From: Candidatus Limnocylindrales bacterium
GTDB lineage: Bacteria > Chloroflexota > Limnocylindria > Limnocylindrales > CSP1-4
Direction: 5' to 3'
DNA: 47,939 bases
Assembly (NCBI GenBank): GCA_035701885.1
Contig: DASSRG010000088.1
Location: forward strand, 1-47,939
The notes beneath the pieces were generated by a model. That model did not search any database. It was given only the letters and a program-made list of their open reading frames with translations, and was not told the origin of the DNA. Position 1 is the first letter of the stretch, and each line of letters starts with the position of its first letter. The position numbers and the translations under genes are program-made. This document shows positions 1 through 47,939 of the stretch, piece after piece.

Positions 1-2
1 AG

Positions 3-824
3 CTAGGCCGCGTCGGAGGCAGCCGCCGCGTCGGACCCCAGGATCGGCCGGCCGCGCCGGAGGGCCCGCTCGCGGTTCACCCACAGCCGGAGCCGCAGCG
101 CCCAGAAGTCCTTCACCGCGCGCCAGATGACCGATGGCTTCGCGCCGGTCGGGGAGCCGGCTGTCCGGGGATAGTGCGGCACGCCCACCTCGACGATCGA
201 CCGGCCGAGCTCTCCGATCCTGATCAGCAGCTCTGCCGAGAAGAACGCCCCACCCGACTCGACCCGGACACCCTGGAGCGATTCGCGCGTGAACAGCTTG
301 CACGCGCAGTCGACGTCGCGGACACGGAGGCCGAAGAAGATCCGGTTGGCGAGCTTGTACGTGCGTGCGTACGCGATCCGGATGAACGGGTCGGCGCGCT
401 TGATGCGGTACCCGGCCACGACGTCGGGATGGTCCGGCTCGTTCATGCGGGCGGTCAGCCGGGCGAGGTCCGCGACGCGGAACTGGCGGTCACCGTCGGT
501 GAAGCACAGGAGCTCGTAGCGGGACGCCTCGAACCCCGACCGGAGCGCGCCACCGTAGCCGCGGTTGCGCTCGTGGTGGATCGCCCGGACGATTCCCGGG
601 TGCTCCGCCGCGAGCCGGTCCGCGATCTCGCGGGTCCGGTCCTTCGACCCGTCGTTGACGGCAATGATCTCGAACGTGTCGGCGATCCGCGGCAGCGTCT
701 CGAGCGCCTCCAGCACGAGCGCCTCGAGGTTCGCCTCCTCGTTGTGGGCCGGGAAGAACCAGGACAGACGCGGCACGCGCGCCTGGGCCGGGATCTCGTC
801 CGCTGCCGGGGCCGGTGCGATCAC
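3..824 (-). CDS. GT2-family polyprenyl-phosphate glycosyltransferase (DPM1/Ppm1/GtrB-like, no TM tail)
   Basis: 273-aa ORF with GT-A motifs FFPAHNEEANL, IIAVNDGSKDRT, RNRGYGGA and CFTDGDRQF (DxD). GTG start at 822-824 overlaps the upstream stop (GTGA). TAG at 3-5. Confidence 0.85.
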   Translation of the reverse strand: MIAPAPAADEIPAQARVPRLSWFFPAHNEEANLEALVLEALETLPRIADTFEIIAVNDGSKDRTREIADRLAAEHPGIVRAIHHERNRGYGGALRSGFEASRYELLCFTDGDRQFRVADLARLTARMNEPDHPDVVAGYRIKRADPFIRIAYARTYKLANRIFFGLRVRDVDCACKLFTRESLQGVRVESGGAFFSAELLIRIGELGRSIVEVGVPHYPRTAGSPTGAKPSVIWRAVKDFWALRLRLWVNRERALRRGRPILGSDAAAASDAA

Positions 825-2425
825 TGGGTGGGGGTCTCCGTTCTGCCTGTCACGCGGAACAGGTTACCGGTCGGGCCCACGAGCTCGATCGTGTAGCGAT
901 CGCGAAGCGCGTCGACCTCTGCGTCGGAGAGGCGCACGAGGTAGACCGGACGCGTGTCGAGGTACTTCTCGATCACGTCGGGCACCTCGCCCAGGTTCTC
1001 GTCGATGCGGGTACGGTCGTCGATGATCGTGACGTCCGGCCGCCAGTCGTCGAGCAGCTGTGCGTACCACATCAGCGTGGAATACGACCACCACGAGATC
1101 ACCACCCCGTCGGGCTCGATGTACTCGTACGCGTCACCGAGCCAGTCCTGCGCCATCGTCGACTGCGACAGGTCCTGCTCCGACCAGCGGTCGCGGATCC
1201 CGATCGCCGTCGGGACGAGGAGGATGACCGCGAGGATGATGGACACCCCGGTTCGCAGCGAGGCGGCAACGGGCGGGTCGTCGCGCCCGTCCCCGCTCCC
1301 GTCCGCGTCGGCGCCGGTTGCCCCGATCGCCTGGTCGGCGATGGCCCCCGCGGCCGCCGCGAGCCACGACCAGGCGAAGAACAGCGGGCCGAGGTAGTAG
1401 CGGTCGATGCGCGCGTTCTCGTAGGTGGCCGCGAAGACGCAGGTGAGCAGGAACGCGGTGCCGGAGTACACGGCGTAGCGCGGGTGACGCAGCGCGGTGA
1501 TGGCGAACGCGGGCAGCAGCAGGATGGCGAGCGGGCCGAGCTGCTGGTCGGCGAACGACCACAGGGCCGCGGCCCGGTCCACCGGGCTGCCGCCGGTGAG
1601 ATCGCCCTGGAACTGCCGGCCGAGCACGATGTCGAGCAGGCCCTGCAGCGTCTCGGGGTGCCCGTAGACGAGCGGCGCCCGGAACGGTCCTGCCCGCAGC
1701 GGCAGCTCGAGGTAGAGCAGCGCCGCGACGCCGATGGCGGTGCCGAGCGCGGCCATCACGAGCTTGGGCCGACGGAGTACCGCCGAATCGACCATGAGGA
1801 CGAACAGCCCGACGGCAGGGACGAGCAGCAGCGTCAGCCCGTGGTTGGCGACCGAGACGCCGAACAGCGCGGCGGTCCCGACGAGCCGGCGATCCGCCCG
1901 GCGACGCAGCACCTCGTCGCCGGGGTCGTCGCGCGCGTCCTCGACCGCGGCCTCCCAGCGGAGCAGCCCGAGCGTGATCGCCACGACGAGCGCCACGTGG
2001 AGCGCGTGCACGTCCGCCGACACGCCGATGTGCCACGTGATGGGTGTGAGCGCGAATCCGACGGCCGCTGCGCCGGCCACGAGCACCGGAGCGCCGAGTC
2101 GCCGGAACACGAACACGGCCATGGCCGACGCGAACGCGGCGAGGATGCCGGACAGGAGCGTCATCCGGAACGCGGGCTCGCCGAACGGCGCGAGCAGCTG
2201 GTTCGCGATCCAGCCGAGGACGACGAAGGCCGGGAACCCGGTCGGGTGCATCGTGCCGAGGAGCGGTGGGACCGTCTGGACCTCGGCGGTGTCCCACGCG
2301 CCGACGCCGGGGAGCATCGTCGCGCGGTACACGACGAGCGCGAGGAGGAACGTCGCTCCGGCGACGAGCGCCGTGGGGTCGGGGAGGCGCAGCCGTGCGC
2401 GCCGGGAAGCGGCGCTACCAGCCAA
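821..2425 (-). CDS. DUF2723/TMEM260-like GT-C membrane glycosyltransferase
   Basis: 534-aa ORF with TTG start at 2423-2425. N-terminal MLPGVGAWDTAEVQTVPPLLGTMHPTGFPAF is the DUF2723-type first-loop signature. Multiple TM segments are followed by a soluble C-terminal domain. The stop overlaps the GT2 start. Confidence 0.75.
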   Translation of the reverse strand: MAGSAASRRARLRLPDPTALVAGATFLLALVVYRATMLPGVGAWDTAEVQTVPPLLGTMHPTGFPAFVVLGWIANQLLAPFGEPAFRMTLLSGILAAFASAMAVFVFRRLGAPVLVAGAAAVGFALTPITWHIGVSADVHALHVALVVAITLGLLRWEAAVEDARDDPGDEVLRRRADRRLVGTAALFGVSVANHGLTLLLVPAVGLFVLMVDSAVLRRPKLVMAALGTAIGVAALLYLELPLRAGPFRAPLVYGHPETLQGLLDIVLGRQFQGDLTGGSPVDRAAALWSFADQQLGPLAILLLPAFAITALRHPRYAVYSGTAFLLTCVFAATYENARIDRYYLGPLFFAWSWLAAAAGAIADQAIGATGADADGSGDGRDDPPVAASLRTGVSIILAVILLVPTAIGIRDRWSEQDLSQSTMAQDWLGDAYEYIEPDGVVISWWSYSTLMWYAQLLDDWRPDVTIIDDRTRIDENLGEVPDVIEKYLDTRPVYLVRLSDAEVDALRDRYTIELVGPTGNLFRVTGRTETPTQ

Positions 2426-3860
2426 GGAGCTGTCCCCAGACCACGCCCCAGAGGTTGATCGCCGCGCCCGCGATGAGCAGCACGATCGCCGTCGCCCGCG
2501 GCCGGCCGTCGCCCGCCCGCGCCGCGCCCAGCGCGACCAGCGGGAGCAGGAACGGGATGAAGTCCATCGAGAACCGATAGCCCCACTGGACCCACCCCTG
2601 GCTGAAGTGGGCGAGGTTGAACAGGGCGATGACGAGCACCGTCACGACGGCCCCGAGTGTCAGGCGGGCCGTCGGGCGGCGCGCGATGGCGAACAGCGAC
2701 AGGAGCAGCGCAGGCGCCGACAGCAGGATGCTCGTGCCGATGTCGATGGGGATCGCGATCGGACAGTCGAGGTCGAACAGGCCCCGGGTCGTGTCGGGCG
2801 CGACGCACAGCGGCCGGACCGGATACACGCCGAGCGTGTCCGGCTTGATGTTCGGCAGCAGCTCCGGGAGCGCCGCGAGCATGATCCCCAGGTTCTGGGG
2901 GACGTAGCGGATGTCCTCGACGGACCAGTCCGGGTGGTAGCCGAGCGTGGGGTAGCCGTTCGCCTCGAGCTGGTACTGGTAGTCGTACCCGGGGTGGAGC
3001 ACCGAGCCGGTGGTCAGCCACGTGTAGCCGAGGAGGGCGGCGACCGGCAGCACGGCCCCGATCGCGGCCGACAGCGTGCGACGGACCGTCGACCCGCCAC
3101 CACCCACGAGCATCAGGAACGGCGCGGCGAACACGAGCGGCAGGCGCGCGGTCGCGGCGATGCCCAGCAGCAGCCCCGCCAGCAGCTGGCTGCGGTCCGG
3201 CGACCACCACGGCCGCTCCGGCGTCGGCTCCTCCGCCGCCCGCTCCTCGGCGGCGCCGGGATCGCGGCGCAGCGCGACGCCCACCGCGAGCAGCGCGAAC
3301 ACCGAGGCGACGAGGTGGGCGAGGTACCACGTGCTGCCGACCGCGGCCGCCCACCACCAGACGGTCCCGGTGGCGAACACGAGCGTCGTCAGCACCCGGA
3401 CGCTGAGCGCGATGCGCAGCCCGCCGAGCATCCACCACGCGGCCAGCACGCCGATCCCCGCAATCCCGATCGCGATCGACTCCTGGTCGACCGTCAGCCC
3501 CCAGGTGGCGACGAACGGGACCAGGACCAGCGCGGGGAGCGGCGGGAACGGCAGCAGCACGCGCCCGGTGAACTCGCCGTTCTCGAACAGCGGGTAGATG
3601 TCCTGGAAGTAGTCGTTGGCCGGCGTCGTGTCGGTCGCCGCCTGGGGGAACGGGATCCAGGCCCGGCCGTGGAGGAAGGCGTCGGCCTGCCACACGAAGT
3701 GCGTGTACTGGTTGAAGTGGACGGGGTTCGAGAACGCGTACACGACCACGGCCGCGAACGCGATGAGGAGCCCCACGATCACGATCGTGGGGCCCGAGGC
3801 GGCACGGTCCTGTGAGGGGGCCCGATCGGGACCCTCGGCTATACTCCGCTGCACCTTCAA
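2415..3860 (-). CDS. Polytopic membrane protein, GT-C-like putative glycosyltransferase
   Basis: This is the C-terminal 482 codons of track ORF 2415..6080. About 12 hydrophobic segments, with an acidic first loop (WQADAF..NDYFQD..LPFPPLPALV). The first in-frame starts are TTG 3860 and GTG 3854, so the start is uncertain. The upstream part of the long ORF is antisense to the 4002 gene. Confidence 0.55.
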   Translation of the reverse strand: MKVQRSIAEGPDRAPSQDRAASGPTIVIVGLLIAFAAVVVYAFSNPVHFNQYTHFVWQADAFLHGRAWIPFPQAATDTTPANDYFQDIYPLFENGEFTGRVLLPFPPLPALVLVPFVATWGLTVDQESIAIGIAGIGVLAAWWMLGGLRIALSVRVLTTLVFATGTVWWWAAAVGSTWYLAHLVASVFALLAVGVALRRDPGAAEERAAEEPTPERPWWSPDRSQLLAGLLLGIAATARLPLVFAAPFLMLVGGGGSTVRRTLSAAIGAVLPVAALLGYTWLTTGSVLHPGYDYQYQLEANGYPTLGYHPDWSVEDIRYVPQNLGIMLAALPELLPNIKPDTLGVYPVRPLCVAPDTTRGLFDLDCPIAIPIDIGTSILLSAPALLLSLFAIARRPTARLTLGAVVTVLVIALFNLAHFSQGWVQWGYRFSMDFIPFLLPLVALGAARAGDGRPRATAIVLLIAGAAINLWGVVWGQLLGW

Positions 3861-4001
3861 CGCTGCGTCAGGAGGCTCCCCATCACCGCTTCGGGTACGG
3901 GTGCGCCCGGCCGGGAGACGTCGATCCAGGAGCCTTCCCGGCTGGCCGTCGGCTGGCCGATCCTGGCCATCCTGCTCGTCGGCCTCGTCGTCCGCCTGAT
4001 C

Positions 4002-7000
4002 ATGGCATACGGGGTCGAAGGACTCCGCGGATCGGGCTTCGACAGCGACCTGAACCTGTTCCGGTTCTGGGCCTCGAACCTCGCCGAGCACGGGCCGTTC
4101 GGCTTCTACGACCGCGGCTTCTTCGCCGACTACACGCCCGGGTACCTGTATGCCCTGTGGCTGGTCGGCATCGTCGGCAACACGCTCGGCGGGGTCGGCG
4201 ACCTGATCAAGCTCCCCGCGATCATCACCGACGTCGTCCTCGCGTATGTCGTGTACCGCATGGTGCTCGACCTGGGCGTGACCGTGGGCCGGGCGCGGCT
4301 CGCCGCGATCGTCGTCCTCGTCAACCCGATCACCTGGTTCGACTCGGTCGTGTGGGGGCAGGTCGACAGCTTCGGCACCGTGTTCCTGCTGCTCGCCGTG
4401 CGCGAGCTGTGGAAGGACCGGCCGGAGCGGGCCGCGATCCTCGCGGTGGTCGCGGCGCTCGTGAAGCCGCAGCTCGCGATCCTGGTGCCGATCGTCGCGT
4501 TCGTCGTGATCCGCCGGGCGCTGTGGCCGGACGGCGCCTATGGCGACGAGCCCGCGCCGGAGCGCTCGGGCTTCGGGTGGGAGCGGCGCACGCGGGGGCC
4601 GATCCGGATCCTCAGCACCGCCGTTGCGGGCTTCGTGACCGCGGTCGTGCTGGCCGCGCCCTTCGGGCTGTCGGTCGTGTCCGTCACGGGAGCCGCGCCG
4701 TTCCTCGAATCGACGCTCCTGCGGCTCGTGTTCAGCACCGCCGCCACCTACTCGTACGTGACCGTCAACGCGTACAACCTGTGGGCGCTGTTCCCGGTCA
4801 ACGGGGAGAGCACGGCGACCAACGGCCTGTGGATCCCCGACGCGCCGATCCCCGACGCGACCGCCTGGGCGCAGATCGGGCCGTTTCCGGCCGCCGTCGT
4901 CGGTGGCCTGCTGCTGGGCCTGATCCTGTTCGTCGTCGTGCCGCTGCTCGTGGCTCGCAAGCCGGACCGGCTGACGATCCTCGTCGGCGTGTGCGCGCTC
5001 GCGCTGGCCTTCTTCGCCGTCCCGACCCGGGTCCACGAGCGCTACCTCTACCCGCTGTTCGGCCTCGCGGCGATCCTGTTCGCGTTCTCGTGGCGCTGGC
5101 GGGCGGCCTACCTGCTCGCCTCGTTCGCCACGTTCCTCAACATGTACGCGGTCCTCACGACGCTCTACGGGTACATGAACCCGAACATCTCGGACTGGCT
5201 GGGGATCGGGCCGGCGATCGTGTCGTTCGGCGGCGTGGCATTCGTCGCGATCCTCCACACGGTCGTGTTCGTGTTCGGGATGCTCCAGCTGCGCGACGGG
5301 GCACGGCGCACGCTCGCCACGGAGCTCGCGGAGGCGCGGCACGTGACCGGGCCGCCTGTGCAGGCGGAGGACGTCGCACCCGAAGCGCCGCCGGCCGTGC
5401 CGGGATCGATGGAACCCGTGCCCGCCGGAGGCGTCTCTGCGGCCGTGATCGATCGCGCGGAGCGCGAAGACGGCGACGTGCCCTCGAGCGGCGGCGTCGC
5501 CCAGGCCGGCGCCGGGACATCCGGCGCCGGGACATCCGGCGTCGCCGCCCTCGCAACCGGTCCGCGCCGGCTCCCCGCGTGGTACGAGCGACCAGGCTGG
5601 ACCGAGCTGGGGCCGATCGGGTGGCTCCGGCACCGGATGGCGGAGACGCCGATCCGCCCCGATCGCTCGCGACTCCTCACCCGCGAGGGCGGCGGCCGCC
5701 TCGACCGCCTCGACCTGTGGATCCTCGTCGTGCTCGTGATCGCCGGGATGAGCCTGCGGATGTTCCGCGTCGGCGAGCCCGCCCGGATGCACTTCGACGA
5801 GGTCTACCACGCGCGGACCGCGACCGAGTTCCTCCAGTCGTGGCGCTACGGCATGGACCACGCGATCTACGAGTGGACCCACCCGCACCTCGCCAAGTAC
5901 GCCATGGCCGGCGGGATCGTCCTGTTCGCGGGCCACGACGTCGCGGCGAGCAGCCAGGTCACGAACGCCGTGCGCGACGCCGCGATCGAGCCGCGCCGCG
6001 CCGGCGACGACATCGCCGCCCGGGACGGCGACCGCGTCTGGCTCGCCACCGGGGACGCCGTCATCGCCCTCGACCTCCACACGCGCAAGGCCGTGGGCTC
6101 GGTGGAGCTGCCCGGCGCGAGCGCAGTGGCGTTCGACCCCGGTACGAACCAGCTGTACGCCGGCACCGATGCGGGCGAGATCTGGTCGATCGACACGACG
6201 GTGGCGGATGCGCTGCGGAACGCTCCGGCGACCGGCGCCGAGGCTCCCTCGCTGGAGGCGACCCTCGTCGGGACGCTCGACGGCGCCATCGGCCGCGTCG
6301 CCGTGTTCGACGACGGCTCGTCGCTCGCCGCACAGCTGGGTGCGGACACGGTGGCGATCGTGGACCCGGCCAGCGGCGAGGAGCGCGGGCGCCTCCAGGT
6401 GGACGGGCTCGGCGAGATGATCGCGTCGGGGACGGCGGACGCGGTCGTCGCGACGCCCGGCTCCATCGAGGACCCGCAGACCGCGGCCGCCATCCTCGCC
6501 GAGATCCTGGGCGGCGACGCCGCGACCTACGAAGAGCAGCTCGCGAGCAACCCGGACCGGGTCGTGCTCGAGGCGACGCTCGATGACGCGACGCGGACCG
6601 CGCTCGAGGACGCGATCACCGGCGGCCGCCTCGAGGGCGTCACGATCGAGCCCGTCGGACAGCTCGCAATCGCGGGCGCGGACGGCGTCACGTTCGTGGG
6701 CCCGTCCGGCGGCGTCGTGGCCCGGGCGTCGCTCCCGGGCGGCGCAACCTCGGTCGCCCTGGTGAGCGGCGTCGACGACGGGACGCAGATCTACGCCACG
6801 ACCCCCGGTGACTCGGGCGACCCGGGGATCGCGATCATCGCCGTCTCGGGCGACGACGCGAAGGAGGGCCCGACGGTCAAGGACACGTTCCCCCTCCCGG
6901 CGGCGGGGTCGCGGATCGTATACGACGAGGCGTCAGAGCTGGTCGAGGTGCTCGGGCCACGCCAGGACGGCGACGGCACCACGATCTACGTCGTCGAGCC

Positions 7001-9311
7001 GCACGGACGGGCGGTGTTCGCGGACCACCAGCTCCCGTACGAGCCGTCGGCCTGGGTCCTCGACCACAACGGCGACTTCCCGGCGGACAACCGCGGGGCG
7101 ATCCTCGCGTTCAGCGCCGGCGGCGAGGCCGCGTCGGTCGATGTCGGGCACTACCACTTCTCGTGGCGCCTGCCGGGGGTGATCCTCGGAGCGCTCACGG
7201 TCGGACTGTTGTTCCTCCTCGCCCGCGTCCTGTTCGCGCGGCGCGAGGTGGGCGTCCTGGTCGGCGCCTTCGCCCTGCTCGACGGCATGTTCTTCGTCCA
7301 GAGCCGGATCGCGATGAACGACGTCTACGTGGGTTTCTTCATCCTCGCGGCGTACCTGCTGTTCGCATGGCTCTGGGTGGAGCGGCGACGCGCCCGGTGG
7401 TTCTGGGTGCTGATGCCCGCGATCGGGATCCTGCTGGGCCTCGCGCTCGCGTCCAAGTGGGTCGCGGCCTATGCCATCGGGGCGCTCGGCATCCTCGTCC
7501 TCGCCCGGTCGGCCCTCGGCCGGATCATCCTCATCGTCGGGCTGATCGGCGTCACGGGCGTCCTCGGCTGGATGGCGATGGCCGTGCCTTCGGACGTGTC
7601 GGTCTCGGGGAACCTGCTGTTCCCGCTGATCATGATCGCGATCACGCTCGCGACGGTCGTCGTCAGCGTCTACCACCCCATCGCCTGGTCGGACGAGGAG
7701 GTCATCCTCGCGGTCGGCGGGCCGGCCGTGCTCGGCGGGCTCATCGTCCTGGGCGCCATCGCCGCGGGTCGAACCGATGCGCAGCTCGTCGCCGGGCCGC
7801 TGATCCTCCAGCCGCTGACGCTCGGGTTCGCGCTCGTCGTGCTCGGGGGGCTTGCCTACGCCACGTTCCAGGTCGCGGGCCGGTACGGGATGGGCCCGAT
7901 GGCTCGCGAGCGGCCGCTCGACGCCGACGCCGTCCGGCTGCCGCCGCCCGCGCCAGCGGCCGAGGGGTGGCTGCGGCTCGGCTCCGGGCTCGGGCTGCCG
8001 ATGGTCTGGATGGTCGTCTGCCTGCTCGCGATCCCGCTCGCGGTGTACGTGGCGCTGTACGTGCCCTGGGCCCTGATCGACGGCAACCAGATCGTCAACG
8101 GCTGGCCGGGCGGGCACACCGGGCAGACGCTCCTCGCGCTGACCGAGGCCATGTACCGCTACCACAACAATCTCACCGCGGCGCACGCGGCGAGCTCCCC
8201 GTGGTGGGCGTGGCCGCTCAACCTCAAGCCCGTGTGGTTCTACCAGGGCTCGTTCGCGTTCCAGACGGCGGGGTCGATCTACGACGCGGGCAACATGGTG
8301 ATCTGGTGGATGGGGATCCCGGCGATGGCGTTCGTCGCCTACCAGGCGTTCAAGCGCCGCAGCCTCGCGCTCGCCCTGGTGCTGATCGCGTTCCTCTGTC
8401 AGTGGATCAGCTGGGCGCGCATCGACCGGGCCTCGTTCCAGTACCACTACTACACGAGCCTGCCGTTCGTGGTGATCTCGCTCGGCTATTTCATGGGCGA
8501 GCTGTGGCACGGCGCGTCGAGACGGACCTGGCTGCTGGCCAGGGTCGCCGCGGCCGTGGCGATCATGGGGCCCGTGATCCTGTGGCTCGTGCGGCTGCCG
8601 CTGTGCGGGATCGCGGGTGTCGACACCGTGAACGCCGGGTCGCAGGCCTGTCACGGCAACCCGGGCAACCTCGTCGTCACGCCGGCCGCGTTCGCGATGG
8701 TCGTCGTGGGCCTCGTGACGCTCCTGGTCCTCGTCCGCTTCCTCGTCCGCCTCGCCCGTCCCACCCAGGACGGCCGGCCGCTCGGCCCGCGCGACTTCGC
8801 CCCGGTCGCGATCGCCGCGGTCGTCGGCGGCGTCCTGCTCGCGCTGACCCGGTTCCTGCCGTCGAGCGACCCGCTGTTCTCGTTCCCGGGCATCGTGCCG
8901 GAGCTGATCGCGCTGCTGGTCGCCATCCCGCTGGGGCTGGTCGCGATCCAGGTGCTCACCGCGCGCGACGCCCGGCGGTTCGTGCTGGGCTACGTGGGCG
9001 TGGCCGCCGCGTGGTTCGTGTTCCTGTACCCCAACATCTCGGCGCTGCCGCTCCCTGCCACGCTCGTCAACGCGTACCAGGGGATCCTGCCGACGTACCT
9101 GTACGCCTTCCAGTTCGGGGTGAACACCGTCGAGCGCGGGGCGACGGTGTTCCAGGACCTGCGGTTCGGGATCCTGATGGTGTTCCTCGTCGTCGCGTGC
9201 GGCGTCGTCGCCTGGTCGGCCCGGATGTGGCGGCTCGCGGCCGCAGAGGACGCGGCGCGCGATCGCGGCGGGGCTGCCGGCGGGCCGGCGGGCGAACCCG
9301 GGGGCGCCTGA
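4002..9311 (+). CDS. Giant dual GT-C glycosyltransferase: N-terminal Gpi18/ALG-like module plus GT39/PMT-like module with a beta-propeller-like insertion
   Basis: 1769-aa ORF. Module 1 has GFDSDLNLFRFW..ADYTPGYLY and about 10 TMs. A Pro/Ala/Gly linker follows. Module 2 has PMT loop-1 HFDEVYHARTA, HPHLAKY, NDVYVGFF and YHNNLTAAHAASSPWWAWPLNLKPVWFY. The frame is open back to 3816 and encodes a TM helix before the first ATG, so the true start is probably upstream and non-canonical. Confidence 0.85.
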   Translation: MAYGVEGLRGSGFDSDLNLFRFWASNLAEHGPFGFYDRGFFADYTPGYLYALWLVGIVGNTLGGVGDLIKLPAIITDVVLAYVVYRMVLDLGVTVGRARLAAIVVLVNPITWFDSVVWGQVDSFGTVFLLLAVRELWKDRPERAAILAVVAALVKPQLAILVPIVAFVVIRRALWPDGAYGDEPAPERSGFGWERRTRGPIRILSTAVAGFVTAVVLAAPFGLSVVSVTGAAPFLESTLLRLVFSTAATYSYVTVNAYNLWALFPVNGESTATNGLWIPDAPIPDATAWAQIGPFPAAVVGGLLLGLILFVVVPLLVARKPDRLTILVGVCALALAFFAVPTRVHERYLYPLFGLAAILFAFSWRWRAAYLLASFATFLNMYAVLTTLYGYMNPNISDWLGIGPAIVSFGGVAFVAILHTVVFVFGMLQLRDGARRTLATELAEARHVTGPPVQAEDVAPEAPPAVPGSMEPVPAGGVSAAVIDRAEREDGDVPSSGGVAQAGAGTSGAGTSGVAALATGPRRLPAWYERPGWTELGPIGWLRHRMAETPIRPDRSRLLTREGGGRLDRLDLWILVVLVIAGMSLRMFRVGEPARMHFDEVYHARTATEFLQSWRYGMDHAIYEWTHPHLAKYAMAGGIVLFAGHDVAASSQVTNAVRDAAIEPRRAGDDIAARDGDRVWLATGDAVIALDLHTRKAVGSVELPGASAVAFDPGTNQLYAGTDAGEIWSIDTTVADALRNAPATGAEAPSLEATLVGTLDGAIGRVAVFDDGSSLAAQLGADTVAIVDPASGEERGRLQVDGLGEMIASGTADAVVATPGSIEDPQTAAAILAEILGGDAATYEEQLASNPDRVVLEATLDDATRTALEDAITGGRLEGVTIEPVGQLAIAGADGVTFVGPSGGVVARASLPGGATSVALVSGVDDGTQIYATTPGDSGDPGIAIIAVSGDDAKEGPTVKDTFPLPAAGSRIVYDEASELVEVLGPRQDGDGTTIYVVEPHGRAVFADHQLPYEPSAWVLDHNGDFPADNRGAILAFSAGGEAASVDVGHYHFSWRLPGVILGALTVGLLFLLARVLFARREVGVLVGAFALLDGMFFVQSRIAMNDVYVGFFILAAYLLFAWLWVERRRARWFWVLMPAIGILLGLALASKWVAAYAIGALGILVLARSALGRIILIVGLIGVTGVLGWMAMAVPSDVSVSGNLLFPLIMIAITLATVVVSVYHPIAWSDEEVILAVGGPAVLGGLIVLGAIAAGRTDAQLVAGPLILQPLTLGFALVVLGGLAYATFQVAGRYGMGPMARERPLDADAVRLPPPAPAAEGWLRLGSGLGLPMVWMVVCLLAIPLAVYVALYVPWALIDGNQIVNGWPGGHTGQTLLALTEAMYRYHNNLTAAHAASSPWWAWPLNLKPVWFYQGSFAFQTAGSIYDAGNMVIWWMGIPAMAFVAYQAFKRRSLALALVLIAFLCQWISWARIDRASFQYHYYTSLPFVVISLGYFMGELWHGASRRTWLLARVAAAVAIMGPVILWLVRLPLCGIAGVDTVNAGSQACHGNPGNLVVTPAAFAMVVVGLVTLLVLVRFLVRLARPTQDGRPLGPRDFAPVAIAAVVGGVLLALTRFLPSSDPLFSFPGIVPELIALLVAIPLGLVAIQVLTARDARRFVLGYVGVAAAWFVFLYPNISALPLPATLVNAYQGILPTYLYAFQFGVNTVERGATVFQDLRFGILMVFLVVACGVVAWSARMWRLAAAEDAARDRGGAAGGPAGEPGGA
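5508..5537. repeat. 2 x 15-bp in-frame tandem repeat (GAGTS GAGTS) in the inter-module linker
   Basis: ggcgccgggacatcc occurs twice in direct succession. Confidence 0.9.
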
Positions 9312-9354
9312 CGGACGAGGGGCGCGTGACCGACGAGGCGCGAGGCGGACGAAC

Positions 9355-10581
9355 CTAGCGCGCGACGACAGGTTCGGCGGGTGCGGCCCCGGAACCGTCG
9401 GGCAGCGCCTGCGCCGCTCTCGGTGACGGCGGAACCTGCGCGGTGAAGTGCGGTGGGAGCGCGTCTGCCGCGGCGAGCCGGCGGATGACGAACCCGTAGT
9501 AGTCGTCGACCTTGGCCGTCACTCGGGGCCAGCTGAACTCCTCTGCGCGGCGGAGCCCGTTCGCCGACATCTCCGCGGCGAGAGCCCTGTCGCTCAGCAG
9601 GCGCTCGATCGCCTCGGCCAGCTCCTTCGGCTCGCGCGGCGGCACGAGCAGCGCCTCGCGGCCCCGGCGGACGACCCCCTTGTAGCCGTGGATGTCCGAG
9701 GCGACGATCGGGGCGCCCGCGGCCATCGCCTCGAGCAGCACGATGCCGAACGACTCCCGGCCGGTCGCGGGTGACACGTACACGTCCGCCGTCTTGAACA
9801 GCTGGTCGCGCTCGGCGTCCGAGACGCGGCCCAGGAACTCCACGCCCCCGAGCCGCCGGGTGGCGACGTACCGCCGTGCCTCGCGCTCCTGTGGCCCGCC
9901 GCCGACCAGCAGCAGCCGCGACTCGACCCCGTCGCGGCGCATGATCCGGTGCGCCTTGAGCATGTCGAGGACGCCCTTGCGCGGCTCGAACCGGCCGACG
10001 AACAGCACGTTCGGCGTCCCGTCCTGCCAGCGCGACAGCGGGACCGCGCGACGGAACCGGTCGATGTCCACACCGTTCGGAATGACCTTGTAGTCGCCGG
10101 GGAAGTAGCGGTCGATGAAATGGCGTGCGGCGGCCGACACGGCGATCCGGCCGTGGAGCCGGTCGGCGTAGCCCTTCAGCGCGCGGCTGCCGAACTCGTA
10201 CGCGGGCGACCACCCGCCGTACGCGTGGAACGTGCCGATGTTCACGCTCTGCGACTCGCGCAGGATCACCAGCGACAGGAACGGCACGAACGGCTCGTGG
10301 AAGTGGAGGACGTCGAACCGCTCGCGCTCCAGCAGGTCCCGGACCTGCGACACGTAGCGCGGCGAGAGCGTGACCGTCCCCACCGACCCGTTCGCCGGCA
10401 TCGAGAACCCCTTGCCGAGCCGGATGACGTCGCCCTCCGACGAGCGCTGGAGGCCGTGGGACGAGGTAAGGATGCGGACCGTGTGGCCGCGCTGCCGCAG
10501 GTTCTCGTACAGGTAGTGGACGTGCTGGGTCACCCCGCCGGGCAGTGGGTAGACGTACGGCGAGACGAGGCCGATCTTCAT
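9355..10581 (-). CDS. pimA: GT4 phosphatidylinositol alpha-mannosyltransferase
   Basis: 408 aa starting at MKIGLVSPYVYPLPGGVTQHV. FDVLHFHEP, GRIAVS, IPNGVD, EPRKG and GRESFGIVLLEAMAAG run colinear with mycobacterial PimA. ATGA overlap with the upstream PHP gene. Sits in an operon with the PIP synthase. Confidence 0.85.
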   Translation of the reverse strand: MKIGLVSPYVYPLPGGVTQHVHYLYENLRQRGHTVRILTSSHGLQRSSEGDVIRLGKGFSMPANGSVGTVTLSPRYVSQVRDLLERERFDVLHFHEPFVPFLSLVILRESQSVNIGTFHAYGGWSPAYEFGSRALKGYADRLHGRIAVSAAARHFIDRYFPGDYKVIPNGVDIDRFRRAVPLSRWQDGTPNVLFVGRFEPRKGVLDMLKAHRIMRRDGVESRLLLVGGGPQEREARRYVATRRLGGVEFLGRVSDAERDQLFKTADVYVSPATGRESFGIVLLEAMAAGAPIVASDIHGYKGVVRRGREALLVPPREPKELAEAIERLLSDRALAAEMSANGLRRAEEFSWPRVTAKVDDYYGFVIRRLAAADALPPHFTAQVPPSPRAAQALPDGSGAAPAEPVVAR

Positions 10582-11405
10582 CGGCGCGTGCCGTCGCGGG
10601 GGTCGAACACCGGCGGGCGGCGCGTGCTCCCGGGGTAGCCGTGGTCGCGGCCGCTGCCGTCCCGCCGGATCCGGCCGGCGACCTCGGCCTTCGCGTCCCG
10701 GCCGCGCTTGCGGAGCTGGCGACCGAACACCGCGAGCTGGCCCATGGACCCGTGGAATCCGCCGTCGTGTGCCGTGGTCCCCTCGGCGATCGCCCGCCGG
10801 AGGTCGTCGCCGGTCCGGCCGTCGAAGGTCGTCCAGGCCGACCCGATCGCCTCGATCGCGTGCGCGTCGCTGCTGCCGATCCGCGCCAGCCCGCGCTCGT
10901 CCGCGAACGCCACGGCGCGGCCGTGTCCGTAGCGGCCGATCGCGGTGGGGTTGAATGTCTCGAGGGCGTCGGGGTGCACGAGGGGATTGTCGTCGTCCAG
11001 GAGGCCGCGCAATGCCCAGCCCTGCGCGGAGAGGTGGAGCGGGACCAGCGGGTGGGCCGGAATGGCGATGCCACCCTGGTCGTGGACCGCCTCGATCGAC
11101 CAGCGCAGGCTCTTGAGCGGCGGGACCCGGTGCTCGAGGAACAGGCCCAGCAGGTGGCCGCCGCGAGTCGTGATCTCCTCGCCCACGACGACCTGGAACG
11201 GGAGCCCGCGGTCCTGCGCGAGGTGGCGGGCGGCGATGGCGGCATCGATCCGCTCGTGGTCCGTGATGGCGATCACGTCCAGCCGGCCGGCCGCGGCGAC
11301 CGCGTCGAGGATGTCCGACACGGATGCCGTCCCGTCCGACGCGAGCGTGTGGATGTGAAGGTCCGCCCGGCCGCGGCGCGCGGACGACTCGCCCGCGGCG
11401 TTCAT
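10578..11405 (-). CDS. PHP-domain metal-dependent phosphoesterase
   Basis: 275 aa from MNAAGESS. PHP motifs DLHIHTLASDG, AITDHE, VVGEEI, IPAHP and GSSDAHA are present. ATGA overlaps occur at both ends (11402-11405 and 10578-10581). Confidence 0.85.
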   Translation of the reverse strand: MNAAGESSARRGRADLHIHTLASDGTASVSDILDAVAAAGRLDVIAITDHERIDAAIAARHLAQDRGLPFQVVVGEEITTRGGHLLGLFLEHRVPPLKSLRWSIEAVHDQGGIAIPAHPLVPLHLSAQGWALRGLLDDDNPLVHPDALETFNPTAIGRYGHGRAVAFADERGLARIGSSDAHAIEAIGSAWTTFDGRTGDDLRRAIAEGTTAHDGGFHGSMGQLAVFGRQLRKRGRDAKAEVAGRIRRDGSGRDHGYPGSTRRPPVFDPRDGTRR

Positions 11406-12394
11406 GACGCCCCTCCACCCGCGACCAGGTCCGGCCAGATGGGATGGAAGGCACCCCACCACTGCTCGGGCGCGTCCGCGACGAGTGATTCGAATGCCTG
11501 CGCGATCGACGCGGTGTAGGCCGTCAGCCGCTCCCGGCGCGGGCCGGGCCCGGGCTCCGGGACGTGGATCAGCCGCGCGGCGTACGTCCGCGACCCCGTC
11601 CGGCGAGCTGCCGCCGCGTAGATGGGCACGGCCGTCTCGAGGGAGAGGAACGCCGGGCCGGCCGCGATCGGCGCGGGGTGGCCGAAGAACGGCACCGGGA
11701 GCCCGCTCCCCGACAGGTCACGATCCGACACGAGGCCGACGGATTCACCCCGGCGCAGGGCGTCGAGCAGCGGGCGTCGGGCGTCCTTGATGGGGATGAT
11801 GTTCACGCCGACGTGGCTGCGTGACTCCGTGAACCACGCGGCGAGCGCGGGGTCGTTCACCGTCTCCATGGGCGCGGTCACCGAGTGACCGACGAACCCC
11901 GACAGGATCGTGACCGGCAGCTCGATCGCCCCGAAGTGGAGGCCCACGATGATGACCGGCCTGCCGCTCCGGAGGGCCGCCTCGACCTCGTCCGGCGTCT
12001 CGATGCGGACGCGCTCGAGCGCCGTCTCGATGTCGTACGCGCCCGCCCTCAGCACCTCGAGGTAGTAGCGGGCGGCGTGCCGGAACGCGGCCCGGACGAG
12101 GCGCTCGAGTGCATCCGGGTCCGTTGCCGCGCGCCGGGCGCGTGGGGTGCCGCCGCCGGTCGCCTCGAGGTGCTCCGCGACCCGGCGCAGGTTCAGTCGC
12201 GCCTGGTCGCGCTTCGCGGGGGCGGCCCGGTACCACAGCTCGCCGACCGAGTCGGCACCCGCGACGAGCGGCCGTTCGGGAAGGTGCGAGGCCACGCCCG
12301 CGGCAGCGATGATGAGCCGCCCGCGAAGGCCCGGCCGGGTGGCCACCCCGTCGTCGGACGACGCGCTCGCCGGCGCCCCCGACGCGACGGTCAC
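11402..12394 (-). CDS. LpxL/HtrB-family lysophospholipid acyltransferase, PatA-like (PIM acyltransferase candidate)
   Basis: 330 aa with a GTG start. HX4E motif in GLHFGAIE. The C-terminal ..APEQWWGAFHPIWPD is typical of this family. GTGA overlap with the upstream paralogue. Confidence 0.8.
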   Translation of the reverse strand: MTVASGAPASASSDDGVATRPGLRGRLIIAAAGVASHLPERPLVAGADSVGELWYRAAPAKRDQARLNLRRVAEHLEATGGGTPRARRAATDPDALERLVRAAFRHAARYYLEVLRAGAYDIETALERVRIETPDEVEAALRSGRPVIIVGLHFGAIELPVTILSGFVGHSVTAPMETVNDPALAAWFTESRSHVGVNIIPIKDARRPLLDALRRGESVGLVSDRDLSGSGLPVPFFGHPAPIAAGPAFLSLETAVPIYAAAARRTGSRTYAARLIHVPEPGPGPRRERLTAYTASIAQAFESLVADAPEQWWGAFHPIWPDLVAGGGAS

Positions 12395-13464
12395 GACGCT
12401 CCGGCCTCCCGCGCGGGGGTCGCGGGCGCCTCGACCGCTGTCTCATGCGTCCCGGTGACGGTCTCGCCATCGGCAACACGCGGCGCCCGGCCGGCGAGCA
12501 TCGCCGCGGCCCGTGCCTCGAGCTCGCGCGATTCCTCGTCGGTATCCGGCCACATGGGCTTGAAGCTGTACCACTGCTCGGGTGCGGCACCGACGGTCGC
12601 CTCGAGGAAGTCGGCGATCCGCTGCGTCGCCCGCTGGATGTCCGCCGGATCGGACGACGGGACGGTGAACGCCTCGTGCCCCTCCAGGCGCAGCGTCCCA
12701 TGCGGGGTCCGGCGGATCGCGAGCGGCGCGATGATCGCGCCCGTCTTCGCGGCGAGGGTCGCCGGGCCGGCGGGGAGCGTGGTCCACGCGCCGAACAGCC
12801 GAACGGGCACGCCGTCGGCCCGGTAGCCCCAGTCGACGAGCAGCGCGAGGATCTCCTTGCGCCGCAGCACGGCGAACAGCTCTCGGAGGTTGCGCCACGG
12901 GATGACGTGCACGCCCCAGGCCTCGCGCTGCTCGCGCAGCAGCTCGAACAGCTCGGGGAACGAGGAGTCGTCGGCGACGACGTTGGCGGGATAGCCCGCG
13001 CCGGCGATCGCGGCGGCCACCGCCTCGTTGTTGCCGACATGGCCCGCCACGACGATCATCGCCTGCCCCGAGTCGCGCCACGCCTGGGCGACGCGCTCGA
13101 CGCCGTCACCCTCGACCCCCGCGGCCAGCTCCTCGCGTGGTCGCGAGGGGAGGCGCATGAGCTCGACGATGTAGCGCGCGTATTCCTTGTAGGCCCGCAG
13201 CGCGAGGCGCCGGACGCGCGGATGGTCGGGCGGCAGCCCGAGCACCTTTGCGAAGTTCGCGTTGCTGAAGTTCCGCTTGGCCGGCCACGCGAGGTAGCTC
13301 GCCTGGGAGGCGGTCGCGATCACCGCACGCGACAGCGCCGGCGGGGTGTGCGCGAGGAGGGCGGCCGTCGACTTGTAGCCGACGATCGCCGCCTTCTCGA
13401 CGATCCGCGGCGGGGTGGCCTCGAGGCGCCGGTGGGGCGCCTCGAGCTTGCGCCCCTGGGTCAC
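12391..13464 (-). CDS. LpxL/HtrB-family lysophospholipid acyltransferase, second PatA-like paralogue
   Basis: 357 aa with a GTG start. HX4E motif in GHVGNNE, and ..[18 protein letters not shown] overlap with the ino1 stop. Confidence 0.8.
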
Positions 13465-14675
13465 TTGGCGGCGGCCTTCGCCTTCGCCTCGTTCGCGAGC
13501 GCCTTGGAGTGCGTCTTCGACTCCTCGTTGCCCACGAGCGTCTCGTTGTCCTCGCCCCGGATGAACGCCTCGACGCGCTCACGCGCGATGTCGTCGTGGA
13601 TCTGGAGCGGCGGGGACTTCATGAAGTAGCTGGACGGCGCGACGAGCGTGCCCGTCAGGCCACGGTCGAGGCCGATCCGCAGGCAGCGGATGGCGTCGAT
13701 GATCACGCCGGCGCTGTTCGGGCTGTCCCAGACCTCGAGCTTGAGCTCGGCGTTGAGCGGGACGTCACCGAACGTCGTGCCCTCGATCCGGATGTGGCAC
13801 CACTTGCGGTCCTTGAGCCACGGCACGTAGTCCGAGGGGCCGACGTGGATGTCCTCGTCCGCGAGGTCGTAGTCGAGCATCGAGGTGACCGCGTTGGTCT
13901 TCGAGATCTTCTTCGACTCGAGGCGCTCGCGCTCCAGCATGTTCATGAAGTCGGTGTTGCCACCGAAGTTCAGCTGGTACGTGCGGTCGATGCGGACGCC
14001 GCGGTCCATGAACAGGCGGGTCAGCACGCGGTGCGTGATCGTCGCGCCGACCTGGCTCTTGATGTCGTCGCCGATCACCGGGAGGCCCGCGTCGGCGAAC
14101 CGGCGCTGCCAGTACGGCTCGCGGCCGATGAACACCGGGATCGCGTTGATGAACCCGACGCCGGCCTGGAGGGCCTGCTCGACGTACCACTTCGTGGCGT
14201 CCTCGCTGCCCACGGGCAGGTAGGAGACGACGACGTCGACCTCGCGCTCCTTGAGGATGCCGACGACGTCCGCCGTCGGGCCGGGGGCCTTCTCGATGAC
14301 CTGCGACAGGTACTTGCCGATGCCGTCCAGGGTCATGCCGCGCTCGACCTTCACGCCGAGGTGCGGGACGTCCATGAACTTGTAGGTGTTGTTCTGGCCC
14401 GAGAAGATCGCCTCGGAGAGGTCCTTGCCGACCTTCTCCTTGTCGACGTCGAACGCCGCCACGAACTCCACGTCACTGATGTGGTAGTCGCCCAGCTGGA
14501 CGTGCATCAGGCCGGGGACGAAGTCGGTCGGCTTCGCGTTCTCGTAGTAGTAGCGGCCCTGGACGAGGCTGCTCGCGCAGTTGCCGACGCCGACGATCGC
14601 GACGCGGATCTTCTTGCCGCGCGCCTTCGGCGTCGCGGACGTGCCGTTGGTGTTGCTCACGTGCTCCTGCTCCAT
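13461..14675 (-). CDS. ino1: myo-inositol-1-phosphate (inositol-3-phosphate) synthase
   Basis: 404 aa. [57 protein letters not shown] and [16 protein letters not shown] run colinear with mycobacterial Ino1. There is an extra Lys/Ala-rich C-terminal tail of about 30 aa. Confidence 0.93.
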
Positions 14676-14685
14676 GCTGTGGGCG

Positions 14686-15369
14686 TCAGCCCTGCTCGTG
14701 TCGCGCCTGGTTCGTCGTCACGACGATGCGCTGGATGGTGGTGATGGTTCCGAGGACGGCGATCAGGCCGAGCGCGAGCTCCAGCGCGATCACGTTGGGA
14801 GGGAGTGCGGCCGCGCCCGCCCCCGACGCGTCGGTCGGGAACCCGGGCAGGAGCCCGGCGGCGACGAGGCCGATGGTGAGGATGACGATCCGGACCTCGC
14901 GGGGCGCGAGGCCGACGTTGGCCATGCCGGTTCCGGGCGCAAAGCCCAGGCTCTCCGACTTGGCGCGGGTGTAGCTGACCATGAACGCGGCCGTCATCGC
15001 GGCCGCGGTGAGGACGACGACGGCCTCGACGCCGAGCGACACCGCGCCCCACGCGATACCGATGTAGACGATGCCCTCGCCCCAGCGGTCGAAGGTCGAG
15101 TCCATGAACGCGCCGAGCGGGCTGGCCTTGCCCGTGGCCCGGGCCAGCGCGCCGTCGAACAGGTCGAACACTCCACCGAACAGGACGAGGAGGCCGGCCG
15201 GGAGCCACAGCTGGGCGGCCGCGAGCGCCGCCGCGATGATCGCGATGCCGAAGCCGATGAGCGTCAGCCCGTTGGGCGTGAGGCCGAGCCGGCCGAGCGC
15301 GACGGCGATCGGCGTCATGAGGCCGCGGACCTTGGAGCGGGTCTCCGGCGTGACGAACGAGCCGCTCAC
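14686..15369 (-). CDS. pgsA: CDP-alcohol phosphatidyltransferase, PgsA1-type phosphatidylinositol-phosphate synthase
   Basis: 227 aa from GTG 15369, the C-terminal part of track ORF 14686..15771. Full DGx2ARx8Gx3Dx3D motif in [30 protein letters not shown] overlap with the arsR stop. Operon context includes ino1 and pimA. Confidence 0.85.
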
Positions 15370-15728
15370 GAGGCGGCCCTGCGCGGGGTCGGGTTGCCGA
15401 CGATGTTGAGCACCCGGGCCTCGCGGTCGGCGAACTGGGCGAACGCCTCGGGGACGATCGTGTGCACGGTCTCCCGGCCGTGGCGCTGCGCCCGCACGAG
15501 CCCGACCTCGCGCAGCTTGCCGAGGTGCCACGAGACGAGGGGCTGCGAGAGGCCGACCGCCTCGATGAGCTCCGTGACCGTCGCCGGCCGATCCGCGAGC
15601 ACGCGGCAGATCCGCAGACGGTTCACGTCCGCCAGGGTCTTGTGGAACCGCCGCAGCTCCCGCAGGTCGTCGGGCTGGTCGACGACGTTCGCGATCGTGC
15701 TGCGGATGCGGGCAGGGGAGGGCGACAC
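15366..15728 (-). CDS. ArsR/SmtB-family winged-helix transcriptional regulator
   Basis: 120 aa with a GTG start. HTH region LADVNRLRICRVLADRPATVTELIEAVGLSQPLVSWHLGKLREVGLV. Neither the CVC (alpha3) nor the His-rich alpha5 metal site is evident. Confidence 0.85.
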   Translation of the reverse strand: MSPSPARIRSTIANVVDQPDDLRELRRFHKTLADVNRLRICRVLADRPATVTELIEAVGLSQPLVSWHLGKLREVGLVRAQRHGRETVHTIVPEAFAQFADREARVLNIVGNPTPRRAAS

Positions 15729-15766
15729 GGTGGGCGGTCTTGCCTCGAGGAGGGCGGTGCCGTCGG

Positions 15767-15798
15767 ATCAACGGCGGTTTATATCAATGGGCGTTGAT
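15767..15798 (-). promoter_or_regulatory. Candidate operator in the arsR/PIM operon promoter region
   Basis: ATCAACG-N18-CGTTGAT inverted repeat, with a nested ATCAA-N6-TTGAT, around the only AT-rich island (tttatatcaat). It lies 39-70 bp upstream of the arsR GTG. Confidence 0.3.
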
Positions 15799-15849
15799 GC
15801 TACGAGGCGCGCGTCGGCGGTGTCAAGCCCGGCGCTCACGGCCTCGGTA

Positions 15850-17049
15850 TCAGGACCGGGGCTTGACGATCAGCACGGACACGCCGGACGTGGACAGCAC
15901 GGTCCGGCCGACGCTCCCGAGCAGGGCACGCGTGAGCCCGGTCCGCTGCCGGGTTCCGAGGACGATCAGGTCCGCGGCGCGTTCCCCCGTGAAGCCGACG
16001 ATCTGGGACGCGGCGTCGCCGTCGCGCACGTGCGCCGTCGCCCGGCGGCCCGCGGTGGCGAGGCGGGTCGCGACGGCGTCGGCGAGCCGCTGCTGCCTGA
16101 CGCGGGCGGTCGTCGCCTGCATGCCGCCGTCGGCCGTCGGGCTGCCGAGGCCCGGACCGTCGGTCACGACGCTGAGGACATCGATCACGACGTCCCGGAA
16201 GATCGGCCACTGCGCCACGGCATCGACCGCCGCCTCGCCGGCCTCGGTGCCGTCGGCGCCGAGGACGAGACGCCCGACCGCCGGCGTCCGCGCGACGAGG
16301 ACCGAGCACGGCGCCGCGTCGATCGTCGCCGCCGCCACCGACCCGGCGAACATCGACCGCACCGGCCCGAGTCCGCGGCTGCCGATCACGACGAGGTCCG
16401 CACCGAACGCCCTGGCCTCGTCCGCGATCGCCGCCGCCGGGTCGCCCTGGCGCACGACGGAATCGATCACGACTCCGTCGCGCTCCAGCGTCCGGGCCAC
16501 GGACGCGACGGTCGTCGCAAGGGACCGCGGCACCTCGGCGTCCCCGTCCGGTGGCGTGCCGGGATCTGCAAACGGCCGGACGTCGCCGTCGGTCGCGCCG
16601 ATCACCCGGATCACCGAGCCTGCGGGCCAGTGGAGGGACGCGGCGAGCGCGGTCGCGACCTCGGCGCCCGGCGAGCCGTCGTGTGCGAGGAGGACCCGCA
16701 TGGGTGTGCCGGGGCTCCCGTCGGCGGCGGTGATCGCCGCGTCGCGGCCACGCGCGGGAACCGTGTAGCGCAACCGCCACGCGGTGAGCGCGATGGCGTG
16801 CGTCGACAGCGACGCCGTCACGAGGACGAACGCGATCACGAGCACCGCGCTCGTCGCGATCTCGGCCCGCCCGCTGGCCAGCGACGCGAGCAGCACGAGG
16901 ATCGCACCGGGCCCGGTCACGAGACCCGCTGCGTGCAGCTGCTCGAAGATCGACGGCTTGCGGAGCATGCCGTACAGGCCGATCGTCGCGAGCACGAGCC
17001 CGAGCACGAGGACCCCGCTGCCCACGAGCCCCACGACCGCCTCAATCAC
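15850..17049 (-). CDS. mnhG: Mnh/Mrp antiporter subunit G fused to tandem universal stress protein domains
   Basis: 399 aa. The N-terminal ~100 aa form a 3-TM MnhG/PhaG-like segment (LYGMLRKPSIFEQLHAAGL). Two USP domains follow. The first has ATP-type Gx2Gx9GS (GSRGLGPVRSMFAGS) and the second reads VLGTRQRTGLTRALLGS. An 8-nt overlap joins it to mnhF. Confidence 0.8.
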   Translation of the reverse strand: MIEAVVGLVGSGVLVLGLVLATIGLYGMLRKPSIFEQLHAAGLVTGPGAILVLLASLASGRAEIATSAVLVIAFVLVTASLSTHAIALTAWRLRYTVPARGRDAAITAADGSPGTPMRVLLAHDGSPGAEVATALAASLHWPAGSVIRVIGATDGDVRPFADPGTPPDGDAEVPRSLATTVASVARTLERDGVVIDSVVRQGDPAAAIADEARAFGADLVVIGSRGLGPVRSMFAGSVAAATIDAAPCSVLVARTPAVGRLVLGADGTEAGEAAVDAVAQWPIFRDVVIDVLSVVTDGPGLGSPTADGGMQATTARVRQQRLADAVATRLATAGRRATAHVRDGDAASQIVGFTGERAADLIVLGTRQRTGLTRALLGSVGRTVLSTSGVSVLIVKPRS

Positions 17050-17320
17050 GACGGTCCGGCCCCCGCCGCATGATGTAGCGCGCCGTCACGACGGTCGCCG
17101 TGAACGACAGCAGCGCGACCGCCAGCCCGGCGTCGATGTAGTAGGAGACGCCGTTCAGGTACGACAGCGTCGCCAGCATGACGATCACGATCGTGCTCAG
17201 GACGTCGAGCGCCAACAGCCGCTGCTGGCTGTCCCGGGCGCGGAGCAGGAGCAGGCCGCCCGCGACGAGCAGCAGCGCAGCCCAGCCGAACGCGACGACG
17301 AGGACGACGTCGGGGATCAC
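17042..17320 (-). CDS. mnhF: Mnh/Mrp antiporter subunit F
   Basis: 92 aa, 3 TM, MnhF/PhaF-like (RLLALDVLSTIVIVMLA..). GTG start. Confidence 0.8.
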   Translation of the reverse strand: MIPDVVLVVAFGWAALLLVAGGLLLLRARDSQQRLLALDVLSTIVIVMLATLSYLNGVSYYIDAGLAVALLSFTATVVTARYIMRRGPDRRD

Positions 17321-17321
17321 G

Positions 17322-17801
17322 TCACGACACCACGTCGCGCTGGAACGTCTCGCGGGCGGCCGCGTGGCGCGCGAGGATCGCGTCCGGATCGCGCGCGTCG
17401 ATGGTGTGGACCACCAGGACGTCCCGGGCGTCGTCGACCGCGACCGGGTACTCGTCGGGTGCCTCGCCGGTCAGGATCCCCCACAGCGCGACGGCCCGGC
17501 GCGACCGGTCGCCGCGGGGGATCTCGATGAAGCCCGGGCTGCCGGTGCCGCGGAGGCAGAACCGGACGACCCGCACCGTGCCGACGCCGATCTCCCAGGC
17601 GGTCACCACGATCATCCGCGCGAGCGACGCGAACCAGCGTCCCCAGGCGGCCGCACCGTGGTGGGCGTCCGAAGGCCTCGCGGCGATGACGAGGACCAGC
17701 GCGAGGGCCGCGCCGATCGCCACGTCGCCCGGGTCGACGCTGGTGAGCACGAGCAGGTAGATGGCGGTGAGCCCCGCCACCCGCAGGAGGATGCCGGTCA
17801 C
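17322..17801 (-). CDS. mnhE: Mnh/Mrp antiporter subunit E
   Basis: 159 aa from GTG 17801, the C-terminal part of track ORF 17322..19142. MnhE-like pattern LLVLTSVDPGDVAIG..VTAWEIGVGTVRVV. GTGA overlap with mnhD. Confidence 0.75.
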   Translation of the reverse strand: MTGILLRVAGLTAIYLLVLTSVDPGDVAIGAALALVLVIAARPSDAHHGAAAWGRWFASLARMIVVTAWEIGVGTVRVVRFCLRGTGSPGFIEIPRGDRSRRAVALWGILTGEAPDEYPVAVDDARDVLVVHTIDARDPDAILARHAAARETFQRDVVS

Positions 17802-19174
17802 CGCAGGACTCCAGGCAGCACGCCCGCGGCGGCGTCGCTCAGCGCGATCAGCGGCCCCGGCCAGATCCCGATCCCCAGGACCAGCGCCCCGAGCATCACC
17901 GGGACGATCCATTGCTGCCAGCGGCTCGGGGCGAGGTTCGCGTCGCCCTCCGGGCGCCACCGCTCGAACTGATAGATCTGGAACGCGTACACGAACGACA
18001 GGAGGCTGCCGAGGAGCACGACCACGACGAGGGCCGGCGAGTCGATGACGGCGCGGAAGACCTCGAGCTTGCCCACGAAGCCGGCCGCCGGGGGGACGCC
18101 CGAGATGCTGAGCGCGCCGAGCGCGAACAGGCCGCCGACGATGACGCCGCGTCGCTCGGTGGTGAGGAACAGCATCGTCTTGTTGGCGGCGTTCACGACC
18201 GTGTACAGGATCGCGGCGGCGATGCCCGCCGGTCCGCCGACCGCGATCGCGATCAGCACGTAGCCCACCTGCCCGATCGCCGAGTAGGCGAGCATCTCGG
18301 CGCCGGTCCGGCGCGAGACGGCGAGGATGCCGCCGTACACGATCGAGGTGGCCCCGATGATCACAAGGATTCCCGCGCCCAGCTCCAGCTCCCGGGGCAG
18401 GAGTCCGGCACCGAACCGGAGCAGCCCGTACGCGCCGATGTTCGCGAGGCTGCCGCTCAGGATCGCCGCGACGGCCGGACGGGCGGACGTGTAGACGGTG
18501 GGCAACCAGAAGTGGAACGGGAACAGCCCCAGCTTGACGCTGAACGCGACGAAGAACCCGACCGCGATGAGGATCGCCGCGTTCGGATCGGCGAGGACCA
18601 TCCGCTCCGCGACGCGCGACATGTCGAGCGTGCCGGTCACGCGGTAGAGCCCGGCGACCGACAGCAGGAACACGAACGTACCCAGGAGGTTCACCGCGGT
18701 GAACACGAGGCCGGCGCCGAGCACGCGAGCAGTGCGCCCGTGGATCGCCAGCACGTACGAGGCGGCGAGGGCGAGCTCGAAGAAGACGTAGAAGTTGAAC
18801 ACGTCCCCGGTGAGGAACGTGCCGTTCAGCCCCAGCGCGAGCAGCACCACGAGGCCGGGGAACTCGCGCTCGGTCGCAGGCTCCGACAGCTGGTGCGTCA
18901 CGGCGGCGGTCAGCATCGCGACCGACAGCAGGGCGAACGTGACGCCCATCGCGTCGGCGCGGAGGGTGATCCCGATGCCCACCGGCCAGCTGCCCGTCGT
19001 CACGACGACCGGCCCGTTGGACAGGACCTCCGCGGTCAGGGCCAGCAGCGCAGCGAGCGTCGCGGCGAGGGCGCAGACGGCGATGGCCCGGACGCGGCGT
19101 CGCCGGCCGTCGACGAACAGGATCGAGACACCGGCGACCCATGGGATGAGCAGGGCGAGCAGGAGGGCCGTCAT
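17798..19174 (-). CDS. mnhD: Mnh/Mrp antiporter subunit D (NuoM/N-like)
   Basis: 458 aa from MTALLLALLIPW. Proton-pumping antiporter-like fold with FNFYVFFELALAASYVL, WLPTVYTSARPAV and AYSAIGQVGYVL. ATGA overlap with mnhC. Confidence 0.85.
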   Translation of the reverse strand: MTALLLALLIPWVAGVSILFVDGRRRRVRAIAVCALAATLAALLALTAEVLSNGPVVVTTGSWPVGIGITLRADAMGVTFALLSVAMLTAAVTHQLSEPATEREFPGLVVLLALGLNGTFLTGDVFNFYVFFELALAASYVLAIHGRTARVLGAGLVFTAVNLLGTFVFLLSVAGLYRVTGTLDMSRVAERMVLADPNAAILIAVGFFVAFSVKLGLFPFHFWLPTVYTSARPAVAAILSGSLANIGAYGLLRFGAGLLPRELELGAGILVIIGATSIVYGGILAVSRRTGAEMLAYSAIGQVGYVLIAIAVGGPAGIAAAILYTVVNAANKTMLFLTTERRGVIVGGLFALGALSISGVPPAAGFVGKLEVFRAVIDSPALVVVVLLGSLLSFVYAFQIYQFERWRPEGDANLAPSRWQQWIVPVMLGALVLGIGIWPGPLIALSDAAAGVLPGVLR

Positions 19175-19569
19175 CGGGCAGACGCCTCCTCGTCCTCGTG
19201 GGCCGGTCCCTCGGCGCGCTCCAGCTGCTCGTCGAGCGCGGCCTCCTCCTGGCCGATGTCGCGAAGGGCCCGCGTCTGGAACGCGATCGCCACCCGCAGC
19301 ACGAGCACCAGCAGCAGCGCGGTCACCGCCATGCCGATCACGATCGCGGTCAGCGCCATCGCCTGGCTCAGCGGGTCGCTGATGGGGCCGTCGGGGAGCG
19401 GGTAGATCGCTGCCGCGCCGCGGTCGAGCGACGCCGCGATGAGCGTCAGGACCGCGGCCTGCGAGATGACGACGACGCCGAGCACCATCCGCACGAGGTC
19501 GCGGTGGAGGACGAGGTAGGCGCCGACCCCGAACAGCATCGCGGCCGCGAGCGCGAACACGAGGTTCAT
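19171..19569 (-). CDS. mnhC: Mnh/Mrp antiporter subunit C (NuoK-like)
   Basis: 132 aa, 3 TM, MNLVFALAAAMLFGVGAYLVLHRDLVRMVLG. ATGA overlap with mnhB. Confidence 0.85.
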   Translation of the reverse strand: MNLVFALAAAMLFGVGAYLVLHRDLVRMVLGVVVISQAAVLTLIAASLDRGAAAIYPLPDGPISDPLSQAMALTAIVIGMAVTALLLVLVLRVAIAFQTRALRDIGQEEAALDEQLERAEGPAHEDEEASAR

Positions 19570-20069
19570 CGCCCGGCCCCATCGGCGGTCGCGGCGTCAT
19601 CGGCCGTCGCCTCTTCGGCCACCGGCTCATCCGTCACGTCGTCGCCCTCGATGAGGCCGGTGAGGTGCCGGACGAGCATCACCAGGCTGCCCGACACGAG
19701 CATGAACAGCCCGACGTCGAACCCGACCGCCGTGGTGAGCTCGAGGGTCCCCACGTGGACCACGGGCTCGCCCGCGAGCGGCAGGTGGGTGAACGGCGGC
19801 TCCCCGATGAGGGTGCTCCCGAACCCGCAGGCGATTGCGATCAGCAAGCCCACGGCGGCGATGACGTGCGCGTGGCGCGCCGGCCGGATCGATCGGTCGC
19901 CGCGCCGCTGGCCAAGCACCACGTACCGGAGCGCGACGGCGAGCGCGACGATCACCCCGGCGCTGAAGCCTTCCCCGGCGTCGGTGTAGCCCTTCACGAT
20001 GAGCGCGGCCGCGAGCATGATCGCGGGCGCGAGCAGGCGGGGCGCGACGACGTCGATGACCGGGCTCAC
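19566..20069 (-). CDS. mnhB: Mnh/Mrp antiporter subunit B
   Basis: 167 aa from GTG 20069, the C-terminal part of track ORF 19566..22022. MnhB-like KGYTDAGEGFSAGVIVALA. GTGA overlap with mnhA. Confidence 0.75.
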   Translation of the reverse strand: MSPVIDVVAPRLLAPAIMLAAALIVKGYTDAGEGFSAGVIVALAVALRYVVLGQRRGDRSIRPARHAHVIAAVGLLIAIACGFGSTLIGEPPFTHLPLAGEPVVHVGTLELTTAVGFDVGLFMLVSGSLVMLVRHLTGLIEGDDVTDEPVAEEATADDAATADGAGR

Positions 20070-22363
20070 GCGGTCTCCCTCCGTCGGAGCAGGCTCACGA
20101 CGCCGAGGATCGCGACGGCGAGCACGGTGATCTCGACCATGGTGTCCAGGCCGCGGAAGTCGGCCAGGATGACCGTGACGACGTCGCCGCCGTGGGCCTC
20201 GGGTGTCCGGCGGATCTGGTCCGCGGCGTCGCTGGCGCCGAGCGGCGGCCGGGACAGGGCCGTCCAGATGACCGCGAACGCGCTGGCGCCGGCGATCACG
20301 CCGGCCGCCACGTTCCGCAGCCGGTGCGGCGCGGCTCCGGCGCCGGCCGGTCGGTGGACGGTCGTGCCGGGCAGGCGCTCGAACACGGCGACGAAGATGA
20401 GCGTCACCACGCTCTCGACGACGAGGGCGACGAGCGCCACGTCCGGCGCCCCCATCACGGCGTACACGCCGGCGAGCGAGAAGCCGACGACGGACAGGGC
20501 GAGCACCGGCCGCAGCCGGCCACGGTCCGTGGCCGCGGTGACGGCTGCGACTACGGCGAGCGCGAGCAGCGCGATCGTGGGCACGTCGGCCGGGACGACC
20601 GGCCCGATCACGTACGCGCCTTCGGTCGGCGTCGCGAGGAACCCGAGCGCGACGAGGGCGCCGGTGGGGACGAGGATCGCGGTGAGGCTGGTGCGGAGGT
20701 CGCGGACCTCGGCGCGGTGGGCCCGGTCGGAGGCGCGGTTCAGGGCGAGGAGGAAACCGCTGTACAGCCGGCGCGGGCCGAGGCGTTCGCCCAGGCCGTC
20801 GACCGCGGCGAAGATCCGCGGCCGGAGGCGCGCGACGACGAGCAGCAGCGCGCCGAGTGCGTACGCGGCGACGGCCATCAGGTTCGCGGGCCGGGCGTCC
20901 AGGTGGTACGCGGGATCGGCATGCACGGGCGCCCCGTGCGTCACCGCGGCGGCGGCCTCGGCGAGCCGTGCGAACGGATCGACCGCCACCCCGCCGATGA
21001 CGGACAGCGCCCCGAGCACCACCACCGGCGCGACGAGGAGCACCGGCAGGGGCGCCGCGGGGCTGCGCCGCGGCCCGACGAAGATCGCGAGCCAGAACCG
21101 GCCGAGGTAGGCAACGGTCAGGCCCGCACCCAGGACCGCGAGCGCGGTCACAACGGGTCCCCGGCTTGTCGCGGCGATGAAGTACAGCTCGTCCTTGAAG
21201 AACCCGAGGGTCAGGGGCAGGGCAGCGAGCGATGCGGCGCACACCAGGCTTGCGATCGCGAGCGTGGGCAGGTCGCGCGCCAGGCCCCCGAGGCGCGACA
21301 GCCGCGACTCGCCGGTGGATTCGGTCACCGCCCCGGCCGTCATGAACAACGCGCTCTTGGCGATGGCGTGCGCGACGACGTACAGCGCGGCCGCGACCGC
21401 CCCGTCGGGCCCGCCGATCCCGTACAGCACGACGACGTACCCGTACTGCGAGATCGTCGAGTAGGCGAGGACCTGCTTGAGCTCGTCCTGCGCGAGGGCC
21501 AGCAACCCGCCGACGGCGATCGACGCGAAGCCGACGACGAGGAGGACGTCGAGGACGGCAGGGTTCAGCGCGAGCAGCGGGTGGACCCGGCCGATCACGA
21601 GGACGCCTGCGGCGACCATCGCGGCAGAGTGCAGATACGCGGACACGGGCGTCGGGGCGGCCATCGCCCGTGGGAGCCAGAAGTGGAGCGGCACCTGGGC
21701 GCTCTTGGCGAGCGCGGCGACGGCGATGAGCAGCGCGGCCGTGGTCGTGGCCGGTCCGGGCGCCGCGGACCGGAACAGGGCTTCGAGCGACGTGGTGCCG
21801 TAGACGGCCTGGAGCAGCACCGCGCCGATGAGCAGCGCGACGGCGCTGACGCCGGTGACGAGGAGCGCCATCAGCGCCGATCCGCGGGCCTCGACGCGGT
21901 GCCTGTCGAAGCCGATCAGGAAGTAGGACGCGACCGCCGTGATGTCGAAGAACACGAACAGCACGATCAGGTCCTGGGCGGTCGCGAGGCCGATCATCGC
22001 GAGCATGAACAGCGTCATCCACGGCCAGAACCGCCTGGCCTCGGATGGCGGCCGATCCTCGTGGGCGAGGTGCCGCGGGAGGTACGCCGCACCGTACGCG
22101 AAGACCAGGAGGCCGATGCCGCTCGCGAGCAGGGCGTAGAGGGCGGACAGCCCGTCGAAGCCAAGCTCGAGCCGGATCCCGAGGGACGGTGCCCAGGGAA
22201 GGCTGAACCGCCAGCCGCCGCTCGGCGCGCCGTTCGCCACGCCCACGAGGGTCAGCGCGAACGCGACCGCGGCGATCCCGACCGACGTCCAGGCGAGCAC
22301 CGACGCCCTGCCGCCGGACGCCGACCCGCCGCTCGCGTGCGCTCCGCCGGCTCGCGGCGTCAT
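20066..22363 (-). CDS. mnhA: Mnh/Mrp antiporter subunit A (NuoL-like with MnhB-like C-terminal extension)
   Basis: NuoL-type motifs LGFDGLSALYALL, FVFFDITAVASYFLIGF, HFWLPRAMAAPTPVSAYLHSAAMV and AYSTISQYGYVV. The start is uncertain: ATG 22363 gives 765 aa, and the upstream in-frame start at 22495 gives 809 aa. Confidence 0.85.
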   Translation of the reverse strand: MTPRAGGAHASGGSASGGRASVLAWTSVGIAAVAFALTLVGVANGAPSGGWRFSLPWAPSLGIRLELGFDGLSALYALLASGIGLLVFAYGAAYLPRHLAHEDRPPSEARRFWPWMTLFMLAMIGLATAQDLIVLFVFFDITAVASYFLIGFDRHRVEARGSALMALLVTGVSAVALLIGAVLLQAVYGTTSLEALFRSAAPGPATTTAALLIAVAALAKSAQVPLHFWLPRAMAAPTPVSAYLHSAAMVAAGVLVIGRVHPLLALNPAVLDVLLVVGFASIAVGGLLALAQDELKQVLAYSTISQYGYVVVLYGIGGPDGAVAAALYVVAHAIAKSALFMTAGAVTESTGESRLSRLGGLARDLPTLAIASLVCAASLAALPLTLGFFKDELYFIAATSRGPVVTALAVLGAGLTVAYLGRFWLAIFVGPRRSPAAPLPVLLVAPVVVLGALSVIGGVAVDPFARLAEAAAAVTHGAPVHADPAYHLDARPANLMAVAAYALGALLLVVARLRPRIFAAVDGLGERLGPRRLYSGFLLALNRASDRAHRAEVRDLRTSLTAILVPTGALVALGFLATPTEGAYVIGPVVPADVPTIALLALAVVAAVTAATDRGRLRPVLALSVVGFSLAGVYAVMGAPDVALVALVVESVVTLIFVAVFERLPGTTVHRPAGAGAAPHRLRNVAAGVIAGASAFAVIWTALSRPPLGASDAADQIRRTPEAHGGDVVTVILADFRGLDTMVEITVLAVAILGVVSLLRRRETA

Positions 22364-22565
22364 CGGCGCGGAAGGGTCGTGGTGAGGGGCGACCTGGGCA
22401 GGGATCGGTCCTCCGGGTGCGGCGAGAGCCGGGCGGGCATCCGCCCGTGGCAGCGACCCGTCACAGACCGTAGACCGCCCGGCCCCGCGCGGCAAGGACC
22501 GTGCTCGTGGCGGATTGGGCGGTCGGGCCGCCGGTCACGATCGTATCCGGGAACCGCCGGGGACC

Positions 22566-22607
22566 GGGAGAAACGAAGGAGCCGGCCCCGTTGCCAGGAC
22601 CGGCTCG
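22566..22607 (-). terminator. Candidate intrinsic terminator after the 188-aa membrane protein gene
   Basis: On the minus strand, GAGCCGGTCC-loop-GGGGCCGGCTC forms a GC stem (22579-22606). It is followed by CTTCGTTTCTCCC, about 20 nt past the stop at 22628. Confidence 0.4.
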
Positions 22608-22627
22608 TCGTTCGGGCAGTGCCGCCG

Positions 22628-23194
22628 TCAGGCGCTCGGGGGCGCCTCCTCGGTGGCCGGCGCGGCCGGCGCGGCCGGCGCGGGCGCCGGGGCCGCGGGA
22701 GCCGGAGCGGCCTTCGCGGCGGCGTTCGCCGCCATCGCCGCGGCGTTGGCCGCCGCGAGCTGCTCGTAGGCGGCGCGCTGCTCGGGCGTCATCCGGTCCA
22801 TCTCGTTCTTGATGAAGTGGTCCCGCACGCCCGGGTACTGCAGGTACAGCAGGATGAGCAGGGCGAGGAGCCACGGGATCGTCTCGGCCTCGATCGAGGA
22901 TCCGAACAGCAGGGCCGTGAAGCCCCAGATCACCGTGAACAGGGCGATGAACACGCCGAACGACCACGCGTAGGCGCGCAGCTGCCAGAAGCCCTTGGCC
23001 TCGTAGAACCAGATCGCGGCAAGGAGCAACGCCCAGAAGGCCTGGCCCCACTGCGGGTTCGGGAACGACACGCTCTGCCCGAGACCGAAGTTGAAGCTCG
23101 CGATGCCCATGAAGATGAGCATCCGGTAGAGCTCATAGATGCCGATGAGGGCGGATCCCACCGCCAGCAGGGTGACCCCGATGGGTCGATTCAT
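22628..23194 (-). CDS. Small integral membrane protein with Ala/Pro-rich C-terminal tail (function unknown)
   Basis: 188 aa from MNRPIGV, preceded by the SD-like GAGGGAGAAGGA. Four hydrophobic segments. The tail reads AAANAAAMAANAAAKAAPAPAAPAPAPAAPAAP. Confidence 0.6.
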   Translation of the reverse strand: MNRPIGVTLLAVGSALIGIYELYRMLIFMGIASFNFGLGQSVSFPNPQWGQAFWALLLAAIWFYEAKGFWQLRAYAWSFGVFIALFTVIWGFTALLFGSSIEAETIPWLLALLILLYLQYPGVRDHFIKNEMDRMTPEQRAAYEQLAAANAAAMAANAAAKAAPAPAAPAPAPAAPAAPATEEAPPSA

Positions 23195-23302
23195 TCCTTC
23201 TCCCTCGTGCTTGGCCGTCGCCCTCACGACGGCGTGCTCGGATACGGTCCCACACGCCCCCGATCCAGATTGCGGCGAGCGTGCGGCCGGCACATCGTCC
23301 GA

Positions 23303-25012
23303 ATGGGGTTAGGCGTGACGCGGCCTACACTCGGACAGATGCACGCCCTGCCGCGCCGCGACGCGCTGATCCTGCTTGCCGTCCTGGGCGCCGGGGTGTT
23401 CCTCGCGGGCCTCGAGCTGATGATCACGGCCGTCGCGCTGCCGGCGATCGTCGTCGACCTGGCGGACTGGACGCGGCTGCGCGAGGCGTCCTGGATCATC
23501 AACGGCTACCTGCTGGTGTACGTCGTTACGATGCCGCTGGCCGGCCGGCTCGCCGACCTGTGGGGCAACCGCCGGATGTTCCTCGCCGCGCTCGTGCTGT
23601 TCACCGTGGGCTCCCTGCTCGCCGGCCTCGCCCCGACGCTCGCGCTGCTGGTCGGCGCCCGGCTCGTCCAGGCGGCGGGCGGCGGCATCCTCGTGCCGGT
23701 GGCGACCTCCGCCGCGACGCACCTGTTCGGCGGCTCGGCGCGGCCGCGCGCGCTCGGCGTGATCGGCGCGCTGACGTTCCTCGGCATGGCCGCCGGGCCG
23801 TTCCTGGGCGCCGCGATCCTCGGCTCGTTCCACCCGGAGGCCGCCCTGTCACGGCTCGGCATCCCGCCCACGAGCGCCGTCGCCGAGGCGCTCGCGCCGG
23901 CCTGGCGGTGGGTGTTCTACGTCAACGTGCCGATCGGGATCCTCGCCCTCGCGATCGCGTGGGCCGCCAGCACCGGGTGGGAGACCCCGCGACGCGCGGG
24001 GCGAGTCGACGTCGTGGGCGCCGTCGTGTTCTCGCTGTTCCTGCTCGGACTGCTGGGGTCACTGACGCTGCTCGGCTCGCGCCCGTCCGCGGACGGCTCG
24101 GGGCTCGACCCCGCGCTCGTGTCGGCGATCCTCGCCACGGTCGCCGTCGCCGGGCTGCTGATCACGATCGTGCGCGGGTTCCGTGTCGACGATCCGTTCC
24201 TCGACCCCCGGCTGTTCCGAAGCGCGTCCTTCTCCTCCGCGACGCTCGTCTCCGGGCTCACCGGCTACGGCTTCGCGACGGCGATCGTGGGTGGCGCGGT
24301 GTTCGTGGATCGTGTCCTCTACGGCGGGCCCGACGAGCAGCGGCTCGCGCTCGGGGCGCTTGCCGGGGCGACCGCGGCCGGCGCCCTGCTGTCCGGGTTC
24401 GCCGTCCGGATCCTCCGGCTCCGCCTCGTGACGTTGATCGGGCTCGGGGCGTCGATCGTCGCGCTGGTCGCGATGGCCGGCTGGACCCGCGACACCTCGG
24501 TCGAGCAGGCGGCGCTCGCGCTGGCCGTGTTCGGCGCCGGCTTCGGGCTCACGGTGACGCCCCGCAGCACGGCGGCCGTCGAGTCGGTGTCGCGCGAGGC
24601 CTACGGCGTCGCCTCGTCGACCGTGACCGTCGCCCGGATGGTCGGCATGGCGGTCGGGCTCGCGATCCTGACCGCATACGGGTCGACGACGATCGACACG
24701 CTGTACGACCAGGTCTACGCGACCCCCGACGCGTACAAGGCGTACATCCCCGAGACGCTCCGGGATCGGCCGCTCCGCGACGGCCTCGTCGTGGAGGCGC
24801 TGGAGGCATGGGCAGCGAGCGAGGCGGCCCGGATCATGGTCGGCATCTTCCTCGTCGCGGCGGCGGTCACGGCGGCCGCGATCCCGCCGTCACTCCTGCT
24901 CGATCGGCGTCGGCGTATGCTCGCGCGGGCCGGGGACGAGCCGGCGGCCCGCGAACCCGGAGCAGCCGATGCCGACGTCGACGGACCCCACGACCCCGCC
25001 TTCATCGCCTGA
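23303..25012 (+). CDS. MFS transporter, DHA2 (EmrB/QacA-like, 14-TM type)
   Basis: C-terminal ~570 codons of track ORF 20192..25012. MFS motif in PLAGRLADLWGNRRMF, and many TM segments. Alternative start at ATG 23339. Confidence 0.8.
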   Translation: MGLGVTRPTLGQMHALPRRDALILLAVLGAGVFLAGLELMITAVALPAIVVDLADWTRLREASWIINGYLLVYVVTMPLAGRLADLWGNRRMFLAALVLFTVGSLLAGLAPTLALLVGARLVQAAGGGILVPVATSAATHLFGGSARPRALGVIGALTFLGMAAGPFLGAAILGSFHPEAALSRLGIPPTSAVAEALAPAWRWVFYVNVPIGILALAIAWAASTGWETPRRAGRVDVVGAVVFSLFLLGLLGSLTLLGSRPSADGSGLDPALVSAILATVAVAGLLITIVRGFRVDDPFLDPRLFRSASFSSATLVSGLTGYGFATAIVGGAVFVDRVLYGGPDEQRLALGALAGATAAGALLSGFAVRILRLRLVTLIGLGASIVALVAMAGWTRDTSVEQAALALAVFGAGFGLTVTPRSTAAVESVSREAYGVASSTVTVARMVGMAVGLAILTAYGSTTIDTLYDQVYATPDAYKAYIPETLRDRPLRDGLVVEALEAWAASEAARIMVGIFLVAAAVTAAAIPPSLLLDRRRRMLARAGDEPAAREPGAADADVDGPHDPAFIA

Positions 25013-25979
25013 CGACGCGGCGCATGTCCGGGTCGTCAGCTGGTCGAACGGGGAGGCGCGGCGCTCGCACGGGATCGATGCGCTGCGCGAGGCGCTCGCC
25101 GACCCTGAGGCCCTCGTCTGGGTGGACGTCACGTCGTCGGCGCCCGAGCATGTCGAGCCCGTCGCGCGCGTGCTGAACCTCCACCCGCTGATCGCCGAGG
25201 ACATCGCCGAGCGCAACCAGCGCGCGAAGGTCGAGGAGATCGAGGGGACGCTCCACGTGGTCCTGTTCTGGATCGCGTACCAGGGCGAGGTGACCGAGGT
25301 CGAGGTCGACATGGTGCTCGACCACCGGAGCCTGCTCACCGTCCACGAGCCCGGCTGGGACCCGTTCGGACTGCCGACCCTGCGGGGCAACCCCGGATCG
25401 CTCCTCAGGCGCGGCCCCGACTTCCTCATGTACGGGATCGCCGACGGCATCGTCGACGGCTACTTCCCCGTCATCGACGCCCTCGACGACGAGATCGACG
25501 CCCTCCAGGACGCGGTCATCCAGACGCCGACGTCCGGGACGCTGGAGCGGCTGTTCGCGCTCAAGCGCGAGCTCGTCGGGTTGCGCCGGGCGATGTCGCC
25601 GTCGCGCGAGATCTTCAACCAGCTCACGAACCGCGACCTCGGCCTCGTCAAGCCCGAGCACATCGTCTACTTCCGCGACGTGTACGACCACCTCATCCGG
25701 GTCACCGACGAGCTCGACAACGACCGGGAACTGGTGGCCGGCACGCTGGACGTCTACCTCTCGACCGTCAACAACAACCTGTCGACGATCATGAAGCGGC
25801 TGACGGGCGTGACGGTGATCCTGGCCGGCATCGGCGCCGTGGCAGGGATCTTCGGCATGAGCGAGGCGGCGAACGCGATCGCGGACCGCGAGGCAGGCGG
25901 GTTCTGGATGATCACGCTGGCGATCGGCGTGGGGGCGGCGCTGACCGCGGTGGTGCTTCGCCGGATCGACTGGATCTAG
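24969..25979 (+). CDS. corA: CorA-family divalent cation transporter (GMN motif reads GMS)
   Basis: 336 aa. Cytoplasmic domain plus two C-terminal TMs, with ..VAGIFGMSEAAN.. where CorA normally has YGMNF. A 44-nt overlap joins it to the MFS gene. Confidence 0.75.
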   Translation: MPTSTDPTTPPSSPDDAAHVRVVSWSNGEARRSHGIDALREALADPEALVWVDVTSSAPEHVEPVARVLNLHPLIAEDIAERNQRAKVEEIEGTLHVVLFWIAYQGEVTEVEVDMVLDHRSLLTVHEPGWDPFGLPTLRGNPGSLLRRGPDFLMYGIADGIVDGYFPVIDALDDEIDALQDAVIQTPTSGTLERLFALKRELVGLRRAMSPSREIFNQLTNRDLGLVKPEHIVYFRDVYDHLIRVTDELDNDRELVAGTLDVYLSTVNNNLSTIMKRLTGVTVILAGIGAVAGIFGMSEAANAIADREAGGFWMITLAIGVGAALTAVVLRRIDWI

Positions 25980-25998
25980 CGCCGGTGCCCGTGCTCCG

Positions 25999-26026
25999 TC
26001 AGCAGCGGACGGTCAGCAGCGGACGG
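25999..26026. repeat. 2 x 14-bp tandem duplication spanning the stop codon of the sortase-like gene
   Basis: tcagcagcggacgg occurs twice in direct succession. Each copy can fold as CCGTC-N7-GACGG. Confidence 0.9.
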
Positions 26027-26759
26027 GCTTCGGCTTCGGCCGGGACTCCTTCTTCGTGGAGTCCTCCACCGACAGGAACCGGCCGATGACCTGGGTCTTG
26101 CCCTTCGTGCCGGCGGGACCCTCCGAGGTCTGGAGCCAGATCTCCTCCTTCGCCCGCGACATCGCGTTGTCGAGGCTCGTGATGTGGAGGCGGACTGCCC
26201 GGACCTCGTACAGGTAGAGGCGGTTCCAGTTCGTGTAGACCTGGACGATCATCCCCAGCATCTTGTTCGGCGTGCGATCGCGGATGGCGAGGTTGTAGAT
26301 CGGCCCGAACATCCCGTCCCGGGCATGGGAGTAGATGTATGTCGCGCGGCCCTCGCCCGGCTGCCCGAACACGTCCTTGTCCGCCTTCTTGCTCGACGAC
26401 AGGTACATCGCGACGTTGCAGTACGGGTAGCCGTCGTTGCCGCGAATGACCGGGAGGTCGATGTCCAACGCCGGGACGACGACGCGTGTCGCGATCTCGC
26501 GACCGGTGTGCTTCGGCGTCGCCTCGGGCGTCGGCGCGGGCGACACGCTGGGGTCCAGGGACTCGGCAGGGGACGGCGAGGGAGGGTCGCTCTCGACGAC
26601 CTCGCTGGGTGCCTCGATGATCTCGGGCGTCTCGAGCACCGCCGTGCCGGCCGTGGTGGGGTCGGGGTACGTGAGCAGGCCCGCGGTGATCAGCACGACG
26701 CCGAGCGCGGTGAGCAGTGCCGGGACGACCCGGGATACGGCGTTGAGCAGGGAGGCCAT
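26013..26759 (-). CDS. Sortase-fold membrane-anchored protein with Ser at the catalytic Cys position
   Basis: 248 aa: N-terminal TM anchor, Pro/Ser linker, then a sortase-like series RVVVPALDIDLPVIRG, QPGEGRATYIYSHARDGMFGP, GMIVQVYTNWNRLYLYEV, EIWLQTSEGP (in place of TLxTC) and VIGRFL. Confidence 0.55.
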   Translation of the reverse strand: MASLLNAVSRVVPALLTALGVVLITAGLLTYPDPTTAGTAVLETPEIIEAPSEVVESDPPSPSPAESLDPSVSPAPTPEATPKHTGREIATRVVVPALDIDLPVIRGNDGYPYCNVAMYLSSSKKADKDVFGQPGEGRATYIYSHARDGMFGPIYNLAIRDRTPNKMLGMIVQVYTNWNRLYLYEVRAVRLHITSLDNAMSRAKEEIWLQTSEGPAGTKGKTQVIGRFLSVEDSTKKESRPKPKPVRC

Positions 26760-26827
26760 GGCGCGCGAATCCTAGTCGAGGCTCCGGAAACCTGCCCGGG
26801 TCCAGTGGTACTGGTACGCTCGCCCGG

Positions 26828-27538
26828 ATGGGCGGGAAGACGGCGATCGCAGGCGGGCTGGTGGCCGGCCTGCTCACCGGGGCGGTCGTCGTGGGTGCCG
26901 TCGTGCTGCTGACACCGCCACCCACCCCGGCCCAGGCACCGCTCCCGTCGGCCGTCGCGGAGGAGTCGCCGCCGGCGACCGCGTCGGCGGCTCCCTCGCC
27001 GTCCTCCTCGAGCTCGCCGGCCCCGTCGGGTTCGGCGGCCCCGTCGGGTTCCGCGGCCCCGTCGGGTTCCGCGGCTGCGCCCACCGACGCCGGCGAGGCG
27101 TTCGGCATCGGCGAGCCCGCGCCGCCGCTCACGGTGCCCCAGCTGGGCGGCGGCGACATCGCGCTCGCAACCCTCAAGGGCTCCCCGGTGTGGGTCAACT
27201 TCATGGCCAGCTGGTGCCCGCCGTGCCGCGACGAGCTTCCGATCATGAACGGCCTGGCCGCTCGCTACGCCGAGACGGGCCTGATCGTGCTCGCGATCGA
27301 CGTTCGCGAGGACGAGACGGTCGCCGACGCGTTCGCACGGGAGATGAAGGTGACCTTCCCGGTCGGGCTGGACACGGACGGGACGGCGCAGAACGCATGG
27401 CGCGCGCTCGCACTCCCGGTGCACTTCTGGATCGATGCCGACGGCATCGTGCGGGACGGCGCGCTCGGGGGGATCGGGCCGGACGTCATGGCGAACGGCC
27501 TGGAGTCGATCCTGCCCGGCGTCGACGTCACGCCCTAG
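26828..27538 (+). CDS. TlpA/ResA-like membrane-anchored thiol-disulfide oxidoreductase
   Basis: 236 aa: signal-anchor, Ser/Pro/Ala linker, and a thioredoxin fold with the WCPPC active site (VWVNFMASWCPPCRDELP). Confidence 0.85.
   Translation: MGGKTAIAGGLVAGLLTGAVVVGAVVLLTPPPTPAQAPLPSAVAEESPPATASAAPSPSSSSSPAPSGSAAPSGSAAPSGSAAAPTDAGEAFGIGEPAPPLTVPQLGGGDIALATLKGSPVWVNFMASWCPPCRDELPIMNGLAARYAETGLIVLAIDVREDETVADAFAREMKVTFPVGLDTDGTAQNAWRALALPVHFWIDADGIVRDGALGGIGPDVMANGLESILPGVDVTP
27020..27073. repeat. 3 x 18-bp in-frame tandem repeat (APSGSA x3) in the TlpA-like linker
   Basis: gccccgtcgggttc(g/c)gcg is repeated three times head to tail. Confidence 0.9.
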
Positions 27539-27547
27539 CGCCCTGGC

Positions 27548-27607
27548 GCCCCGCGACCGCGCCCCGCGACCGCGCCACCGCGCCCCCCGATCGCGCCACC
27601 GCGCCCC
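27548..27607. repeat. Short GC-rich tandem and dispersed repeats (13-15 bp)
   Basis: gccccgcgaccgc x2 (27548-27573), then gccaccgcgcccc at 27574 and again inside 27593-27607. Confidence 0.8.
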
Positions 27608-27856
27608 GCGGTCCGTGCCGCGCGCGCCGGGCGGTCCGCACGTCGTGGCGGTTCGACAATTGCCCGCCCCGTGGACCGTAACGGTTCGCAGGAGGGCGGT
27701 CCCTCCGCGATCTCCTGACACACGTCCAGCACGCGGTCCGTAGTCACGAATCCCTTGACGACGGTCCACCCCGCGGACCGCTGTCAGGTCGGCCAGCGAA
27801 CGTCGTGCGTGCACGTCGCCGCGGCGACGGCGGGGGCGCGAATACCGTCCGCCGCC

Positions 27857-28092
27857 GAGACGGATGGCGGCGGGCCGGCCCGCCCGTCGAGCAGGACACC
27901 GGGAGTGCGCCGGGCCGGCGAGACGGATGGCGGCGGTCCGGCCGGCCCGTCGAGCAGGACAGGGATCGTGCGCCCGGCCGGCGAGACGCGAGGACGGCGG
28001 GCGGTCAGCCCACGCGTCGAGCGGGACACCGGGAGTGCGCCCGGCCGGCGAGACGCGAGGACGGCGTGCGCTCAGCCGACCCCGAGGCTCGG
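27857..28092. repeat. Tandem minisatellite, about 3.7 units of 63-67 bp
   Basis: Units start with gagacg at 27857, 27920, 27983 and 28050. The first two are near-identical. Each ends in ..gtgcgcc(c)ggccggc. The array abuts the nuoN stop codon. Confidence 0.85.
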
Positions 28093-29589
28093 CTAGCTCG
28101 CCGGAAGCTGCGTCACGGCCTCCGCGGCGGACTGGACGATCGTCAGCAGCCCGCCGGGGATGAGCCCCAGTGCGATCGTGAACACCGTCGCCACGGCGAG
28201 GCCGGTCCACACGAGGCGGCCGTGCGGCAGGGCCGGCTCCTCGGTCTGCGGGTCGCGCATCCACATGTACACGACGACGCGCAGGTAGTAGAACGCCGCG
28301 ATCGCCGCGTTGATCATCGTGACCACCGCGAGCACGGTGAGCCAGCCGTTCGTGGAGCCGGCGTTGACCGCGGCGAGGATCACGTAGAACTTGCCGAAGA
28401 ACCCGGCCGTCGGCGGGATGCCCGTCAGGCTGAGCAGGAACAGCGTCATCATCAGCGCGAGGGCAGGCTCGCGGCGGATGAGGCCGGAGAACGTCGACAG
28501 GTTGGAGGTCACGCCCAGCCGGCGCTGGATGGCGGCGATGACGGCGAACGCACCGAGGTTCATGAACGCGTACGCCGCGCCGTAGAACAGCAGTCCCTCG
28601 AGCCCGAGGATCTGCCCCGCGCCGTACGCCGCGAACCCGACCAGCATGTAGCCGGTGTGCGCGATCGACGAGTACGCGAGCATCCGCTTGACGTTGTCCT
28701 GGGTCAGCGCGACGAGGTTGCCCAGCGTCATCGTCAGCGCGGCGAGGATCATGATGATCACGTTCCAGTCCGCGGCCAGCGGCCCGAGCGCGTCCCCGAA
28801 CAACCGAATGATCAGCGCGAACGCGCCGACCTTCGGGCCGACCGAGAGGTAGCCGGTCACGGGCGTCGGCGAGCCTTGGTACGCGTCGGGCGTCCAGTAG
28901 TGGAACGGCACGGCGGCGATCTTGAAGGCGACGCCCGTCATGAGGAAGGCGAGGCCGAGGCCCAGTCCGGGCGACAGCGGGATGCCGCCCTCGAGGATCT
29001 GCCACACCCCGGCGATGCTCGTCGTCCCGGTGAGCCCCCACACGAACGCGAGGCCGAACAGGAAGATCGCCGACGAGAACGAGCCGAGCAGGAAGTACTT
29101 GATCGCGCCCTCGGTGCTGTAGCCGTCGGTCTTGTGGTAGCCGGCGAGCATGTAACCGGGCAGGACCATGAGCTCGAGGCCCAGGAACAGCACGAGCAGG
29201 TCCGCAGACCCGGCGATCAGCATCGCGCCCGACATCGCGAACACGAGGACGGCCGCGAACTCGGCGACCGGCAGCTTGCGCTCCGCGAGGTAATCCGGGG
29301 CGAACGCCATCGTCAGCGCGACGATCGCGACGAACAGCAGGTCCAGGTAGGTCGTCAGCGCGTCGACGACGTATGCGCCGTTGAACGCGGTGAGCGAGCC
29401 GCCGGGCTCGTTGGCCGCGGCCTGGCCCGTGATCGCGGTGATCGCGCCGACGAGCGTGAGGCCCATGAACGTGACGACGATCGCGGGCACGAACCGGCCG
29501 GGCGCGATGAAGTCGACGACGAGGATCGCCGCGGCGAGCAGGATCGCCGCGATGACGGGGCCGAACAGGGCGAGGTCGTTGACGGTCAT
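28093..29589 (-). CDS. nuoN: NADH-quinone oxidoreductase subunit N
   Basis: 498 aa, antiporter-like, with LGLELMVLPGYMLAG, FHYWTPDAYQGSPTPVTGYL and AYSSIAHTGYML. Confidence 0.9.
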   Translation of the reverse strand: MTVNDLALFGPVIAAILLAAAILVVDFIAPGRFVPAIVVTFMGLTLVGAITAITGQAAANEPGGSLTAFNGAYVVDALTTYLDLLFVAIVALTMAFAPDYLAERKLPVAEFAAVLVFAMSGAMLIAGSADLLVLFLGLELMVLPGYMLAGYHKTDGYSTEGAIKYFLLGSFSSAIFLFGLAFVWGLTGTTSIAGVWQILEGGIPLSPGLGLGLAFLMTGVAFKIAAVPFHYWTPDAYQGSPTPVTGYLSVGPKVGAFALIIRLFGDALGPLAADWNVIIMILAALTMTLGNLVALTQDNVKRMLAYSSIAHTGYMLVGFAAYGAGQILGLEGLLFYGAAYAFMNLGAFAVIAAIQRRLGVTSNLSTFSGLIRREPALALMMTLFLLSLTGIPPTAGFFGKFYVILAAVNAGSTNGWLTVLAVVTMINAAIAAFYYLRVVVYMWMRDPQTEEPALPHGRLVWTGLAVATVFTIALGLIPGGLLTIVQSAAEAVTQLPAS

Positions 29590-29599
29590 CCTCGGGCCT

Positions 29600-31165
29600 C
29601 TACCGCCACAGCCCGAGGGCGACGGGCGCGGCCTGGTTGACGGCGTTCAGCGTCTGCTCGACCGGACCCTGGATCAGGTCGAGCAGGATGCCCGGGTAGA
29701 GGCCGAACACGACGACGAGCGCGCCCAGCGGGACGAGCGTCAGGGCCTCGATCGGCTTCATGTCGGTCAGGTGGTGCCCCAGCCCCTTGAGGAAGTCGGA
29801 CACCTCGCCGAAGGCCAGCCGCTGGAACATCCACAGGAGGTAGCCGGCGGCGAAGATCATCACGAACGTCGCGACGGTCGCGGCGAGGTAGTCCACCTGG
29901 AACGTCCCGATCAGGGTCAGGAACTCGCCGACGAAGCCCGACAGGCCCGGCAGGCCGACGGAGGCGAAGACGAAGAACCCGAACGCGGCGGCGTACACCG
30001 GCATCGGCGACCCGAGCCCGCCCAGCTTCGCGATCGTCCGATCGTGGGTGCGCTCGTAGATCACGCCCACGAGGAGGAACAGGGCGCCCGTGATGAGCCC
30101 GTGGTTGATCATCTGCAGGACCGCGCCCTGCATGCCCTGCTCCTGGAACACGAAGATGCCCAGGGTCACGAAGCCCATGTGGCTGACGGAGGAGTAGGCG
30201 ACGAGCTTCTTGAGGTCCGGCTGGACGAGCGCGACGATGGCGCCGTAGATGATCCCGATCAGGCTGAGCACGATGATGATCGGCGCCCACGAGTGGGCCG
30301 CCTCCGGGAACAGCGGCAGCGCGAACCGGATGAACCCGTAGCCGCCCAGCTTGAGCAGCACGCCGGCGAGGATCACCGAGCCCGCCGTCGGCGCCTCGAC
30401 GTGCGCGTCGGGCAGCCAGGTGTGGAACGGGAACATCGGGACCTTGATCGCGAAGGCGAGGAAGAAGGCACCGAACGCGAGGAGCCCGAACGTCCCGCCG
30501 AACGCGCCGGTTCCGGCGTACTGGGTCAGCGCCTGGAGGTCGAAGGCGTTCTCCCACGACCCGCCGTGCCCGGCCTGGTAGGTGTACGCGACCGCGAGGA
30601 TCGCGACCAGCATCAGCAGCGAGCCGACGAGCGTGTACAGGACGAACTTGATCGTCGCGTAGATCCGGTTCTTGCCGCCCCAGATGCCGATGATCAGGTA
30701 CATCGGGACGAGGACGAGCTCCCAGAAGATGTAGAACAGGAACAGGTCCAGCGCGACGAACACGCCGATCATCCCGATCTCGAGCACCAGGAACGAGACC
30801 ATGTACTCCTTGACCCGGGTCTGGATGGGGCCGAACGAGGCGAGGATCGAGATCCAGGTGAGGGTCGTGGTGAGGACGACGAGGGCGAGCGAGAGGCCGT
30901 CGACGCCGACGGTGTAGGTGATCCCGAACATCGGGATCCTGTCGATCGACTGGGTGAACTGGTAGCCGCCGGCGGCGTTGTCGTACCCCGCGAGCATCAC
31001 GAGCGACACGGCCCACGTCACCAGCGCGATGCCCAGCGCAACGTAGCGGATCAGCTGCGGGCGGCTCGAGGGCAGGAATGCGAGCAGGATCGAGCCGAGG
31101 AGCGGCAGGAAGACCACGATCGTGACCAGCGGGAGCCCGGCGAGCTGCTGGCTGAGCTGGCTCAT
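29600..31165 (-). CDS. nuoM: NADH-quinone oxidoreductase subunit M
   Basis: 521 aa from MSQLSQQ (ATG 31165, ATGA overlap with nuoL). FLFYIFWELVLVPMYLIIGIWGG, FHTWLPDAHVEAPTAGSVILAGVLLK and AYSSVSHMGFV. Confidence 0.9.
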   Translation of the reverse strand: MSQLSQQLAGLPLVTIVVFLPLLGSILLAFLPSSRPQLIRYVALGIALVTWAVSLVMLAGYDNAAGGYQFTQSIDRIPMFGITYTVGVDGLSLALVVLTTTLTWISILASFGPIQTRVKEYMVSFLVLEIGMIGVFVALDLFLFYIFWELVLVPMYLIIGIWGGKNRIYATIKFVLYTLVGSLLMLVAILAVAYTYQAGHGGSWENAFDLQALTQYAGTGAFGGTFGLLAFGAFFLAFAIKVPMFPFHTWLPDAHVEAPTAGSVILAGVLLKLGGYGFIRFALPLFPEAAHSWAPIIIVLSLIGIIYGAIVALVQPDLKKLVAYSSVSHMGFVTLGIFVFQEQGMQGAVLQMINHGLITGALFLLVGVIYERTHDRTIAKLGGLGSPMPVYAAAFGFFVFASVGLPGLSGFVGEFLTLIGTFQVDYLAATVATFVMIFAAGYLLWMFQRLAFGEVSDFLKGLGHHLTDMKPIEALTLVPLGALVVVFGLYPGILLDLIQGPVEQTLNAVNQAAPVALGLWR

Positions 31166-33216
31166 CGCGGCGCCCCCACGATCACGAGGAACGTGCCGGC
31201 CATCACGATCAGGCCGATCGCGATGCCCAGCGCGTAGTTCTGGACGCGGCCGGTCTGGATCCGCCGCAGCCCGCCGCCCGCATCGCGCGTGAGCAGCCCG
31301 ACGCCGTTCACGGCGCCGTCGATGATCGTGCGGTCGAACCACCACAGGAACGCGGCCACACGCCCGCCGATCCGGATGAACAGCAGGTCGTTGAGCTCGT
31401 CGAACCACCACTTGTTCAGCGACGCGCGGTAGAGGAAGCCGGTCAGCCGGCTCGCGCGCGGCACCTGGACGGCGATCTGGCGTCGCCCGTTGCGGCGGAA
31501 CAGGCCGAAGATCGCCATGCCGGCGACCAGGCCGATCGTCGCCAGGCCCACGCTCATGAGGATGAGGACGCCGTCGATGCCGAACAGCTCGTACTCGGCC
31601 TCGTGGTGGTTGAGGATCTCGGCAGACCCGGCGAACACGGGCTCCAGCCACTGGCCGATCCGGCTGTCCCCGAACGGCAGCCCGAGGAACATGCCCAGGA
31701 AGATCGACGGGATGGCGAGCAGCACGAGGGGGACCGTCATCTGCCACGCGCTCTCGTGGATCTTCGGCTCCACGTGCGGGTCGACGTGCGAGTCGCCGTA
31801 GAACGTCTTGCCCATCAGTCGCCACATGTAGAACGCGGTCATCCCCGCGACCACGAGGCCGATGAACCACACCCAGTAGTCCTGGAACTTGAACGCCTCG
31901 CCGAGGATCTCGTCCTTCGAGAAGAATCCGGCGAGCGGCGGGATGCCCGCGATCGCGATCGTGCCGATGAGCATCGTCCAGTGGGTGATCGGGATCTTCC
32001 GCCACAGGCCGCCCATGCGGTTCATGTCCTGCTCCTCGTGCACGGCGTGGATCACCGACCCCGAGCCGAGGAACAGCAGGCCCTTGAAGAAGCCGTGCGT
32101 CATCAGGTGGAAGATCGCGGCGACGTACGCGCCGATGCCCAGCGCGGCGAACATGTAGCCCAGCTGCGACAGCGTCGAGTACGCGAGGACGCGCTTGATG
32201 TCGGTCTGCGTGAACGCGATCGAGGCGGCGAATATGGCGGTGAAGATGCCGATCGCCGCGACGACGACCATCGCGTCCTGGGCGCTCGAGAACAGGAGGT
32301 TGGCGCGGGCCACGAGGTAGACGCCCGCGTTGACCATCGTCGCGGCGTGGATCAGCGCGGAGACCGGCGTGGGGCCCTCCATCGCGTCCGGCAGCCACAC
32401 GTGGAGCGGGAACTGGGCGCTCTTGCCCATCGCGCCCGCGAACACCAGCAGCGCGACGATCGTGAGCGGGATGACGTTGTTCGCGCCCTCCGCGGTCATC
32501 CGCACCAGCGACTCGTGGATGTCCATCGTCTGGGTGTTGACGAAGATCGCCATGATCCCCAGCGCGAAGCCCACGTCGCCGACGCGGTTGACGATGAACG
32601 CCTTCTTCGCCGCGAGGGCCGCGGATCGCTTGTGGTACCAGAAGCCGATCAGGGAGTAGCTGGACAGGCCGACCAGCTCCCAGCCCGCGAACACGAGCAG
32701 CCACGAGCTCGCGAGGACGAGCACGAGCATCGAGAACATGAACAGGTTGAGATAGGCGAAGAACCGCCACGTCGCCGGGTCGTGCGCCATGTACCCGATC
32801 GAGTAGATGTGCACGAGCATGCCGATCGTCGTGACGACGAGGAGCAGGACCGCGGTCAGCGAGTCGACGTGGAACCCGAGGTCGACCGTGAAGTTCCCGG
32901 CGGGGATCCACGTCCAGAGCTTGAACGTGATCCCTTCCTCGTTGAACGGCGCCTGGTGCTGGAGCGCGGGGACGATGACCGCGAGGGCGATCACCCACAC
33001 CGCGACGATGAGCCCGACCGGCACGATCTCCGCGGCCCACCGCCCGAAGCGAGCCTGGAGCCGCCGGCCGAACAGCGCGGTGAACGCGAAGCCGAGGATC
33101 GGCAGCAGCGGGATCAGCGAGATCAGCAGCCGGTAGGTCGCCTCGTCGAACGGGGCCGTGCCCGCGGCCTCGGCGCCTTCGGTGGCCGCGAACAGGAGGG
33201 TCGGAAGCAGGTGCAT
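31162..33216 (-). CDS. nuoL: NADH-quinone oxidoreductase subunit L
   Basis: 684 aa with HIYSIGYMAHDP, GWELVGLSSYSLIGFWY, LHVWLPDAMEGPTPVSALIHAATMV and AYSTLSQLGYM. Confidence 0.92.
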   Translation of the reverse strand: MHLLPTLLFAATEGAEAAGTAPFDEATYRLLISLIPLLPILGFAFTALFGRRLQARFGRWAAEIVPVGLIVAVWVIALAVIVPALQHQAPFNEEGITFKLWTWIPAGNFTVDLGFHVDSLTAVLLLVVTTIGMLVHIYSIGYMAHDPATWRFFAYLNLFMFSMLVLVLASSWLLVFAGWELVGLSSYSLIGFWYHKRSAALAAKKAFIVNRVGDVGFALGIMAIFVNTQTMDIHESLVRMTAEGANNVIPLTIVALLVFAGAMGKSAQFPLHVWLPDAMEGPTPVSALIHAATMVNAGVYLVARANLLFSSAQDAMVVVAAIGIFTAIFAASIAFTQTDIKRVLAYSTLSQLGYMFAALGIGAYVAAIFHLMTHGFFKGLLFLGSGSVIHAVHEEQDMNRMGGLWRKIPITHWTMLIGTIAIAGIPPLAGFFSKDEILGEAFKFQDYWVWFIGLVVAGMTAFYMWRLMGKTFYGDSHVDPHVEPKIHESAWQMTVPLVLLAIPSIFLGMFLGLPFGDSRIGQWLEPVFAGSAEILNHHEAEYELFGIDGVLILMSVGLATIGLVAGMAIFGLFRRNGRRQIAVQVPRASRLTGFLYRASLNKWWFDELNDLLFIRIGGRVAAFLWWFDRTIIDGAVNGVGLLTRDAGGGLRRIQTGRVQNYALGIAIGLIVMAGTFLVIVGAPR

Positions 33217-33222
33217 CGCCGG

Positions 33223-33555
33223 CTACTGCCGCATCGCGTCGTACTCGTCGACCAGCGGAGTCTTCCGGTTGCGGAAGATCGCGATGACGATCGCGAGGCC
33301 GACGGTCGCCTCGGCCGCGGCCGCGGCCATGACGATCAGCGCGATCACCGACGCGTCCACGTTGAGCGACGTCGAGAACGCTCCGAACGCGATGATCGAC
33401 AGGTTGACCGCGTTGAGCATCAGCTCGATCGACATCAGCATCGAGATCGCGTTCCGGCGGGCGAGGAAGCCGAACCCGCCGATCGCGAACAGGACGCCGG
33501 ACAGGACGAGATAGGCGTCCAGCGACTGCGACAGGCCGTCGAGCGCGCTCAGCAC
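33223..33555 (-). CDS. nuoK: NADH-quinone oxidoreductase subunit K
   Basis: 110 aa from GTG 33555, the C-terminal part of track ORF 33223..34053. [41 protein letters not shown]. Confidence 0.85.
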
Positions 33556-34091
33556 TACTCGTTCCCCCCGCGCTCGCGCTTGGCGAGGAACACGCCGCCG
33601 ATGACCGCGGCGAGGAGCAGGACGCTGACCACCTCGAACGCGAGGATGTAGTTGCTGAACAGCTCGGTGGCGAGCGCCGTGGCGGACGTCGCGATGCGCG
33701 TGCCGGTCGCGGGCCAGTCGGTCGCGACGACCGTGATCCCGATCAGCAGCGCGAGCACCGCCGCGGCGATCGCGGCGGGCAGCGCCTGGGTCTGGAACAC
33801 CAGGGCGTTCGGCCCCGCCTTCGTCTGGGTCAGCATGATCGCGAACAGGATCAGGACGCTGATCGCGCCGATGTAGACGAGCACCTGCGCGGCGGCCACG
33901 ACGGTCGCCCCGGCGAGCACGTACAACCCGGCGAGCGCGGCGAAGCACACGATCATCGCCAGCCCGCAGCGGATGATGTCGCGCATCGTGACGACGAGCA
34001 GCGCCGCGCCGATCATGACGGCCGCGAGGCCCATGAACAGCAGGTCGTCCCATCCGAACCCGAGGAACGGGATCGTGTCAGGCAGCGTCAC
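33555..34091 (-). CDS. nuoJ: NADH-quinone oxidoreductase subunit J
   Basis: 178 aa with a GTG start. NuoJ pattern [22 protein letters not shown]. Confidence 0.85.
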
Positions 34092-34100
34092 CGATCCCTC

Positions 34101-36793
<2,693 letters not shown>

Positions 36794-36794
<1 letters not shown>

Positions 36795-38131
36795 CAGCGG
36801 GATCCCGGTGTCGCGGCGGCACCGACGGCGATGGGGTGACAGACCCCGGCCGGACAGGTGCTGCGGAGGAGGTGGTCGTCGAGCTCGGAACGGAAGTATC
36901 GCATCCCGCTCGTGAACGGAAGGGTGGCCAGGCGCTCGTGCTCGCACAGGCCGGAGGCGGCGACGTCGTGGGCGAGGTCGGCCATCAGCGCCATGTCGGT
37001 GGGCTTCGGGCGGCCCGTCGCGACGCGGTCGCCGATCTCGTACAGCCGCTGCAGGCCGATCCGACACGGGATCGTCTTGCCGCACGCCTCGTCGGCCGAG
37101 AACTTCGTCAGCAGGCGGGCGAGGTCGACGACGCAGGCGCGGTCGTCCGCGACGACGATCGACCCCGAGCCGACGTGCGCCCCCGCCTCGCGGAGCGAGT
37201 CGAACTCGTAGGGCGTGTCGATCAGGTCGGCCGGCAGCAGGCCCCCGGTCGGCCCGCCGACGAGGATCGCCTTGAGGCTCCGTGCGCCGACGCCGCCGGT
37301 GAGGCGGAGCAGCTCCCGCAGGGGGGTCCCGAGCGGCACCTCGGCGATGCCGCCGCCTTCGGGGCCGCGGAGCTGGACGAGGATCGTGCCGGGGCTCGTC
37401 TTCGTCCCGATCGCGCCGAACGCGGCCGCGCCCTCACGGATGATCCACGGGACGGCGGCGAGGGTCTGGACGTTGTTGACGACCGTCGGCTTCTCGAACA
37501 GGCCGCGCTCGGTGGGGTACGGCGGACGCTGCTCGGGCTGGCCGCGGCGGCCGGCGAGCGCCTTGAGCAGGACCGTCTCCTCGCCCAGCATGTAGGCGCC
37601 CTGGACCGGGCGGACCGTCATCGTGATCCGGTAGCCGGAGCCCAGCACGTCGTCGCCGAGGAACCCGGCCTCCTCCGCCGCGAGGACCGCGCCCTCGAGC
37701 AACGTGACGAGCGCGGTGTCCTCCGCACGGACGGCGAGGATCGCCTCCGTCGCGCCGACGGCGAATGCCGCGATCGCGAGGCCCTCGATGACGGCCCACG
37801 GGTCTGCCGCCATCAACGTCGCGTCGGTCCGGACGGCCGGGTCCGCGCCGTAACCGTTCGCGACCACGTAGCGCTGGGTCGCCGGCATGTTGGCCGCCGC
37901 GCGCCACTTCTCGCCGGTCGGATACCCGCCGCCGCCGCGGCCGCGGAGGCCGGACGACGCGATGGTGGCGATCGTGCCGGTCGGCCCGAGGTCGCGGACG
38001 GCGTGACGCAGGGCCTCGAACGCGCCGGCGCGGATCGCGGCGTCGAGGTCCGACGGGTCGGACGCGAGCGCGGCGGCGCGTCCGGTCAGTACCGCGGGCC
38101 ACTCCTTCGGGGTCTGGAGGAAGGTCGCCAT
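36794..38131 (-). CDS. nuoF: NADH-quinone oxidoreductase subunit F (FMN/NADH-binding, N3 cluster)
   Basis: 445 aa from MATFLQTP. GLRGRGGGGYPTGEKW, YMLGEETVLLKALAGRRGQPEQRPPYP, ACGKTIPCRIG and ..GLCEHERLA. TGATG overlaps at both ends. Confidence 0.88.
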
Positions 38132-38793
38132 CAGCTCGCCTGCCCCGCGTACCCGAGCGATGCCTCGAGCGCCGAGCGGTACGACTGCTCGATCGCGGCG
38201 TGCGCCTGCCCGGCGGGCGGCAGGGACTCGATCGCCGGCGGCTCGAACCGCAGGTGCCGGTAGTAGCTCGCGGTCCCGTAGATGTACGCGTACCAGGCGC
38301 CGGTCACGCGGCTGATGTGCTTGAGCGCGCCGACCGGCAGGTAGCCGTACTCGGCCTGCGTCTCCTCCAGCATCGGGAGGAGCTCCTTGGGGTCGTAGTC
38401 GTGGCGCTCCATGATCTCGTCCAGGGCGCTCGTATCCACGGGGTCGAACCGCCGGAACGCCGCATCCGCGACCGGACGACCCGACCGGCGGATCGCCGAC
38501 TCCTCGCGCCGCTCGCCGTACGTCTCGGGCGGGCCCCAGTGGACGTGGAACCGGCCCTTGGTGTCGATGCCGCCCATGTCGATGCACTCGATCGGGCAGG
38601 CCTGGGCGCACTGGAAGCACGTCTCGCACTTGAGCGTGCCGTACTCGTCGTAGAGCAGCTGGAGGCGGCCGCGGAACTTCGGCGCGACGTCGGCGCGGAC
38701 CTCCGGGTAGCGGATCGTGGCCTTGGGCTGGAAGAACCGCTTCAGGGTCAGGCCCATGCCGCGGACGATGCCCATGCCGGGAACGAGGCTCAT
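38131..38793 (-). CDS. Chimeric subunit: NuoI N-terminal half (one 4Fe-4S motif) fused to the NuoE N-terminal helical domain (no 2Fe-2S domain)
   Basis: 220 aa. GLTLKRFFQPKATIRYPE..KCETCFQCAQACPIECID aligns with NuoI/Nqo9. LDEIMERHDYDPKELLPMLEETQAEYGYLPVGALKHISRVTGAWYAYIYGTASYYRHLRFEPP aligns with the NuoE/Nqo2 N terminus. Only 5 Cys are present, and there is no second ferredoxin motif or thioredoxin-like domain. Confidence 0.8.
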   Translation of the reverse strand: MSLVPGMGIVRGMGLTLKRFFQPKATIRYPEVRADVAPKFRGRLQLLYDEYGTLKCETCFQCAQACPIECIDMGGIDTKGRFHVHWGPPETYGERREESAIRRSGRPVADAAFRRFDPVDTSALDEIMERHDYDPKELLPMLEETQAEYGYLPVGALKHISRVTGAWYAYIYGTASYYRHLRFEPPAIESLPPAGQAHAAIEQSYRSALEASLGYAGQAS

Positions 38794-38797
38794 CGGG

Positions 38798-40135
38798 TCA
38801 CACCAGCTGCCTGACGACGACGATCGCCGCCGCGGTGATGAACAGGTTGAGGAGCGCCGCGGGCAGCATCCATTTCCAGGCGAAGCCCATCAACTGGTCG
38901 ATCCGGACGCGGGGGAGCGTGCCGCGCATCCAGACGAAGACGTACACGAACAGGAACGACTTGAGGAAGAACCAGACGAGGCCGGCGACCCAGTCGAGGC
39001 CGACGTACGCGATGCCGAACACGAGCCCGATGGCCACGACGTTGAACACGAGGAAGCCGAGGATCAGGGCCTGCCACGCGGGCCGGTTGTTCGTGGTCAG
39101 CCAGAACGGCAGCGCGAACAGGAGCGTCAGCACGACCGGCGCGATCGCGATCAGCAGCAGCAGCCCGATCCCCAGCGAGCCGGGGTCCAGCCCCAGGTCG
39201 ACGTGCGGGAACGGGAACGGCGCGTTCCAGGCCCCGAAGTAGAACGTGACCATGAGCGCCGAGATGATGAACACGTTCACGTACTCGGCGAAGAACAGGA
39301 AGCCGAACCGCATGCCCGAGTACTCGGTGGCGAACCCGGCGACGATCTCGGAGTCGGCCTCGGTCAGGTCGAACGGGGTGCGGTTCGCCTCGGCGGTGGC
39401 GGCGATGAAAAAGATCAGCGCGCCGAGCGGCTGGCGGAACACGAACCAGTCCCAGAACCCGCCTGCCTGCTGCTCGGCGACGTCGTAGACGCTCATCGTG
39501 CCTGCGAGCAGGATCAGCCCGACCACGCTGAGCGTCAGCGGGATCTCGTAGCTCACGACCTGGGCCGCGGACCGGAGGCCACCCAGCAGCGAGTACTTGT
39601 TGAAGCTCGACCAGCCGGCCATCAGCAGCCCGACGACCGTCATCCCGCCGACGGCGAACAGGTACAGGATCCCGATGTTGAGGTCCTGGCCGACGAGCCC
39701 GGGCCCGAACGGGATGACGAGGAACGTCATCACCGCCGTCAGGAACACGACCACCGGCGCCCAGGTGAAGACGACGGAGTCCGCGCCCGTCGGCGTGAAG
39801 TCCTCCTTCATGAGGACCTTGAGCCCGTGGACCACCGACAGGAGCGAGCCGGCGGGACCGACGCGATCCGGTCCGACCCGAAGGTTCATCAGCGCGATGA
39901 CCTTCATCTCCATGTAGATGATGATGAACGCGGCCGGGACGCTGAACAGCAGGATGGCCGTGACTGCGACGACGAACCGGACGATGTCGATGTTCGCCGA
40001 CAGCAGGTCGACGAGGAACGGCCCGAGGAACAGCGCGAACAGCACCGTGACGATCGGGCCGACGACGAGCACGAGCAGCGCGAGCGGCAGCAGCACGCGC
40101 CCGAGCACGGTCATGTTGCTCCAGGCGCGGCCCAT
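38798..40135 (-). CDS. nuoH: NADH-quinone oxidoreductase subunit H (long form with extra TM segments)
   Basis: 445 aa from MGRAWSNM (alternative ATG at 40114). MNLRVGPDRVGPAGSLL, AATAEANRTPFDLTEADSEIVAGFATEYSGMRFG and RGTLPRVRIDQLM. Confidence 0.88.
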   Translation of the reverse strand: MGRAWSNMTVLGRVLLPLALLVLVVGPIVTVLFALFLGPFLVDLLSANIDIVRFVVAVTAILLFSVPAAFIIIYMEMKVIALMNLRVGPDRVGPAGSLLSVVHGLKVLMKEDFTPTGADSVVFTWAPVVVFLTAVMTFLVIPFGPGLVGQDLNIGILYLFAVGGMTVVGLLMAGWSSFNKYSLLGGLRSAAQVVSYEIPLTLSVVGLILLAGTMSVYDVAEQQAGGFWDWFVFRQPLGALIFFIAATAEANRTPFDLTEADSEIVAGFATEYSGMRFGFLFFAEYVNVFIISALMVTFYFGAWNAPFPFPHVDLGLDPGSLGIGLLLLIAIAPVVLTLLFALPFWLTTNNRPAWQALILGFLVFNVVAIGLVFGIAYVGLDWVAGLVWFFLKSFLFVYVFVWMRGTLPRVRIDQLMGFAWKWMLPAALLNLFITAAAIVVVRQLV

Positions 40136-40140
40136 CGCGG

Positions 40141-41379
40141 TCACTTGTCGACACCGCCCATGATCGGGTCGAGGCTCGCCATGACGGCCATGGTGTCCGC
40201 CACCAGGTTGTCCTTCATCAGCAGCGGGACGAGCTGCAGCGCGATGAACGAGGGGTCGTGGATCCGCATCCGGAACGGCTGGTCGGTGCCGTCCGAGATC
40301 GCGTAGGTCGCGTACATCCCGCGCGGCCCCTCGACCGCCGCGAACGCCCGGCCGGGGCGGGGCCGCAGCAGGCGCGGCAGCTTCGCCATGACCGGGCCGT
40401 CGGGCATGTTGTGGAGGCACTGGTCGATGATCCGGAGGCTCTGCTTCACCTCGTCGACGCGGAGCAGGTAGCGGTCCAGGCAGTCACCGCCGTTGTGGCC
40501 GCGGGTCGGCACGTCGAACTCGAGCTCGGGGTAGACCGAGTACGGATGGGCCCGGCGGACGTCGTACGGCGTGCCCGTGGCGCGCAGGTTCGGCCCGGTC
40601 ACGGCCATGCGCAGCGCGGTCTCGCGGTCGAGCCGGCCGAGGTCGCGCATCCGGCGGACGAAGATCTCGTTCTCGTTGAGCAGCTGGGTGTTCGCCTCGT
40701 GCTGGGCGGAGGCGCGGGTCATCCAGTCGCCCAGGCGCGACATGAACTCGTGGTTGATGTCGCCGTTGACGCCGCCGATCCGGAAGTAGTTGAACAGCAG
40801 TCGCTGCCCGGTGATCGAGGCGAGCATCTCGGCGATCTCGTCCCGCTCGATGAAGCTCCACAGGATCGGCGTCAGGCCGCCCAGGTCCAGCGCCATCCAG
40901 CCCATGAACAGCGCGTGCGACAGGACGCGGTTCAGCTCGCCCGTGAGGACCCGGATGTACTCGGCGCGGCGCGGGACCTCGACGTCGAGCAGGTGCTCGA
41001 ACGCCATGACCGGCGACCACTCGCAGAACAGCGAGCTGATGTATTCGAGCGGGTCCACCTGGCTGTTGATGTGGTGGTAGTCCGCGTTCTCGCACAGCTT
41101 CTCGACGCCGCGGTGGAGGTAGCCCAGCACCGGGTCGAGGTCCACGACCTGCTCGCCGTTGATCTTGAGGACCACCCGGAGCACCCCGTGGGTCGACGGG
41201 TGCTGCGGGCCCATGTTGATGAACATCTCGCCGTCGCCGAGCGTGTAGAACTCGGCCTCGCGCTCGGTGCGCGGCGGGTACGGCGGGATGGCCTCGAACT
41301 GCCCGATCGAGTCGTCGAGCAGGATCCGCGGATCGTCGGCCGACGGGTGCTGGTGGGTGGGCGTGTGCTGTGCCGTCAT
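40141..41379 (-). CDS. nuoD: NADH-quinone oxidoreductase subunit D
   Basis: 412 aa from MTAQHTP. NMGPQHPSTHGVLR, GYLHRGVEKL and EGPRGMYATYAISDG..PFRMRIHDPSF. Confidence 0.9.
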   Translation of the reverse strand: MTAQHTPTHQHPSADDPRILLDDSIGQFEAIPPYPPRTEREAEFYTLGDGEMFINMGPQHPSTHGVLRVVLKINGEQVVDLDPVLGYLHRGVEKLCENADYHHINSQVDPLEYISSLFCEWSPVMAFEHLLDVEVPRRAEYIRVLTGELNRVLSHALFMGWMALDLGGLTPILWSFIERDEIAEMLASITGQRLLFNYFRIGGVNGDINHEFMSRLGDWMTRASAQHEANTQLLNENEIFVRRMRDLGRLDRETALRMAVTGPNLRATGTPYDVRRAHPYSVYPELEFDVPTRGHNGGDCLDRYLLRVDEVKQSLRIIDQCLHNMPDGPVMAKLPRLLRPRPGRAFAAVEGPRGMYATYAISDGTDQPFRMRIHDPSFIALQLVPLLMKDNLVADTMAVMASLDPIMGGVDK

Positions 41380-41381
41380 CG

Positions 41382-41930
41382 TCAGGCCTTCACGGTGCGG
41401 CGGACCACGCGGTCCGTCGCCTGGGTGGGCACGTGCGTCTGCTCCATGTGCCGGACGCCACCGCCCGGCGACCGCGCGGCGTCGTCGGCGAGGTAGAAGT
41501 CCTTGCGCAGCGGGAAGCTCGTGTAGTCGGGCGGCATGTAGATGCGCCGCAGGTCGCGGTTGCCCTCGAAGATGATGCCGAACATGTCGTAGGCCTCGCG
41601 CTCCATCCACTCGGCCCCGGGCCACAGGCCGGTGAGGGACGGGACCCGCGGATCATCGCGGGGCATGCCGTCGGCGATGACGCGCAGCCAGTCGGGCGTG
41701 GTGGCGGACCACAGGTGGTACACGACCTGCATGTGGGTGCCGGTGTCGACGCCGGCGAGGTCGGCGAGCAGCTGGAAGTCCAGCGTCGGGTCGTCGTGGA
41801 GCTCGCGCATGACCTCGGGGACGTCGGACGGCGCGATCCGGATCTCGGTCTGGTCGTGACGCTGGCGTACGGGGCCGGTCAGGCGCTCACCGAACCGCGC
41901 CTCGAGGCGCTTTCGCAGCTGGCGATCCAT
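41382..41930 (-). CDS. nuoC: NADH-quinone oxidoreductase subunit C
   Basis: 182 aa with VPSLTGLWPGAEWMEREAYDMFGIIFEGNRDLRRI. Confidence 0.88.
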   Translation of the reverse strand: MDRQLRKRLEARFGERLTGPVRQRHDQTEIRIAPSDVPEVMRELHDDPTLDFQLLADLAGVDTGTHMQVVYHLWSATTPDWLRVIADGMPRDDPRVPSLTGLWPGAEWMEREAYDMFGIIFEGNRDLRRIYMPPDYTSFPLRKDFYLADDAARSPGGGVRHMEQTHVPTQATDRVVRRTVKA

Positions 41931-41933
41931 CGG

Positions 41934-42695
41934 CTAGATGTCCTGCGGGACGTTGGGCCCGATGGCGCGTTCCTGGAACTGCCCGCGGCGCTCCTTGACC
42001 AGCTGCTGGAGCTTCATCATCCCGTAGATCAGGCCCTCCGGCCGCGGCGGGCAGCCGGGGACGTAGACGTCGACCGGCATGACGCGGTCGATGCCCTCGA
42101 TCGTGCTGTACGACCGCTTGTACCGGCCGCCCGAGCACGTGCAGTCGCCCATCGCGACGCACCACTTCGGCTCCGGCATCTGCTCCCACAGGCGGATGAG
42201 CGGCCCGGCCATCTTCGTCGTGAGCGTCCCGGCCACGATCAGCACGTCCGCCTGGCGGGGCGAGGCGCGGAACGGGAACATGCCCCAGCGGTCCATGTCG
42301 TTGCGCGACGTCGCCGCGGACATCATCTCCATCGCGCAGCACGCGAGGCCCGACAGCAGCGGCCACAGGCTGTTCATCCGGATGAGGTCGAGGACCAGGT
42401 CCGCCTTGGTCGGGACCACCTCCAGCGCGCCCCAGCGCGCGTCGTCGCGCAGGACGAGGTCGGAGCCCTCGAGGTCCTTCATGTGGAGGTGCTCGCTCTC
42501 GCGACCGCCGGCGTAGGCCGTGGAGCTGGGCGAGGTCCACAGGGTGTTGGGGACGACGATCGGCTGGGTGAGGTCGCGCGGCGGCGTCGTGACGAGCGCG
42601 GACGGCGCCTGACCGGGCTGGTCGGAGCCCATCTGGGTGGCGTTGTCCGGGCCCACGCCGAGGGCCTTCGCGCCTGCGTCGTTCACTGGCGCCAT
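41934..42695 (-). CDS. nuoB: NADH-quinone oxidoreductase subunit B (N2 cluster)
   Basis: [34 protein letters not shown] and VPGCPPRPE. Start at ATG 42695 gives 253 aa with a low-complexity N-terminal extension. The alternative ATG 42482 gives a canonical-size protein. Confidence 0.85.
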
Positions 42696-43054
42696 GACAG
42701 GACTCCCTTGCGCCACGCATAGCCGAGGCCGAACAGCAGGATGCCCACGAACACGAGCATCGACAGGAACAGGCGGCCGATCGAGTCGTCCGGCGTGGTG
42801 GCGAAGATCAGGGCCCACAGGAAGATGAAGATCACCTCGATGTCGAAGGCGACGAACATCAGCGCGTAGATGTAGAAGCTGATGCCGAACCGGGCATGGG
42901 TGTCGCCGTACGTGTCGATGCCCGACTCGTACGGGTAGCCCTTGTGCGCGTCGCCCTTGACGCGATGGGAGATCAGCCAGGCGAGGCCGATCGTGAGGAA
43001 GACGAAGGAGACGCCGGCGAAGGCGTATCCGACGACATACCAGATCCCGGTCAC
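42683..43054 (-). CDS. nuoA: NADH-quinone oxidoreductase subunit A
   Basis: 123 aa with a GTG start preceded by [44 protein letters not shown]. Confidence 0.88.
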
Positions 43055-43162
43055 GAGGTCCTCGGTGTCGAGCGGAGGCCGGCGATCGTATGGAGGAGAC
43101 GCCGGCCCACGTTCGAGGTGGATGCAGTGGGCCTGTCCGGATCGCGTGGATCCGGCGCGGCC

Positions 43163-43168
43163 ATTCTA
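43163..43168 (-). promoter_or_regulatory. Candidate extended -10 box (TGcTAGAAT) for the nuo operon
   Basis: Plus-strand attcta is TAGAAT on the minus strand, preceded by TGC. It lies about 110 nt upstream of the nuoA GTG, in the only sizeable gap after the MidA-like gene. Confidence 0.3.
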
Positions 43169-43217
43169 GCAGCGGCGCACGCTGCACGATCCCGCTCGAA
43201 CCGGCGCCTTCCGAGCG

Positions 43218-44426
43218 TCAGCCGGCGCCCTCCCGGATGCGCTGGAGGCCGTCGAGCCGCGCCTCCGCCGGGAGCCCGCGACCGAACACGAGGACCCGGA
43301 ACGCGCCCATGCCGCGGGGGTCGAGGAGTCTCGCGAGCGCGCTCCGTAGCTCGAGCGCATCCTGGAGCCCGGCACCCTCGCGGCGGAGGAACGCCTGGGC
43401 CAGCTCGCCTCCGCCCAGCCGCGCGACGAGCTCGGCCTGGGTCGTCTCGCCGACCGGCTCGAGGCCCGCCCGGGCGGCGGCCGCGCGGACCGCGGCCAGG
43501 TCCACGGTCGCGGTCAGGTCCTGCCGGCCGACGTGGGCGAACGGGTCCGCGCCGACGGCGTGCGCGGCGAACGCACGGAGCGTCCCGTTCGGGCGGCGCG
43601 CGGGGTCGTGGAGCGCGGCCGGCTCGTCGGCGTAGTCCACGAGGATCGCGACGCCCTGCGCCAGGTGCCGCGTCGCCTCCTCGAGCCAGCCGTCGATGGC
43701 GAGGCAGACCTCCGTCACCTGGCCGTCGGCGAGGGTGACGCCCTCGTCGTGGAGGCGCTGCGCGAGGGCCGGCGTGGTGGGCTCGGCTTCGACCGTCGAG
43801 AAGCGCCCGCCGTCGTCGACGCCGACGAGGAGCTCCGCGATGCCGCCGGGCGCCGCAGGGCGGCCGATGACGCGGTGGACGGGCAGCGCGTCGAGCACCT
43901 CGTTCGCGACGACCGCGCCGGCCTCGCCGTTCCTCGGCCCGTCGTCCGTCAGTGCGTGCTCCAGCCCGAGGGCCGTCAGCCGCTCGCGGATCGCGACGAG
44001 CCGGGCGGGCTCCACCTCGACCGGGCGATAGCGGAGGGCCGCGGCGAGCGGTGAGCCGAGGTCGCGCAGCCCGCCGAGCAGCCCCGCCGCGAGCGCCCCC
44101 GTCCCGGCGCCAGGCTCGGTCACCGTGAACGGGTCCGGACGTCCGAGCGCGTCCCATGCCTGCTCGACCAGCCTGCCCATGACCGCGCCGAAGATCGGGT
44201 GCGCCTCCGGCGCCGTGAGGAAGTCGCCGCGCCGGCCGGGTCCCGGGTCCGGCCGGCGGTAGTAGCCGTGGCCGGGCTCGTACAGCGCGCGGTCCATGAA
44301 CCGCGCGAACGTGATCGGGCCGGACGCGCGGATCTCCGCACGGATCGAGGCCGCCAGCGCCTCGTCCTCGCCGACCTCGTCGGGGTCCGGGAGTGGCTGC
44401 CGGACGAGCCCGGGCTCAATGTCCAT
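43218..44426 (-). CDS. MidA/NDUFAF7-family (DUF185) class I SAM-dependent methyltransferase
   Basis: 402 aa from MDIEPGL, the C-terminal part of track ORF 43218..44627. ITFARFMDRALYEPGHGYY, GDFLTAPEAHPIFG, VTEPGAGTGALA, ANEVLDALPVH and RGMGAFRVLVF. Confidence 0.8.
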   Translation of the reverse strand: MDIEPGLVRQPLPDPDEVGEDEALAASIRAEIRASGPITFARFMDRALYEPGHGYYRRPDPGPGRRGDFLTAPEAHPIFGAVMGRLVEQAWDALGRPDPFTVTEPGAGTGALAAGLLGGLRDLGSPLAAALRYRPVEVEPARLVAIRERLTALGLEHALTDDGPRNGEAGAVVANEVLDALPVHRVIGRPAAPGGIAELLVGVDDGGRFSTVEAEPTTPALAQRLHDEGVTLADGQVTEVCLAIDGWLEEATRHLAQGVAILVDYADEPAALHDPARRPNGTLRAFAAHAVGADPFAHVGRQDLTATVDLAAVRAAAARAGLEPVGETTQAELVARLGGGELAQAFLRREGAGLQDALELRSALARLLDPRGMGAFRVLVFGRGLPAEARLDGLQRIREGAG

Positions 44427-44431
44427 CGGGC

Positions 44432-45541
44432 CTACTCCTCGTCGGACGCGTCGTTGCGCGCGACGCCGAGCGCGAGGACGGCCCCGGGTCCGACCAGCGA
44501 GTGCGCACCGAGCAGGATCGGGACGGGTGCGGCCGCGGCGGAGGCCGTCAGCGCACGGAGCCACGGGTCCTGGACGCGGTCGGCGAGGAGCAGGTCGCTC
44601 GCGAAGCGATCCTCGGGCGGGGGCCACGCCTGTTCGTCCGCGCCCGTCCGCGCGGCCATGAGCACCCGAGTGTCGACGAGCGCTCCGTCCGCGTGCGCGG
44701 CGACGATCTCGCCGAGGGACTCGGGTCCGCCGGCGTCGAGCAGCCGGGCGAGGAGGCTGCGCGGCGGGCGCCGGTTCCGGCGTCCACGCTGGGCGGCGAG
44801 CGAGGCGGTCCGCAGGCCGCGCTCCTCGATCAGCACGCGCGTGCGCGCGCGCGAGAGCCGCTCGACCGCCCGCAGGTCGTCGCCGTTGACGCGTCCTGTG
44901 AGCAGGAGCTCGCCTGCGGGGTCGGCGGCAAGCGTGCGGAGGGCCGCGAGCCGCTGCCGCACGGGCTCGCCATCGGCGGCCGGCAGGCGCGGCAGACCCG
45001 CCACGCCGTCCCCGGCGCCGTCGAGCAGCATGACGTCGAGCGGCGAGTCCACGTCGAACGCGAGGTCTCGCCGCCCCGCGATGTCCTGCACCGGGACGCC
45101 GGCCACCTCCGAGAGCCAGCGGGGGAGCGCGTTGTCGGTGGCGAGGTCGGGCGGGAGGTCCCGGAGCGCCCTCGCCGCGTCCGCGATCGCCAGCACATCC
45201 GCGGAGTACGCGTTGTTCGCGAGCGCGGCCGGCCGTTCGGCCCGCGCCGCCTCGACGAATCGCCGCCGGTCCGCCTCCGTGGCCAGCGGCATCGCACCCG
45301 CGCCGAGGACGACGACGCCGCCCGTGACGTGATCGCGGACGAGCCGGCGCAGCCGCTCCCCGAACGGCAGGTCATCCGGTGGCTCGCGGTGGACGACCAC
45401 GGCATCCGCGGCCGCGGCGGAGAACCCGGCGGCGTGCCGCACGGCGAGCGCGCCACGCACGGCATCGAGGTGGGCCTCCAGCGGATGCGCGCCGGACGGC
45501 GCGGCGGGGGCGAGAATGAGCACCGTGACTGGCCTCGACAC
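44432..45541 (-). CDS. Conserved-looking hypothetical protein (weak MobA/CofC-like nucleotidyltransferase-fold N-domain)
   Basis: 369-aa ORF with ordinary protein-like composition. VLILAP.., VVVLGAGAMPL.. and LAFDVDSPLDVMLL are reminiscent of NTP-transferase folds. No firm family assignment. Confidence 0.5.
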   Translation of the reverse strand: MSRPVTVLILAPAAPSGAHPLEAHLDAVRGALAVRHAAGFSAAAADAVVVHREPPDDLPFGERLRRLVRDHVTGGVVVLGAGAMPLATEADRRRFVEAARAERPAALANNAYSADVLAIADAARALRDLPPDLATDNALPRWLSEVAGVPVQDIAGRRDLAFDVDSPLDVMLLDGAGDGVAGLPRLPAADGEPVRQRLAALRTLAADPAGELLLTGRVNGDDLRAVERLSRARTRVLIEERGLRTASLAAQRGRRNRRPPRSLLARLLDAGGPESLGEIVAAHADGALVDTRVLMAARTGADEQAWPPPEDRFASDLLLADRVQDPWLRALTASAAAAPVPILLGAHSLVGPGAVLALGVARNDASDEE

Positions 45542-45574
45542 CGGGCGAGTCTAGCGAGCGGGAGGCAGGCGACC

Positions 45575-46168
45575 GTGGGTCGGGTCCGGGCGTACGTCGG
45601 CCTCGGCGCGAACATGGGCGATGCGGCGGGAACGCTCGCCGCGGCCGTGCACGCGCTCGCGGCCCTGCCGGGTGCGCGGCTCGCCGGCGTGTCGCGGCTG
45701 TACGCCACCGAGCCGGTCGGCGTCATCGACCAGCCGGAGTTCCGCAACGCGGTGGTCGCGCTCGACGTACCGGCGGGTCCAACGCCGGAGGCCGGGGCGA
45801 TCGCGCTCCTCCTCGCCCTCAAGGGGCTGGAACGCGCGTTCGGGCGTCAACCGCGCGAACGCTGGGGCCCCCGGGAGGTCGACCTCGACCTGCTGCTGTT
45901 CGGCCGTCACCGGATCGATGTCGCGCGTCCGCCCGAGGGCCGCAGCGACGACCCTGCCAAGGCGTCGATGCCGCTGACCGTCCCGCACATCGAGGCGAGG
46001 AACCGCCTGTTCGTCCTCGCGCCGCTCGCGGACCTGGCGCCGCGCCTCGTACCGCCGGGCTGGGGGGAGACCGTCGCCACCGCCCGGACCCGCCGGCAGC
46101 GTCTCGAAGGGGAAGACGCCGCCCGCCCGATCGCGCGCTGGAACGGGGGCGGCTGGACCTCCCGCTGA
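45575..46168 (+). CDS. folK: 2-amino-4-hydroxy-6-hydroxymethyldihydropteridine diphosphokinase
   Basis: 197 aa from GTG 45575 (GGAGG 9 nt upstream). AYVGLGANMGD, SRLYATEPVG..QPEFRNAVV, RWGPREVDLDLLLF, PHIEARNRLFVLAPLADL. Confidence 0.85.
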   Translation: MGRVRAYVGLGANMGDAAGTLAAAVHALAALPGARLAGVSRLYATEPVGVIDQPEFRNAVVALDVPAGPTPEAGAIALLLALKGLERAFGRQPRERWGPREVDLDLLLFGRHRIDVARPPEGRSDDPAKASMPLTVPHIEARNRLFVLAPLADLAPRLVPPGWGETVATARTRRQRLEGEDAARPIARWNGGGWTSR

Positions 46169-46190
46169 GCGCGGAGCTCGGCCGGGGCGG

Positions 46191-47171
46191 CTAGAGCCGG
46201 ACGGCGGGCGGCCGGTCGCGGTCGAACATGTGGACCGTGTCCACGAACCGGACCTGCTTCGTCTGGTAGCCCATCACGAGCGAGTGGGTCCGGGCGCCCC
46301 CGCCGAAGAACCGGACGCCCTGGAGGAGCTCGCCCTCGGTCACGCCGGTCGCGGCGAACACGAGCTGGTCGCCGCCGGCCAGGTCTTCCGTGCGGTACAC
46401 GCGGTCCTCGTCGGCGTGGCCGAGCATCGTCTTCGCCCGCTCCCGCTCCTCGTCGTTGCGGAACCGGAACCGGGCCTGGATCTCGCCGCCGAGGCAGCGC
46501 AGCGCGGCGGCGGTGATGACGCCCTCGGGCGCCCCGCCGATGCCCATGACCGCGTGGACGCCGGTGCCCTGGACGGCGCACGCGATCGCGGCCGAGACGT
46601 CGCCGTCGCTGATGAGCTTGATCCGCGCGCCGGTGGACCGGACCTCGGCGATCAGGTCGGTGTGCCGCGGCCGGTCCAGGATGATCACCGTGATGTCGCT
46701 GGGCTTGCGCCGGAGCGCCTCGGCGATCCGGTTCGTGTTCTCGGCGGCCGGCCGGGTGATGTCGACGCAGCCCGCCGCGACCGGGCCCACGGCCAGCTTC
46801 TCGAGGTACGTGTCCGGCGCGTTCGTCAGGCCGCCGGTCTCGGACGCCGCGAGGACCGTGATCGCGCCGCCCTGGCCCGTGGCCACGAGGTTCGTCCCCT
46901 CGAGCGGGTCGACCGCGATGTCCACCTGGTCCGCGGCGCTGTCGTCGTGGCGGCCCACCTGCTCGCCGATGTACAGCATCGGCGCCTCGTCGCGCTCGCC
47001 CTCGCCGATGACGATCGTCCCGGCGATGTCGGTCTCGTCCATCGTCCGGCGCATGGCCTCGGTGGCCGCCTGGTCGGCCTCGTCGCGCATGCCCTTGCCC
47101 ATGAACCGCGCGGAGGCGATCGCCGCGGCCTCGGTCACACGCACCATCTCGAGCGCGAGCAGCTTCTCCAT
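46191..47171 (-). CDS. glpX: Class II fructose-1,6-bisphosphatase
   Basis: 326 aa with an AGGAAGG SD. GlpX pattern VTEAAAIASARFMGKG, DIAVDPLEGTN, GIGGAPEGVITAAALRCLGG. Confidence 0.9.
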   Translation of the reverse strand: MEKLLALEMVRVTEAAAIASARFMGKGMRDEADQAATEAMRRTMDETDIAGTIVIGEGERDEAPMLYIGEQVGRHDDSAADQVDIAVDPLEGTNLVATGQGGAITVLAASETGGLTNAPDTYLEKLAVGPVAAGCVDITRPAAENTNRIAEALRRKPSDITVIILDRPRHTDLIAEVRSTGARIKLISDGDVSAAIACAVQGTGVHAVMGIGGAPEGVITAAALRCLGGEIQARFRFRNDEERERAKTMLGHADEDRVYRTEDLAGGDQLVFAATGVTEGELLQGVRFFGGGARTHSLVMGYQTKQVRFVDTVHMFDRDRPPAVRL

Positions 47172-47195
47172 GTCAACCTTCCTGCCCGCGGGACC

Positions 47196-47939
47196 TCAGT
47201 GGCGGAAGTGCCGGACGCCCGTGAAGACCATGGCGAGGTGGTGCCGGTCTGCGACCTCGATCGCCATCTCGTCGCGGATCGAGCCGCCGGGCTGGATGAT
47301 CGCCGTGACGCCGGCGTTGGCGGCGATCTGGATGCCGTCCGGGAACGGGAAGTAGGCGTCGGAGGCCATGACCGCGAGCTTCGCGCGCGCGCCCGCCCGC
47401 CGGAGCGCGATGTCCACCGACGTGTTGCGCGACGCCTGCGCGGCGCCGATCCCGACCGTGGCGCCGTTCCTCGCGAGCACGATCGCGTTCGATCGGACGT
47501 GACGGACCGCCCGCCACGCGAACAGGAGGTCGGTGAGCTCGCCAAGCGTCGGGTGGCGCCGCGTCACCACCTGCAGCTGGCCGCGGTCGATGTCCAGGGC
47601 GTCGATGGCCTCGACCAGCAGCCCGCCCCCGACCCGCTTGAAGTCGAGGTTCGCGATCCCGTAGTCGCGCATGCCTTCCGGCGGCGTCGGCGGGACGGTG
47701 AGCAGCTCGAGCCCGTCCTTGCCACGCAGGTTGCCGAGCGCCGCCTCGGAGAAGCCGGGGGCGATCACCGCCTCGTACGAGTTCGCGGCGATCTCGCGCG
47801 CGGTCGCGCCGTCGAGCTCGCGGTTCACGCCGACGATCCCGCCGAACGACGACACGGGATCGGTGTCGAGCGCGCGCCGGTAGGCCTCCAGGAGATCCCC
47901 GGCGGAGGCGATGCCCACGGGGTCGGTGTGCTTCGTGAT
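47196..47939 (-). CDS. purH: Bifunctional AICAR transformylase / IMP cyclohydrolase, C-terminal part (5' end outside window)
   Basis: The frame is open to the window edge (..ITKHTDPVGIASAGD..). The C-terminus QPGGSIRDEMAIEVADRHHLAMVFTGVRHFRH is the PurH signature. Confidence 0.88.
   Translation of the reverse strand: MTKHTDPVGIASAGDLLEAYRRALDTDPVSSFGGIVGVNRELDGATAREIAANSYEAVIAPGFSEAALGNLRGKDGLELLTVPPTPPEGMRDYGIANLDFKRVGGGLLVEAIDALDIDRGQLQVVTRRHPTLGELTDLLFAWRAVRHVRSNAIVLARNGATVGIGAAQASRNTSVDIALRRAGARAKLAVMASDAYFPFPDGIQIAANAGVTAIIQPGGSIRDEMAIEVADRHHLAMVFTGVRHFRH

Follow-up and report, generated by a model that had tools for sequence, protein, structure and literature searches.

A candidate single-chain protein O-mannosyltransferase from Limnocylindrales joining two GT-C modules and a beta-propeller

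Introduction

The window analysed here, a stretch of 47,939 nucleotides from a Candidatus Limnocylindrales bacterium (contig DASSRG010000088.1, assembly GCA_035701885.1), carries on its plus strand a giant gene in which an N-terminal GT-C module, a linker and a protein O-mannosyltransferase (PMT, family GT39) half with an inserted beta-propeller are joined in a single chain of about 32 predicted transmembrane (TM) helices. On balance, and by a modest measure, we favour the reading of this gene as a single-chain protein O-mannosyltransferase holoenzyme, made up of a GT87/ALG6-like GT-C module, a GT39 PMT and a propeller. An earlier note, written from the letters of this DNA, had already described two joined GT-C modules acting in sequence on one acceptor. 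Here, we follow up that description through the start of the gene, the residues and predicted folds of its parts, the known systems that it resembles, its neighbours and its relatives in other genomes.

The gene and its start

The open frame given by the earlier note, 4002..9311 on the plus strand and 1769 amino acids (aa) long, is borne out by the open reading frame (ORF) of the window, and all the motifs quoted from it are found there, namely GFDSDLNLFRFW, ADYTPGYLY, HFDEVYHARTATEF, HPHLAKY, NDVYVGFF and YHNNLTAAHAASSPWWAWPLNLKPVWFY. Residue numbers below are those of this ORF. The note began the protein at ATG 4002 and overlooked an upstream ATC start together with the first TM helix. The 40 in-frame codons upstream of ATG 4002 encode this helix, which is present in all homologues, and the sequence AGGAGG lies 6 nt upstream of ATC 3882. 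At the equivalent site the codon is GTG in 32 loci, TTG in 7 and ATC in 6 close relatives. The gene thus probably starts at the non-canonical ATC 3882 rather than at ATG 4002, and the corrected coding sequence (3882..9311, plus strand) would encode 1809 aa. The region directly before it (3826..3881, plus strand) is kept across loci, with a -10-like TATACT at 3840-3845, a short leader and the Shine-Dalgarno AGGAGG at 3870-3875; it is near-invariant in 26 loci whose proteins are just 52-90% identical. Scans of the window DNA (72% GC) for consensus promoters and consensus terminators gave no matches.

The N-terminal module

The first part of the protein (3882..5291, plus strand) has 12 predicted TM helices, with both ends inside, and its first helix is followed by an outer loop with two juxtamembrane helices and an acidic residue, the topology that marks a GT-C enzyme. 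Its AlphaFold2 (AF2) model (m194077947d2e; pLDDT 86, pTM 0.88) matches ALG6 (PDB 6snh; E 2.8e-5, TMq 0.63) and PimE (PDB 9dm7; E 2.2e-4, TMt 0.64) in Foldseek, and also Gpi14 (9wno, GPI mannosyltransferase I), ALG3 and PIG-U. The 8 matches with E <= 0.001 all fall to GT-C enzymes or to PIG-U, which is GT-C-like, and so do nearly all matches down to an E of about 0.1. Profile searches point the same way, with weak Pfam matches across homologues to GT87, ALG6/8, PIG-U and DolP-Man-transferase. For GT87 (PF09594), the module of the window scores 20 bits, below the gathering score of 25, and some homologues pass it (P0138, for example, at 31.1 bits); several homologues are named GT87 or DUF2029 by their sources. 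No NCBIfam family was found for the module, and its sequence gave nothing meaningful against the PDB, either singly or as a profile of 45 sequences. Judged from its model, the module is a GT-C enzyme, and the profile matches, weak as they are, speak for the earlier claim that the N half is a GT-C module and not for a half devoid of such similarity. The label GT-C_B was dropped for it, since ALG6 and PimE belong to GT-C_A (PMC12041525).

The likely chemistry of the module can be approached through its conserved residues. The candidate catalytic aspartate is D16 (4047-4049), in the first outer loop, and D16, K155 (the lysine of a KPQ motif) and H345 (within PTRVHERY) are invariant in 117 fused sequences, as are four further motifs. 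These motifs are also retained in relatives at 35-46% identity, among them stand-alone proteins of about 440-890 aa (35-42% identity) that lack a neighbouring PMT partner. The module shares with PimE (GT87; PDB 9DM5, 9DM7) and ALG6 (GT57; PDB 6SNH) the GT-C fold and an aspartate in the first outer loop after TM1, and its aspartate, lysine and histidine parallel D58, K195 and H322 of PimE (PMC12041525), being matched by topological position and not by residue-level superposition. Its likeness to these enzymes lies in the fold, and no PDB chain matches it at the level of sequence, even with a profile. Because of the invariant aspartate, lysine and histidine, the module is probably itself an active polyprenyl-phosphate-hexose transferase. 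Its sugar is uncertain, since ALG6, a glucosyltransferase, matches the fold as well as PimE does, or better.

The linker, the PMT half and the propeller

A Pro/Ala/Gly-rich linker follows (5292..5705, plus strand), which is predicted to be cytoplasmic, is poorly conserved with a high gap fraction, and varies among homologues both in sequence and in length (90-202 aa). The loop between the last helix of the N-terminal module and the first of the PMT half holds 13 Lys/Arg residues. The earlier note was right about this linker, about the C-terminal TM bundle and about the unusual size of the protein.

At the start of the PMT half (5706..5930, plus strand), TM1 is followed by an outer loop 1 with two juxtamembrane helices, and this stretch carries the invariant motifs HFDEVYHART and HPHLAKY. 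HFDEVYHART aligns to the DEVHFGK motif of Pmt4 of C. thermophilum and is invariant in a set of 48 sequences and in the set of 117; its Asp-Glu (DE) pair (D599/E600, 5796-5801) lies in the first outer loop after TM1, and K1152, H1388 and H1395 are likewise invariant in the 117. The membrane core (7152..8603, plus strand) holds the Pfam PMT/PMT_2 region (ORF 1049-1182) and the PMT_4TMC region (ORF 1377-1534), the latter with the loop YRYHNNLTAAHAASSPWWAWP. In profile searches, which the earlier note had proposed, the C half passes both Pfam PMT (PF02366; 52.9 bits, cut-off 22.7) and PMT_4TMC (PF16192; 42.2 bits, cut-off 32.4), and PMT_2 also stands above its cut-off. In a sequence search of the PDB, structures of eukaryotic PMTs match best. 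The actinobacterial Pmt equivalog NF058602 of NCBIfam gives 48.9 bits, far from its cut-off of 800. In sequence the C half is a GT39 PMT, though a remote one, and its DE motif is invariant. It was described earlier as a complete PMT/GT39-like module, and the PMT identity stands with the Pfam matches; the module is, however, not contiguous, as the propeller and extra TM helices lie inside it. About 9 helices are extra in this half, some of them between the two Pfam regions. The chain ends with an extension of about five TM helices (8604..9311, plus strand), which has a conserved outer loop, YPNISALPLP...NAYQGILPTYLYAFQF, with a Cys pair just upstream of it, and no family match; a Pfam search of this bundle alone returned nothing.

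The propeller was overlooked in the earlier description. It occupies about 407 aa (5931..7151, plus strand; ORF residues about 644-1050) in the stretch that separates HPHLAKY from the following TM helix, in the same outer loop of the PMT that carries the DE motif. It has 7 or 8 blades and a small sub-domain of helices. This assignment comes from an AF2 model (mdcb485334793; pLDDT 82), which Foldseek matches to WD40, G-beta and Cdc20 propellers (TMt 0.65-0.71) and to BamB (0.50). Pfam PQQ_2/BamB matches occur in three homologues (P0055, P0056, P0265), and a Pfam search with the propeller of the window protein alone had none. The insert is 397-431 aa long in 117 sequences, and it is acidic and predicted to lie outside the cell membrane. 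Topology prediction, one of the checks suggested in the note, has the catalytic loops of both modules on the outer side, together with the propeller, and the linker on the inner side.

Comparison with known O-mannosylation systems

The closest parallel is found in mycobacteria, where Pmt (Rv1002c, GT39) co-purifies with a GT87-like protein (Rv0051) and with a periplasmic 8-bladed propeller protein (Rv3212) that is modelled over the active site, and where Rv1209, a DivIVA-like protein, is a bridging member of the complex (bioRxiv 10.64898/2026.07.15.738315). The evidence in this preprint of July 2026 consists of AlphaFold models, a single pulldown and correlations of phenotypes. The giant protein has the same kinds of part: a GT39 enzyme that bears a DE motif, another GT-C, of GT87 type, and a propeller outside the cytoplasm by the active-site loop of the PMT; as far as sequence tells, the GT39 and the GT87-like GT-C of the mycobacterial Pmt holo-complex are both present in cis. 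All three parts form one chain with the propeller within PMT loop 1, whereas the mycobacterial propeller is a separate, membrane-anchored protein. The N-terminal module and the propeller are best read as the equivalents of Rv0051 and Rv3212, by family and fold class only. The analogy is imperfect, as the GT87-like part keeps catalytic-type residues while Rv0051 is described without them and is thought to be catalytically dead, though needed for full Pmt function (bioRxiv 10.64898/2026.07.15.738315). A covalent union of a PMT-family enzyme with a GT87-family GT-C is also shared with Paenibacillus, whose GT39-GT87 translational fusion (UniProt V9WAU2) has been mentioned once already (bioRxiv 10.64898/2026.07.15.738315), while the present family comes from Chloroflexota.

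Other systems offer looser likenesses. The yeast Pmt1-Pmt2 heterodimer (PDB 6P25) also has two GT-C units, an outer beta-rich domain and a DE motif in loop 1; its lumenal beta-rich domain caps the active site, and its donor is a polyprenol-type phosphate-mannose. The giant protein differs in that its second GT-C is no paralogue of the PMT. As soluble domain yeast has a MIR beta-trefoil, placed between TM7 and TM8, and the giant protein a propeller within loop 1; its PMT half has about 20 predicted TM helices compared with 11. TMTC1-4, TMEM260, AftD and EmbA-C likewise combine a GT-C core with a large extracytoplasmic recognition domain, but they have a single core with C-terminal TPR or carbohydrate-binding modules, and the giant protein has two cores and an internal propeller.

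Proposed mechanism

What we infer for the acceptor, the sugar, the contact between the modules and any activity of the N-terminal one is the following. The 12-TM GT87/ALG6-like module would be tethered by the cytoplasmic linker to the GT39 PMT, with the propeller of outer loop 1 standing on the outer face beside the PMT active site. On the inner face, the adjacent GT2 protein would charge polyprenyl phosphate with a hexose, most probably mannose; after flipping, the PMT module would pass the sugar on to serines or threonines of exported proteins. The propeller may select or hold the acceptor, like the MIR domains of eukaryotic PMTs and as proposed for Rv3212-type propellers. The N-terminal module would be the in-cis counterpart of the partner protomer, which is Pmt2 in yeast and Rv0051 in mycobacteria, and it could extend the first sugar. 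Sequential transfers by both modules on one acceptor are possible, since both keep invariant catalytic-type residues; a partner or scaffold role of the N-terminal module is the alternative, given the mycobacterial precedent of a Pmt with a GT87-like partner thought to be dead. A bolder version, which we hold tentatively and would not expect to prove right, sees a prime-and-extend line in one chain, where the PMT adds the first mannose under guidance of the propeller and the N-terminal GT-C adds the next hexose. The protein would then stand for the ancestral Pmt-GT87 pairing, fully active, with the partner decayed in mycobacteria. As a parallel possibility, the cluster may make PIM or lipomannan glycolipids, like those of actinobacteria, in Chloroflexota.

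The neighbourhood and a possible glycolipid acceptor

The genes upstream are read from the minus strand, divergent from the giant gene. Directly next to it, in 76 of 83 loci, is a gene for a polytopic membrane protein of 455 aa (2415..3782), for which 29 members gave no Pfam match and no NCBIfam family or PDB-sequence match was found; as a possible relative of the N-terminal module it was rejected, with a profile-profile probability of 0.6%. Then follow a TMEM260-like (DUF2723) GT-C protein (821..2425; Pfam PF11028, E 1.8e-19), present in 69 of 83 loci and with no family in NCBIfam, and a GT2 protein (3..824) that sequence comparison places with polyprenyl-phosphate-sugar synthases of the ArnC/GtrB/DPMS type. 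This GT2 protein, lying in the divergent unit, is the likely supplier of the donor.

Downstream, also on the minus strand and convergent with the giant gene, are the genes of an early phosphatidylinositol-mannoside (PIM) pathway. They comprise a PimA orthologue of family GT4 (9355..10575), matching PDB 4n9w and 2gej over its full length with an E of about 6e-57, and (10578..15330) a PHP phosphoesterase, two PatA-like acyltransferases, inositol-3-phosphate synthase (Ino1) and a CDP-alcohol phosphatidyltransferase resembling PIP synthase. These genes and the flanking GT2 gene are the main ground for the chief rival reading, in which one or both GT-C modules would mannosylate PIMs on the outer face, as PimE or MptB do, extending the PIM core made by the neighbours into higher PIMs or a polymer like lipomannan while the propeller binds the growing glycan. 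A complete early PIM pathway next door fits a glycolipid acceptor equally well, every locus of sufficient length has the same arrangement, relatives at 40% identity included, and the N-terminal module is PimE-like in fold and has GT87 matches. However, the PIM genes form a separate, convergent transcription unit, and the whole origin-proximal region of these genomes is collinear throughout, from dnaN/recF to CorA, a sortase and AhpC. Since this holds in distant relatives too, the adjacency is not specific to functional coupling, and we downgraded it from strong to weak functional evidence. Two stand-alone relatives of the N-terminal module (loci L084 and L089) have no PIM genes nearby in their searchable surrounding DNA, and searches of the literature on Limnocylindria glycosyltransferases, on PIMs in Chloroflexi and on O-mannosyltransferases in Chloroflexota found nothing relevant. 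To our knowledge, GT39/PMT enzymes act solely as protein O-mannosyltransferases. Taken together, we consider a glycolipid enzyme somewhat improbable.

Clearly less probable is that the PMT module is the sole active enzyme, with the N-terminal module kept as a non-catalytic, Rv0051- or Pmt2-like scaffold for the sake of a dimer-like architecture. The fusion would then hard-wire the mycobacterial pairing, in which the GT87-like partner is needed for full Pmt function although it is described as lacking catalytic residues. The motifs of the N-terminal module speak against this, as their invariance in the fused sequences, and their retention in stand-alone relatives with no PMT partner close by, form the pattern of an active enzyme family.

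Conservation of the fusion

The giant ORF is a genuine gene, and the fusion is a fixed trait of its clade. The sample, all of it from uncultured metagenome-assembled genomes (MAGs), includes more than 120 full-length homologues (1743-1916 aa, 51-92% identity). A relative is present in at least 588 GTDB species genomes, and the best 80 are all Chloroflexota or Limnocylindrales MAGs. A search of a plasmid collection gave only one relative, a stand-alone one from Bacillus, at 22.6% identity. Among 69 GTDB-species loci with both ends, 53 have one unbroken frame from the N-terminal module to the C-terminal bundle. The other 16 were flagged as broken; 13 of these are MFD MAGs whose records are named 'contig_N', and from the names and the indel pattern we take them to be error-prone long-read assemblies. 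The search for split and fused homologues that the earlier note had suggested found the fusion conserved, and the apparent splits checked on long contigs to be frameshifted assemblies: the homology continues across frames (2, 3 and 1 in locus L001) and the neighbouring genes are fragmented too. Natural gene fission was rejected, as every 'split' homologue that was opened is a frameshifted copy of the full gene. In the window itself, the third-position GC is 0.87-1.0 in the ORF frame across every part, linker 5292-5699 included, and the stop or frameshift around 5290-5700 that would have betrayed a false fusion was looked for and is absent from the ORF. The idea that two or three adjacent genes were joined by sequencing or assembly error, or that the ORF is a pseudogene, could appeal to the many database proteins with the N-terminal module only (450-780 aa) or the PMT half only (about 1200-1300 aa), but it is already refuted and keeps hardly any probability, given that those checked on long contigs are frameshifted full genes, that many other short ones are marked 'partial' by their source, and that the frames, the even codon-position GC and the independent full-length homologues all stand against it.

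Conclusions

That all three parts are naturally fused throughout a class of a second phylum provides independent 'Rosetta-stone' evidence for their working as one unit, and the idea that bacterial Pmt teams up with a partner of GT87 type and a capping propeller gains independent support from Chloroflexota. Being encoded by one gene, the protein also lends itself to structure determination and reconstitution. Since its GT87-like module has catalytic-type residues, one may ask whether the partner began as another transferase with an extending role. The Limnocylindria neighbourhood, on whose PIM pathway and GT-C enzymes we found no literature, points to an unexplored envelope. Soil Chloroflexota of this class are abundant, and the sequences suggest that they have a phosphatidylinositol-mannoside pathway together with several uncharacterised GT-C enzymes.

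The Fused Gene and Its Start Codon

One open frame of 1769 amino acids runs through 4002..9311 on the forward strand of the window (72% GC), and every motif quoted for it in the earlier note is present. The GC content at the third codon position is 0.87-1.0 across all parts of the frame, linker included, and 5290-5700, where a sequencing or assembly fusion had been thought conceivable, is free of stops and frameshifts. Among 5.8 billion proteins searched, more than 120 full-length homologues came up (1743-1916 aa, 51-92% identity), named ‘phospholipid carrier-dependent glycosyltransferase’, ‘Gpi18-like mannosyltransferase’ or PMT and originating from Candidatus Limnocylindrales or Chloroflexota MAGs. 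With each GTDB species represented by one genome, at least 588 of the genomes scanned carried a relative, and the best 80 were all Chloroflexota. Every locus of sufficient length held the N-terminal GT-C part (N module) followed by the PMT parts in the same orientation, with an uninterrupted frame in 53 of the 69 loci holding both ends. Short ‘N-only’ and ‘PMT-only’ proteins on long contigs were considered as real split genes and rejected, the ones checked being frameshifted copies; at one locus (L001) homology runs on through frames 2, 3 and 1, and at two others (L085, L086) the genes adjoining the broken big gene are likewise fragmented. Because the apparent split genes are frameshifted copies and the frame is conserved across loci, the fusion is genuine and fixed in the clade.

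The ‘contig_N’ records of the MFD MAGs are, we infer, long-read assemblies with indel errors. Their frameshifts (L001, L009, L085, L086 and others) make the 5.4-kb gene and the genes beside it look like several separate proteins, and these false products enter protein databases as ‘stand-alone’ modules.

Homologues carry about 40 extra N-terminal residues, forming the first TM helix, and the same codons lie in the window in frame upstream of ATG 4002 (…SRLAVGWPILAILLVGLVVRLIM). There is no ATG, GTG or TTG between the stop at 3813-3815 and 4002; AGGAGG occupies 3870-3875 and is followed after 6 nt by an ATC at 3882, and at that exact position L001 has GTG. Across loci, the start-site codon is GTG in 32, TTG in 7, ATC in 6 and GTC in 1, the ATC carriers being the closest relatives of the window, from independent metagenomes. 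The 55 nt preceding the start, including a TATACT box, are nearly invariant among loci with only 52-90% protein identity. From the upstream helix codons, the AGGAGG spacing, the start-site codons and these conserved 55 nt, the big gene appears to begin at the non-canonical ATC 3882 (3882..9311, 1809 aa); gene callers therefore cut 40 residues and lose TM1, without which the GT-C topology would be unworkable. Across the same range of protein identity, DNA conservation in the promoter-leader at 3826-3881 (CCCTCGGCTATACTCCGCTGCACCTTCAACGCTGCGTCAGGAGG) exceeds that of the coding sequence, and this stretch may contain a -10 box together with a regulatory or 5'-UTR element common to the divergent gene.

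Modules of the Protein

Numbered from ATG 4002 (the corrected protein adds 40), the N module extends to about residue 430. Its AlphaFold2 model, built with 45 sequences, has a pLDDT of 86 and a pTM of 0.88, and Foldseek against the PDB matches it to ALG6 (E 2.8e-5, TMq 0.63), PIG-U and PimE (TMt 0.64), as well as to GPI mannosyltransferase I and ALG3, and then to OST subunits, Pmt4, ArnT and Emb proteins. By sequence, profile included, the PDB gave no match. Pfam GT87 scores 20 bits on the window module, under the cut-off of 25, and passes it only in some relatives, which also match PIG-U, ALG6/ALG8 and DolP-Man transferase families. The proposal that the first half is a GT-C module is thus upheld by fold. 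Invariant in 117 sequences are D16, F20, W23, D43, P46, D114, D122, K155, Q157, N256, N259 and R343-H-E-R-Y348, and counterpart motifs are almost all retained in fused and stand-alone relatives alike at 35-46% identity. PimE has its catalytic base, D58, at the tip of the first juxtamembrane helix, and its donor phosphate is bound by K195 and H322 (PMC12041525); by their place in the topology, an Asp, a Lys and a His of the N module would be the counterparts.

The linker (about residues 431-568) is Pro/Ala/Gly-rich, Arg-rich and poorly conserved, with 90-202 aa in homologues. PMT TM1 follows, then juxtamembrane helices with the invariant HFDEVYHART (D599-E600) and HPHLAKY, an insert of about 407 aa, TM helices with Pfam PMT/PMT_2 (1049-1182), extra helices, PMT_4TMC (1377-1534) and about five further helices. 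In the model of residues 556-1750 (pLDDT 82, pTM 0.82), the insert is a beta-propeller, matched by Foldseek to WD40-type propellers (TMt 0.65-0.71) and BamB (0.50), and three homologues have Pfam PQQ_2/BamB matches; the strand count gives an estimated 7 or 8 blades. The N module is predicted, on helix positions and Lys/Arg counts, to have 12 TM helices with both termini inside; the linker would be cytoplasmic, and both catalytic loops would lie outside together with the acidic propeller (64 Asp/Glu vs 21 Lys/Arg).

The fused form is retained down to 39-46% N-module identity (1674-2390 aa), with PMT domains at matching positions in all five distant proteins scanned. Stand-alone relatives comprise a 465-aa gene (62-kb contig, 55% GC) in surroundings free of PMT and PIM genes, a 495-aa gene (22.6-kb contig) whose neighbours show no glycosylation-related Pfam families, and a 412-aa Bacillus gene at 22.6% identity. 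Since true stand-alone relatives occur elsewhere, the N module is an independent enzyme family, acquired through fusion.

Genomic Neighbourhood

Divergent from the big gene, on the reverse strand, lies a conserved 455-aa polytopic membrane protein (2415-3782), so paired in 76 of 83 loci. Searches of Pfam, NCBIfam and the PDB gave no match for this protein, its profile shows no similarity to that of the N module, and it might be a further GT-C or a flippase. Within 3-2425, also reverse and rounding off the divergent group, are a TMEM260-like (DUF2723) GT-C and a GT2 closest to ArnC, GtrB and DPMS-type polyprenyl-phosphate-sugar synthases. Some 9 kb thus hold three GT-C modules, two of them in the big gene, and a donor synthase, with the 455-aa protein as a possible fourth GT-C.

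Six reverse-strand genes (9355-15330) are convergent with the big gene: a PimA orthologue (E 6e-57 to PDB 4n9w and 2gej), a PHP-domain phosphoesterase, two PatA-like acyltransferases (E 7e-19 to 5f2t for one; an NCBIfam PIM acyltransferase model the best match for both), inositol-3-phosphate synthase (Ino1, E 1.6e-168) and a PIP-synthase-like protein. Apart from the phosphoesterase, they form a complete early phosphatidylinositol-mannoside (PIM) gene set in a Chloroflexota genome. The conserved phosphoesterase gene (10578-11450) has the PatA-like genes on one side and pimA on the other; its product is a candidate phosphatase for the PIP-to-PI step, for which mycobacteria still have no identified enzyme according to a 2026 preprint (bioRxiv 10.64898/2026.07.15.738315).

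Gene order around the big gene is maintained in all loci examined. Compared with window 1-27538, relatives at about 40% N-module identity (L003, L087, L088) are collinear from dnaA/dnaN/recF through the glyco-cluster to CorA, sortase and AhpC. Because the whole origin-proximal region is collinear, the conserved adjacency is general synteny and weak evidence for functional coupling; even so, it is notable that ten glycolipid or glycosylation genes cluster here. The main rival reading, a part for the big protein in PIM or lipomannan-type glycolipid assembly, is judged rather unlikely. At 15850-23308, between an ArsR-type regulator gene and corA, lies an Mrp-type cation/proton antiporter operon with a Usp-MnhG fusion; L003, L087 and L088 carry an MFS transporter at this place.

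Comparison with Known Pmt Systems

The mycobacterial Pmt (GT39) co-purifies with the GT87-like Rv0051, thought catalytically dead, with a DivIVA-like protein, and with Rv3212, a periplasmic propeller of eight blades whose model sits right above the Pmt active site. The arrangement is likened to yeast Pmt1-Pmt2 with its MIR domains; in Paenibacillus, GT39 enzymes occur as translational fusions with a GT87 enzyme (July 2026 preprint, bioRxiv 10.64898/2026.07.15.738315). A GT39-GT87 fusion and a three-part complex are therefore already on record. For the present family, database annotation is generic only, and our incomplete literature searches found nothing on it, or on PIMs or O-mannosylation in Chloroflexota.

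All three major part types of the mycobacterial complex, matched by family or fold class only, occur in the window protein, which differs in being one chain that carries the propeller within the DE-motif loop. Unlike Rv0051, its GT87-like part looks catalytically intact from its residues. A purely structural N module is improbable beside such residues; it and an artefactual long ORF, scarcely credible for a frame with so many full-length homologues, are both less likely than a role in PIM or lipomannan assembly. As the GT87-like part looks intact, the sequential ‘prime and extend’ transfers proposed in the earlier note keep a modest probability. With all three parts in one chain and the propeller in the DE-motif loop, the big protein would, in the favoured reading, which is slightly more probable than not and rests on the analogy with mycobacteria, be a single-chain PMT holoenzyme, uniting a GT39 PMT, a GT87-like part and a propeller.

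Follow-up and report, generated by a model that had tools for sequence, protein, structure and literature searches.

Predicted complex I of Limnocylindrales with NuoI split around an Nfn-type NAD(P)H dehydrogenase cassette

Gene Organization of the Locus

The window, i.e., the whole 47,939-nt stretch of Candidatus Limnocylindrales DNA that was analysed (GC 72%), carries one operon containing nuoA-D, H and J-N. The genes nuoA, nuoB, nuoC, and nuoD (40141..43054, minus strand) lie upstream of nuoH (38798..40135, minus strand), and the deduced NuoB has the CC...C...CP ligands of cluster N2. The nuoH gene is directly upstream of a gene for a 220-aa protein (38131..38793, minus strand), from which it is separated by 4 nt, and which encodes the NuoI N-terminal half joined to a NuoE/BfuC N-terminal domain. 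Then come the genes for a NuoF-like FMN subunit of 445 aa (36794..38131, minus strand) and for an NfnA-like protein of 897 aa (34101..36794, minus strand). The latter is directly followed by nuoJ (33555..34091, minus strand) and, down to about 28093, by nuoK, L, M, and N.

The three cassette genes between nuoH and nuoJ are joined by ATGA start/stop overlaps. The TGA stop of the 220-aa gene (38131-38133) and the ATG of the NuoF-like gene overlap, and therefore there is no space for a thioredoxin-like domain in the 220-aa gene.

The 220-aa Protein

In the first-pass annotation the 220-aa protein was read as a half-NuoI/half-NuoE chimera with five cysteines in one block (C56-C70). Both statements are borne out: profile comparisons detect NuoI-like and NuoE-like similarity in the same polypeptide, and Cys occurs at positions 56, 59, 62, 66, and 70 only. 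The NuoI N-terminal half, delimited by matches to NuoI models and chains, comprises residues 1-95 (38509..38793, minus strand), with an N-terminal helix, a single CxxCxxCxxxCP motif (C56, C59, C62, C66, and P67; 38596-38628 in the six-frame scan), C70 in addition, and the inter-motif loop through ETYGERRE. Residues 8-82 match the first half only of the NuoI models NF004536 (positions 12-87 of 180) and TIGR01971 (about positions 1-64 of 121; 49.6 bits for the protein, below the curated cut-off of 113.05). Solved TYKY/NuoI chains align to residues 9-73, and the half covers residues 8-90 of Mycobacterium smegmatis NuoI (8e9g_I).

The half is followed by a conserved connector, residues 76-118 (DTKGRFHVHWGPPETYGERREESAIRRSGRP...; 38440..38568, minus strand). 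Its mean identity among orthologues is 82%, with many invariant columns, and R95 is invariant even among distant relatives; to judge by the sequences it is not a floppy linker. Residues 119-188 (38230..38439, minus strand) form a four-helix anchor domain of the NuoE/NfnC/HydC type according to PF01257, AlphaFold2, and Foldseek. Residues 120-188 match positions 2-63 of 145 of Pfam 2Fe-2S_thioredx (PF01257) at 37.2 bits (gathering score 24.8 bits), and NfnC, StnA, HydC, FdsG, and NuoE chains match the same helical domain (residues ~117-188), NfnC with E about 1e-9 and canonical NuoE with E 0.02 or higher. AlphaFold2, run on the 220-aa protein alone, gives four helices at pLDDT 74-93 for the anchor domain and low confidence (pLDDT 33-61) for the NuoI half. 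Foldseek superposes the anchor domain on HydC, NfnC, StnA, and FdsG with rmsd 0.6-2 Å, and target-normalised TM-scores to 9n5v_C and 9bov_C are 0.89-0.95. The last segment, residues 189-220 (38134..38229, minus strand), is poorly conserved in the alignment (mean identity 43%) and has one predicted helix. When aligned with full-length relatives, it occupies the place of their 2Fe-2S thioredoxin-like domain.

An N1a-type 2Fe-2S domain had been described as missing, and indeed no thioredoxin-like CxxxxC...CxxxC domain occurs in the 220-aa protein, the PF01257 match stopping at position 63. The six-frame scan found neither a second ferredoxin motif nor a NuoE-type 2Fe-2S motif in any frame near the gene. 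The scan for Cys motifs gives no frame that would restore a full-length NuoI or NuoE; the reading frame has a third-position GC of 0.97 and, by its conservation (see below), is genuine. The part of NuoE that docks on NuoF was proposed to be retained, and the AlphaFold2 and Foldseek results for the anchor domain agree with this. The anchor domain corresponds to the ordered, stable N-terminal part of NfnC. Where structures have been solved, for NfnABC and HydABC, its docking partner is the NuoF-like subunit (PMC11829005), so the suggested role of the 220-aa protein as an adaptor or tether is reasonable.

The Second Half of NuoI

There are four CxxCxxCxxxC motifs in the window, one in the 220-aa protein and three in the 897-aa protein. 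Two of the latter belong to a HydA/NuoG-type 2x[4Fe-4S] domain, which leaves one orphan motif in each protein. The orphan of the 897-aa protein (34431-34463 in the six-frame scan) lies in the NuoI C-terminal half, residues 766-858 with a C-terminal helix (34221..34499, minus strand), identified by TIGR01971 and PDB matches. This tail matches positions 71-116 of 121 of TIGR01971 and has the FE.S..REE signature, its best single-domain PDB matches are the second halves of NuoI/TYKY, and it covers residues 84-129 of M. smegmatis NuoI. Scored separately against TIGR01971, the two halves reach 51.9 and 46.0 bits; rejoined in silico, they give a single unbroken match to positions 1-116 of 121, with 102.2 bits, slightly below the curated cut-off. 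The N-terminal half lies directly after nuoH and the C-terminal half directly before nuoJ.

By sequence, then, NuoI is split between two polypeptides, and is not truncated or halved. The earlier statement that the second 4Fe-4S motif is lacking holds for the 220-aa protein and fails for the enzyme, to which the C-terminus of the 897-aa protein supplies it. Assignment of this tail to the NfnA fold or to a generic polyferredoxin repeat was considered and rejected, the best single stretch and FE.S..REE being NuoI-specific; polyferredoxins (FwdF, MvhB) rank at the top only through weak matches repeated many times. The NuoI half comes after the second ferredoxin motif, at the place expected for A5.

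The NuoF-like and NfnA-like Subunits

The domain order of the 897-aa protein is 2Fe-2S, His-cluster domain, 2x[4Fe-4S], and NuoI C-terminal half (Pfam Fer2_4, Fer4_20, Pyr_redox_2, and Fer4). A GltD/NfnL-type FAD-NADPH domain, which has clusters of its own, lies within the His-cluster domain, and profile searches gave no match to a molybdopterin domain (Fdh/NuoG-like C-terminal). The GltD-type domain was not seen in the first-pass annotation, and it alters the probable role of the module.

The NuoF-like protein is without the N-terminal thioredoxin-like and C-terminal 2x[4Fe-4S] domains of BfuB. It retains the FMN/NADH-site motifs GLRGRGGxGFP, GEET, and NNVQTLA. In the nucleotide site it has NGYGADPA instead of NADEGEPG, and this variant is conserved, with Y94 in 69 of 70 sequences and D97 and P98 in all 70. 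The second Cys of the N3 motif is Thr in the window and Thr or Ser across Limnocylindrales. These changes suggest that NADH/FMN entry at this subunit may be modified or inactive.

Conservation and Occurrence

Proteins of ~220 aa with this architecture were found among database proteins (2897) and are encoded in at least 475 Chloroflexota (Limnocylindrales) genome stretches, which answers the call for a search of other genomes. Frameshifted translations of high-GC metagenome reads, many of them among the representative-library matches, were left out. The five Cys of the 220-aa protein are invariant in 76/76 orthologues, as are C778, C781, C784, C788, and P789 of the 897-aa protein in 59/59 and all Cys of its NfnA-type part. 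The NuoI halves are among the best conserved segments (mean identity 86% for the N-terminal and 92% for the C-terminal half). The 897-aa protein is the most conserved of the operon, with a mean identity of 85%, and the NuoF-like protein is among the least conserved, with 72%. The order nuoD-nuoH-[220 aa]-nuoF-like-[897 aa]-nuoJ is kept in nearly all of 80 loci; the neighbourhood differs in two (L043 and L063).

Relation to Known Systems

Compared with NuoI/Nqo9/TYKY (NDUFS8), the 220-aa protein has the N-terminal region and first motif, and the 897-aa protein the second motif and the FE.S..REE tail, the position between nuoH and nuoJ being also shared. The difference is that the fold is here distributed over two polypeptides, each half being fused to another subunit, with three cassette genes between the halves. 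A NuoI polypeptide has two CxxCxxCxxxCP motifs (N6a and N6b ligands), whereas the 220-aa protein has one, and neither half nor the rejoined sequence attains the curated cut-off of TIGR01971. With NuoE/Nqo2/NDUFV2 and BfuC (NfnC, StnA, HydC) the 220-aa protein shares the four-helix N-terminal domain, a confident fold match, but it lacks the thioredoxin-like domain with its four 2Fe-2S Cys and carries the helical domain C-terminal to half of NuoI.

Among solved structures, all three cassette proteins are nearest to NfnABC and StnABC (PDB 9BOV, 9BP5, 9N5U, 8OH5), Bfu-type electron-bifurcating NADH-dependent ferredoxin:NADP+ oxidoreductases. Chain 9bov_A aligns to residues 55-789 of the 897-aa protein (E 3.6e-166), 9bov_B scores 348 bits against the NuoF-like protein vs. 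210-265 bits for canonical NuoF, and 9bov_C and 9n5u_C match the NuoE-like domain. The NuoE identity proposed earlier is thus right for the type of N-terminal domain, but NfnABC/StnABC are closer to the cassette than canonical NuoE, NuoF, and NuoG. The three-subunit logic and the 2Fe-2S/NfnL(GltD)-FAD/2x[4Fe-4S] architecture of NfnA are shared. Three differences are seen: where NfnA has an Fdh-like C-terminal domain, the 897-aa protein has the NuoI C-terminal half instead; the window has lost the C1 cluster and also the B3-B5 domains, so that the conserved bifurcating BfuBC core (FMN and B1, C1, and the additional B-site domains) is incomplete; and NfnABC/StnABC are soluble, whereas the window genes are embedded in a nuo operon and their module is presumably membrane-bound and quinone-linked.

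There is a precedent for a complex I gene cluster whose electron input is a Bfu-derived module, namely Nuo-Bfu, a predicted complex I of Geobacter and others in which BfuABC replaces NuoEFG. It was described in other phyla, as an A-N cluster of 14 subunits (Schut et al., 2022, PMC9304861). The window version differs in being without the bifurcating core. The text of PMC9304861 mentions neither NuoI, a split, nor Actinobacteria, nor an Nfn-type (FAD/NADPH) BfuA in a Nuo cluster. The literature search found no description of a split, truncated or fused NuoI, and nothing on complex I/NADH of Limnocylindria or on nuo with GltD.

Distant Relatives

Distant lineages show the same NuoI split at 27-32% identity, with other domain arrangements. 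They are labelled Thermoleophilia or other Chloroflexota and keep a full NuoE, one of them also a full bifurcating core. In loci L082, L085, and L087 the last cassette protein has a NuoI-like C-terminal tail. In L082 this protein is HoxU-like, with 265 aa including the NuoI C-terminal half, and the subunit to which the GltD domain is fused is the NuoF-like one. The 265-aa protein resembles the HoxEFU/HoxU-type small NuoG homologues in having 2Fe-2S, His-ligated cluster, and 2x[4Fe-4S], but it has half of NuoI attached, and there is no hydrogenase. The position of C70 is Ala in distant relatives that share the split, and in L083 and L084 a different N3 ligand Cys is replaced by Gly.

The forms are graded. 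In locus L087 NuoE is complete, with four Cys, and BfuB (636 aa) includes the thioredoxin-like and 2x[4Fe-4S] domains, P0157 (labelled Limnocylindria) has a thioredoxin-like domain with only two of the four Cys, and the NuoE-truncated form is found in the window and, independently, in L085. By this comparison, the lineage of the window has lost the full NuoE and parts of the bifurcating core that its distant relatives keep. The series from full core via degenerate ligands to truncation would document stepwise loss of bifurcation in a membrane complex.

Proposed Assembly and Electron Path

In 2x[4Fe-4S] ferredoxin folds, each cluster is ligated by three Cys of one CxxCxxCxxxCP motif and a fourth Cys of the other. 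Therefore, the 220-aa and 897-aa proteins must, we infer, meet. N6a and N6b would be built in trans at their interface, and of the ligands that these two NuoI clusters need, half would come from the 220-aa protein. An Nfn-type NAD(P)H dehydrogenase cassette, composed of the NuoE-like domain, the NuoF-like FMN subunit, and the 2Fe-2S/GltD-FAD/ferredoxin subunit, appears to have been inserted in the middle of nuoI. It would descend from a Bfu-type NfnABC/StnABC transhydrogenase and substitute for canonical NuoE, NuoF, and NuoG, and through the assembly both its ends would be covalently attached to complex I at the quinone module.

Judging by the structure of NfnABC and by the order of the domains, NADH is predicted to enter at the NuoF-like FMN and NADPH at the GltD-type FAD. 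Electrons from both flavins would be passed to a shared Fe-S chain of the 897-aa subunit, then via the ferredoxin-type branch to the split NuoI clusters, N2 in NuoB, and quinone. In NfnA the corresponding A2-A4-A5 branch is a dead-end remnant (PMC11829005). Replacement of NfnA's Fdh-like domain by the NuoI half makes a short tether geometrically plausible. Since the NuoE-type 2Fe-2S and the extra NuoF-like domains are lost, the Limnocylindrales enzyme most likely does not bifurcate and is a proton-pumping NAD(P)H:quinone oxidoreductase that has two nucleotide sites. The whole reading, with a split NuoI and an Nfn-derived cassette that replaces NuoEFG in such an oxidoreductase, is considered probable.

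The GltD-type FAD could alternatively be the sole working entry, the NuoF-like and NuoE-like parts being structural remnants of an NADPH-specific (or GltD-site-specific) complex I. This would fit the better conservation of the 897-aa than of the NuoF-like protein, the replaced NADEGEPG motif, the loss of the NuoE-type cluster and of the extra BfuB domains, and the exchange of an N3 Cys for Thr or Ser in Limnocylindrales and of a different one for Gly in L083/L084. However, Ser or Thr can act as a cluster ligand. GLRGRGGxGFP, GEET, and NNVQTLA are retained, and NGYGADP is itself strongly conserved, which argues for a modified site and not a dead one. The single-entry enzyme is regarded as unlikely.

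Less likely still, the half-NuoI would bind at most one 4Fe-4S (by C56, C59, C62, and C66 or C70), the second cluster would be lacking, and the protein would be an adaptor only. The 220-aa polypeptide does have a single motif, and C70, invariant in 76/76 Limnocylindrales orthologues, could be the alternative fourth ligand, but this residue is Ala in the distant split relatives. An invariant, complementary orphan motif with NuoI C-half identity is encoded two genes downstream, a lone CxxCxxCxxxCP half makes no closed ferredoxin fold (cf. the low AlphaFold2 confidence of the N-terminal half), and the chain to N2 would be broken if the second cluster were missing.

That the module is still a bifurcating or confurcating Bfu enzyme, coupling NADPH, NAD, and ferredoxin to quinone reduction, seems very improbable, even though its closest solved relatives, NfnABC and StnABC, bifurcate and L087 retains the full four-Cys NuoE and the 636-aa BfuB. 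The minimal bifurcation site is B1-FMN-C1, with ferredoxin reduced via B3/B4 (PMC11829005), and non-bifurcating homologues are defined by the absence of B2-B5 (PMC9304861); the window encodes no C1 2Fe-2S domain, and its NuoF-like protein is without the cluster domains at either end. The notion of a pseudogene, of an assembly artefact, or of a nuoI or nuoE disrupted by a frameshift, suggested by the unusual architecture alone, is refuted by the conservation data (same length and architecture in all those genome stretches and proteins, invariant Cys), next to the third-position GC, the absence of the second motif from every frame, and the translational coupling of the genes.

Significance

Descriptions of complex I usually give it an unvarying set of 14 core subunits and an input module for NADH only. 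In the two-entry, non-bifurcating enzyme favoured here, one of the core Fe-S subunits occurs naturally in two pieces, its two clusters would take ligands from both sides of a subunit interface, and the split would serve to graft a different dehydrogenase module with an NADPH-type flavin site. If so, Chloroflexota that are abundant in soil and freshwater could use NADPH directly in respiration. More tentatively, these enzymes may constitute an undescribed lineage of complex I, with an Nfn/Stn-type cassette in nuoI, a two-polypeptide NuoI fold, and a former dead-end branch leading to quinone, in which Limnocylindrales members would pump protons and pass electrons from NADH and NADPH, at two nucleotide sites, to the respiratory chain, and the Thermoleophilia-labelled relatives with full core would link NADPH, NAD(H), ferredoxin, and quinone within one membrane enzyme; this is possible rather than probable. 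A natural split 2x[4Fe-4S] ferredoxin would also be relevant to protein engineering.

Annotation pipelines would score nuoI as absent in such genomes. The 220-aa protein is at present annotated as "NAD(P)H-dependent oxidoreductase subunit E", "ferredoxin" or "hypothetical".

Two proteins share one NuoI

Translation of the ORF at 38131-38793 (-) gives a 220-aa protein, and the third-position GC of the ORF, 0.97 in a window of 72% GC, is typical of real genes there. NCBIfam NuoI models match residues 8-82 with their first halves only (NF004536 positions 12-87 of 180, TIGR01971 positions 1-63 of 121), and Pfam 2Fe-2S_thioredx matches residues 125-186 with model positions 2-63 of 145, over the gathering score. 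Among solved structures, residues 9-73 align with TYKY/NuoI chains and residues 117-188 with NfnC, StnA, HydC, FdsG, and NuoE chains. Both profile similarities of the half-NuoI/half-NuoE chimera described in the first-pass annotation are thus detected, and its single block of five Cys is confirmed, C56, C59, C62, C66, and C70 being the only ones. No second ferredoxin motif or NuoE-type cluster motif was found in any other frame, so that a frameshift restoring a full NuoI or NuoE finds no support. The stop codon of the ORF shares bases with the start ATG of the NuoF-like gene (ATGA; 445 aa, 36794-38131 (-)), whose own stop in turn overlaps the ATG of the gene for an 897-aa protein (34101-36794 (-)). 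The chimera is thus borne out as described; its interpretation was right in part and missed the key point: judged from sequence, NuoI is split over the 220-aa and 897-aa proteins, the second half lying on the latter.

By profile search, the 897-aa protein comprises, in order, a 2Fe-2S domain, the start of a His-ligated cluster domain, an inserted GltD/NfnL-type FAD-NADPH domain with its own clusters, and ferredoxin-type motifs at C703-C713 and C746-C756, followed by a third at C778-C788-P789. The third motif and the part downstream match TIGR01971 NuoI positions 71-116 of 121. Aligned as a single stretch, this tail has its best matches in the second halves of NuoI/TYKY chains, with the signature FE.S..REE after the motif included (e.g. 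37.5 bits to 9f5x_G residues 161-209). M. smegmatis NuoI is matched by the 220-aa protein over residues 8-90 and by the tail over residues 84-129. When joined in silico, the halves give a single match to the NuoI model (positions 1-116) of 102.2 bits, the curated cut-off being 113, vs 51.9 and 46.0 bits for the separate halves.

The whole 48-kb window contains exactly four CxxCxxCxxxC motifs, two of which make up a HydA/NuoG-type 2x[4Fe-4S] domain, leaving one orphan each in the 220-aa and 897-aa proteins. Each cluster of a 2x[4Fe-4S] ferredoxin fold draws three Cys ligands from one motif and takes the fourth, the cysteine of Cys-Pro, from the other, and because of this ligand sharing the two orphan motifs need each other. 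The tail Cys of the 897-aa protein are all invariant (59/59 orthologues), and the NuoI halves, with mean identities of 86% (N, 220-aa) and 92% (C, 897-aa), rank with the best conserved parts of the respective proteins. The low-complexity (GN)n(GH)n tail after the second half (GANGNGNGNGNGNGHGHGHG..., ~34104-34220 (-)) is hardly conserved in orthologues (25% identity).

Conservation in Limnocylindrales

The 220-aa ORF is a conserved gene and no accident. Other proteins of its architecture are readily found: a protein search yielded 2897 homologues, the best 120 of which have 205-232 aa, 75-96% identity to the query and, where names are given, names including "ferredoxin" and "hypothetical protein". 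A scan of genomes detected at least 475 stretches that encode the protein. The 80 loci retained all belong to metagenome-assembled genomes of Chloroflexota/Limnocylindrales type, bar a few differently labelled bins, and where the contig is long enough they maintain the order nuoD-nuoH-[220 aa]-nuoF-like-[897 aa]-nuoJ. The exceptions are L043 (12000-17000), with neither the 897-aa gene nor nuoJ after the nuoF-like gene, and L063 (5500-10000), without nuoH upstream. L063 also encodes a separate GltD-like protein, which bears a 2x[4Fe-4S] domain at the C-terminus and ends in ...CPFDAITMERFELQ. P67 and all five Cys of the 220-aa protein are invariant (76/76 orthologues), and its connector (residues 76-118) is 82% conserved. 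C70 is invariant in the Limnocylindrales lineage and Ala in some other lineages.

Distant relatives and loss of domains

A sensitive search identified full-length two-domain relatives with 27-51% identity. Locus L087, on a 1.8-Mb contig and with a cluster relative named Thermoleophilia bacterium, has the order nuoABCDH, 253-aa protein, 636-aa protein, 824-aa NfnA-like protein, nuoJKLMN. The 253-aa protein joins a NuoI half to a complete NuoE, which has four Cys, the 636-aa protein has the complete BfuB architecture (thioredoxin-like 2Fe-2S domain, NuoF, 2x[4Fe-4S]), and the 824-aa protein ends in a NuoI-like tail. In L082, the NuoF-like protein (1048 aa) includes a fused GltD domain and the NuoI tail is on a 265-aa HoxU-like protein. 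P0157, a related protein of 282 aa labelled Candidatus Limnocylindria, retains the thioredoxin-like domain but no more than two of the four Cys. L085, a Chloroflexi genome bin (GCA_016190715.1, 6481-14281), has an independently short 215-aa form (28% identical) between nuoABCDH and a NuoF-like gene, then a 793-aa partner with a NuoI tail, and no nuoJKLMN after it; the genes that follow encode a flavin reductase, a GYD protein, a ferredoxin, and a 2-oxoacid:ferredoxin oxidoreductase. By sequence comparison, these four relatives indicate that the NuoI split is old and shared and that the form in the window is the last stage of a series of losses.

An Nfn-type cassette between the halves

Among solved structures, the 897-aa protein is closest to Caldicellulosiruptor NfnA (9bov_A; E 3.6e-166, residues 55-789), Sporomusa StnC (8oh5_C), and Thermococcus NfnA (9n5u_A). 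The NuoF-like protein scores 348 bits to NfnB (9bov_B) vs 210-265 bits to canonical NuoF chains, and NfnC is the closest solved relative of the NuoE-like domain. AlphaFold2 models residues 121-180 of the 220-aa protein as a confident four-helix domain (pLDDT 74-93), with low confidence for the lone NuoI half when the protein is folded alone. In Foldseek, the helical domain superposes on HydC, NfnC, StnA, and FdsG with 0.6-2 A rmsd; target-normalised TM-scores reach 0.89-0.95 vs 9n5v_C and 9bov_C, compared as chains of 64 and 67 residues that span just the N-terminal domain. The NuoE-like part kept is the anchor, and the part lost is the mobile cluster domain. A short covalent connection is geometrically sensible, because the NuoI half here takes the place of the very NfnA domain that the anchor touches.

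In a survey of the Bfu family (NfnABC, StnABC, HydABC), a "Nuo-Bfu" complex I is predicted for Geobacter and other phyla, with 14 subunits in an A-N cluster; nowhere does the text speak of NuoI, a split or Actinobacteria, nor of a Nuo cluster with an Nfn-type BfuA (PMC9304861). Literature searches on split, truncated or fused NuoI and on Limnocylindria respiration found nothing relevant. The window enzyme appears to be a complex I in which the input module is unusual and one core subunit is naturally split.

Proposed electron route

Beside the domain identities, the conserved split and the operon context, which are observed, a working of the enzyme can be proposed. The NuoI halves would assemble in trans and together bind both clusters, and the Nfn-derived module would thereby be linked at both ends to the quinone module. 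This tie would stand in for the large NuoG C-terminal domain, which canonical complex I uses and which is absent here by Pfam domain search. In NfnA, electrons leaving FAD reach the FMN subunit via A7-A6-A3-A2-A1; the A2-A4-A5 branch is a remnant and a dead end (PMC11829005). Because the NuoI half stands at the place expected for A5, the former dead end would be the obvious exit to N2 in NuoB, and then to quinone; NuoB of the window has CC...C...CP. Two inputs would converge on the Fe-S chain, the NuoF-like FMN site and a GltD-type FAD site, recognised in the 897-aa sequence by its GxGxxG, GGGxxxxD, and YRR motifs. The minimal bifurcation site is B1-FMN-C1, with ferredoxin served by B3/B4 (PMC11829005), and the extra B clusters are missing in non-bifurcating homologues (PMC9304861). 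Being without C1 and the extra domains, the window enzyme is most likely non-bifurcating.

A serious rival to two inputs is an enzyme fed through the NADPH site only, and it is retained because the NuoF-like subunit may have an altered or non-functional FMN entry. In its N3 [4Fe-4S] motif (ESCGKCxPC), Thr stands in for the second Cys (EACGKTIPC; residue 353, 37073-37075 (-)); at this position 35 Limnocylindrales orthologues have Thr and 35 have Ser, Cys being kept in distant relatives only, and L083 and L084 have lost the third N3 Cys instead (Gly). The canonical nucleotide/flavin-site motif NADEGEPG is replaced by NGYGADPA (residues 92-99, 37835-37858 (-)), and the NGYGADP variant is strongly conserved (Y94 69/70, D97 70/70, P98 70/70). 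NGYGADPA is common to the short-form relatives L083 and L085 and is not found in the full-Bfu relatives L082 and L087.

Other features of the window

Directly upstream of nuoA, 43218-44627 (-) encodes a Methyltransf_28 (PF02636) protein, a member of the NDUFAF7/MidA family, eukaryotic members of which methylate the NuoD homologue in complex I assembly. NuoH (38798-40135 (-)) has 445 aa vs 321-375 aa in L082, L085, and L087, with ~40 additional hydrophobic N-terminal residues and a hydrophobic insertion of ~75 aa (~38981-39217) ahead of the last conserved helices. NuoB (41934-42695 (-)) would have 253 aa if the ATG at 42695 is the start, vs 184 aa in L087, the surplus being N-terminal. In an Mrp-type antiporter cluster (15850-22495 (-)), one protein is MrpA-like (809 aa) and carries MbhD and MbhE domains, and another (399 aa) joins an MnhG subunit to universal stress protein domains in tandem. 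A 1769-aa protein (4002-9311 (+)) has protein O-mannosyltransferase (PMT) domains in its C-terminal third only, and 821-2425 (-) encodes a TMEM260-like O-mannosyltransferase.
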